From the NCBI RefSeq assembly GCF_006345805.1, contig NC_043003.1:27776001-27840000 (forward strand): a stretch of 64,000 nucleotides of DNA, written 5' to 3'. Every line of letters starts with the position of its first letter. Positions within the stretch are counted from its first letter, which is position 1. This DNA comes from Octopus sinensis. Its lineage: Eukaryota. A program made the translations under genes and the position numbers. The notes beneath the pieces were generated by a model. That model made no database searches. It worked only from the letters and a program-made list of their open reading frames with translations, and was not told the DNA's origin. Below are positions 1-64,000 of this stretch, piece by piece.

Positions 1-225
1 GAAGTGTTGATTATATAATTCCTGTTCCTGTTTCCGTTCCATTGTCATTTATTTAATTTTATACATACATACATACATACATACATACATACATACATAC
101 ATACATTCATGCGTACGTGCATGCACGCGCGCGCGCACATCTATGTGTGTGTGTGTATATATATATGTATGTATATATATGTATATATATATATGTATGT
201 GTATATATATATATATATGTATGTA

Positions 226-1596
226 TATACTTTGATACTTTGATACTTTGATACTTTGATAGGTTTCGGCCATTATTGGCCCAGGCCATGTCTAACTTAA
301 TAGCACCACCTGGTGAAGTCTTTCAAGTCAGAATTTGGGCACTATGGCCCACTCAAGTAGAGAGTTATTGTTTACAGAGACATGTCCAGGTGTAGGGGGT
401 TTATCCGGGATTTCTTGAAGGAATCTGTCCAAAGACTTCTTGAACCCTATAGGGTCAGTTTCTGTTTTAATGTGTTTTGGTGTAATGTTAAAGAGAGCGG
501 GGCCAATTGAGGTGAAATAATTGTGCCGTATTGTTGTTATGAGATGAGAGTGCGATTTTTGTTTTGGGCGGATGGCACGGGGCCCAGCCTTGGATGTACC
601 TTAAAGGTGATGCCAACATCATTTGGGCAATGCTGATGGAATTTTCCACATCATGCAGATGATGTAGCGCTCACGACGACGTTGGAGAGAATAGAGTTTT
701 AGCTTTTCTAGCCGACCCCAATAGTCGAGGCCTGTCATGCCATCTATCTTTTTTGTGATTGCCCTTTGAGGTGCTTCAACTTTTATGATACCTGTATTTT
801 TGTGGGGAGACCACAGTGGACAACAGTATTCAAGGTGGGGTCGGGCAAAAGTGGAGAAGAGAAGGATAATGTGTGGATATCTCTCGACTGGAAAGTTCTG
901 AGAATCCAGGAACACATTCTGCGGGCCATGTCAACTTTGGTGTTTATATGAGTGGCCCGCTTACGTTGTTGTCCACAATTACTCCCAATCTCTGATGTTG
1001 TTGGACGCCGTGAGAGTTTCACCTGAAGGAAGGGAGTATGGGAGTTTCAGGGCATCCTCTTTTCCAAAGTGGATTAGCTCAAATTTATCCTCGTTCAGCA
1101 GCATATTGTTTTTTTCTGCCCATTGGATAACAGCCAGTAGATCTGACTGAAGGCATGTCCGGTCACTCGCCTCATTTATGACCTCTGTAGCTTGGAGTCA
1201 TCTGCAAAGATTTTTATGTTGCTGTGCTTGATGATGTCATTAATGTCATTAATGTAAATGATGAAAAGAAGTGGCCCAGCACAGTGCCTTGCGGAACGCC
1301 ACTACTGACTTTGGTTGGGCTTGATTTTACCCCTTCAACTACAACATGTTGAGATCTGTCTGTCAGGAAACACTTAATCCATTTCAGTAACTTTCCAGAG
1401 ACAACCAATGTTGGATAGCTTTTTTCAATAGGATCTTGTGATCTCGACCCTGTCGAAGGCCTTACTGAAATCAAGGTAGATGACATCGGTGTTGAGCCCT
1501 CTCCAAAGCTCTCAAATGTCCTCAAAGTGATGCAGGAGCTGCGTTAGGCAGTCCCTTCCATTACGGAACCCATGTTGGTTGGAGATCAGCCGTCTG
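226..1596 (-). mobile_element. CR1/L2-group (jockey-like) LINE, 3' RT fragment, frameshifted, with (TCAAAGTA)n tail
   Basis: Minus-strand frames give SGVPQGTVLG, KIFADD, HLEYCCPLWSP and LEKLKLYSLQRRRERY. The 8-bp tandem tail lies at about 226-261. Confidence 0.85.
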
Positions 1597-1611
1597 TTGC
1601 TTTCCATATAT

Positions 1612-1668
<57 letters not shown>

Positions 1669-1866
1669 TATAAATTAATGTTATATATATATATGTATGT
1701 ATATATATATATATTATATATGTATATATATATGTATGTATATAGATATATATATATTATGTAATATATATTATGTGTATGTATATATAATATATAATAT
1801 ATATGTATGTATATATATATATATATATGTATGTATAATATATATAGATATATATATAATATATAT

Positions 1867-1902
<36 letters not shown>

Positions 1903-2122
1903 CAATATATATATATATATATATATATAATACATATATAAATATATATGTATATATATATATGATACTATATATTATATGTAGGTAATAATATATATAA
2001 TATATGTATGTTATATATATATATATTATATATATATATGTATGTATATATATTATATATATATATATGTATACTATATATATGTATATAATATATATGT
2101 ATGTATATATATATATGTATGT

Positions 2123-2153
<31 letters not shown>

Positions 2154-2157
2154 GTAT

Positions 2158-2191
<34 letters not shown>

Positions 2192-2530
2192 ATATATGTA
2201 TGTATATATATATTATATTTATATATATATATATTGTATGTATATATATATATATATGTATTATATATATATATGTATATATATATATATGTTATTATAT
2301 ATGTATGTATATATGTATATATATATGTATGTATATATATATATATATATATGTGTGTATATATATATATGTATATATATGTGTGTGTGTATATATATAT
2401 ATATGTATGTATATATGTGTGTGTGTAATATATATATATATATATGTATGTATATATGTGTGTGTGTATGTATTTGTATAATGTTATATTATACATATAT
2501 ATGTACACTCACATACACACGCGCGCACAC
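1597..2530. repeat. Compound (TA)n/(TATG)n microsatellite
   Basis: Directly visible; explains the YI/MY-rich ORFs. Confidence 0.95.
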
Positions 2531-2799
2531 ACACACAATCGTCCATAAGTCTGATGGGAAGACCAGCTCCTAAAACGTTTTTTGAGCAGTAATATTTTAT
2601 GTGGTGGTTGGTTACAGCCGGTCAGAAAGTTACCACTAGTTTCACGTCTATTATTGCTATTAGCAATAGAGGAGCTCCAGGAAAGATGCTGACTGGAGGC
2701 ACATAACTTCTTTTCTACTGGAGGTAAATATACAGTCTTTGTTAGGTTAGTGGTGAAAAAAACCCCTGAAACTAACAAACTCTTTTGAAACGAAAAACT

Positions 2800-3910
2800 T
2801 ATTCTGTGAGAGACGGAGTAACGCCCTTTGAACGATTAAAGTTCTGTTTGAAAAGGGTCAGTTTATGTACGTTTTCCACTCACTATTCAGCAAGCAGGGA
2901 ATACTACATTTCCAAAATGAATTTTCTATCATAAGGGCAGGGCACCAACAATAAACTTCATCGAGAAAATATTTTAGGACCCTCGACTTCTCGGCCAAGC
3001 AAAGTTTACACCGTCTGCTTCTGTTGAGGTATGACTCAGGCTATTCCAAGAGCTTCCATTTAAACCTGCATTGCGTTCTTTCTTTTTTTAAATGCCATGT
3101 GTAGTTGGCCAAAGATGTGACAGAGCCTCTGGTTATTTAGTTGTAACTTAAAGGGCCCTCCGTTCTTCCAACATATTTCCGTGTGTGTGTTGGTGCTACT
3201 GTTATTTTTTTTTCTGCTACTCTTGCTACTTCTGGAGATCAACTCTACTTCATAGACTACGATCTCGGACTTGCATCGACCGCCTACTGGGCATTCACTG
3301 TTAACCCGACATGAGCATCTTGCCTCTGTACAGGGTTTAGGGGCGTTCACAAAAGTCTGTTTTACACTGGGCGCATAGCCGAACGAGTCCCTTAAGTTGG
3401 GTCTATTAAATAATCATCCGCACCTATAGAACTGCTTGAAATGCTCATCTACTATCTTAGAAAATCTTTTCCACGTAGGTTTTGATATTGAGAGAAAAGG
3501 ATGGAGTAAACCAAAGGACCTTATGGTGGTGCTTTCTTTTGTGTGTGTTAGATCCCGGTATAAGTGGGATACTGTTCTTAAACCCGCTGGATGCCTAAGC
3601 CTCGTTATAATAGAGGAGTTGCAGCGTTCGACAATTCTCTTACTGACATCGTTCATCAGGTTTTTGAACACGGTAAGCGAGTAGTAGGAGGTTCTATTAA
3701 TATACGATAGCCTTTTAATTGGTTTGCAGTAGGGCCTGTATGAACAGGTACCCATATTGTAACCTTAAGACCAAGGGAGCTAACCATGTGAATTAGGTTC
3801 TCCCTAAGCCTTTCCAGGGGGTACTCATTTGCGCCCCTGGAGATGGCTAAAGCGTCATCCATGTATACACCAAACTGAACTAAAGGAAACCTCTTCGTTA
3901 AGGTTTCCAG
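2800..3910 (-). mobile_element. Penelope-like element fragment (RT C-terminus plus GIY-YIG region), degenerate
   Basis: Minus frames give MDDALAIS..LERLRENLIHMVSSLGLKVTI, CKPIKRLSYINRTS and CSCRVNSECPVGGRCKSEIVVYEVE. This matches the PLE RT-thumb to CxC..CP..G.C..IVY layout. Confidence 0.75.
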
Positions 3911-3926
3911 TATATATATATGTATA

Positions 3927-3968
<42 letters not shown>

Positions 3969-4246
3969 TGAGGGAATATTATTCCAAACTTACAGGGAGA
4001 AATTCAATTTAGAAATACTAAATCAAATTTCACCAAATATAATATAAATATATAAATTAGAAAAAAACCCACCTTTTATCAATTCATGAATGCAAAATTA
4101 AAATATGCCATTTAGAAAAATTACATCTATATATGCATACATACACACATTTTATTAATAAAGCTGCAAAGACATCACAAAATCACAAAAACTATTACTC
4201 AGAGTTTCACGCTCCCGTTCGTGCATATATATATATATATATATAT

Positions 4247-4362
4247 GTGGAGCTTTAGGTATTTTCGCTCAATAAACACACGCAACGCCCGGTCTGGAAA
4301 CGAAACCGCAATCCTCCGACTGTGAGTCCGCTGCCCTAACCACTAGGCCATAGCGCTTCCAC
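4247..4362 (-). mobile_element. tRNA-derived SINE, family C, 5' fragment
   Basis: Reverse complement of the GGCCCAGTGGTTAGGGCAGCGGACTC head also seen at 25454 and 31154. Confidence 0.75.
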
Positions 4363-4799
4363 ACCAGTCATTGTAGATGCATTATACTATGTACCAACAA
4401 ATTTACACAAAAACTTGCAAATATCGGTTTCACAGAGAAAGAGCAAAAGAAACTGACACGAATTCTTCAAATCTAATCTATTAATGGGGATAGTGAAAAT
4501 TTGTAAGACATTCCAAAAATTACTCCATCTGAAATTAGGTGAATAGATGTACACTTTTGTGTTTATGCATCGACGGTTCAACCAACATACTATCTAAAAT
4601 ACATATGTACAAACACCAGGAACTCTCTTAACTCAAGAAGTCTTGTCGCTTTGTTAGCCATCGGCTTGAGCTCTCTCCATGAAGAATTTAAATTAAACCC
4701 AAAGAAAATTCATACATATGCGTGGGAGACGCGGACACACATACGCACACGCATATACATGCGCACACAGATACAGAGAAACACTCGCACACACTGACG

Positions 4800-5204
4800 C
4801 AATCATGTGTGGTAAGTAGCTTGTTTACCAACCACATGGTTCCGGGTTCAGTCCCACTGAGTGGCACCTTGGGCAAGTGTCATCTACTATAGCCTCGGAC
4901 CGACCAAAGCCTTGTGAGTGGATTTGGTAGACGGAAACTGAAAGAAGCCCATCGTATATATGTATATGTATATATATATATGATTGTGTGTGTACATGTT
5001 TGTGTATCTGTGTTTGTCCCCCCCCCCAACATCGTTTGACAATTGATGCTGGTGTGTTTACGTCCCCATAACTTAGCGGTCGGCGGAAGAGACCAATAGA
5101 ACAAGTACTAGGCTTACAAAGAATAAGTCCTGGGGTCGATTTGCTCGACTAAAGGCGGTGCTCCAGCGTGACCATAGTCAAATGACTGAAACAAGTAAAA
5201 GAGT
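4800..5204 (+). mobile_element. tRNA-derived SINE, family A (GGCACCTTGGGCAAGTG core)
   Basis: tRNA-like head (TGTGGTAAG..GGTTCAGTCCC) and tail ending GACTGAAACAAGTAAAAGA. Further copies at about 5234-5410(-), 6755-6890(+), 9160-9495(-), 10050-10210(-), 45945-46212(-) and 50008-50340(+). Confidence 0.85.
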
Positions 5205-5221
5205 ATACATACATACATACA

Positions 5222-5252
<31 letters not shown>

Positions 5253-5455
5253 GACAGGGTTTCACACAGTTTTCGTCTACCAAGTCACTCACAAGGCACT
5301 GGTCGACCTGAGGCTGCATTAGAAGACACTTGCTCTAATTGTTGTACAGTGGGACTGAACCCGAAACTTTGCAGTTGGAAAGCCAGCCTCTTAACCACAT
5401 TGCAATGCCTAAATGTATGTATGTATGTATGTATGTATGTATGTATGTATGTATG

Positions 5456-5486
<31 letters not shown>

Positions 5487-5952
5487 CTTTTAAGTGTTAT
5501 GTTAACATTTCTTGCCAACGAAGGAAGAGTCGGTTTCTAACCCAGATCTGAGGCTCGTTCATTGGAATTTTAAAAACATCAGCAGGGTAATTATATATGG
5601 TTGTGTGCATGTGTCCAAGTATCTGGAGTCTGCACATGTGCAGATTTGTATGTTTTTATTTTGTGTGTTTACTATAACATACAGTTGCATGTCTAGACAT
5701 GTGCATTTATACTTATATGCTAAACTTTTGGAAAGTTACACATATTGTGATAGTTCCATTAATGCATTAATGGATTCTTTCTGCGGCGTTCTAATTAGCT
5801 TTCTCCTTTCTGGTCTTGAGAACCTAAATTTTTCAAGATTGATGCATGCTGAAGCAGTTTGTTACATATCCTAGTGCCTCCAAAATTGCAAGAATAAATC
5901 TGAACTTGTAAACTGGGTGGAGTAACTGTAAATTTTTCAATAGTACACTGAG

Positions 5953-6204
5953 CATGCATGCATGCATGTATGTATGTATGTATGTATGTATGTATGTATG
6001 TATGTATGTATGTATGTATGTATGCATGCATGTATGTATGTATGCATGCATGTATGTATGTATGTATGTATGTATGTATGTATGTATGTATGTATGTATG
6101 TATGCATGCATGCATGCATGTATGTATGTATGTATGTATGTATGTATGTATGCATGCATGCATGTATGTATGTATGTATGTATGTATGTATGTATGTATG
6201 TATG
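5953..6204. repeat. (TATG/CATG)n microsatellite
   Basis: Directly visible. Confidence 0.95.
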
Positions 6205-7228
6205 CGTGTGCTTTGAACTCTGCTTTTTTCGTTTGTACATCTAAACGCGCGTGTGTACGTGGTTGTTTGAGTTAGATAAAGTGCTTGTTTGTGGCATGTG
6301 TTACTGCCTCTCCCACAAATTCTTTTATTGTCTACAATTATTCAGAATTATCTTGGGATTCGTATCGTGTTTACTGATGATGTAAGGAACAGGCATAGTT
6401 GTGTAGTTAAAATGCAACAAGCCAACAAATGGCCTTTACGTGGCCTCTGGTAGATCGCTCGACCTGCCACAAATAACAGCCACATTTCTCTTAAATAACA
6501 CCCGGTCGTTTTCAAAACGGAGCGGATTCTTACTGAGTGAAATAGTTGTAGATATGCAATATTAGTAATTAAAATTGCGACTTCTTGTGTGACCCGTAGT
6601 TGACAATGGAATACTTAAAATCTAGACTGAGGTGAGGTAAAGTTGGAGCAATGAGAAGAGAGTGATATTATTATATTTGCTGACATATAACATGCACCAC
6701 TATTTTACTATGGTATTTTGTGTAAAAGGCAAATTTTGTATGTTTCATCGTGCAAGCATAGCTGATTGGTAAAAGGCTTTCTTCACAATCACATGGTTCC
6801 TGGGTCAGTCCCACTGTGTCACACTTTACTATAGCCGACCAAAACCTTGTGAGTGGATTTGGTAGACGGAAACTGAAAGAAGTCCATCGTATGTGTGCGT
6901 GTGTGTGTGTGTGTGTGCGCGCGCGCTTTTGACGACACGGGTATTCTAGTATATGTATGTGTGTGTATGCATGTGTATGTTTACACACACACACACACAT
7001 ATATATATAGTTGAAATTTATAGAAAAAAGACGAAGACAAGTGTATGAACAACCGGCAGGTGTATTAGTTTGACGCTCGGGGAAATGAAAAATGAAAATG
7101 TCTTTTACGCTTCGAGCATACGCTCTTCAACAGAAAGGAATATGGGAAAATAAACAGAGATAGAATGAAAAAAAACTGTGGATTTAGCGGTCAAGCATGG
7201 CGACTGGCATATATGTGTGTGTGATATA

Positions 7229-7469
7229 CAATGGTGGCCCAAAAGTAGGTTTACAGTTTTCACGTAGGTACTTTAAATTCCTTTTAAAACCTTTTATTAC
7301 AGTTAAATTTCCATCTTACAAACTGAAAAGGGAGCTTGACAAAATTAACAAAATTAGCATAGAATAATGGTTCCCTTTTTTTTGTTTTTATAATTAATAT
7401 CTAAACTGTTAATATATGAATGCGAAAGAGATAGTTGAATAACTGTAAACTTATTTTGGGACCATCCTG
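7229..7469. mobile_element. Putative Tc1/mariner-type MITE
   Basis: Imperfect TIRs caatggtggcccaaaagtaggtttacagtt / aactgtaaacttattttgggaccatcctg; left end follows TA. Confidence 0.5.
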
Positions 7470-9978
7470 TTTATATATGTGTAGTGGATCTTGCATGCAT
7501 GAAGTGGATTCGATCCACCATAGCCAAATTTAAATTAACACTGCAACAGAACTTTTCCCGCGGTGGAACAATGGTTTTTCTGTGAAAGGAGTTTGACATT
7601 CGCCAGATTGCCTTTAGCTAGGCCGAAATAATATCTTCACCACTTGACCCTTATAACCTCTTCTACTTCACCAAAAACCAGAATAGAGAAAGCAAAGCCA
7701 CCAACTAAATCTATTCTTCTCAATAATATGTCTATCTTTCTGGATAGTTACAAAAGCAAGAACACCTCAAGCAAAAATTAGTTAGTAACTCAACGAGTTA
7801 GCCACTACGGTGACAACTCAGTGAGAACGAAGTCTGGCTGACCAGCTAGAACCTTGGTTAGAGGGAGAAATGAAGTTTACTGTCAGCAACTGTGAGACAA
7901 CGTCCCACGACCTTACAACTTTCACTAGCTCTAATTCTGTTCTCTTACAACATCATCAATCGCTATCTGCGGATTGCTACTAACAATTTGTGTACGCCAA
8001 ACTATGCAAAAAAAAAAAAATAGAAAGAAATTCTACCACATCTAACTTTCTTTCGCATGCTCTCGGATGTTATAACCTGCCCGTCGAGGTATGGTAGTTT
8101 TCAACGTAACGGTAAATAAATACTTTCTTAAAACTTCATGCATTGTTCATCTCTCACATCCTACAGTGCAATTATAACAACAAATTTTTATCGTTACAAC
8201 TGTTGACTCCGACATTTCATATTATTGCGTACCTAATCAATCTTAACCATTACATATATATACATTGGTCGCTGTCCATTATGCTAGTAGCATGCCAAAT
8301 GCTATTTAATCTGTAATCAATACTATTCCTTTGCTTGACCAAATGCTTCTCTATATTTACTTAATGATGTGACAACATCTTCAGTGTAGATGCCAAGATC
8401 ACAAATACGCCCGGTTTTATCCCACGTAGTTGCCCGAACAACGAAAAAATAACAAAATATGAAGTCTTGCATTTACCGATGTAAGACGGGCTTTAAAGAA
8501 AAAAAATATATATCCAAAAACTTACCCTGCGTCTAATGTGGTTGCATTACAGAAAACCACAGGCTAGAGAAACCAATGAGCCCAAGACCGCAAGGCACAA
8601 AAATTGTTATTTATAATAAGACATTGAAACAAGGCAAATTATAACAAACTGCTAATACAAACTTACAAATAACTGTTTACGGTGGTCGCATCATATATCT
8701 GCGCCTTCTTCTTCGGCATACATAACCCTCTCCTCATACATGTCGTACATTTCTTTACGGTATCGTTACTTTCAAGAAATATTCGTTTATTATCAAAGGA
8801 AAAATTCTCTTGGAAATGATGAAAGGAATGTCGACAAACTTTCAGCTATTTGCAATGAATGAATGACAACAAAATCATAGCAGTGGCGCACCACCCTGGT
8901 AACCAATTACGATAAAACAAAATACACAGCCAGAAATGCGAGTTTTACATCTTGTATGGCAATTTTCTTGATCAAAATATGAACAACTATACAGTTGATC
9001 TGAAAGAAGATAATGTTGAAATACGTTACTCCCATAATATGGTTTATTTATAGCAAATTTGTTTTCATACTAAATTCCAATAGTCTACTACAATATTGTT
9101 TTTACACATACAGAATTATACATTTTGCTCTACAAAAAACCACGTCACTTTTACTTGTCCCAGTCATTAGACTACGGCTATGCTGGGACACTGCCTTGAA
9201 GAATTTCTAGTCGAACGATCGACTCCAGTATTTATTTTTTGTTAAGACTGCTACCTCTTCTATCGGTCGCTTTTGCCAACCGCTAAGTTACGAGGACGTA
9301 AATACACCAACACCAGCTGTCAAGTGGTAGCAGGATGCACACACACACATACGACGAGCTTCTTTCAGCCAAATCTAATTACAAAGCTTTGGTCAGCTAT
9401 AGTAGAAGACACTTGCCCAAGGTGCCACGTAGTGGGATTGAATCCGGAACCATGTGGTTGGGAAGCAAACTTCTTGCCACACAGCCACGCTCGTATCTGT
9501 AAAATAAAGCAAGTTCAGAGTTACCCCCCGTACATATCCTAGGACGGTAGGGTTGCTTCGAAAAGTCGACATTTTTCAAAAATAAGGAATATAGTTTTTT
9601 CCCTTGATAGATAAATGGCCTGAATTCAGCTTGGTGATCCATCCCCTGCCCCTTATTGAATTTGTTTCGGCATGACCTTCTGAAAATGCATATTTTTAAT
9701 GAAAATTAGCAGAGATACGTTGTTTGGAATGGTGTAGATTATAATTGTGTTGATGATATTTGGTATTTTGTTTCTTCACATTTCTGTTTAAAATGCATAT
9801 TTTAAATGACATCTTTCGATAACATAAATAGTATCATATCAGTATCTATATTCAACTTGTCTGTTTTGTCGAGCACCTAAGTTACGAGGAGGTTAACACA
9901 CCAACACCGGTTGTAAAGCACACACACACACACACACACACACACAACATACACACATGCGCACACACACACATGCAC

Positions 9979-10013
<35 letters not shown>

Positions 10014-11083
10014 CACACCACACACACACACACACACGCGCGCGCGCCCTTCGGGTTTATTTCAGTTTCCGTCTTCCAGATCGACTCACAAAGCTTTGGT
10101 CGGATCGAGGCTATAGTAGAAGACACTAACCCACGGTGCCAAGCAGTGGGACTGAACTTGGAACCATGTGGTTAGGAAACAAATTTCTTACCACTGCCAT
10201 ACCTGCACCTATGGATTTTTTTCCCCTTCTCTCTACGCCCTGTGCTTTTCGTCTGAAATTGTGTGTGGGGGTGGGTGGGTGAGAGAGAGAGGCGGGGTAT
10301 TGTTAATTTGTCTGGGAGCAAGACTGAGTTTATACCAATCTGTCACTACCTAATATGGGGTCCTAAACCCTAGAATTAAGCCAACAAGAAATCTACAAGG
10401 CGGTTGTTTGATCTGGTAGAAACAGCAGTAGAATCTCTCTCAAACTACACCCTACTGAAGTAATTCTTAAACAGTTCTCTCCAAGGGATATATAGCTAAC
10501 TCTAGTGAACTTCCTCTCTATTATATATTCATACGTACGAACGTAGCAGGTAACAGCTAACCTTTGGCCGTTGCTTTGGATCCCGTTGTGTCTACCACTC
10601 TGATTGGTTGCTATTGGCGAAATTTGTCTCTTATTCTATCACGCGCCAATATGCAACCCAACCAATCGCAGCCTCCAAATGAATCATGTGAGACAGTCAG
10701 TTCCAAACAACATTTGAGCTTATCGTTGGCTATAGAGAAACGAGACGTACAACATAAAGAATATTTCCCTTCTTCAGTTGTCCCTGTTTCATCTACTCCA
10801 CGTTACGAAGGCAACGACAAGACGCGACTGCTTTTAAACAATCCTTCCAGCAAAGCAAATTAAATAACATTTGGAATTTTGTATATATCGTTTGTGTTTT
10901 TTTGTTGTTGTTCGAAAAAAAGTTCGTTTCTATGTTTTTGCTTTTATATTTTCGTTTCTCATTGTGTTCAACGTTTTTTTTTTGATGTCCTGTACCCATA
11001 TATGCATATATATGCATATATATGTAGGTATGTACATATGTGTATGCATATAGGCATATATTTATATATAATTTATATTTTAT

Positions 11084-11114
<31 letters not shown>

Positions 11115-11141
11115 CAAGAAAAAAGCAACAAGAATGGATTG

Positions 11142-11236
11142 GTTTTTCAGTACAATTGTTTCATACGAAGAACAGCTTTATTAAAAGCTGCAAATATTGC
11201 AGCAAATACAAGTATCCCGTACTCATCAGCCAAAAC
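11142..11236 (-). ncRNA. Type I hammerhead ribozyme motif
   Basis: Minus strand: ttttgg-CTGATGA-gtacg...cgtat-GAAAC-aatt-GTA-ctgaaaa. The core is intact and stem III is palindromic. Confidence 0.65.
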
Positions 11237-11263
11237 ACATATGAGTTTTCCAAACATCCTAGG

Positions 11264-11334
<71 letters not shown>

Positions 11335-11335
11335 C

Positions 11336-12178
11336 AGTAATAACAAAGGGTAAAATTAATTCATTAAGAAGTAATCAATAATTTCACCAAGTAGAGTTCA
11401 GCATGAAAAAAGGACCATTTTATGGTAAACTTAAGTAATACTAAATAATTAGGGTTCAGCAAAGATTTGCTTTACCACATACCGAAGCTTAGAAATAGCA
11501 GCCAAAAAACGTTAGCTATTTCTTCTACTTAAAAAGGGACTCCCAAAAAAACCCAAAATACTTGAAAACAATCCACACAGGCAGAGAGGAAGAAGTAACG
11601 AAAATCAATCAATATCTGGTCACCTATGGACGCGCATTTCGGAATTAGGTTGGAATGAAGAATATAAAATTATACTTTACCAACCGTTTTCCTCTTCAGC
11701 ATAGGACCTATCAATAATTAAGTATTGAAATATTAAATTCGAAGGTACTGGAATAATTGAACATATCTCTCCACCTGACGGTATCGGACTGATAATATTC
11801 AACGTCAGTACCGCCGAATTCAAAACATGAATGAGGTTTAATCACCCTCCCCTGCCCGTCCTCGTGTGTCTACAAGAAAACTACTACAGAAAAAAATCTG
11901 TAGCTTGTTATCAGGAAGAAAATTCTATTAGTAATAACAAAAGGTAAAATTAATTCATTAAGAAGTAATCAATAATTTCACCAAGTAGAGTTCAGTATGA
12001 AAAAAGGACCATTTTATGGTAAACTTAAGTAATACTAAATAATTAGAGTTTAGCAAAGATTTGCTTTACCACATACCGAAGCTTAGAAATAGCAGTCAAA
12101 AAACGTTAGCTATTTCTTCTACTTAAAAAGGGACTCCCAGAAAAACCAAAATATTTTAAAACAATCCACACAGGCAGA
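11336..12178 (-). repeat. 594-nt tandem repeat (1.4 units) containing a hammerhead; retrozyme-like or PLE pLTR-like
   Basis: agtaataacaaa.ggtaaaattaattcattaagaag recurs at 11336 and 11930. Homologous to 51054-52205. Confidence 0.8.
11618..11708 (-). ncRNA. Type I hammerhead ribozyme motif
   Basis: Minus strand: ggtc-ctatg-CTGAAGA-ggaa..ggttgg..ccaacc..ttcc-GAAAT-gcgc-GTC-catag-gt-gacc. Confidence 0.8.
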
Positions 12179-12560
12179 ATCGTTAGCACGCCGGGCGAAT
12201 GGCTTAGCGGTATTTCGTCTGCCGTTACGTTCTGAGTTCAAATTCCGCCGAGGTCGACTTTGCCTTTCATCCTTTCGAGGTCGATAAATTAAGTACCAGT
12301 TACGCACTGGGATCGATATAATCGACTTAATCCGTTTGTCTGTCCTTGTTTGTCCCCTCTGTGTTTAGCCCCTTGTGGGTAGTAAAGAAATAGGCATTTC
12401 GTCTGTCTTTACATTCTGAGTTCAAATTCCGCCGAGGTCGACTTTGCCTTCCATTCTTTCGAGGTCGATTAATTAGGTACCAGTTGCGTACCGGGGTCGA
12501 TCTAATCGAGTTGTCTCCTCCCCAAAAATTTCAGCCCGTGTGCCTAGAGTGAAAAGGAAT
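12174..12560 (+). mobile_element. tRNA-derived SINE, family B (GGCAGAATCGTTAGCACGCCGGGC..GAGTTCAAATTCCGCCGAGGTCGAC), one copy plus a partial second
   Basis: Same consensus at 22884-23540 (three copies), 39000-39225(-), 40089-40326(+) and 56340-56572(-). Confidence 0.85.
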
Positions 12561-12631
12561 ATATATATATATATTCTTTTCTGCTCTTATATATACTCTT
12601 GTGCCTAGAGTAGAAAAGAATATATATGTAT

Positions 12632-12690
<59 letters not shown>

Positions 12691-13888
12691 TGTATCACAC
12701 ACTTTCTAGTGGTGCATTATTTCAACATCATCGGAATGAATTATTACATTTACAATTTCCCCTCCATCACCATCACCACCAACAACAACACCACCACTAC
12801 TAACGTTTACCTCCATGTTTTGTCAATTCTTGAATTGGTTAATTGTCAAAACTTAACAACTTCTCAGTACTACAATTCTGATCAATAGGCCTCTTTCAAC
12901 ACCCCCTTCCTCACCTCACCTCACCTCGAGTGCTGCTTTTCTCTCCTGCACACCTCCCTCTTCTCCTCTTCAAGCTACTATTTTTGTATGTGAGCATTCT
13001 TATTGTTTTGTTAGTATAGTTTATTGAATGAATCGTTTTGAAATCATGAAGGTGAATGACCTCTCGTTGATGTTTGTCAGAATTCTTGTAGGATTTCAGG
13101 TATCTTGTTGACTTTGTCAGTCATTGTTTTTATACACACTTAAGACACTACTATGAGTGTCAAAAATAATAGAAAAGACATAAAACGCCTGATACAAGTC
13201 CAGTATTTACTATTCTCTTTATCTCACGTTGCTTCAGTTCACTCAGTTGGCAAAAATGAGCAGCACCTGTATTTCAAATGCTCAGCTTTCTCACATTCCG
13301 TGTGACGCTGAATCTCCCTGAGAACTACGTTGAGGGTAGGCATGTCTGTGGAGTGGTCAGCCAATTGCACGTTTATTTCACGGGGAGGCTGTTCCGTTGA
13401 TCGGATCAACTAAAACCCTTGTCGTCGCAACCGATGGAGTACAAGTTTACTGTTCCTTTTTCTTTTTAAACTCTTGGACAGCCTTTGAAATACATTCCAT
13501 ATCTCAAAGAATTATTATATATCTTAATCTCCCCCCCCTCTCTCTCTCTCTCATAAAGAGAAATTTCATAGATGATAGGAGTTAAATTAAATTATAACAC
13601 TGTCTTTGAAATGTTCGAAAATGATAAATCCACTAACTGCAACAACAATAATAAAAAAGAAACAGAAAGAAAGAAAAAAGAAAGCACTAATTAAATTTCA
13701 TTTTAACCAAGACCTTGTTTAGATCAAATTCTCTTGTAATTTCCTATTCACCCTTTGCCTGGGAAATACACAGGGCATATTCCCCAGACATCCATGCATC
13801 CCATTTGATACACATTTTCAATTTTTTCAACCACCAAAGTTACCTTGCGACATATGAAAGTGAGGCAGTGAGCTGGCAGATTTGTTAG

Positions 13889-14300
13889 TGTAGCGGGACT
13901 CGAACCCTGCTCGCTTATACTCGATTAGGCACCACAATCGAGCCACTGCAGATTGATCTGTGAACCGACCAATCAACTGTGACGTGATATGGCTTTCTCG
14001 AATATTATAAAATTTAACATCTAGACCCCTATAAACTGTTTGACTCTTAACCCAAGGCCCAGACAGCTGACAGGTTGGACCACCTCGGACTTTTACGTAG
14101 ACAACACCTGGAACTCGGACACACCACATGATATCCCACAGATTGCTTTCTACATTCACAGAGTTTTTTTTCTCTCTCCCCTCCGCCCCCCGCAACAGTC
14201 GGCAATTATTAGTATTGTTCGTTGTAAATAGCCAACACCAAATAAATATTTAAGTTAAGCGTCCAAGAGTTTGCTTCAGTTATTATTCAGGCAGCCTACA
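13889..14300. mobile_element. Possible solo LTR interrupting a family B SINE
   Basis: TGTAG...CTACA termini, TATAAA near 14030 and AATAAA near 14243. The SINE head ends at 13888 and resumes at about 14438. Confidence 0.4.
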
Positions 14301-14757
14301 ACGACATCCCATGTACAGTACAACTAAGTTGAGATAATGTTCATCCAACAATGATAGTTAAGCCATCCTTTTCGAGAATGGCAACTCAGACTTTTGAAGT
14401 ATATCATCTTTGACAAGCAACAAGCAGAGTACTCTATGTTAGCATGCCAGAAAGGAATTCCTTTCGGCTTTACATCCTGAGTTCAAATGCCGCAGTCATC
14501 TCTACCTTTCATCCTTTCAATGTCAATAAACTAGGTGTCCGTTGAGAGCTGGGATCGATGTAATCGACTAGCACCTTCCCTTAAAATTTCAGACCATGTG
14601 TAGGAAGAATATTGCTCAGAAAGTACGAAACAAGTGCTCACGGAAAGTCTGAAACAAATATAGATGTTTAGGAAAAAGTTATGAAAATGCTTTGGACTGA
14701 AGTTATAAATGCTTATAACTTCAGTTTCCCCATAGGGTCAGAATTTTGACACCTTAG

Positions 14758-17700
14758 GGATACAACAAGGCGGTGGTCTGTCCAGTATTCTGCGCCTCAC
14801 ATGGTCTTCGTAATTCGTGCGTCTTGCCTGTCCCTCTTCCTTATGATAACATTGTCGATGAGGTGCCAGTGCTTTGAGCGGGGATGCAACCATGACGTTC
14901 TGTTGTTGGTGGGGAGGTTAAAGGTGGTGTTGGTGATCAGGAGGCCATGCTCTGCACAGGTCTGGAGTAGTAGCAGACCGTTGCTGTTGCAGTTGCCAAC
15001 TCCATGTTTCCCAATCACTCCTTCCCAGGAGACACTATCACGACCAACTCTCGCATTGAAGTCACCTAGAATGATGAGTTTGTCTGCGCGGGGAGCCGCG
15101 GTAATGACAGAGCTCAAATCTTCATAGAACTTGTCCTTGGTCTCATTTGGATTCGTCATGGTGGGGGCGTAGGCGCTGACAATGGTGGTATACTTCTGTT
15201 CGCGACAAAGGTGGAATCTCATCGTCATTAGGCGATCATTCATACCTTTTGGGGGACCAACCAACTTGCCAGCCAATGTCAGCTTAACTGCAAAGCCAAC
15301 TCCAGCCTATCTTCTCTCTTCAGGTCCACATCCACTCCAAAAGAAACTGTATCCTGCACCTTTTTCCTGTAGTTCACCTTCACCTGGCAGCCTGGTTTCG
15401 CTGAGAACAGCAATGTCGATGTTATATCTGGCGAGTTCATTTGCTATGAGTGCTGTGCGTCTCTGGGGTCTCTCCGACTCGTCTATGTCAAGAAGCGTAC
15501 GAAAGTTCCAAGCATCGAGAATGAGTGGTGTACTCCTCGCTCTTTTTCTTTGTTCTTTGTTTCGACCGCAGTGTGTAGGGTCCCCTCCTGTCGTGGTAGG
15601 CTGGCTAGGGTAGGTGGAGCAGGCAATGTTTGGGGCACCTTTTCTAGTCCGTTCCTCATGCCATGGAGGTGGGCAGTACGTTCCTAAATAGGACTGCTCA
15701 GTCGCCCAGACGGTTGCCGAAATCCACTACTGCTCCAGGTCAGTGAATAGCGACCCTGTGGCCTGAGCCGCTTGTGTGCAGGTTTGCGGCTACGACTTCC
15801 AGTGTACCCACACCTGTCGCTTCGTCGTGTGCCTGTCGCCACAGGACTTTGGGATGAAAGGATGGAAAGAAGGATGAAAGATGACTTGCGCGAGGAAACT
15901 TTGTTTAAAGTGAGGAAGGGTTGCGCATAGCCGACCTCACTCTCTCGTCCAGATCAAGACGACTTGGGATAGAACCGGATGCAGTGAATAACCAAGATGT
16001 CCTATAGTGCCTCATCTTGCCCTATGCACTCCACGGTGCCCTGCTGTAACCTCCCTCTTCTCCGTTGAAACCGTTCTGGTGGTTTCTTCTGTAGAATCAG
16101 CCGGCTCCAGTCTTCGCATGTGTAGGTAGGCAAGCCCTAACTCGCCGATGGTTTAAGACCGGTCGGCTACCCTTACTTAGTTTAGCTGGCTAGTCGAAGC
16201 CGTTGCCCGGAGTGTGGCCGCTGTTGCATACAAATAGCTACTAGGAGCCACAAGTGAGAGCTGAGTGCAGGTGGGGACCAAGGCGGATCAACTACTCCGA
16301 GGAGGAGCACGACTGTCGCCCCGTCAGAGGTACTACCCCTCCCGTACACCCCATACACCACCGCCTTGTTGTATCCAAACTCAACCTTAGATTTCAGCCC
16401 AAGAGACGACCACAAAATAGGAAAGCACCAACACGCTTGAACATCGGTAAGCTGAAGGATAGCAACGTCAAGCAGTAATTTACTGATACATTGGAGCAAC
16501 GCTTGGACCCCCATTGTGCTACAAGGCAAGGATGTTGAGGAAGCCTGGGCTGCACTCCGGGTGACTTTGTACGACACAGCCATGGAATGCCTTAGGCCAT
16601 CTACAAAGAAGCACAAGGACTGGTTTGATGAGAACTGCGCGGAGATCAAGCAACTTCTAGAGGAAAAGCATAGTGTTTACAACGCTCACCTCACTGACCC
16701 CAATTGCGGATTGTACGGAGCAAAATCCAAACGAGGTTGCGCCACATGCAGGATTCCTGGCTTAGCAGCAAAACAGACATGATCCAGGGCTTTGCAGACA
16801 GAAATGACATGAAGATTTTCTATGACAGCTTGAAGGAAGTTTACGGCCCTACTACTGCAAGAACACTATCTCCTCTCCTTAGTGCTGACGGGGCAACACT
16901 GATCACCGACAAGGAAAAGGTTTTAGAGAGATGGTCTGAACATTTCGACTGCGTACTGAATAGACCTTCCACCATCAATGGTGAAGCCATCGATAGGCTA
17001 CCTCAAGTTCCCGTTGAGGAGTCAATGGACGTCAAACCAACTTTGGAGGAAATTCAGAAAGCATGCCGCCTACTGTCCAGTGGCAAAGCACCTGGTCCGG
17101 ACTCCAGCCCATCTGAAGTATTCAAAGAATGCGGTATGGCCCAGGAAAATTCACCAGCTGTTTCAGCTCATCTGGATGCACGAGACAGTGTCTCAAGACT
17201 TCAAGGACGCCTCCATCATCCACCTCTACAAGCGAAATGGAAACCACCAGGTCTGCGACAATTATTGCGGAATTTCACTGCTGTCCATCACAGGCAAGAT
17301 CCTGGCTAGAGTTTTGCTCAACCGCCTCATTGCACACCTAGAGCAGGGTCTCCTACCTGAGAGCCAGTGTGGCTTCCGGAAAGAGCATGGGACTATCGAC
17401 ATGGTGCCTACTGCTAGACAGCTGCAGGAGAACTGTCTGGAGAAGAACGTCGACCTTTACTCCACCTACATCGACCTGACCAAGGCCTTTGATACCGTTA
17501 GTAGAGAAGGTCTCTGGAGAATCTTGGCGAAGTATGGATGCCCCAGAAAATTCACTACCATCGTAAGACAACTACACGATGGCATGTTGGCAAGGGTACA
17601 GGACAACGGAGAGACCTCTGATCCTTTCCCTGTCTCCAACGGGGTGAAACAAGGATGTGTCCTTGCTCCCACCTTGTTCAGCCTTACGTTCTCAGCCATG

Positions 17701-18795
17701 CTGACAGATGCTTTCAGGGACACAGACATTAGCATCGGCATCAAGTACCGGTCCAACGGTTCAGTCTTCAACCTCGGGAGGCTCAAAGTGAAAACCAAGG
17801 TTTCAGTAGACACCGTCAACGATCTCCTGTTCGCCAATGACTGCGCTCTCAATGCTGCCACTGAGTCCAACATGCAGCACAGCGTTGACTTGTTCTCTGG
17901 CGCCTGCAACAACTTTGGCCTTACTATCAATACAAGACTGAGGTAATGTATCAGCCAGCTCCAACCAAGCCCTACATTGAACTCAACATCACCATCAACG
18001 GGAAACGACTGAACGTGGTGGACAAGTTCACCTACCTTGGTAGCACACTCTCTAGAAATGTTGTCGTCGATGACGAAATCAATGCCAGACTCGCCAAGGC
18101 AAGCGCTGCCTTCGGCAGGCTACGCAACACTGTCTAGGACAGGAGGGGGATCACCATCATGACAAAGATCAAAGTGTACTGGGCTGTTGTTCTCACAACG
18201 CTGCTTTACGGCTGCGAGTCCTGGACGGTCTACTGTCGTCATGCCAGGAAGCTGAACTACTTTCATACAATACGCCTCAGAAACCTTCTCGGCATAAAGT
18301 GGCAGGACATGATCCCGGACACCAAGGTACAAATACGTGCTAACCTGCCCAGCATCCATACCATCTTGATGCAGTCTCAGCTTCGTTAGGCAGGGCACGT
18401 AGCTCGCATGTCAGACAATCGATTACCAAAAAGATTGCTCTTTGGCGAGCTGCAAAAGGGAAAGCGCTCACAAGGCGACCAGAAGAAGCGCTTTGAGGAC
18501 ACCCTGAAAGCCTCACTGAAAGCCTTCAACATCGACCGTGACACTTGGGAGCAGTCTGCTCTAGACAGAGAAGAGTGGCGATTAGCTATCCACAAGGGTG
18601 TCAACACACGCGAGACCAATAGGATCGCTGCTGCAGAAGACCGCAGACAAGCCAGGAAAAACAGAGCTAATAACCCTGTAGCAGGTGCTACCATTCCCTG
18701 TCCACACTGTCAAAGACTCTTTCGGGCGCAGACTGACCTCGCTAGCCATCTGCAGACTTACAAAACAAGCCCAACCCCACTTCAGTATCCAGCGT
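14758..18795 (+). mobile_element. RTE-clade (BovB-like) LINE, near full length, decayed; 5' UTR and APE endonuclease inverted (14758-16356, minus)
   Basis: Minus: DAWNFRTLLD, VLSETRL, IILGDFNARVG, HLIDNVI, WTDHRL. Plus: KDWFDEN, DLTKAFDTV, GVKQGCVLAPTLF, LLFAND, YGCESW and C-terminal CPHC..H. Confidence 0.92.
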
Positions 18796-19226
18796 AGCAT
18801 ATAGAAATGTTCAAACTTTATACATCTATGTAAAAAGCGTGCTGGATACTTTGGATGTTCATCTTGTATGTTGATTTTTGTTCATTCGTTATAATCTTGA
18901 ATTATGCTCACACTGACGATTACAAAGTGCCTTTCTGCACTAATTATGAAATCATATGATTTGCAGCTGAATTCTGTTTTTAGAAGGGTCCCTTCGAGAG
19001 TTTCATTCCCTCGCATTCGGTACGATGTGTTTATTTATTTTGGTAGTTTTAACTTTAAGAGTCTCTTCTAGCGTGTGGCATTTATGTATAGTAATGCCCT
19101 CTATATAATATAAATAAATATATTTAAGAGAAAATTTGATGGTTTTTTTTCTCTTATGAAGTTTTTCACGCTAACCACTTGATAAATTCTTATAAAGATT
19201 TTATCCTATTTTTAAATTGTATCTAT

Positions 19227-19284
<58 letters not shown>

Positions 19285-20037
19285 CAAATGCAGAAAATAT
19301 ACATGGTATATGAAAAAACAAAGAAATAAAATATACATAGGATACATCAATTAAAAAATTGATGATGATCTGATCCTCCTGAAGCAGGAAGATCGATAGG
19401 GACAGTTGTAGAACTCCTACCATTCAAGATTTTCCTGAACACCAAGAGCAAGTGCTCTCTCTCCATTTCCTGTTCTTCGACTCACATGTCTATACTTAGA
19501 GTGGTGCCATCCACTCTTGTAATTTTTGCAACTTTCATCCACATTTCAAAAGATTTATTCGAAGACAATGTAGTGACTTCATATACGCATAGAGTAGATC
19601 CGAACCTGAATCGGAAAATTACCCATATTTCAAACAATAGTGACAGCAGTTACAATGAACACATGGCTTCGCTAAGCCAATTTATGTCTGTCACTTGGCC
19701 CTTCTAAACTCTTGTATGCGGTGGAGAGTTGAATTGAGACAACAGTCCACCCCAAAGAACATCTATTGTTCTCTGTAATATATCTATTTTTCTAACTAGT
19801 TTTGCATGGTTATAAATACTAGAATTTGGTAAGGGAAGCCGAATAAAAGAAATTAGTTGGTGAATAGAGGCAACTAGAGATGGCCACAGGCAGACAGTCA
19901 CTTGAGACAAACGGCGAGAGGGAGAAAGAAAACAATCAGCCACTATGAGGGATATAACTTCCATCCACTCTCTCACGTTCACTGGCTCACTTTCTTTTCT
20001 CTACAACATTACCCTATCTCTCTATCTGTGGTCTACT

Positions 20038-21822
20038 ACTACATAACAAGGAGAACACAAACTATACCTACATAACGAGGAGAACACAAACACAAACTGT
20101 ACCTACATAACAAGGAGAACACAAACACAAACTGTACCTACATAACAAGGAGAACACAAACACAAACTGTACCTACATAACAAGGAGAACACAAACACAA
20201 ACTATACCTACATAACAAGGAGAACACAAACACAAACTATACCTACATAACCAGGAGAACACAAACACAAACTATACCTACATAACCAGGAGAACACAAA
20301 CACAAACTATACCTACATATCCAGGAGAACACAAACACAAACTATACCTACATAACAAGAACACAAACACAAACTATACCTACATAACAAGGAGAACACA
20401 AACACAAACTATATCTACATAACGAGGAGAACACAAACACAAACTATACCTACATAACAAGGAGAACACAAACACAAACTATACCTACATAACAAGGAGA
20501 ACACAAACACAAACTATACCCACATAACCAGGAGAACACAAACACAAACTATACCTACATAACAAGGAGAACACAAACACAAACTATACCCACATAACCA
20601 GGAGAACACAAACACAAACTATACCCACATAACCAGGAGAACACAAACACAAACTATACCCACATAACCAGGAGAACACAAACACAAACTATACCTACAT
20701 AACAAGAACACAAACACAAACTATACCTACATAACAAGGAGAACACAAACACAAACTATACCTACATAACAAGCAGAACACAAACACAAACTATACCCAC
20801 ATAACCAGGAGAACACAAACACAAACTATACCTACATAACCAGGAGAACACAAACACAAACTATACCTACATAACCAGGAGAACGCAAACACAAACTATA
20901 CCTACATAACAAGGAGGACACAAACACAAACTATACCTACATAACAAGAACACAAACTATACCTACATAATAAGGAGAACACAAACACAAACTATACCTA
21001 CATAACCAGGAGAACACAAACTATACCTACATAACCAGGAGAACGCAAACACAAACTATACCTACATAACAAGGAGAACACAAACACAAACTATACCTAC
21101 ATAACAAGAACACAAACACAAACTATACCTACATAATAAGGAGAACGCAAACACAAACTATACCTACATAACCAGGAGAACACAAACACAAACTATACCT
21201 ACATAACAAGGAGAACACAAACACAAACTATACCTACATAACAAGAACACAAACACGAACTATACCTACATAACCAGGAGAACACAAACACGAACTATAC
21301 CTACATAACCAGGAGAACACAAACACAAACTATACCTACATAACAAGGAGAACACAAACACAAACTATACCTACATAACAAGGAGAACACAAACACAAAC
21401 TATACCTACATAACCAGGAGAACACAAACACAAACTATACCTACATAACCAGGAGAACACAAACACAAACTATACCTACATAACCAGGAGAACACAAACA
21501 CAAACTATACCTACATAACAAGGAGAACACAAACACAAACTATACCTACATAACCAGGAGAACACAAACACAAACTATACCTACATAACAAGGAGAACAC
21601 AAACACAAACTATACCTACATAACCAGGAGAACACAAACACAAACTATACATACATAACCAGGAGAACACAAACACAAACTATACCTACATAACCAGGAG
21701 AACACAAACACAAACTATACCTACATAACCAGGAGAACACAAACACAAACTATACCTACATAACCAGGAGAACACAAACACAAACTATACCTACATAACA
21801 AGGAGAACACAAACACACTATA
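20038..21822. repeat. 35-bp minisatellite, about 50 copies (ACCTACATAACMAGGAGAACACAAACACAAACTAT)
   Basis: Directly visible head-to-tail array with 32- and 29-bp deletion variants and no spacers. Confidence 0.95.
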
Positions 21823-22099
21823 CAAAGAAAATCTAAGATATCTCTCTTTACCTAGCATGCTTTATGAAGTATATTATTCATACCAGCCTGTCGTGGTTTT
21901 GGTTATATACAAAGTAACGGTAAGTAAATGTTTGTTTACAACTTCGATCACTGTTCTTCTTTCATCTTGTACATCTGTACCATCAGCACCCGTTACAAAT
22001 GGTAACTGCCGACTGCAACAATTATCATAATACATACCATTACAATTGGTGACCACTGACTCCATCTAACATACCGTTACAATTATTCTTTCGTGATCT

Positions 22100-22490
22100 C
22101 CAGCTACTACTACTACTACTACTACTACTGCCTCTGCTGCTGCTGCTGCTGTTGTTGTTGTTAAGCAACAAGACGGGTAAGGGTGATTAGGTGATGGTCT
22201 AGGGCTTAGGGGCGGGAGACCCCAGACCTTGGAAAAAAACAACAACTTTGGTCGTCTTGTTGTAGTCGAAGGCTCTTCGTTGACGCCCGACACCACTGGG
22301 AGGTGGCCCTCGAAGTCGCTGGAAATGGAGATCTCCAGGTCCAACTTCTTGAACGGCTGCTGCTGCTGATCATGATGATGTCATTGCTACCGTTGTTACT
22401 GATGTTGTTGCTGCTGCTGCTGCTACTACTGTTGGTATTGTTGCTGTTGCTGCTGCTACTACTGTTGGTATTGTTGCTGTTGCTCTAGTT
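22100..22490. repeat. Trinucleotide low-complexity region (ACT/GCT/GTT)n
   Basis: Directly visible. Confidence 0.8.
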
Positions 22491-22883
22491 GTTGTCCGAG
22501 TGGTCACAGCACACTAACTGACCGTTCGACAAAAGTGAGACCCAAAGAAAAATATGAATGAAAACGCTGATAGAAGTTACAAACTGAAATAAAGGTATTT
22601 CACAAAAGCGAAACTAATGTAGGTAACCATTTGTGTCGCGTACTAATTATTTCCAACAAGATAAAAAATAAAATTTAAAAAAAACGAGGAATTTTCGGAA
22701 AAGTTTTGCGAATTTATGTTCTACACACAGGAATTCATACAAATATGCAAAAGTTAAAATAATTTATTTTTGTGATTTATGTGCTATTTAGCTGTAATTT
22801 TTAGCACATCTCACGACTGCTTGATACCTTCCTCGTTTCTTTGTCACTTTGATGTATTTATGTTTTTCAATATTTTCTCACTT

Positions 22884-23540
22884 AAGGCAGCGAGTTGGCA
22901 GAAACGTTAGCACACCGGGCGAAATGCTTAGCGATATTTCGTGTCTTTACGTTTTGAGTTCAAATTCCGCGGAGGTCGACTTTGCTTTCATCCTTTCGGG
23001 GTCGATTAAATAAGTACCAGTTACGCAGAGGGGTCGATCTGATCGACTTAATCTCTTTGTCTGTCCTTGTTTGTCCCTTCTGTGTTAGCTCCTTGTGGGC
23101 AATAATGAATTAAAAAACGTTAGCACACCGGGCGAAATGCTTAGCGATATTTCGTCTGTCTTTACGTTCTGAGTTCAAATTCCGCCGAGATCGACTTTGC
23201 CTCTCATCCTCTCGAGGTCGATAAATTAAGTACCAGTTGTGTACTGGGGTCGATCTGATCTACTGGCCCCCTCCCTGCCCCAAAATTTCGGGGTTTGTGC
23301 CTAGAGTAGAAAAGAATATTTTTCTCCTCATTAAGGCAGCGAGCTGGAAGAAACGTTAGCACTCCGGGCGAAATGCTTAGCGGTATTTCGTCTCTTTATG
23401 TTCTTTGTTCAAATTCCGCCGAGGTCGACTTTGTCTTTCATCCTTTCGAGATCGATAAATTAAGTACCAGTTGCGTACTGGGGTCGATCTAGTCGACTGC
23501 CACCCTCCCTCCAAATTTCTGGCCTTGTGCCTAGAGCAGA
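22884..23540 (+). mobile_element. Three consecutive family B SINEs
   Basis: Three GAAACGTTAGCAC..TTCAAATTCCGC..GTCGACTTTG blocks. Confidence 0.85.
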
Positions 23541-23689
23541 AAAAAATATTTTTCTCTCCATAAACACATTTAATGGTCTGCTGCTGGAATTTTGAAAAAT
23601 TTGCACTGTCCGTATTTTAAACTGATTTAAAAAAGAAAATTGAATTATTACGTTTTTTTTTAATTCGAAAAATTAATTTTTTTTTCATA

Positions 23690-24081
23690 GGCATAGGAGT
23701 GGCTGTGTGGTAAGTAGCTTGCTTATCAACCATATGGTTCCGGGTTCAGTCCCACTGCGTGGCACCTTGGGCAAGTGTCTTATACTATAGCCTCGGGTCG
23801 ACCAAAGCCTTGTGAGTGGATTTGGTAGACGGAAACTGAAAGAAGCCCGTCGTATATATGTATATATATATATATATGTTTGTGTGTCTGTGTTTGTCCC
23901 CCCAACATCGCTTGACAACCGATGCTGGTGTGTTTACGTCCTCGTAACTTAGCAGTTCAGCAAAAGAGACTGATAGAATAAGTACTAGGCTTACAAAGAA
24001 GAAGTCCTGGGGTCGATTTGCTCGACTAAAGGCGGTGCTCCAGCATGGCCACAGTCAAATGACTGAAACGAGTAAAAGAGT
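23690..24081 (+). mobile_element. Family A SINE, full length
   Basis: Complete head, core and tail. Confidence 0.88.
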
Positions 24082-24781
24082 CGTATGTGTAGAACACAAA
24101 TTCGCAAACATTTTCTGAAAATCCCCCAAAATAAAAATTTACGAGGGGCTATATGGGATGCTAAAACCAGAATTCTGTCCAAAATTTAATTTGATCCACA
24201 GTAATTAATAGTGTTGATGCTCAGTATATACCATGGCTCCACAGCAATTTTGCCCAAGAAAGCTTTGGCTTTGCCAAGGGGGATAACTCTCATTACATGA
24301 AGGGTCTTGAATTTATAAGAGAAAGTAAAAATTTAAAATACGAACAATTAGTGAAAAACAATTTAATCCTTTTAATAACAATTAACAGTATTGTATAAAA
24401 CGAAAAGAAAATTTGCGATGATATTGACATTTATTGGCATATATGGTACTATCAGGTGGTGCATATATTGGCACTATCAGGTGGTGCTATTAAGTTAGAC
24501 ATGGCCTGGACCAATCTTTGGTCGAAACATATCTAAGTTTATGCGTGTGAAACATAAGAAAAACTTATAAAAATTAAGTCAAAATTAAAAAATATAAAAA
24601 CAAATATATTTGAGAAAATTCGTTCTCACACCGTGTAACAAAAGGCTATGATCAGAGACATTCCAGGTTTTCTCATCCCGTATTTTCTGTACACACCATC
24701 AACCAAAACTCATAGGTGACAAAGCAAATACTCAAACACACTCACACACGTACGCACGCACGCACACATACATATAAAAGA

Positions 24782-24844
<63 letters not shown>

Positions 24845-25014
24845 ATATGTATGTATATATATATATAATTTAATAAATAAAATATATGCATACATATATG
24901 TACGTACCTACATCTACATGTATATATACATGCATATGTATGTATATATATAATTAATAAATAAAATATATGCATACATATATGTACGTACCGACATCTA
25001 CATGTATATATACA

Positions 25015-25080
<66 letters not shown>

Positions 25081-25109
25081 TATGTGTGTGTGTGTGTGTA
25101 GTACAGGAC

Positions 25110-25235
25110 ACCACAAATAAACGTAGAACACAACGAGATACGAAAACATAAAAACAACTAGGAAACGGACTTTTTTTAACAACGAAAAAACAGAGTACAA
25201 GACAAACAATACAAGGAATATTCCCCTTCATCAGC
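25110..25235. repeat. Unclassified dispersed repeat (AAATAAACGTAGAACACAACGAG family)
   Basis: Similar sequence at about 46345-46560 and, more diverged, around 10770-10990. Confidence 0.6.
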
Positions 25236-25453
25236 TATATAGCTCCACAACGCTCCGGCAGGGGGTGGTGGCGATCCCCGCTGTACTCTTTCGCCACAAC
25301 TTTCTCTCACTCTTTCTTCTGTTGGCCTGCTCGCTTAGCCAGCGGGGTAGCGTCATTTGAAGGCTAAAACAATGTGAAGCGCATTGTGACCAGCGATGTG
25401 TAGCATAATCTGATAGTCTCGTCGGTCAAGGTGATCACGGTGATATATATATT

Positions 25454-25735
25454 GTGGAGGCGCAAGGGCCCAGTGGTTAGGGCAGCGGATTCGCTGTCGG
25501 AGGATCGCCGTTTCGATTCCCACACCGGGCGTTGTGTGTGTTTATTGAGCGAAAACACCTAAAGCTCCACGAGGCTCCGGCAGGGGTTGGTGGCCACCCC
25601 TGTTGTACTATTTCGTCCCAACTTTCTCTCACTCTTTCTTCATGTTTCTTGAGTAACACTGCGATGGACTGGCGTCCCGTCCGGTTAGGGGGAACACATG
25701 CCTCACAGAAACCGGGAAACCAGGCTATGCTTGAA
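25454..25735 (+). mobile_element. Family C SINE
   Basis: tRNA-like A box (GGCCCAGTGGTTAG) and B box (GTTTCGATTCCC). A tail fragment lies at 25244-25420. Confidence 0.8.
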
Positions 25736-25799
25736 AAGGACGCATATATATATATATATGTAAACGGCAAAATATCTGCGTGTGTGTCCTTTATACAAA

Positions 25800-27214
25800 T
25801 CCACAATGACGTCCAGGCTGGTGACCTTTGCTAGCCTGAGGACCTCAGTGTTTGTGATGTAGTCGTTCCAGTAGATTCTGAGGATGGTATGAAGGGAGCG
25901 TTGGTGAAAACGTTCAAGGAGCCTGAGATGACAGCGGTAGGGGACCAGGACTCAGAGCCATATAGGAGCGTCGTGAGGACGACGGCCCTGTAGACTTTGC
26001 AACTGTGTTGTTGATGGGGAATGGCTCTGATATGCCGCCATTCAGACTGACTTGTCCTTGCTGGTCTTCGTGAAGCTGGATGATCATGGTTAGGAATTTT
26101 GGGGGGACAGTAAAGTCGGTTTGGCATCTTCCACAGACCTTCCCTGCTTACAGTGTCGAACGCTTTCATCAGATCGCCAACTGTTACACAAAGTGCTCCC
26201 GGTACTTTTCTTGGAGCTGCTTGAGAACGAAAGCCATATCTGCTGTACTCCTGTTGACTTTGAAACCACATTGGCTTTCTGGAAGATGATTTTCGGCAAT
26301 GAACAGAACAAGCCTGTTGAGGAGTAATCTTGCTAGAACTTTTCCTGCAGTGGAAACGGGGTGATCCCCCGGTAATTTGAGCCGTCTGACTTTTCCCCTT
26401 TGTTTTTGTATAGTGGAATGATGACAATATTGTGGAGATCTTGTCGCAGCTTGCCCTGTTCCCAGCATGCAACGAGGAGCTCATGGAGTTTAGCATGTAT
26501 GTCAGGACCCCCATACTTCCATATCTCTGATGGTATGCCATCGACTCCTGCTGTCTTTCTGCTCTTCAGCCAGCCTATGGCAAGTCTGGTCTCTTCAAGG
26601 GCTGGGGGCTCATCTAATTCCATACTGACTGGTTGTTGCTGAATATGGAGGATTGTATTTTCCTGGACAACTCGGACTGCACTGAAGAGGGCTTGAAAAT
26701 ATTCAGACCAGCGGTTGAGGATAGATGCTATGTCTGTGAGAAGTGCCTGGCCATCTGAGCTGCGCAGGGTACTCCGAGACTTGATGTGCTGGGCTGTAGA
26801 CTGGTTTGAGAGCTTCATAGAACCCCTGTAGTCGTCAGAGTTAGCGCACAGGTGGGTTCTCTGTGCGAGGTTGGTCCACCACTCATTCTTAACTTCAGAT
26901 TCTGAACTAAACGAAGTGAAAGTAAACTTCTAGGCACGACTACAGGCAAAGCTTGATAAATCCAATCGCCCCTCAGATCCCGCTCCAGAAATCCTATGGG
27001 AACAATTGAAAACCGCCATCCTACAGACCACTGCAGAAATCAGTGAGTTTACGAAGAAAAAGAACGAGGATTGGTTTGACGAAAACGATGTACTGCTACA
27101 GGAATTATTAAAGAAGAGGTCTGTCCACCAAGCACACCTGGCATAACCGACCTGCCTAGAGAAGAAAGTGGCCTTTCGTCAACCCTGCAGCTCAAAGTCA
27201 GTGAAGTTCAGAAT
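25800..27214 (-). mobile_element. RTE-clade LINE fragment with inverted 5' segment (26899-27214, plus)
   Basis: Minus: GVDGIPSEIWKYGG, LPESQCGFK, DLMKAFDTVSREGLW, LLYGSESW. Plus: ILWEQLKTAILQT..EDWFDEND. Confidence 0.85.
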
Positions 27215-27360
27215 ATATATATCACATATTACACACACACACACACACACACATACACACACACACACACACACCACACACACACGCACGCGCACGCACG
27301 CACGCACGCGCACGCACGCACGCGCACGCACGCACGCGCACGCACGCACACGCACGCACG

Positions 27361-27411
<51 letters not shown>

Positions 27412-27635
27412 TGCTACTTAAATATATATCTTTCTTTTTTTACACTTTAAATTAATACTTTTCAGCTTTCTTTGAATTAGGACGAAAAGGAATTTTTGTA
27501 GCTCTATTCTTACCGTTCAATTTTGATTCATTTTGTTTAATGTTTTTGAAATTTCAATAAATATCACCTCTTTTCAGATATATGATCATGGAATGACAAG
27601 TAAGAAAGCAAAACAAAGAAAAATAAACTAATTTA

Positions 27636-27646
27636 TTTGGAAATCC

Positions 27647-27724
<78 letters not shown>

Positions 27725-27830
27725 CGTCTGTCTGCCTGCCTGCCTGTCTGTCTGTCTGTCTGTCTGCCTGTCTGTCTTTCTGCCTGTATGTATGTATGTA
27801 TGTATGTATGTATGTATGTATGTATGTATT
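27636..27830. repeat. Compound (TATC)n(TGTC)n(TATG)n microsatellite
   Basis: Directly visible. Confidence 0.95.
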
Positions 27831-28534
27831 ATCTCTATGTGTGTGTATGTGTATGCGTACATTGATACATATATATATATTTAGATGGAAAAATATTCTT
27901 GTTTTACAGAAAAAGGGTTCAACAAAATGTTCAAACTTAAAATCTTTCTTCAAAAAATTGTTGTTTTGCCGAGAAAAAGTTTTAAAATGTTGAACCTTCA
28001 AAAGTTAGAAACTAGAATCGAAAAAATATATAAATTTTACTCGGCATTTTATTGCACTTTTTGAAATGCTCGTCTCATTAGGAAACAAATCTTATTTTTA
28101 AAGGGTGGTGTGGGGGAAATACCACCATTTCAATCCTCCGTTATTAACAAATGAAGATTAACTATATCATATCTTTTAGAAGCACAAGGAGAAGCATTTA
28201 ATGGGGATTAAGGACCGAAGGAGACAAATAATAGAATGGAAGAGAAAAGAGAAAAATGAGGAGAGGAGAAACATGAAATAAAAGTAGGTCCAGGAAGAAG
28301 GATAATGAGCTACTTGAAGAGGGAAGATGGAAGGAGGTGAATGATGGAATGAAGAAGAGAAAAGGAAAAGAAGGAAGATGAAAAGAGAAAAGGGAAAGAG
28401 ATAGAGGAGAAGCATAATAGAGATAATAAGGATGATGACCCAGATATGAAGAGAAAGGATTGAAAAATGGAATGGAGGAGAGAAAAGGAAAAGAAAGAGG
28501 TGGAAGAGAAGAGAATAATTTATTATTAAAACTA

Positions 28535-29802
28535 TTAGGTTATTCCGAAAATAATGGCCGCTCTAAGTGTTGTGTTTTGAAACGCGATTTTATCATAGTA
28601 TTTTTATTATATTTTAGGTGAATTTCGACATGCTTAATAATTGATATATACTCTTTAATAATGTTCTACTTATTTCAGACAGAAAACATTCTTGAAGCAT
28701 AGGCGCCCTTAATTGTGAACATGACAAAAGAGGACCTTCGCTTACTGTTCTTGCATGAGTTCAAGCTTGAGCACAGTGCCCCTCCAAACTGCTGCCAATA
28801 TCAACAGAGCATGGGGAGAGGTGTCACAAGTGATTGCACAGTACGAAGGTTGTTTCAGAAATTCCGTAGTGGTGATGAGAGCCTTGAAGATGAAGAAGGT
28901 AGAGGACGGTCATGTAGTCTTGACAATGAATAATTGAAAGCAATTGCTGAACAAAACTCACGTCAAAGTGTCAGAGAAGTGTCTCAGGCATTTGGTGTCA
29001 GTCTTGCAACGGTCTCACGTAATCTTCAGAAGATTTGTAAGGTGAAAAAGCTCGATAAATGGGTACCGCATGAGCTCAATGAAAACCAATAAGTTCGGTG
29101 TTTTGAAGTGTGCTCGATGCTCTTTCTGCGAAACATAAATGATCCTTTTCTTGACTGAATAGTCACTTGTGACGAAAGGTAGATCCTTTATGATAACAGT
29201 AATCGATCAGGTCAATGGCTTGATCGTGATGAGTCCCTCAAAGCCAAAGTTGCATCAGCAAAAGATTATGGTGACTGTCTGGTGGTCTGCAATTGGTGTT
29301 GTCCATTACAGCTTTCTGGAAGCCAATCAGAGCATTACAGCAGAGGTTTACGGCAATTAACTCGCTGAAATGCATGCTCACATGCAAAATATGAGACTTG
29401 CATTGGTGAATCGGCGTGGCCCAATTCTGCTCTACGATAATGCAAAGGCACATGTTGCAAGAATGACGCTGCAGAAACTCACAGATTTGGGATACAAGAC
29501 TTTATCACATCCTCCACATTTTCCTGATCTTTCACCCACTGATTACCATTTTAAAGCATTTAAACACGTTTTTAAGTCATAAAACTTTCAAGTCTAAACC
29601 AGAAGTGGAATCAGCTTTCAAAGATTTCTTAGCATCAAAGCCAATAAGTTTTTATCAACGAGGCATAAATAATCTCGTTGATCGATGGTAGAGATGCATA
29701 TATGTTCACGGCTCATACTTTGACTAATCAAACATTTCTATTGTTAATTTTTCCAGAATAAAATTGTTTCTGAAATCGGTCATTATTTTCAGAACAACCT
29801 AA
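28535..29802 (+). mobile_element. Mariner transposon, full length, transposase pseudogene
   Basis: TIRs ttaggttattccgaaaataatggccg / cggtcattattttcagaacaacctaa with TA flanks. Motifs WVPHEL, IVTCDE, KIMVTVWW, YDNAKAH and PDLSPTDY; many stops. Confidence 0.93.
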
Positions 29803-30944
29803 TATTATTTTTTTCAAAAAGTGCAACAAAATGCCAATTAATTAAAAAAATGTTTTTCGATTCTTGTCTCTAACTTTTGAAGGTTCAACATTTTAAACTT
29901 CTTTCTGTTAAACATCAATTAAAAAAACTTTTTAACATTTAAATTTGAACATTTTGTTGCACTCTTTTTCTGTAAAACAGGAAATTTTTCTATTTAAATT
30001 TCTTGTTTTTAAATATTATCTTAGATCTTATCTAGATTATCATTCAAGTACCATTGCCATCGTTAGCCCAATTTCTGGTTCACCTCCATACCACGTTGAG
30101 GTGATGACTGGTTTTTGCTGTGCGCTTTTTTGCCCCTAGGATGTTTGACCACATCATCATGTAAACATTGAGGATCTTCTCTCTCTCTCCTCATACTCCT
30201 GTACCGTTGTTTCCTTCATATTGGTGATGTGGTGTTGCATTGTCTGGCTGTAGTTCAACTAGCTGTCTAACGACATTCTGCCGGGTTATCTGTGGGTAAG
30301 CACTTCAACCTCCTTATTTTTTGTGCACTGTATGAACTTGCGCAGGCCACTTATCGAGTTGTTGTGCCTCTCTTCCATTCTGTCTTCTAGTGTATTGTTC
30401 CAAAATCTGTCTAAATTTAGTACTGGTTGTTGTGAAGCGTGCTTTTATTTCGTCGTTTGCTTGTTGTAGGATACAAACTCTGTTGAAGGGTAGGGTTTTC
30501 AGATAAATGCAACTCATGTCGTGCGACTTATCACATGGATTGAAGAATAGGGTGGGGAAAAGATTAGTGTCATTTATAACTGTTGTACTACTTTCAATCC
30601 TATCATTTCTCTGGTTAACATCTTCTTGGTTGCCCCTGATGTTATTGTTATTGGTGGTGGTGACAGTGGTAGTAGTGTTTCTATGTGTATTGTTGTTATC
30701 AGTAATGTTTGCATTGGTTTGCATGTTTTCCTAGTTGTTTTCGTCATTGTTGTTGTTGTTGCTGCTGCTGCTGTTGCTGTTGAGCGAGCAGCTGCTGTTG
30801 AGCGAACGGTCTTCGCAAGATGGAAGAAGTCCGAAACGTGGTCCTTTGCTATTCGTAAAACCCGCAGAAGAGAAAGCAGGTCAACCCCCGACACCGAGAG
30901 CACCGACGGATGGATGAATGCGCATCCAGGCTCAGCGGTTGCGT

Positions 30945-31154
30945 AGGAAGTCGGGGACAAGAAACAGGAAGGAAGATTGAGAGAAAGTTGGGGCAAAGAG
31001 TACAACAGGGGTCATCATCACCCCCTGCCGGAGCCTCGTGGAGCTTTAGGTGTTTTCGCTCAATAAACACACACAACGCCCGATCTGGGAATCGAAACCG
31101 CGATCCTCCGACCTCGAGTCCGCTGCCCTAACCATTGAGCCATTGCGCCTCCAC
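30945..31154 (-). mobile_element. Family C SINE
   Basis: Reverse complement of the 25454 consensus. Confidence 0.8.
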
Positions 31155-31184
31155 TGCTGTTGCTGTCGTTACTATCCCTACTAC

Positions 31185-31643
31185 TATCGTTCTGACGGGA
31201 AGAGACCTGACGGTCTCACCTTGTGCCCCTGGTCGCAAGGCGGATGCCTTGTCTGGGATGTCACAGTTAGCGACTCCTTTGCTTCTTCTCACATCCTGGA
31301 TGCTGCGGTCGGGGCGAGATTCACAGCTTCTGCGGCCGAGCGGAACAAAATCCTGAAATACCGCGATCTGTCGGCCAACTACATTTCCCATCCTGTGGCG
31401 TTCGAGACGTTTGGTGGAGTCGGACCACTAACTGCGAGATTCCTGTCTTCAGTGGCAACTCGCCTAGCAGAGGTAACTGGTGAGGCTCGTGAGGATGCTT
31501 GGCTGTTCCTGCACACCAGCCTCGCCATCACCCGCGGCAACGCTGCAAGCGTGCTGGCGTGTCTCAATAGCCATTAGAAAGGTTTCCCAGCGGCCCCAAC
31601 TTTTCAACACACGGTAGTGAATTGTTTGTTTTTTCCTCCTTGT

Positions 31644-31719
<76 letters not shown>

Positions 31720-31835
31720 CCTATCTATCTATCTATCTTTCTCTCTTTTTAATTTTTTCAATTGTGTTCTCTGTTTTGTCCAATTTTCTAGTTTGATTTT
31801 GTAAAACGGTAAACACTGTGAATGCAATAAAAATA
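31185..31835 (+). mobile_element. CRE-type non-LTR retrotransposon 3' fragment (restriction-like endonuclease domain plus 3' UTR)
   Basis: DGKRPDGLTLCPW..LVWDVT..AERNKILKY..PVAFETFGGVG..SLAITRGNAASVL in an open frame to 31577; AATAAA near 31826. Confidence 0.75.
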
Positions 31836-32662
31836 CACTAAACGAACTTTTGCTATATATGAAAAACATGTAAAATATTAAGACAATTGGCGAAAAATAT
31901 CTATAATAAAATTCTAATTGATAGATATAAATTTTTATTAAAACAAATCACGCGGGTGAAGTAAATCTCGTTGTATGAAGAATCTACACATGCGGGTGGA
32001 CACGTAACACAAAGTGCAGTTGTCATGGTAACAAACTGTTAATGCCTCGCTGTCTGCTGATTGGCTGAAATTATCCAAATTTCCCTATCTTAATTCCAAA
32101 TAACATCAGATTCATTAATTTACGAGATAAATTAATTGGTTGATCGTAATAAAAATTCAGAGTTGCATTGATACGCCAAAACTGAAAGCAATCTGAGCAA
32201 AATTAAAAGGGGCTCATTTTGCGAATGCAAAAAAAAAATCCGCTATTGCTAATTAGGCATATTTCTGTCAATTAAATTCGTAATTACTTGGATAGTTTGA
32301 ACTCACTTTCTCATAAAGATGGAGTTGTGGTTTCTCTCATGGGAAGCAACTCCATTTTCTATCACGGAGGTGAAGAGTCAGCTACATTGTTCTAGGGGAG
32401 ATAATCCCAACGTCGACTGCATCTGTTTGCTTGTTTGTTCATAGAAGTTAGTGTATGGAGAGATAACGAACGATAAATTCCTAATAAAAGTTTTTGCATG
32501 TATGTGTGAAACGAAGTAAAAAAATATAATATCAAGGCATTCTTTTGCCAATATTAAAACAAAAATATCTTTTTCCTACCTCTTAAAATCACTGGATATC
32601 ATAATTTTAGATTGCAAAATAATTTCCAATGTTTGGCGCCGAAATGGGTTTCATTTTTGTGT

Positions 32663-32705
<43 letters not shown>

Positions 32706-32710
<5 letters not shown>

Positions 32711-35700
32711 CTTTATTCACCATAAGGTTGAGAAAAAGAGGGGACAAAACAAACGTTGGGGTCAGGGTATCGAATGAGACGAAACATATGAATAAACAAA
32801 CAATTAAAATATATACAATTAAATGAGAATGAGTGATTAACAAAAAATGAAGCGGAGGACGCGGTCGACCCCACAAACCACATACTCACACTGAAGACTT
32901 TGCTTTCTCCTTTTTCACATTCTCGATTAAACAGGTTCTTTCACTCGCAACATACTTGCTATAGACTTCCATCTTTTACGAAACACACTTTGCGACAGGC
33001 ATTTCTTCTCCAGCGTTATTTTCCGTTTCATGTGGAAAACGAAAAAGTCGATTAGCTCGAGACTGGAGATAAACATGCCTGTTGCAATTCCTTTTACTCT
33101 CGTCTTCCACACTACTTCTTTCGCCATAGCAACTACCGAAAGAAAACAGGCTCGCTCCTCCCTATTCAGGAAGGTCGGCGGAACTATCTTAATTACAGAT
33201 TCGCTCGACAGTTGTACTCTTCTCGAATGCGACAGCAGGTGTTCGACATAAGTCCAGAGTTCAGTCACCTTGGGGCATTGCACAATCGCGTGCAGGACAG
33301 TTTCACTGTCCCTCTTACATCTTGCACAAACCGGTGAAGGTGCACACCCATGTCTAAAGAGCTTATCTCGAACCGGTAAAGCTCCTCTGTAACATTGCCA
33401 GGCCAGGGACTTTTGGTAATTATCCATAGGCCCCGGACCGAATGTTCTTTGGAACAGGCTGGCCAGTTGATTTTCGTCGAAGCCCAGAGTTTCTCCTAGG
33501 ACGTCGTCACACTTAAACTCTACTAACCCTCTATAGAAGAACGAGGTAGTAGCCCCGCCACCGGCGTTGCCCGACTGGGAGAGAAGCACGAGTGCCTGAT
33601 AGCACTCTGCATGCCACATGCCCAACCTCGGTCTACACTTGATCACAAACGATGTGAACTGTGGAAATAACAGCTTGACAAACGGAGACCACACCTGCTC
33701 ACCGTCCAGGTAAATCCAGAGGTGCCTAATCCTGAGCGCATGTCTGCGCATTTTTAGCCACGGCATCCCTAACCCACCCTTCAGCGGCTTTTGGCAGCAA
33801 ATAGAGCGCCTTACAAGAGGTCTGCTGCCCCTCCACAAAAAGCGAAAGAGCATGCGTTCCAGTTTGTTCAGCCACGAATCGGGGCAAGGCACTACGGTTA
33901 GGCGGTAAGTGATTACAGAGGCGATAAACACCTCTGCAACCTCCGCCCTCCCTTTCAAGGACAGCTTCCGCTCAGACCATGTCTGAGTTAGGAGAGTCAC
34001 CTTTCTCGCCACCTCGCTCCAGTTCTTCTATATCTGGAGATCTGAACCTAACCAGATCCCAAGCATTTTCACCGGTCCTTCCGTCCAACGTCCTACGACG
34101 CTGTCGGAAGACATCGACTTGCCCCTCCAGGTGCCGAGTTGCAAGCCGACCGATTTATCCCGGTTGACTTTCGCTCCTGCCACCGCTTCGTAGTCCCTTA
34201 AGGCCTCACACACCCACTGTAGGTGCTCGACTCGGGAAACGATGACGGTGATGCCGTCCGCATACGCCGAAGCTGACTTTCCGCACCCTAGATCTTGCGG
34301 AGTGCCTCTCATAGTTTCCAACCTCCTCAGCAATGGCTCGAGGGCCAAAACGTAGAGAAGCGGGGAGAGAGGACACCCTTGACGTACCGAACGTTCAATG
34401 CTGAACGGCTCCGAAAGGAAACCATTTACTCGAACTACCGATTCGATGTTGCTGTATAAAGCGATGATCCATCCGCGGAAGGTCGGGCCGAAGCCAGCCG
34501 CCGCCAGATACTGATGGTCCACCCTATCAAACGCTTTCGATTGGTCCAAGTGGACCATAGCCCCACCCTTGCCAGGAATCCTATTTACCCTTTCTAAGGC
34601 ATAGCGTAGAAAGTGGAGATTGTCGTGGATGGTCCTTCCAGGGATGGCGCAAGTTTGCGCCTCGCCAACAAGTTCACCCACGACCCTCGCCAACCGTTTT
34701 GCTAAGACCTTGGCCAAGATCTTCGACTCTGCGTTAAGCAGAGTGATAGGCCGGAAATTATCAATTAAATCCCCCTTGTTTGGGTCCTTTCTTAACAGCG
34801 CTACCACCCCTCGGCTCACAGACTTAGGAATTCTCCCGTTCTGCTGCCAGTTGGTGTACACGCATGCAAGTAGGTGCCCAAACAAGTCTGGCATGCTACT
34901 ATAGAGTTCGTAAGGCAGACCATCGAGTCCCGGCGATTTGTCCCCGCCGCAGTCTGCCAACATATCCTCGACTTCTTTGGGTGTGATCGGTGCCTCACAA
35001 GATTCCGCGTCCGGCCCCGATAGACGCGGCGAACCGGCTAGGAAGTCTGCGAGCTTCTCCCCGCGCTCCAGCTCGCCGCTCCTCCCGAATAGCTGGGCGA
35101 AATGATCATGAAACACCTTGCACATCTCCTCGGGTTCGTTTACTAATCGACCATTTGGGCCCGTCAAGGATCGAATGGTTGAGTTGTTGCCATGCTGGCC
35201 CTCTACTACCCGGGCCCATCCGGCTGCGTTGATCCCTTCCTGTCTCATTGCACGGATCTTAGCCCTGACAATGCACCCTTCATGTTTAGCTTTGAGATGT
35301 CGGTCGAGTGCTAACCTCGCCGCTAACACTTTCGATGCACTGCCTGACCTCATTGCCTCCTCTATTGCCTTAACTAGTTCCTTTTCTACTTTGTTTCTAG
35401 CACTAGCTAGTTCTTTGCTAAACCTAATTGACTCAAATTTGATGGCTCTTTTCAGGGCGTACCACCATTTGTTGTTGATAATGGATCCGGTTAACGCCCT
35501 CATTACTAATTGTTTAATCCGATTCCTGTAGGCTTCACAGTCCAATAGTGACTTGTTTAGCTTCCAGTAACCGGTACCTCGTCTACACATGCTATCTATG
35601 TCGAGCGTACAGGTCACTAATTTGTGATCGCTGTAGCTGACAATATGGTGTTGTGGACAGCTAAGTATTTTCTTATCTTTCCTTCTAGTTATGATTCTAT

Positions 35701-38223
35701 CGATATAAGATCTGGACGACCCGTCGTTTCTTGGCCAGGTCCACGCTGGAGTGTCTGGATGGTCCAGTCTGAATCTATCTGCCAATTCGAAACGACTTAG
35801 CATATCGTTGAGGTGAGGTAATCCCCTCCTATTCTTTCTCGAGCCAACATAATCTACGCTTGCATCGCAAATTATGTTGAAGTCACCTAGCAATACTAAC
35901 GTGTTCGACGTGCCAAGAAAATTCTCTAGGCTTTTGAAATACTCTTTCTGCCCGGCTTTTCCTTCGCAGGGAGCATAGACAGCGACCAGCCTGAACACTT
36001 TACCACTGCTGTGCGTCACATCCAAAACGACCAACCTGCCTTCCGGATCTATAAAGACAGTTCTAATCTCTAAATCCAGGTTTATACTGACCAACACTGC
36101 CACTCCCCCACCCCCTCCAGGTCGACAGGGAGAAATGTATTTCTCATAGCCGTTTAGAAGGGGCGAAAAAGCCTGCAGTCCACTCAGTCTGGATTCGGTA
36201 ATTACCACTACATCCAAACGATGCGACCTAAGGTCGTTAAGGAGGTAGCCTTGCTTCCAATACGACCCCAGGCCGCGAATATTTATACAACCGAGTTTAA
36301 ACGAGAATGTGAAAAATTAGTTGAATGTTTAAAACTTACTGTTTTAACAGAAGAAAGGGTGTAGTTTCACCCTCATCTTTTCTGTCTGTGAGTGTTGTGT
36401 TTTGCGAGGTCAGTTTTTTTGCGAATTGCTTGTACAGATGGCTTGAAAAGTTCATCTGTAACGGGCCTACGTCCTCCGCAAGATTTTTTTATTTCAAAAT
36501 AATCAGCGTTATCTATTGTATAAAATTCGACATTTTCAGAAATAGTACTATTTATATCTGTTACGATATATTTTTTCGCCGATTTCAGTAAATTAATTTT
36601 TTCTCTTAATGGGTTATTGTTTTTATTTATCGCCGTGAAGGTGTTTCTTTTTTTTTGTTAGGTGATTGTGGAGGGGGGGGGGGGGTGTTTGGGGGTTTGT
36701 AGGTGTGTGCGTGCTTGTGGTAGGTGTGTGTGTGTTTGTGTGTGCTTTTTCCAGTGTGTGTGTTTTTTTGGCTACGTGTGTGTTTGCGACTGTATTTGTG
36801 GGTGTGGGTGTGCTTGTCTGTGTCAGAGTATAGTCCTGTGTATCCGAAGAGGGTGGATTTTTCCGTTTCCGTCTTCTTTTTGAAGGTTCTATGGTGACCC
36901 ACTCCTGGATGTTGTTGTTGTTGTTGTCATCGTTGTTGTCGTTGTTTTCTCCCGTTGTCGGCTGAATTTCGGCAATTGGGGTGCGCGACGTGGCTGCTAT
37001 TTCTAGCGTGAAGTTGTTTTCGGCGTCGTGCTTGCCTCTGCAGTATTTTCTTTGGCTGTCTTCTTGCAGCTCGACCTTATGTGGCCTTTCTCGCCACATT
37101 TATAACACCTAGGTTTTCTTCCCTCGACTATTACCATCAAGCTGGTATTATCTCCAATGGTGAGGGAGCTTGGCAATTTTTCCAAGTCCGAGGGGTTCAC
37201 TTGGATCACAAGCTCTAAGTCTTGTCCATACCAGGTCGTGGGGCGATATCTTTTAGACTGAAGAATGGCAATTTCTTCCTCTTTGCCTAAGAGAATCGCT
37301 ACTGTTATAAAGTCCACATCGATTTCGGGCGGAATGTCCGTGACCGTTATCCTGGAAGTTCTCATTCCTAAATAAAAAGGTAGAAGAACTACCTCGTCTG
37401 ACTTCAACGTTCTTGTTGAATGTTCCCTAGCTATTTCTTCGCTAGGGAAACGCACCTCTACCGTGCCGAAGCGACTACCCCTTGTTATATACGTAGTTTG
37501 TTGCCATATCGGCCTCAAACATTTTTCAACGGCTTCTCTCTGCACGAAGTCAATTTTCTTATTTTTTACATTATATGTCTTGTATATGAGTTTTTTCTCT
37601 CCGTCGCGTAAATTAATTCACTGGGAGGGAACAACTTCACATTATCACCTTCTTTTTTTAGTAGTCCTTGGTATTTCTTTAATTCTTCCTTGTTAATGAC
37701 TATATTTTCACAGGGGCGAGTTGCTGCACTCGCAAAATTTATTTTTGACTTTTCTTGTCGTGTAGTAGCTTCGCCAGACATATTGTCGTCTGCTTTTGTA
37801 ACGAGCGCGTGAGACGTCTCTTTACTTTTACCTTCCTCCTCCCGCATTTTCGCCTTCATGCCTTCAAACAAATTTTCAACGTTTTCCTCCGACTCGGAGG
37901 AGATTGGTGGCAAATTCTCATGTTTTTCGTCGCTTCCCCCTTGAAACAAGGGGGAAAGAACAGCAAAGCTCTGCTGCAACAGCAGAAAAGAAGTGGCCTC
38001 GACGACCAAAACAGCAAATTTTCAAACTTTTCAGCACAAAAACAATCTTTCACTGCGGAGCAAAGAATAACACAACCGATCAGAGAGATAATCCCGAGCA
38101 AGGCCGGGTATCTCTGTTAGTATATATAACTTAAAATAAGCGGAAAATGGAGAAAACTTTTGATCAACAAACAAACAAATTGAACAACATCGGAGCAAAG
38201 AATAACAACCGATCAGAGAGATA
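32706..38223 (-). mobile_element. Tx1/L1-clade LINE, near full length, inserted in (TC)n; ORF1 with CCHC knuckle, ORF2 EN-RT, frameshifted
   Basis: ORF1 CYKCGEKGHIRSSC. ORF2 CINIRGL, VVITES, LLGDFN, SDHK, LDQSKAFDRVDH, RQGCPLSPLLY, YADG (D to G) and LPVRDKL..CARC..HAIVQC. AATAAA just before the (TC)n tract. Confidence 0.93.
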
Positions 38224-38230
38224 AAGAGAG

Positions 38231-38279
<49 letters not shown>

Positions 38280-38285
38280 AGAGAG

Positions 38286-38340
<55 letters not shown>

Positions 38341-39256
38341 CAAATAATACCAAATCCCCTTCCCCAACCTCCACCCATCACCGAATGTTTTACTTTTAGT
38401 TTTATTGAAAGCGGGGAAGGTTTTCCAGAAATAATGTTGCTTAGCTATTGTTTCTAGCATGTCGGGATTTCTGGTAGTGGTCTCATATTTTTGACGTCTG
38501 CTATTTCAGCAGAATTCTACGCACGTTTGAAACATTCTGAGTCTTAACATTTTATGAAAGCTGGGAGGTGATGGGTGGGTGAGGGGAGGAAGGGGTATTG
38601 AGTTTCTTAAAAAAAAAAAATTAAAAGTTTAAAAAATTTTCAGTTTCGTAATCTGTATTTTTCTACAGAGGATTAAGAAAAGAAAACCGAAAATAAGATA
38701 AAAATTAAGAAATTGGATTGAGGTGGGTAGAATTAAAATTTTGAAATCGTGATTTCTGGGCAAATAAGTATTCCCCTATATCGAAAACAAATCTAAAAAA
38801 ATGTTTGAAAGAAAAATGAAAAACTACCGAAAACGAGTGGTTTACACATTATTGTCACACGCTGATGTAACTGCCCGAAACAGTCCTAACTGTTCTGGTA
38901 TACTTGACTGAGGAAAGAAGGCCACGAATGACACGTCTTATTTTTTTTTTTTTGCTTGTCCTAATTGTTGGTTCGTCTTTGTATCATATATCGATTTCTT
39001 TACTACCCACAAGAGGCTAAACACAGAAGGGACAAACAAGGACATACAAACGGATTAAGTCGATTATACCGACCCCAGTGCGTAACTGGTCCTTAATTTA
39101 TCGACTCCGAAAGGATGAAAGGCAAAGTCGACCTCGGCGGAATTTGAACTCAGAACGTAACGGCAGACGTAATACGGCTACGCATTTCGTCCGGCGTGCT
39201 AACGTTTCTGCCAGCTCGCCGCCTTTTGTATCATATATCTGTCTTTGTATCATATA

Positions 39257-39627
39257 CTAGCAGTATCGCCCGGCGTTGCTCGGGTTTGTAAGGGAAATAA
39301 CTATAAAGCATTTTTAGAGAGTTATAGCCAAAAAATGTAAAAAAAATTATGGTCAATTTTTTTTTAGTTAAAAAGGTCGAGTTGCGTCCCCTAGACAGTC
39401 TGTGGTTTGTGTTTCTGATTCTCGACCCCATGTCGAATTTATCGATTTTTTTCAGAACTGGGGGAACTTTTCAAAATTTTCGCTGCGTTAGTTTTGAATT
39501 ATGACATTGGGCTATGTGTGTGTCAAGTTTCATCAGAATCGGTTGAAAGCCGTGGTCAGGGTGAGGGTACAACCTAACAGACACACAGAAACACACACAG
39601 ACAAACTGCCGTTTATATATAGAGAGA
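39257..39627 (-). mobile_element. Non-autonomous Helitron-like element
   Basis: Minus strand begins A|TCTCTCTATATATAAAC and ends with hairpin cccgagcaacgccggg followed by CTAG|T. Confidence 0.7.
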
Positions 39628-39785
39628 TGTCTGAATCTTTTATTGTCCTCTGTTGCGTTTCTGTTCCATTTGTATATATATATGTATATAAATGTGTGTG
39701 CGTGTTTCTAAGAAAAGTTTCATGGCGTCCTGATTTGACACTCCGGCGTGTGTTATAGTATTAGTGTATGTTTACCCGCCCAGGT

Positions 39786-39818
<33 letters not shown>

Positions 39819-40523
39819 TTGCATAAAACACTGATTTAATCCTAATCTGAGTAAAATAATGTTGCGTTATTAAATTACATGTTCTTAGATATATTATCGT
39901 TTCTGTCGTTACTTTTTGTTTTCCCACAAACGAACCACAATGCCTAGTGACTTTTTGTTTGACTTGCATAACTATCATTAGATAACAGCTGGTTGTTCGT
40001 CAATTTCCGTGAAATTTTTGTATTCTTTTACTTTTCTTTTCAAAACCTGTAGAAGGCAACATTCGTTTCGAAGTAAGAGCAGAAATTGAAAGGCGGCGAG
40101 CTGGCAGAATTGTTAGCACACACCGGGCGGTAAATGCTTAGCGGTATTTCGTCTGTCGTTACGTTGTGAGTTCAAATTCCGCCGAGGTCGACTTTGCCTT
40201 TCATCCTTTCGGGGACGATAAATTAAGTACCAGTTACGCACTGAGGTCGATGTAATCGACTTAATTCGTTTGTCTGTCCTTGTTTGTCCTCTCTGTGTTT
40301 AGCCCCTTGTGGGTAGTAAAGAAATATAAACGAAGGGTAATGGGTGTACGTGATTGTGTGACCACAAATACATAGTGCTGAGCAAGGCGCGCAACAGGTA
40401 AGAACAAACCATTGTTTGTTTGTATGTATGTATGTATTATATTATACTATATTATATATTACACGTACCATCACAATTTTAATTCAATTTATAAATAGAT
40501 GAGTTTAAAAACAACACTGAAGT

Positions 40524-40554
<31 letters not shown>

Positions 40555-40944
40555 TGTGTGAGAGAGAGATGCAAAAAAAGAAAAAAACAAGAGAACACAC
40601 TTTCACTCACTCTCACCCACGCATATAGACAAAAAGGACGCAGGCATATATATATTTATGTATGTACGTGTATATGAAAGATAATGCGTGTACGTGTTAG
40701 TGCGTGTGTGACTACATATACATAATGCTAAACACGGCACACGCAACAGGTAAGAACGAACACTAGCCACTTACACATGCGAAAAAATACATAGATAACA
40801 CACCTTCACTCACTCACTTTCTCTCTCACACACACGTCCATTTCATGTACACGTACATACATCTTCCCTTTCGGCAATCAATATTTTTCACCATATAAAC
40901 ACATTAGTTCGTTTGGTTAATGTTTACTCTCTCTCTCTTTACTC

Positions 40945-41356
40945 TTTTACTTGTCTCAGTCATTTAACTGCGACCACGCTGGAGCACCGCCTTTAATCGA
41001 GCAAATCGACCCCGGGACTTATTCTTTTGTAAGCCCAGTACTTATTCTATCGGCCTCTTTTGCCGAACTGCTAAGTAACGGGGACATAAACACACCAACA
41101 TCGGTTGTCAAGCAATGCTAGGGGAACAATCACAGACACACAAACACACACACGCATACATACATACATATATATATATACATATACATACATACGACAG
41201 GCTTCTTTCAGTTTCCGTCTACCAAATGCACTCACAAGGCTTTGGTCGGCCCGAGGCTATAGTAGAAGACACTTGCCCAAGGTGCTACGCAGTGGGACTG
41301 AAACCGGAACCATGTGGTTGGTAAACAAGCTACTTACCACACAGCCACTCCTGCGC
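40945..41356 (-). mobile_element. Family A SINE, full length
   Basis: Reverse complement of the 23690 copy. Confidence 0.88.
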
Positions 41357-41909
41357 CCGTATTGCTAAGATTTTAAAAATCCGCAATGTCTATAATTCTA
41401 AATTTAATTTTTTTACAAAATCGAAAAATTAAACAAAACTTTAATTCAAATGAAATTTCCCTGTTTTTTTTTTTCTTTTTCATCGTGTGTAGAACACCAT
41501 TCCGCCAAAAATGTAATTTGATCAACTATTACTAGTGTTGACGCTCCAGTGATTTTGGCCCCAAGTGTTGGGTGACTAGAAAGAAAAGTTGTTTGGCTTT
41601 GCGAATGGTGACAACTCGTCACATGCGACATCTTGAATTTATGAGAGAACGCAAAAAGAAAAATATGAATATGTAAAAAAACAAATTAATATTTTTAATA
41701 ACAATTAACTGAATTCTATGAAACAAGGAGAACATTTGTGATATTGAAATTTATTGATACATATGCCTGTGGGACGTTTACACAAGAAAAGCGTATTATA
41801 AAAATTAAGACAAAATTTAAAATATCAACTATATTTAAGAAGACTCGATTTTAACAGTCAACTCTCTTAATTAAAATAAAATTAGTGCTGATGTTAATAT
41901 AAAGATCTT

Positions 41910-42957
41910 CACCCGTTAACAAAAACAATTTTAAAAACCCAGTCAGATGGGTGTTAACAACTGTGTAGAAAACGAATATGACAAAAACAATTTGCACAAA
42001 CGAACCGGGAGTGGGGGGGGGGCATTCGTAAAATTCGCAAGATCCGATTTTTCCGTCATATCTTTTGGGAAAATGGAAATATATTGATTTTGTTCTAACG
42101 GAATCCCACGTTTTTGATTATGGAGAATCCGAGTCTGAAAAATTTTTTTCAAAAATTGCATTTTCCAAACTTCAATTTAGACTGCGGGATGGCGAGGGAG
42201 GGGAACTTGGGTCGGAGTTTTTCATTAAAAAATTGAAATTAAAATTTGAATTTGTGTTAATTTTTTCCATGTTCTTAATCTCCGTATTTTCCCACGTAAA
42301 TTGGTAGATGAAAAAAAATTCGAAAAACGTTACAAAAAAACAGAAAACACTTTAATTTCACGTAAATTACTTTGTCATACATATTATTGCGGGAAATTAA
42401 TCTGAAAGAAATCTTTGCAGAAAGGTGAGTAGATTGTCTTTCATTATGTCATCAATTTTGTGAGATTTAGCTGTTATTTATAGCATGTGGATAGCCTGCT
42501 TGAAGGCCAATATCGTAGAATTGGATGGGGAAGGGGTTGGGGTATACATATGTTTTTTTTGTTGAAAAATTAAAATTTTACAAATTTTTTTTGAGAATCG
42601 TCTTCTTCGTATTTTTCTACGTATTTGGAAAAAAAAATCCAGAAAAAGTGAAAAACGAAGGGGGTGGGATGTGGATTCGATATTTGAAAAAAATTTTCAG
42701 AATTGGATCCTCCATAACCAAAAACGTGGGATTCCGTAAAAAAAAAAAAAAAAAAAAAAAAGAAAAAAAGCAATACATATCCATTTTACCCGAAAGTTAT
42801 GACGGAAAAATCGGATCTTGTGAATTTTTCCAAAAGTCCTCTCCCTCTCCTCAGGTTCGTTTGCGCAAATTTTTTTGTCATATTCGTTTTCTACACAGTT
42901 GTTAACACCTAGTGGGCTGTTTAAAAAAATTTTTTTTTCAGTTTTTGTTAACGGGTG
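41910..42957. mobile_element. Non-autonomous DNA transposon with long imperfect TIRs
   Basis: cacccgttaacaaaaac..gtgttaacaactgtgtagaaaacgaatatgacaaaaa is mirrored at 42880-42957; no ORF. Confidence 0.65.
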
Positions 42958-44264
42958 CCGCACTATTACCGCGTGTGACAGTAGAGGTGAATGCATGTTT
43001 ATAAAAAGAAATATTTTTTGGTATAATTAAGATATTGTGTTGTCGAAAGAAAAAAACAGCATTAATTTAATAATTTCTAGGGGCTAATGCAGATTCGCAC
43101 CTCACCTTGAAAAATGAATATTTTTTGAAAAAGTTTATTCGGATTCCTAAGTCGGAGATTACGGATAAGTAAAAACATAAAAAAGTTTTCCAAAATTTTA
43201 CCCCCGCTTCCCCAAATTGTAAATGTATTGTTATATATTGAAGTGTGGAAATTTCATTAAACCAGGTATGTAATTGTCACTTTCTATATTCGCTTGGCTA
43301 AACTGTAGAAATCGTTGTTTCAACATTGTTGCTAAAATGCCCGTATTTTTCCACGTTACATACCTGCTTTAATGAAATTTCCACACTTCAATGTACAATA
43401 CTTTTAAAATAGGGATGCGGTGGGCAGCTTATCAACGATGTGTTAATTTGTTTTATTGAACATTTTGTGTAGCAACAGTCAGTAGTTTAGCCTACTAGAA
43501 AGTTCTGGCGTGCATCGATGTGTATAAAGTCTGTGTTAATGTACATATGTAAGGGAATAAAGAGCATGTAGATATCACCTACGTGAGTTTTCACAGAATA
43601 GAACTGGAAAGAGAAAGTGAGGTGTTTGTATACACGTATGTGTATGCATATAAACTTTATATACATAATATAGACAGATGGATTTGTGTGTGTATATATA
43701 TATATATATATAATATATATATATATATACACGTATATATATGCATATGTATAAGCATACATATATATGTTGCGTATGGGCATATGTTTGTATGTAAAAT
43801 AGGTCGTGTGTTTATATATAAATGAAAAAATATTTCAATAAAGAATTCACCAAGAGCATTTTCTTTTCTTTTCTTCATTTTCATCCATTTCTTTGTCCTG
43901 TCACTTACGGAAGGCCGAAATATTTGAAGAGAGTATGTTGTCAGAGTTAATATTTTAAGAAATTATATTGCAAGAATCTATCATGATTTTGTCCGCATAT
44001 TATTGATTGAATGGCAGTCTTTTAATGACCTGTTTTGTAAATAAATCCTGATTAGCAACTTGTCCTTGATACATGTTTTAAGCTGAAACTCCAATATCAG
44101 CGTATAATTAATGGAGAATATCTAGTTGTTGAATATGGTTTGAGATAAGGTTGGGAAACGCTTCTTTTCGTCGGACTCTTTAAAAACTTGATAAAACATT
44201 CGAAGGAATCTTGGTGCCACATGGCATGCTGCTTTATGTCGCAGAACGAGAACTATTTCATATC

Positions 44265-44585
44265 TTAGTCACGGAACAATATACTCAAACCGTCAGTCTT
44301 TGTTGTCATCTTGGGAACAAAATCACCTTTTTTTAGAGAAACCGGAATCTTGAAATTTTGTTGACTTTTTTCAACTTCTTTGTATGCATAAAGTCTCCTG
44401 TTGTCGGAGCTATAGCATTTCCCGTTTTTTTCGTAAACGTCAATAGGTGGGATGTTGGAGGGCGATTTCTTACCCGTTTTAATATCATCAATAAAATTTG
44501 ATATTGGTGTCCCGTCTTGAAAAGTGCGCTTAATATCATCTTGAGAAAAACGGATCTCACTTGGTTTCATTGTAGGGTGAGCCAT
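44265..44585 (-). CDS. 106-aa single-exon protein, ParB/sulfiredoxin-like (polymorphic-toxin-like) domain; paralog A
   Basis: Intact ORF with an in-frame TAA at -9 and agcATG context. Motifs IRFSQDDI..F and IDVYEKNGKCYSSDNRRLY. 48/101 aa identical, gapless, to 62716-63030. Confidence 0.8.
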   Translation of the reverse strand: MAHPTMKPSEIRFSQDDIKRTFQDGTPISNFIDDIKTGKKSPSNIPPIDVYEKNGKCYSSDNRRLYAYKEVEKSQQNFKIPVSLKKGDFVPKMTTKTDGLSILFRD

Positions 44586-45109
44586 GCTGGTTTACAAATA
44601 TCAACTTCGTATCCAATGAAGAAGTAATTGTTATGGGTAATAAGAATGAAAATCTTTTGGTCAGTATATAACTAGTGATTTCTCTATTTGACGGAGAAAA
44701 CAGTTTTAAAAATGTAGAATCAAATTTTATATTCACGTCAGTAGATAGCCGGTCCTTATTTTAACGAATCGGATTAATGGAATTCAAAGAAAGTTGACAG
44801 ACTTGTTTAATCTTGGACAATATCCGGAAGTATCGAAACGTGTTCGTATAGACAAGTGTTCTGTGGTGACTCGATTGTAGGCGAAGTTCAGTAAATATAT
44901 ATTGTAGTGGTGGAGGTGGTTGGTGCGTAGGACAGGTTCATTTCTCGGAAATAAATGTGAAACAGTTTTTCAAGGAAATTGAAATGGAAGTAAATATTTT
45001 GTATTTCCTAACTTATCAGGACGTATTCTGAGAAAGAATACTTAAAGATAACTTGGTATATGCGTTGGTGGGGGTGCATGGCTTCAAAATCTTTGATTCA
45101 TATATATAT

Positions 45110-45156
<47 letters not shown>

Positions 45157-46215
45157 GTGTGGGGGAGAAGACGAATCTTCTACCCTACACCTTTTATTTA
45201 CTTCTTTATTTACGCCTACCTCTGTAACGGTCTTAGCTTGCCTTTGGTTTTAAATATAACTGACCAATTGTAGAGATGGCTGGACTTCGGTCAATTCTAT
45301 CATGGACAACTGGTGGTTGGTCTCTAGAATATTTCAATAAGTACACTATTATAAAAACTTTACGGGTTTATATTTGGATAAATATCAATTAGCTCTATTT
45401 ACGAAATCACAAGTACTATCCTTTTTCTAGACTTATTGGCGATTCCTGTTTTACTTTAGCACTTGTTTTATTTTACTATTATTTATACACCCTGGTACCC
45501 CTATAAAAAAAACATAACCCACAAATTATTTCTCTAGATTATTTGCTAGTTTACTCTTTTTCCCATCAACTTCAAGCTTCACACAGTAAAATGGTATGAT
45601 TCTAATATATTGAGCCTTCTTGCCTCATCTTGAGGTCCTATTTTTCCCTGTTCGCTTCTCTTATTTTATGTATTTGTATTCACTCTGATGAAGCTCTTCC
45701 ATGCACTAGATCGAATGTGCAATAAAGATGACGAATATTATTTTCGGAATTTTCTTTGTAGGCACCGACTGATATTGGTAGCCGAAACGGCCGTAAGCAA
45801 TGTTAAGTTTTGTATTAATTAACCGATGTTGTTCAATTTGTTTGTTTGTTGATCAAAAGTTTTCTCCATTTTCCGCTTATTTTAAGTTATATATACTAAC
45901 AGAGATACCCGGCCTTGCTCGGGATTAAAATGGCATAGATTTTTATTGTTTTACTTGTTTCAGTCATGTGACTGTGACCATGCTGGAGCACCGCCGTTAG
46001 TCGAAGAAATCAACCACAGGATTTATTCTCTGTTAGTGTCTTTTACCAAACCGCTAAGTTACGGGAATGTAAACACAGCAGCATCAGTTGTCAAGCAATG
46101 GTGGGGATATAAACACAAGACATGCACACACATACACATATATACGACAGTCTTCTTTCAGTTTTCGAGTACGAAACCCACTCACAAGATTTTAGTCGGC
46201 CTGAGGCTATAATAA

Positions 46216-46255
<40 letters not shown>

Positions 46256-47172
46256 AATAAATAAAATATATGCATATATACATACATATATGTACATACT
46301 TACATCTACATGTATATATACAAGCATATATATATATATATATGTGAGTACAGGACACCACAAATAAACGTAGAACACAACGAGAAACGAAAACAAAATC
46401 AAACAAGGAAACGGACTTTTTTTAACAACGAAAAAACAGAGCACAGGACAAACAATACAAGGAAAATTCCCCTTCATCAGCTGTCCCTGGTTCGGCTTAA
46501 TGCGTGTTTCGAAGGTAAGGACAGAACAGGGCCAGGCCGAAGCAGTCCTTCATGCAAAAGGAATTAAATAAAATTCTTTTGCAGAGGGGTAAAACAAGTG
46601 ACAAGAACAGGACGTAAAAGCAATACAAATGAAGAAAAGACAGTAGAAAAAACAGTACAAATAAGGAATAACAGGACAGGGAACCAACAAAAAGGGCATT
46701 TTTTTAGGCCTAGACGGTGGAAAAATTAGTTAGAAAGCATGTGAAAAATCGGCTTGCGGAAGACAGGGAAGTCGGTCTATGCTTGTGGAAGGCACGGAGC
46801 TGAAAGAAAGTTTTTAGTAGCGCTCTGGTCAACGAACCAGAGAGGAGGAGGAGAGAGAGAGAGAGGGGGGGAAAGAAACCAGAAAGGGTGAAAAATAAGA
46901 AGGAGAGAGACAAGTAGAGAGGAAGACAGACAGGCTGGGAGGAAAGGTGAAGTAAAGAGTAAGAGTGCGAGTCATGATTATTCAAATAAAAACTTACTTG
47001 GAAAAGCGAAACGAAGAGAAACGACGCGTGCGTTAGTTCATATAATAACAATATAATAAATAAAATAAATAAATAAGATATATGCATATATACATACATA
47101 TATCTACATACTTACATCTACATGTATATATACAAGCATATATATATATAAATGTGAGTACAGGACACACAC

Positions 47173-48112
<940 letters not shown>

Positions 48113-48119
48113 ATATATG

Positions 48120-48174
<55 letters not shown>

Positions 48175-48511
48175 AAAGATGAGAATGTCTGTATGTCTGT
48201 ATGTTTATCTGTGTGAATCCCTAAAACTCGAGAACTACACAACCAATTTCATTCAGATTTTGCATATGCCTTAACTTAAGGTCCATGTAGTATCATAGGC
48301 CAAAAAAACTTTTAACTTCTTGCCTAGTGCGAGCCTAGAGTAATATCATATCTCCTTCACTATTTCAGTATTACGTGTCAAAAGTGAAACAATAAGATCT
48401 CTATTGTAATGTCAGATACTTTCACTTTAATAGTTTCACTTTAATACTGAAGCTATTAAAGTGAAACTATAATCTCACATATATACAGTCATACATACAT
48501 ACATACATACA

Positions 48512-48542
<31 letters not shown>

Positions 48543-48569
48543 TATGTATGTATGTATGTGTATATATAT

Positions 48570-49494
48570 AGACCCAGGAAAACCTGGGACGAGGTGGTGA
48601 AGCACGACCTTCGAACTTTAGGCCTCACTGAGGAAATGACCAGAGACCGAGACCTTTGGAAATATTCTGTACGTGAGAAGACCAGGCAGGACAAGTGAGC
48701 CCAGCCCACTTATGAATGCCTTTCCTCCCTTGGACACAAAGACCGGTTGAGGCAAGCGAAGTCGATATAGAACCTCATCCGACGACAGACACCCATGCCA
48801 ACCCCCCATGCTTCGAAAATTGAAATCGAAACTGAATTGAACCAGCCAGGATCCCTGGCCTGGTGGTACGTAAAAAGCACTATCCGACTCGTGGCCGTGG
48901 CACGTAAAATACTCCAATGCGACCGTACGACAGGCACCCATGCCACCCCCTTTGCTTGTGAAGACATGTTGGGGCAAGCGAAATCGAATCGAATTGAACC
49001 AGCCAGGATCCCTGGTCTGGTGGTACGTAAAAAGCACTATCCGACTCGTGGCCGTGGCACGTAAAATACTCCAATGCGACCGTACGACAGGCACCCATGC
49101 CAACCCCCTTTGCTTGTGAAGACATGTTGGGGCAAGCGAAATCGAAATCGAATTGAACCAGCCAGGATCCCTGGTCTGGTGGTACGTAAAAAGCACTATC
49201 CAACTCGTGGCCGATGCCAGCACCGCCTCGACTGGCTTCCGTGCCGGTGGCACATAAAATACACCAATCTGACCGTGGCCGTTGCCAGCCCCGCCTGGCA
49301 CCTGTGCAGGTGGCACGTAAAAAGCACCCACTACACTCACGGAGTGGTTGGCGTTAGGAAGGGCATCCAGCTGTAGAAACATTGCCAGATTAGACTGGAG
49401 CCTGGTGCAGCCTTCTGGCTTCCCAGAACCCCGGTCGAACCGTCCAACCCATGCTAGCATGGAGAACGGACGTTAAACGACGATGATGATGATG
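48570..49494 (+). mobile_element. RTE 3' end / RTE-tailed SINE-like element with internal ~158-bp tandem amplification and (GAT)n tail
   Basis: PRKTWDEVVKHDLRTLGLTEEMTRDRDLW; tail CATGCTAGCATGGAGAACGGACGTTAAACGACGATGATG. A related tail lies on the minus strand at about 55165-55480. Confidence 0.7.
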
Positions 49495-49497
49495 TAT

Positions 49498-49555
<58 letters not shown>

Positions 49556-49617
49556 TATGTATATATATATATATATATATAATGTATGTATGTATATATA
49601 TATATATATTATGTATG

Positions 49618-49660
<43 letters not shown>

Positions 49661-49772
49661 ATATATATATATATTATGTATGTATGTATATATATATATA
49701 TATGTATGTATGTATATATATTATGTATGTATGTATGTATATATATATATATATATTATGTATGTATGTATG

Positions 49773-49811
<39 letters not shown>

Positions 49812-49990
49812 TTACATCTGCACAAATGTATATATATTTATATATATGTATATGTATACATGTTTATATATAGATGTATATATAGATATAGATGTATATG
49901 TATACATGTAAAATGTGTAGATGTATATATATAGATGTACATGTAATATGTACACATATATACACATATAAACATGCATACATATATATA
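49495..49990. repeat. (TA)/(TATG) microsatellite
   Basis: Directly visible. Confidence 0.95.
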
Positions 49991-50158
49991 TACCCCTCAC
50001 ACACACATATACATAGGTGCAGGTGTGGGTGTGTAGTTAGAAACTTGGTTCCAAAACACATGGTCCTTGGTTCAGTCCCACTGTGTCTTCTGCTATAGCC
50101 TCAAATCAACCAAAGCCTTGTGAGTGAATTCATAGACAGAAGCTGAAAGAAATCAATA

Positions 50159-50201
<43 letters not shown>

Positions 50202-51003
50202 ATATATATGTGTGTATGTGTATGCCTTTGTCTCTGTGTTTCTCCCTCATCACTGCTTCACAACTGCTGTTCGTTTATTTACATCCCCATAACTTACTAG
50301 TTTGACAAGAAGAAACTGATAGAATAAGTACCAGGCTTATAAAAAGAGCAGTAGGCAGTGTCTCATATTTTTGTTTGCCCACTCAGTTGTATCTATCAAT
50401 CTATTCTTTTGTATGTATATATATATATATATATACGAGCAACCCCACCCCGTCCAATGGACGGTGCTGAATCATATCTGCTGAATAAAAAGCAATCAGT
50501 GTTTTCTTTCCATTAAAAAATAATTAAGCATGCCTTTATTTCAATAAAATTTTTGATTTTGTTAAACGAAGTCAAGGCAAAAAAAACAAAAAAACTTCTT
50601 GAGAAACCAAATAGTCTTTCCTTCCTTCATCCCAAGTTTGAAGAAAATATCTCTTTTGCATCTTACTTTTTTGGTCTCTTAAATATACTGCATTTTGTGA
50701 CATTATTTCAAGCCAGCCGGCTTTTTTGCGCAAACTGCATGTGCATTTTTCTTGCATACGTGTAGTATCGATCGCAACAGCTAATGTACTTGTGTGTACA
50801 AATGCACGTTCCCACGGCTTTATCGATCACATTCTCACCTGGAATCGATTTTTGTAATTTTTTCAAGACTTACACACCCTGATACCGTCGGTATCTACAC
50901 ATCAAATTTGAGTGCAATCAGATGGAGGATGCCCTAGATCCTAGAAGACAAACACACAGACAGACAGAACGGATTTATATAATAGATGTATAATATATAT
51001 ATA

Positions 51004-51056
<53 letters not shown>

Positions 51057-51316
51057 GACTACTTGGTGTAATTGATAATTATTCCAAATTAATTAATTTC
51101 ACCCTTCATTATTACGGATAACCATATTTTATCTCAGTAGATGACCACAGCATCTTGTTTTGGCTACACGCGGGTGGGAGAGGGCTGGTGACACAATCTT
51201 TTCATTCACGCATTGAATTTAGTGATACTAGTTGCGGACTCTAGCTCGCTCTGATACTGAGTTGAGTTGGTGCCTTCTAGTATCTCAAAATTCAATATAT
51301 AATCATTTATGATTAT

Positions 51317-51427
51317 AGTATTCTACGCTGAAGAGAAAAGAAGTTTTTGGTAAGATGGAATTATTTAATATTTAGTTCTTATGCTTTCCTAAAAACTTGA
51401 TTTCGAAACGTACGTCCGTAGATAACT
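51317..51427 (+). ncRNA. Type I hammerhead ribozyme, predicted cleavage after 51416
   Basis: agt-at-tctacg-CTGAAGA-gaaa..tttc-GAAAC-gtac-GTC-cgtaga-ta-act. Confidence 0.85.
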
Positions 51428-51910
51428 TAAAATTGTATGATAGATTGCAGTCAATTCATTCTCTCTTACCTGTTTGTGTCTGCCTTCCAATTGCTGTTTT
51501 TACTGAGATCTCCCTTTTTAGTAGAAGAAATAGCTATAACTCTTTGACTGCTATTTCTAAATTCGGTATGTGGTAAAGCAATTCGTTGCTAAACCCTTTA
51601 TTGCTTAGTATTACTTAAAGTTTCCTCGTATGAGGCTTTTACATGCCGAAGACTACTTGGTGTAATTGATAATTATTCCAAATTAATTAATTTCACCCTT
51701 CATTATTACGGATACCATATTTTATCTCAGTAGATGACCACAGCATCTTGTTTTGGCTACACGCGGGTGGGAGAGGGCTGGTGACACAATCTTGTTCATT
51801 CACGCATTGAATTTAGTGATACTAGTTGCGGACTCTAGCTCGCTCTGATACTGAGTTGAGTTGGTGCCTTCTAGTATCTCAAAATTCAATATATAATCAT
51901 TTATGATTAT

Positions 51911-52021
51911 AGTATTCTACGCTGAAGAGAAAAGAAGTTTTTGGTAAGATGGAATTATTTAATGTTTAGTTCTTATGCTTTCCTAAAAACTTGATTTCGA
52001 AACGTACGTCCGTAGATAACT
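51911..52021 (+). ncRNA. Type I hammerhead ribozyme, predicted cleavage after 52010
   Basis: Same core and stems as 51317-51427. Confidence 0.85.
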
Positions 52022-53270
52022 TAAAATGTATGATAGATTGCAGTCAATTCATTCTCTCTTACCTGTTTGTGTCTGCCTTCCAATTGCTGTTTTTACTGAG
52101 ATCTCCCTTTTTAGTAGAAGAAATAGCTATACTCTTTGACTGCTATTTTCTAAATTCGGTATGTGGTAAGCAATTCGTTGCTGGCTAAACCTTTATTGCT
52201 TAGTATATATAATATATATTCTATAATACACACACCCAATATATTATACATGTAGTATATCTGATATCTCATCTATTATATAAAAGTCAATGTCTTTATG
52301 TGTGTTAGTGTGTTACTTATACATTCGAAAACTGCTGCACCGATCCTAATGAAATTTGGAACCCAAAATCCAAGCCTAGGGAGAAGGGTAATGCTGTATG
52401 TTTCATACAATTTCATGGACCAAAATTACTGAATGGATCCTTATATTTGGAACTTAGATTCAATGCGTAAGGGCGGATATAATGCAGTATGTTTGGTTTG
52501 AATCTGAGATGGCTTAAAGGGGGAAGAACCCCCATGAAAATTCATAAATTTTCAATGTTGATGAAATTTCAACCATGGGTAATTGACACACATCAAGAAG
52601 TATTCTCAAAGTTTCCACTTCACATGAGGATTCTAAGACCTCCTAATGGGAGCCTTAACTCCCAAATTTTAGTCATTTCTTTTATGATCCAAAACTAGGT
52701 CAAAAGTACTGAATGTATCTTTATGAAATTTGGAAATTATATTCTATGCATAAGGACCATAACCCCCATAAAACTTCCTATATTTTTGCTGTTGATGAAA
52801 TTTTAACCATAGATATTAGACACATATGAGTTTGAAAGACCCCTTCATTGGGACTTAACACCCACAATTTAGTCATTTTTCCTAAGAAAAGACGAATACA
52901 GTTGTACTCTTGGAAGCTGTAGGGTCACCTGAGCATGCATGCATGCATGTGCATATGTATGTATGCTTTCTTTTAATTTAGTGTTGATTGAATTTCTAAA
53001 TGTCTCTGACGATGAGCAATAGACTCAGAAACATATGTCTTCATGTGCCTTGCCCCGGCTTGCGGGGGGGGGGGGGGGTCATTGCCTCCCCTTTGCAAAT
53101 ATAAGGACACAGAAAATGTGTCAAAGCCGACAGGACACGTCGATGTTTCCTAGGGCTAGATGGTGGTGGTGTAATTCCCTCACGGGACTGTCACATTGAG
53201 TTGACAGTATACGACCACTATATCGCTTCACCACCGCTTATGTCTCTCTGAGACATTTAGAAATTCCATA

Positions 53271-53313
<43 letters not shown>

Positions 53314-53373
53314 ATATATATAAAGCAATAATAAATCTCTGAACGAGATGTAAACAGTAACTGCACGACAATG

Positions 53374-53673
53374 TGAGGTATACTAGCCATCTCAATATGG
53401 CTAACCATTAAGGGTGGGTGTTATTGTAACTTGTAGCCCCAGAAGAACATCGTCTCCAGCTGTCTTTAGGCACACTTTCTGTGCCCTTATGGTATTTGCA
53501 AAGGGAGGTCATCCCTCCCTCGTCAACCTAAGTGATACGCACGGACTGCAGTTTCTAGGACTGCACAGAAAGTGTGCCTAAAGTCAGCTGGAGACGATGT
53601 TCTCCTGGGGCTACAAGCTACAGTAACACCCAACCTTAGTGGTTAGGCATATTGAGATGGCTAGTATACCTCA
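53374..53673. mobile_element. 300-bp foldback/MITE-like element with 111-bp arms
   Basis: 53374-53484 is a near-perfect reverse complement of 53563-53673. A diverged partial relative lies at about 53060-53160. Confidence 0.75.
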
Positions 53674-53795
53674 TATTATATATATAAATATATGTAAAAA
53701 AATACAAACTGGGACAAGAACGCAAAACATTTAGAAGACGATACAAAAAACATGGACGGGACATTCGAAGCCTTCAATCTTCAGTCAATATATAT

Positions 53796-53856
<61 letters not shown>

Positions 53857-53923
53857 AAATAAGCAACAAGAATGACTCCAGTAATTATTTATATATATAT
53901 ATATATTATATACATATATATAT

Positions 53924-55093
53924 AAGAAGTTTGAAAACGCCACTATATAAGATAAATTTTAATTTTCTTAAAAATTTTACATGTTTCGGCTCTTCTTGAA
54001 AAAACGAACCTTATCAGAAATATTTGAAAAGTTAGGTGTAATAAAAAAGTTCATAATTATTTCTTACTAGTCTCAACAGAATCCACGTGGTGGTTTTTTG
54101 TCTTATGTGTTGACTAAAGTTAGGGAAATGAACAGTGGCCGAAATAGCAGTAGCAGCAGTGACTGTTGGTCGTAGTAGTAGTGACCGTGATGGTGGTGAT
54201 TGGTGTTGCAGCAGTTCATTGGCTGTAGTAGTAGCAGCAGCTGTGGATGGAGTTGTGGTAGCAGTTCGTTGGCTGTAGTAGTAGTAGCAGCAGCAGCAGC
54301 AATGAAAGTGACCGTTATCAGCAGCAGTGGAAGACTGTTGATCGTAGTAGTAATACTAGTGACCATGGTGGTTGTAGTAGTAGTAATAGTAGCAGCAGTA
54401 GTAGTGATCGTGGTGGTTGTGGTAGAATTCCATTTTTTTTTTCGGAAGACCTATATATTGTTTTAATGTTCCTGGCCAAGGGTGTTTAAACTTGTTCCGA
54501 ATTTTCTAATATAATAGAGTTCTTTATTTTGACGTTGAGTGAAAGTTACGTTGTAACTGAATTGGTAAAGTGGGAAAGTTGTGAATTTGGGATTTTTATT
54601 TGAAGTACATCTATCTATGTGTCCGCTAACCCAAGCTAAACTGCACTCAACAACAACCACAAAATCAGCAGTTAGAAAATGTGGAAAGCCCAACTGCGGA
54701 ATCTGTGTCATCTTAGTAGAAGGTTCAGAATACACATTAGAACAAGACCATCATTTTACCATAAGAACAAACTTCACCTGTGCATCAGAAAACTTAATTT
54801 ACATATTAATATGCGCAGGGTGCCATAGGCAATATATAGGCCATACAAAAAACAGCCTACGAAAAAGTATGGCAGTAAATAAATCCTAAATTAGGAATCC
54901 TGAATACAGGAAAATACCCGTCAGCGGACATGGATTCTGTTGAGACTAGTAAGAAACAATTATGAACTTTTTTTATTACACTTAACATTTCAAATATTTT
55001 TGATAAGGTTCGTTTTTTCAAGAAGAACCGAAACATGTAAAATTTCTAAGAAAATTAAAATCTATCTTATATAGTGGCATTTTCAAACATCTT
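53924..55093 (+). mobile_element. Penelope-like element remnant: GIY-YIG fragment between ~170-bp inverted repeats
   Basis: KCGKPNCGIC..FTCASENLIYILICAGCHRQYIGHT..LRK at 54660-54890. 53924-54090 mirrors 54930-55093. Confidence 0.8.
54996..55045 (+). ncRNA. Minimal type I hammerhead motif, U3-A8 core variant
   Basis: attt-TTGATAA-ggttc..gaacc-GAAAC-at-GTA-aaat. The mirror copy at 53972-54021 reads CTGATAA. Confidence 0.5.
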
Positions 55094-55134
55094 TTTTATA
55101 AATATATACCCACTCGTATACCACCTACACTTAT

Positions 55135-55165
<31 letters not shown>

Positions 55166-55518
55166 CATCATCATCATCATCATCATCATCAGCCGCGTTT
55201 AACGTCCGTTTTCCACGCTAGCATGGGTTGGGCGGTTCGACTGGGGTCTGGGAAGCCAGGAGGCTGCACCAGGGTCCAGTCTGATCTGGCAGTGTTCCTA
55301 CAGTTGGATGCCCTTCCTAACGCCAACCAGTCCATGAGTGTAGTGGGTGCTTTTTATGTGCGACTGGCACAGGGCCCAGAGGAGGCTGGCAAATGGCCAC
55401 GATCGGTTGGTGCTTTTACATGTCACCGACACGGACGCCAGGTCCGTTCAGACGGTACTTTTTACGTGTCACCGGCACATATATGTATATACATATATAT
55501 ATGCACACACACACATAT

Positions 55519-55595
<77 letters not shown>

Positions 55596-57097
55596 ATATA
55601 TATATATATATATATATCGATAGATAGATATATTCTACGCCCAGTATCATTTAATATATGACATACAACACTCAGTGTTTATTACAATTCTAAAACATCT
55701 GAGACAGATTTACTCTGAGATTTGTTTCTTTATTGTGTGTGTTTATTAATTTGTGTGCTCGTGTATTTATTAAATGTGTCTGTGCAAATGTATGTTTGTG
55801 TGTGTGTATGTGCATGCATATACTTTTTTGTGTATTTTTCCTAGGTCAAACCCAAGGAAAGTTTACTTGCTGTGTATTTTCACATACACACACACACACA
55901 CACTAACACACATGCACTCAACAACACACACATACAGACGATTCACTCCGACCATTAAAATGCATAAGAGTGTGATTCACTGAGAAGAAGACAAAACTAA
56001 CCAAAGTCACGCTCCAGTGGAATCAATGAACTTTCCACTCTGTCTCCATTATCACGGCTGTTTCTACCCTTACATTATTAGATTACATTGAGGTTAACTA
56101 GATTAGATTATGTGCCCCATTATAGTCTTCCTCTTATCAAATGAATTGAAGTCGTACTAGTTTCCCAAACCAACACTTTATGTAGTCAAATTTCACCACG
56201 ACTATAATGATTACAACCATTACTACTACTACGACTACTGTAACCAATACTACTATGACATTAACCATTACGGGGACTCCACCAACTACCACAACTGTGA
56301 ATATGACCACTCCTATGAATTATTGTCATCAGGCATTGTATACCTATTTTTTTTATTCACAGAGAGGGGACAAACAAGGACAGACAAACGGATTAACGCG
56401 ATTATATCGACCCCAGCGCATAACTGGTACTTAATTTATCGACCCCGAAAGGATGAAAGGCAAAGTCGACCTCGGCGGAATTTGAACTCAGAACGTAGCG
56501 GCAGACGAAATACCACTAAGCATTTCGCCCGGTGCGCTAACGATTCTGCCAGCTCGCCACCTTCAGCCAGCTTGCACCTTCCTTGTTGACTATTTCATCT
56601 CATATTTCTGTTGCAATACACCGACTTTATTTCAACTAATTTTTAAAATAACGAACAATTCAGTATAATAATTTTGTCGTAATCAAACCTTTAGCATTTA
56701 AATTGGTCATCTCTGGCCCAAATATGCGGTTTATGTTCTAACCAACCAGATGCAGCCAGTCACAGATATTCTTCAATGCTATTCTAAGAATAAACAATTA
56801 CATCATCAACATTTCAGAGCTATGAGATAACGTATGATTAATTAAAAACAATGTAATTGAGAAAGCATTGCATTTGACAGAATGAGCTGAATGCTAAATG
56901 GTTAAAGAGGTATTTGGGACACAAATTAGCATGACATTTTGATGGAAGATTTTAATTTAGATCACTTTAACCTTTTCATTACCATATTTCCATTAAACTA
57001 CATTGTCTCTTTCAATTAATTTTGAAATTGATAACAGATTTATCAAAATAACTCCGTCAGTATTAAGCTGATGTTTGGAAATTAAATTATCTCTTTT

Positions 57098-57290
57098 TTA
57101 CTCTTTTACCTGTTTCAGTCATTTGACTGTGGCCATGCTGGAGCACTGCCTTTAGTCGAGCAAATCGACCCCAGGACTTATTCTTTGTAAGCCTAGTACT
57201 TATTCTAGTACTCTTTTGCTGAACTGCTAAGTGATGGGGACGTAAACACACCAGCATCGTTTGTGAAGCAATGTTGTGGAGATAAATACA

Positions 57291-57330
<40 letters not shown>

Positions 57331-57356
57331 ACAGACACACACACGCGTGCGCGCAC

Positions 57357-57405
<49 letters not shown>

Positions 57406-57557
57406 CCCATATATATGACGGGCTTCTTTCAGTTTCCGTCTACCAAGTCCACTCGCAAGGCTTCGGTCAGCCCGAGGCAATAGTAGAAGGCATTTGCCCA
57501 AGGTGCCATGCAGTGGGACTGAACCCGGAACTGTGTGGCTGGTAAGCAAGCTACTTA
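57098..57557 (-). mobile_element. Family A SINE
   Basis: Head, core and tail present. Another full copy lies at 58434-58840(-). Confidence 0.85.
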
Positions 57558-57719
57558 CCATACAGCCACTCCTACACCTATTTGGTGAAATTTTGGTGGA
57601 AGATTTTAATTTAGATAACTTTAATATGGAAATTTCTATCAAGACCAAGAGCAGATTCGTGTGGGTTGGTATCAAAAGGGTTAAAAGCAGTAAGTTTGTG
57701 TCCAGAACTAAGGACAGTC

Positions 57720-58030
57720 TTAGGTAGTTTAGTAGTGTGAGTTCTCCAGCTGCCTCGCCACTTTCGCCTGACCAACTCTTGACATTGTCCATCCATTGCA
57801 TTCATTGCCTGTCTCTTGATCTACTACTCTCTACTTGTCCTTTCATTATAATCTTCTTCCAAACCTTTGCTTCCTCGAATATGGGTGTCTTGGTCTTTCA
57901 TCGACTTGTGCAAGTGCTCATTTGACCAATAGGCATTTATGGTTGTGAAGTATGGACTCTGAACAAATTTGAAGAGAACATAATCAACGCATTTAAAATG
58001 TGGGTGTGTAGGAGAATGTTGCAAGTTTCA
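57720..58030 (-). mobile_element. Old RTE-type LINE 3' fragment with inverted upstream part (57870-58030, plus)
   Basis: Plus: GIYGCEVWTLNKFEENIINAFKMWVCRRMLQVS. Minus: IMKGQVESSRSR..QWMDNVKSWSG. Confidence 0.6.
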
Positions 58031-58387
58031 TGAAGGACTCTTATTGACCACAACCAGTAAAATCATCGGCAAAGCTACAACTGTTACTACAACTGCTAGC
58101 ACAACCACTACAGCTATAACTACTAATAAAACCACTATTACTATTATCACTGCAATAGCTATAACCACTACTACAACAATAACTACTATTATCACTACTG
58201 CAACTATGATAGATATAACCTCAATGACAACTACTACTATTTCTATGACTACAACCAGTACATCTATTACAAGTATAACTGCTACTACAGTAAGCACTAC
58301 TACAACCACCATGTATATTTATATGTATATACATATATATGTATATATATGTATATATATAATATATATATATATGTGTGTGTATAT

Positions 58388-58435
<48 letters not shown>

Positions 58436-58877
58436 CTCTTTTACTCTCTTACTTGTTTCAGTCATTTGACTGCGGCCATGCTGGAGCACCGCCTTTAGTC
58501 GAGCAAATCAACCCTGGGACTTATTCTTTGTAAGCCCAGTACTTATTCTATCGGTCTCTTTGGCCGAACCGCTAAGTGACGGGTATGTAAACACACCAGC
58601 ATCGGTTGTCAAGCAATGCTAGGGGGACAAACACAGACACACAAACATATACACACACACTTATATATATATACATATATACGACAGGCTTCTTTCAGTT
58701 TCCGTCCCCCAAATCCACTCACAAGGCATTGGTCGGCCCGGGCCTATAGCAGAAGACACTTGCCCAAGATGCCACGCAGTGGGACTGAACCTGGAACCAT
58801 GTGGTTGGTTAGCAAGCTACTTACCACACAGCCACTCCTATATATCTATATATATATATAATATATATCTATAATAA

Positions 58878-58917
<40 letters not shown>

Positions 58918-58921
58918 ATAT

Positions 58922-59005
<84 letters not shown>

Positions 59006-59399
59006 GAGAGAGCGACTCTAGCACTAAAAATAGATCCATTGGGCTTCAGCCACATAAAAAAATGTTTACGAAGAATATTAGCACAACTACTGGCACAGAC
59101 AGGGCAAATAAACATAACAAAAATTCAAATTAGTTCGGGACAATTGTTTCGCTATCAATAAATTAATAAATTATGTAATTTTACTCACATAACATACCTT
59201 TATTTGTAGCTCCTCGGCCGAACCCATTCAGAATACAATTAACTCGACCGCACGCTTAGTGCTAGAGTAGACCACATAGTGGTCGCTCTCTTATATTTAT
59301 GAATAAAATGTATGAAAATCCGGGTTTTATATGCACTAAGCCACTTGGTGTTAAATGGATGTACTATTAAATTAGTATACAAATTTCTCACCCTCATTA

Positions 59400-60478
59400 G
59401 TTGTTTATATATATATATATTGAGCGGTGTTCCACAGGGCACACTGTCTTGGGACCACTGCTTTTTGTAGTGGCCCTCACAGATATGACCTCAAATGCCT
59501 TGAATAGCCACCCTTACAAGCTATGCAGATGATACGAAAGTCTCACAGGAAATACAGAACCTCAGCGATGTTGCACACTTGCAGCAAGAGTTGGACACAA
59601 TTTACAGATGGGTTGAGGATAATAATATGCAGTTTAATGCTGAAAAATTCCAGGCCCTGCGCTACCAGCATCAAAAACTGAATATGAAACTTACAGGGTA
59701 CACCAGTCCACAGGGAATTTCAATCCCAAAGCCTAAGTCAGTGAGGGACCTGGGTATCAACATGAGTAATGATACCTCTTTCCAAGTGCACATTACCAGG
59801 ATGGCGACAAAGTGCAGACGCCTAGCTGGATAGATCCTAAGAACATTCAGAATCAGAGATAAGGAAACCATGATGGTCCTCTGGCAGACATTCATGCTCA
59901 GCCGCCTGGATTACTGCTCACAGCTATGGTCATCCACCAGTGTGAAATTAACAGCGGAACTTGAAGCAATCCAGAGAAGATTTACAAAGAAGATCGTCTC
60001 TTTGCAACAGCTCAGCTACAGGGAAAGGTTGAAACAGCAAAGACTCTACTCCCTGGAAAAAAGACGGGAGAGGTATGCAGTAATATACATCTGGAAGATG
60101 CTAGATGGAATTGTGCCAAATTTTGGCATTGAAAGCTACACAAATGCCAGAACGGGACGACACTGCACAGTGCCAAAGATCCCAGCAATACCATCACGCT
60201 TCAGGACCAATTACTGAAACAGCCTGGGTTTCAGGGGCCCACAGCTTTTTAATATTCTCCCAAAGAGTCTGAGGGACCTACACAAAGTGGATGTAGGTGT
60301 TTTCAAATCAAAACTGGGTCTCTTCCTGTTGTGAGTCCCAGATGAACCTACCTCGCGGCAAGAGGTGTGAATGAGGGTAGCGACATCAAAATCCCTTATT
60401 CACCAAATGTCACATAATAAGAGTAGCAAAATGGCAGTGTCCCAGCATGGCCACAGCTCTGAGCTGAAACTTGATAAA
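59400..60478 (+). mobile_element. CR1/L2-group LINE 3' RT fragment
   Basis: SGVPQGT, YADDTKV, MQFNAEKFQ, VRDLGI, RLDYCSQLWS and YSLEKRRERY. Confidence 0.85.
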
Positions 60479-60486
60479 AATATATA

Positions 60487-62160
60487 AAGGGGTTGGACAA
60501 AATAATGGAAATACCTATCATCATAGAATCATAGCATCATAATTTTGAAATATCTATAAAACCGTCAAAAGCTTGTTTATTTTTATGTTTTTTATTTATT
60601 ATTAGTGTTAGTTAATATGTTTTGCTAAAATCGCTGTTTCTTTTCAGATATCATCAGAAAAAGGTAATTAGAATTCATTAAAATGACAGATCTATCAGAC
60701 TTTCAAAGAAGTCAAATTGTTGGTACTTGTATGGCAGGCACTAGTGTAACGAAAACAGCCAAAATGTTTGGTGTATCAAGAAGTACTGTCTCAAAAGTAA
60801 TGACAGCCTTTGAAAAAGAGGGAAAAACTTTGTCAAAACAAATCTCTGGAAGAAAACCAAAACTTTCAGATAGGGGCCGTCGGACTCTTATGCGAATTGC
60901 TAGAAAGGATCACAAAAGTACAGCTCCCAAAATTACTGCAGCGCTTACAGTTCTATGTTTAAGAGATGAGGAATTATGTACATTATTTACATTAGACAGA
61001 TATTTGTCCTCATCTTGTTTGTTGTTAACACAAAGTTTCCGCTGATATACTCTCCAGCCTTTATCAGGTGTCTTGGGGAAATTTTGAACCTGGATTCTCA
61101 TTCCTAAGGTATTTGTTGTTGTTGTTGTTGTTGTTGTTATGAAAGTCACTGCCTGGAATCGAACTCGGAATCTTGGGTTAGTAGCCCGTGCTCTTAACCA
61201 CTATGCCATATGGCGAGCCTAAATCAAAAGTGTCTTTACCACCCCGTGAACAACTATTCAGCCGAAACGTTGTGTTAACAACAAACAAGATGGGGACAAA
61301 TATCCGTCAAATATAAATAATGTAAATAATGTACTGCAGAGCTTAATGACCACCTCGAGAACCCAGTTTCCACAAAAACTGTTTGCCGGAGCTGCACAAA
61401 GCTGGATTTCACAGGAGGGCTGCTATCAGAAAACTACTACTTTAAAAACAAACGTTGCAAAGCGTTTAGAGTAGAGTAAAAATCTACAGAATTGGTCCCT
61501 AGAGCAGTGGAAGAATGTTATTTTCTCGGATGAGTCATCCTTTACCCTATTTCCGACCACTGGCCGAGTATACGTAAGGAGACAGCCAAAAGAAGCATTT
61601 GACCCAGACTGCCTTCTTCCAGCTTTTAAACTATTAAACATGGAAAGGGATCTGTGGTGATCTGGGCGCCGGGGGGAGGGGGGCTATATCTTGGAAATCC
61701 GCCGGCCCAATGGTTTCCCTTCAAGGCAGAATTATCAGTCAAGACTATTCAAGCATTTTATTTGGTCAAATTCATCCTATGATTGCAGAACTGTTTCTGG
61801 AGGGAAACGCAATCTTTCAGGATGATAATGCACCAATTCACAAAGCTAAAGTTGTTACTGAATGGCACGAGGAACATTCTAATGAAGTTGAACATCTTAT
61901 CTGACCACCACAGTCCCCAGAACTCAATATTAAGGTGCAAACAAGTAAGGAGTCAATATCCTCCACCGTCATCACTACAAGAACTGGAGACTGTTTAGAT
62001 GAAGAATAGACAAAAATTCCTTTGGAAACAATTTAAACTTCGTATGAGTCCATACCTCGTAGAATTCAAGCTGTAATTACTGCCAAAGGTGGTCCTACCC
62101 CATATTAAACTAAATTTGTTTGAAATTTTAAGGTGTTTCCATTATTTTGTCCAACCCCTG
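60487..62160 (+). mobile_element. Tc1-family transposon, full length, transposase pseudogene interrupted by an insertion
   Basis: TIRs aggggttggacaaaataatggaaa.acct at both ends with TA flanks. Paired-like HTH from 60683; VIFSDES, FQDDNAPIH and PPQSPELN. Confidence 0.93.
60942..61339 (-). mobile_element. tRNA-head SINE plus an inverted copy of its own tail, with 8-bp target duplication TACTGCAG
   Basis: TACTGCAG at 60934-60941 and 61332-61339; removing the insert restores the transposase KITAELNDHL. tRNA-like head at 61141-61212 (minus). Confidence 0.7.
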
Positions 62161-62715
62161 TATATATATAATTTATATATACAATATATGTCTCCGTCAA
62201 GTTATCTTTAATTATTCTTTCCCAGAATGTGTCTTTATTAGTTAGGAAATACAAAACATTTACTTTCATTTTAATTTCTAAGAAAATAATACGATATTGT
62301 CATATCATTTTCATTGAAAAACTTTTTATTTTCACTTTCATTTCCAAGAAAGAAACCCCTCCTACCCAGCAACCTCCACTACAATATATATTTACCGAAC
62401 TCCACCTACAATCGATTAGACAGGATCGAGTCGCCACGAAACACTAGTCTATACGACACATTTCAATCCCTCCAGATATTATTCAAGATTAAACAAGTCT
62501 GTCAACTTTCTCTGCATTTCATTTATTGGATTCGATAAGATAAAGAGCGTCTATCTACTGAAGTAAATATAAATTTTGATTCTACGTTTCTACAATTGTG
62601 TTTTCTCTGTGAATCTTAGAAATCACTAATTATATATTAACCAAAACACTTTCATTTTTATTACCCACAACATCAACTTCTTTATTAGATACGAAGTCGA
62701 TATTTATAAACCAAC

Positions 62716-63030
62716 ATGAAGCGCATGAATCCAAGAGATATCCGTTATACTCAGGATACAATCAAGCCTGAATTCCAAAACAGGAGATCATTAGATGATG
62801 TTATTAATGACATTAAACGTGGTAAAATTTCGCCTGACGATATAGAAGTTATGGACGTTTACCAAAGAGATGGAAAATACTATAGTGCCGGCAACAGGAG
62901 ACTTTATGTATTCAAACGAGTACAAGTAAGTAAACCATATTTGGAGGTTCCAGTTAATCTAAAACCAGATAGTTTTATTCCCAACTTCACAACAAAGAAT
63001 GATGGTTTGAGTGTAACAATCCGTGGCTAA
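62716..63030 (+). CDS. 104-aa single-exon protein, ParB/sulfiredoxin-like (polymorphic-toxin-like) domain; paralog B
   Basis: Intact ORF with an in-frame TAA at -9 and aacATG context. Motifs IRYTQDTI..F and MDVYQRDGKYYSAGNRRLY. Gapless alignment to paralog A. Confidence 0.8.
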   Translation: MKRMNPRDIRYTQDTIKPEFQNRRSLDDVINDIKRGKISPDDIEVMDVYQRDGKYYSAGNRRLYVFKRVQVSKPYLEVPVNLKPDSFIPNFTTKNDGLSVTIRG

Positions 63031-63779
63031 AATATGGAATACTACTCGTTCTGCAACATAAAGCAGCATGCTATGTGGGCACCTAAATTTCTTCGCATGT
63101 TTTTATCAAATTTTTAAAAGAGTCCTATCAGTAGAAGCGTTTCCCAACCTTATCTGGCATAACTATAGATGTGTACCCGCCAGCTTTGTTGCCTCATAAC
63201 TGCCAGAAAAATGGATGAATTTTTAACAAATACCACTTAGATGCTATAGATTCAGAGTATATAGGGATTTGTGGGAAAGAAATTTCCGATGTGGAGAGGA
63301 GTTTCGAAAAATTCACACGATCCGACTCTTCTCCCTTATAACTTTCATGAAATTTCATGCAAATAGCTTTCAAACGGCATAGCTTATAAAGTAATTAGTG
63401 GAGAAAATTTTTTCTGTACACACCTGTAGTTAAGCTCCTCATCTCACCGTATTCAACAATGATATATTCTCCGTTAGTAATACATTCTGATACTGAAGTT
63501 CCAGCTTAAATCGTGTCGTATCTCAGCCAAGTTGTTAATCAGGATTTATTTACAAAACAGGACACTAAAAGATTGTCGTTCAACCACAAATATCTGGACA
63601 AAATCATGGTAGATTCTTGCAATATGATTTCTTTAAATATTGACTCTGCCAACTTACTCTCCTCAAATATTTCACCCGTCAGTGACATCATGACAAAGAA
63701 ATGGATAAAAGTAAAAGGAAAAAAAAAAAAAGAAACTGCTCATGATGATTTTACATATACACATGACCTATGTTACATA

Positions 63780-63802
63780 CACTACATACTCCCATACATA
63801 AC

Positions 63803-63834
<32 letters not shown>

Positions 63835-63859
63835 GTATATATATATATATGTATGTATA

Positions 63860-63895
<36 letters not shown>

Positions 63896-63941
63896 AATAT
63901 ATACATATATATATATATATATGTATAAATATATATATATG

Positions 63942-63993
<52 letters not shown>

Positions 63994-64000
63994 TGTATAT
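63780..64000. repeat. (TA)-rich microsatellite
   Basis: Directly visible. Confidence 0.95.

Follow-up and report, generated by a model that had tools for sequence, protein, structure and literature searches.

Two genes lying as an inverted pair in the Octopus sinensis genome have diverged more in their coding sequence (CDS) than in the DNA on either side of it, and only one of them, copy B, outpaces its own flank. We hold it to be rather probable, at about 60%, that this pattern reflects asymmetric divergence after duplication of a toxin-derived, ParB-like gene, with copy B in a changed selective regime and a flank that evolves slightly slowly. The window, by which we mean the whole stretch of 64,000 nucleotides that was analyzed, contains the following features of the pair:

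43693..45055, minus strand: unit A, the gene with ~470 nt upstream and ~570 nt downstream (BLASTN and MAFFT against unit B)
62198..63875, plus strand: unit B, inverted relative to unit A and ~18 kb away (BLASTN and MAFFT)
44265..44585, minus strand: ORF A, 106 aa plus stop, the slower-evolving copy, a stand-alone Tox-ParBL1 domain (ORF list, homologs, AF2/Foldseek, omega)
62716..63030, plus strand: ORF B, 104 aa plus stop, the fast-evolving copy, with 27 unique residue changes
63155..63441, plus strand: 287-nt insertion in unit B, 3′ flank, with no counterpart in unit A (alignment gap)
44655..44670, minus strand: TATA-like block TATATAYTRACCAAAA, ~85 nt upstream of the ORF A ATG (three-way flank alignment and pattern search)
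62631..62646, plus strand: TATA-like block TATATAYTRACCAAAA upstream of ORF B (three-way flank alignment and pattern search)
44891..44909, minus strand: 19-nt block CACTACAATATATATTTAC, ~310–330 nt upstream of the ORF A ATG (three-way flank alignment)
62377..62395, plus strand: 19-nt block CACTACAATATATATTTAC upstream of ORF B (three-way flank alignment)

The first-pass annotation had reported inverted duplicate blocks at 44143-45055 and 62198-63155, and these were recovered with BLASTN and MAFFT. The homology extends further 3′ of the gene, where 43693-44150 corresponds to 63437-63875 and is broken in unit B by the 287-nt insertion. This insertion, which has partial matches at 42792-42844 in the window and upstream of both O. 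sinensis paralogs of a tandem pair (locus L005, see below), is probably a short interspersed repeat. TA/TATG microsatellites were met at both ends of unit A. Both ORFs are intronless; the aligned coding blocks are 44570-44268 in A and 62725-63027 in B, and 5′ of the aligned Met there is a 6-nt in-frame indel (MAHPTM vs MKRM). A tblastn search with the family found no third copy or pseudocopy in the 64-kb window, and an Rfam scan of the window gave no match. A small ORF in the duplicated 3′ flank (44097-44222 vs 63068-63199) was considered as an immunity or antidote gene and rejected, since 1-nt indels break its frame between the copies. The window has a GC content of 30–50% and dense TA, TATG and CA microsatellites, and also carries SINE-like repeats and LINE-type RT/endonuclease ORFs.

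Alignment of the coding blocks reproduced exactly the figures first given for the pair: 215/303 nucleotides are identical (71.0%), with 88 mismatches and no gaps, 53 of 101 residues are replaced, and 12 of the 48 codons for identical residues differ synonymously. The proximal 5′ flank again gave 138/168 identities (82.1%). High identity was also found in the 3′ flank, but its count had to be corrected from 106/125 to 109/125 (87%) in the first 125 nt. Over their full lengths in MAFFT, the 5′ flank is 388/463 identical (83.8%) and the 3′ flank 337/404 (83.4%). Indels are present in the flanks (14 gap openings across both) and absent from the aligned CDS, and the CDS is the more diverged (mismatch rate, Fisher OR 2.09, p = 3.5e-6), both as had been claimed; JC distances were 0.367 for the CDS and 0.185 (0.154–0.216) for the flanks. 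The excess of CDS over flank divergence is real and statistically solid.

Bootstrapping gave a dN of 0.36 (0.27–0.47), an interval that does not overlap that of the flank, and P(dN ≤ flank) was 0 in 5000 replicates. Four methods placed A-B dN at 0.36–0.39, dS at 0.27–0.40 and omega at 0.92–1.24, and the bootstrap values were 0.91 (0.50–1.70) for dN/dS, 1.94 (1.40–2.69) for dN/flank and 2.15 (1.18–3.64) for dS/flank. On these values the CDS as a whole, with its synonymous sites, has about double the divergence of the flank, and omega is indistinguishable from 1. The A-B contrast is therefore not purely an amino acid effect, as dS itself is about twice the flank distance. CDS mismatches at codon positions 1/2/3 numbered 34/26/28.

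Changes were polarized with a third subfamily member, P0159 (here C), carried on a Logan contig from run SRR11869385 (L007) that upstream of the gene shares homology with the A and B flanks; identity across the 5′ flank was 0.83 for A-B, 0.74 for A-C and 0.76 for B-C. In this unrooted three-taxon design, with subfamily DNA from three sequences only and 101 codons, B-unique changes occupied 46/303 CDS positions (15.2%) vs 24/441 flank positions (5.4%; OR 3.1, p = 1e-5). A-unique changes were at 9.2% in the CDS vs 8.6% in the flank, which is not significant, and C-unique changes at 10.2% vs 16.6% (p = 0.018), as under purifying selection. Unique residue changes numbered 14 in A, 27 in B and 11 in C. 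Branch pN/pS was 0.080/0.144 for A, 0.163/0.126 for B and 0.084/0.198 for C; pS on the B branch is no higher than on A or C, and pN alone is raised. Quartets with distant octopus paralogs did not settle the rooting, with AB|CO about equal to AC|BO.

The same asymmetry was seen in codon models. In an own-coded GY94 F3x4 star-tree ML analysis omega was 1.77 for B vs 0.42 for A and C (LRT p = 0.025), with omega for copy A at ~0.4–0.55; omega_B > 1, tested in this framework, was not significant (p = 0.31). When codons were split by conservation among 64 other family members, omega_B was at least 1 at family-conserved columns vs 0.18 for A and C (p = 0.008), and at family-variable columns all lineages were near-neutral (omega 0.73 vs 1.22, not significant). 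A protein ML tree was used for branch lengths alone, its sequences being too short to resolve topology, and gave terminal branches of 0.93 for B, 0.38 for A, 0.32 for C, 0.17 for P0001 and 0.25 for P0158; the proteins nearest to B in it were P0001, then A. The B-unique changes span the CDS from codon 2 to the last codon, dip at NRRLY and give way to the flank rate immediately outside, and B contains many two- and three-nucleotide codon replacements. One lineage-specific change turned the near-invariant Asp before NRR into Gly (DNRRL to GNRRL), leaving a GxRR-like string in B.

Asymmetric divergence after duplication would explain these rates as follows. A block of ~1.4 kb, comprising a promoter-like upstream region, the CDS and a downstream region, would have been duplicated. 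Copy A would have continued the usual evolution of the family, under loose purifying selection (omega ~0.4–0.5) and at about the pace of its own flank. Copy B would have taken up amino acid changes at ~3 times its own flank rate, including at family-conserved positions, with its frame and signature motifs kept. Copy B may be under relaxed constraint, under directional or positive selection, or under the two together, and its regime could represent a functional shift or neofunctionalization; simple relaxation and positive selection on B are inseparable from codon data alone. A smaller second contributor may be the yardstick itself, with synonymous sites of both copies at ~1.5–2 times the flank divergence and at least two conserved promoter-like blocks making the flanks slow.

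Of these blocks, the TATA-like TATATAYTRACCAAAA lies ~85 nt before the ATG. It is conserved across A, B and L007, and as a candidate core promoter it may drive expression of the genes. The 19-nt block CACTACAATATATATTTAC, ~310–330 nt upstream of the ATG, is perfectly identical in the same three sequences and is a candidate regulatory element. Because of this identity the flank is not entirely unconstrained, and part of it is probably promoter. The conserved blocks, together with a dS above the flank distance in A and B, suggest for the flanks a rate somewhat lower than neutral. The claim that B outruns the neutral rate depends on flank neutrality, and these two observations count against it.

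The reading frame and NRRLY core were found to be kept in both copies, in agreement with the first-pass annotation: both frames are open and the hallmark motifs IR[FY][ST]QD, NRRL and FTT.[NT]DG.S are present in each, copy B retaining IRYTQD, NRRL and FTTKNDGLS. Of the 22 columns most conserved in the family, B matches 18 and A 19 by our own count. The A/B differences concentrate in columns that are variable across the wider family (entropy test p = 0.005). At the flank rate ~4.9 indels would be expected between A and B in 303 nt, and none was seen (P(0) = 0.0075). The broader statement, that frame and core are preserved while other residues evolve fast, holds for the retention, but the acceleration is one-sided, with only B exceeding its flank, and lies at family-conserved columns.

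Each of the two ORFs is a stand-alone Tox-ParBL1 domain of ~100 aa with the ParB/sulfiredoxin fold. Tox-ParBL1 has been defined by a ParB fold, as predicted, together with a Ser/Thr conserved near the N-terminus and an [NT][RT][RT] motif, mostly N-R-R, which is the equivalent of DGHHR in classical ParB toxins. Its relatives make up the C-terminal toxin part of polymorphic toxins (RHS, HINT, FilH), with immunity genes downstream; metazoan members were already listed in 2012 (Zhang, de Souza, Anantharaman, Iyer, Aravind; PMC3482391). The N-terminal Ser/Thr is found in IRFSQD of A and IRYTQD of B, in a column where at least 60% of 64 other members have S. NRRL is present in A and B, and across a 69-sequence alignment N62, R63 and L65 show no variation, with R64 at 90% conservation or more. 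The AF2 model built for ORF A had a pLDDT of 92.2 and a pTM of 0.85, and each of its top 37 Foldseek PDB matches was to ParB, Noc, KorB, Srx, SbnI or serine kinase. Probabilities for these matches reached 0.99 with TM ~0.5 and a best E-value of 9e-3, and the agreement with ParB/Srx is thus at the level of the fold and not one of close similarity. Pfam, NCBIfam and PADLOC scans of A and B gave no match (none in Pfam at E ≤ 1), and no Pfam or NCBIfam model exists for the Tox-ParBL1 family. PDB sequence searches, by single protein and by profile, returned chance matches only.

An exhaustive phmmer search returned 1453 cluster representatives at E ≤ 1e-3. The domain forms the extreme C-terminus of many long proteins with RHS repeats, DUF6531 or PT-HINT (P0089, P0127, P0023, P0105). 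At one locus (L001) a stand-alone homolog, an orphan cassette, comes after genes for an RHS-PT-HINT-Tox-GHH toxin and a SUKH-like protein, and at another (L002) a homolog overlaps a small DUF7660 gene within a BREX-type island. The toxin link made in the first-pass annotation was borne out for the domain itself, which is truly toxin-derived, its bacterial homologs standing at the C-terminus of RHS/PT-HINT proteins or, as orphan cassettes followed by a small gene, in toxin loci. We propose that eukaryotes acquired it from bacterial polymorphic toxins. The octopus domain is presumably nucleotide-binding or nucleotide-hydrolysing; a literature search found no experimental study of ParBL1.

Animal members of the family were found in O. 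sinensis, O. vulgaris and O. bimaculoides, in the tunicates Styela, Clavelina and Ciona, and in the bivalves Tegillarca and Mya. The best protein match was an O. bimaculoides entry, which together with the base composition and repeats marks the window as cephalopod nuclear DNA. Exact look-ups of A, B and P0001 in an assembly index gave no record, and no annotated gene turned up for either ORF. Octopus genes are arranged in tandem arrays at L004 (9.2-kb period, four copies, two of them decayed), L005 and L006. The O. sinensis tandem pair at L005 has 17/339 differences in the domain-coding part vs 3/1116 upstream, a 19-fold excess, with 15 residue changes, dN 0.062, dS 0.014 and dN/dS ~4–5. Of its 17 differences, 16 are at codon positions 1–2 (P ~0.01 by our own binomial, a third being expected at position 3). 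Both copies carry derived states, and the changes are clustered where a strand and loop follow the main helix; the repetitive coding tail, too, is more diverged than the upstream DNA. This pair fits a model of diversifying selection well. Recent pairs at L006, where the CDS is identical, and at L004 have no coding excess, and fast coding change in the family is therefore episodic and not universal.

For the window pair itself, the first-pass annotation had pointed to recurrent diversifying selection on the non-core residues of both paralogs, in venom or immune-effector style and with neutral flanks. The L005 pair, with both copies changed, gives this explanation a precedent within the family, and a dN 1.9 times the flank distance (CI 1.4–2.7), an overall omega of ~1 although core motifs are kept, the multi-nucleotide codon replacements in B and the toxin origin of the domain would all suit it. 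We nevertheless think it unlikely here, as copy A does not outpace its own flank, omega at family-variable columns (0.73–1.22, near-neutral throughout) is above 1 in no lineage, dS is elevated too, and the L006 and L004 pairs lack any such excess. Positive selection on the pair is not demonstrated at an omega of 0.9–1.2 (CI 0.50–1.70). The analogy with secreted venom toxins is a misfit, because the proteins have no N-terminal signal sequence: by inspection, the N-termini MAHPTMKPSEIRF and MKRMNPRDIRY are hydrophilic, the conserved domain begins at residue 6–9, and there is no signal peptide in either ORF.

A mosaic history has a small probability. On this account the A and B flanks were homogenized later, or the CDS of B was overwritten by a distant family member, so that the CDS is older than the flanks. 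Such a difference in age is in keeping with an A-B dS (0.27–0.40) above the flank distance (0.185) and with CDS quartets that, with outgroup paralogs, do not favor A+B over A+C; conversion is moreover expected in the tandem and inverted arrays of this family, and O. bimaculoides P0001 resembles B at its N-terminus and A in the rest. Gene conversion of the flanks, which had been raised in the first-pass annotation, was tested and no conversion tracts were found: divergence is even, at 13–18 mismatches per 100 columns, and the longest identical A-B run of 28 nt compares with 30 nt expected by permutation. Overwriting of the CDS fares no better, with the fast zone bounded on both sides by start and stop codon and pN alone elevated on the B branch (pS 0.126, not above 0.144 for A or 0.198 for C). 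Sliding identity of A, B and C vs four more distant octopus paralogs revealed no B-specific tract, no 60-nt window of B being notably nearer to any of these sampled paralogs, and the proteins closest to B are P0001 and then A. The evenly split quartets and a dS exceeding the flank distance leave a low probability for a mosaic with an unsampled donor.

An equally improbable reading takes copy B for a dead or dying duplicate in neutral drift, whose ORF is open by chance. An omega_B compatible with 1, the loss of constraint at family-conserved columns, the replaced Asp before NRRL and the existence of decayed copies elsewhere in the family (2/4 at L004) would all be consistent with decay. In simulations on the B branch, 46–60 neutral substitutions left an open frame in 7–11% of cases, and the joint chance of no stop and no indel for B alone is ~0.01, a rough estimate with B-branch indels taken from the three-way alignment; a long neutral history of B is therefore unlikely, and a recent loss of function in B is possible. 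B also retains nearly as many of the most conserved columns as A (18/22 vs 19/22), and its CDS rate is 3 times its flank rate, an excess that neutral drift by itself does not give if the flank is neutral.

A further idea, to which we give little credence, would assign the octopus ParBL1 genes to a system of genetic conflict: they could be a selfish toxin-antidote pair, or an effector that acts inside the cell in antiviral or abortive defense. A-type copies would then be the catalytic, toxic NTPase or nuclease and B-type copies, quickly remodelled with an altered P-motif and changed conserved surface, the partner, decoy or antidote. Recurrent positive selection would target the strand and loop behind the main helix, as in the O. 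sinensis L005 pair. Changes on the B branch of the CDS included 12 A>G vs 1 T>C (p = 0.008, post hoc); neither hard-wired ADAR editing nor retrocopying of an edited transcript was adopted as their source, the flank being symmetric and the purine transitions matching common conservative replacements.

Asymmetric divergence with copy B in a changed regime makes this a modestly interesting case of lopsided divergence and not one of proven venom-style adaptive evolution. It illustrates that a "CDS > flank" contrast between two copies can reflect one-sided relaxation or functional shift together with a slow flank yardstick. Positive selection should be invoked only once a third sequence has been compared. 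In snake venom PLA2 isozymes and conotoxins, exons diverge faster than introns and UTRs. The octopus pair is like such venom and immune multigene families in that its CDS outpaces non-coding DNA, frame and key residues are kept and the genes are clustered. It differs from them in an omega not demonstrably above 1, in acceleration confined to one copy, in elevated synonymous sites and in the lack of a signal peptide/propeptide architecture.

With the Tox-ParBL1 domains of bacterial polymorphic toxins the octopus proteins share a length of ~100 aa, the ParB fold, the N-terminal Ser/Thr and N-R-R. Unlike these, they have no delivery or pre-toxin module and no recognizable adjacent immunity gene, and their genes are arrayed, in tandem or inverted, within a eukaryotic genome. 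By fold, the nearest characterized relative is ToxB, a classical-ParB CdiA toxin that hydrolyses ATP via a GxxR motif (bioRxiv 10.64898/2026.05.05.722872). According to Foldseek, ORF A has the superfamily fold in common with ToxB, the ParB/Noc/KorB CTPases and sulfiredoxin, and the D/G-N-R-R of the octopus proteins would correspond in position to the GxxR-type phosphate-binding motif of ToxB, judged from motif order and not from residue-level superposition. ToxB is detected by PF02195 and carries GNHR, whereas the octopus proteins have no PF02195 match and carry DNRR (A) or GNRR (B); compared with canonical ParB they also lack the HTH and dimerization domains. Both the domain family and its occurrence in animals were known before, and the octopus expansion and its evolutionary behavior appear to be undescribed. 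Pairs whose coding parts outrun their flanks mark the copies and the surface under unusual selection, and give an entry point to the role of this ParB-fold module in animals. In cephalopods, tunicates and bivalves, a domain that arose as a weapon between bacterial strains lives on in small genes that are clustered and change fast.

Coding substitutions unique to ORF B (window 62725-63027) were polarised against ORF A and the third subfamily member, and on the sense strand they comprised 12 A>G changes vs 1 T>C (binomial p = 0.008, post hoc), whereas the flank was symmetric (5 vs 4). Many of these coding changes replace residues in the ways that cephalopod A-to-I recoding typically does (N>D, D>G, I>V or K>E). 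The A>G excess could have arisen from selection on conservative replacements or from hard-wiring of edited sites.

The 5' boundary of unit B, the duplicate containing ORF B, is adjoined by a transposon remnant:

Window 60683-62195, + strand: degenerate Tc1/mariner-type element with a Sleeping-Beauty-like HTH ORF, remains of the DDE region and a terminal inverted repeat

As this element stops 2-3 nt short of unit B, its insertion may have cut off the detectable homology with unit A on that side. The 3' flank contains a 287-nt insertion (window 63155-63441), which has ~84% identical stretches in common with window 42792-42844 and with positions 9322-9377 and 12851-12906 of L005, a further O. sinensis locus, where the matches lie upstream of both ParBL1 paralogs. 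This insertion is probably a short interspersed repeat.

Further repeats were located in the window:

Window 32930-37545, - strand: LINE-type retrotransposon, ORFs for endonuclease (Exo_endo_phos), reverse transcriptase (RT) and zf-RVT
Window 16978-17943 (~17 kb), + strand: second RT fragment
Window 20054-21817: tandem array of 35-nt period, ~51 copies, 93% matches
Window 41133-41357, 57354-57578, 58620-58844, 4806-5017 and 23690-23897, both strands: SINE-like family, ~210-230 nt, 85-91% identity

A zf-CCHC ORF is located upstream of the other ORFs of the LINE-type element, and both this element and the RT fragment lie in GC-richer parts of the window. The 2-kb bin holding the 35-nt array showed strong strand skew (GC skew -0.49, AT skew +0.55). 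Copies of the SINE-like family are dispersed, often adjoined by TATG/CATA microsatellites.

Unlike longer octopus ParBL1 paralogs (P0017, P0018, P0019), ORFs A and B are without any tail. The longer proteins continue into low-complexity tails built of Pro/Ser/Thr repeats, whose copy number varies:

L005 10001-10648 and 13529-14272; L006 (another octopus locus) 10001-11326: longer ParBL1 paralogs with repeat tails

The last four residues of the tailed paralogs are CVIL; this CaaX-like prenylation box suggests membrane anchoring. Four ParBL1 copies of 97-98% identity are arrayed in tandem with a 9.2-kb period at L004 (O. sinensis CM016883, locus coordinates 485-28740), and the frames of two are broken. 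The public gene model LOC118767871 extends over several of these copies (18.8 kb), and so may be a chimeric annotation.

In the bacterial locus L002 (4890-5422), a ParBL1 homolog overlaps a DUF7660 gene via stop/start codons, and the pair is flanked by BrxB-, PglX-like methyltransferase and PglZ-like genes. Such an organisation resembles that of a toxin-immunity or toxin-antitoxin pair carried in a BREX defence island.
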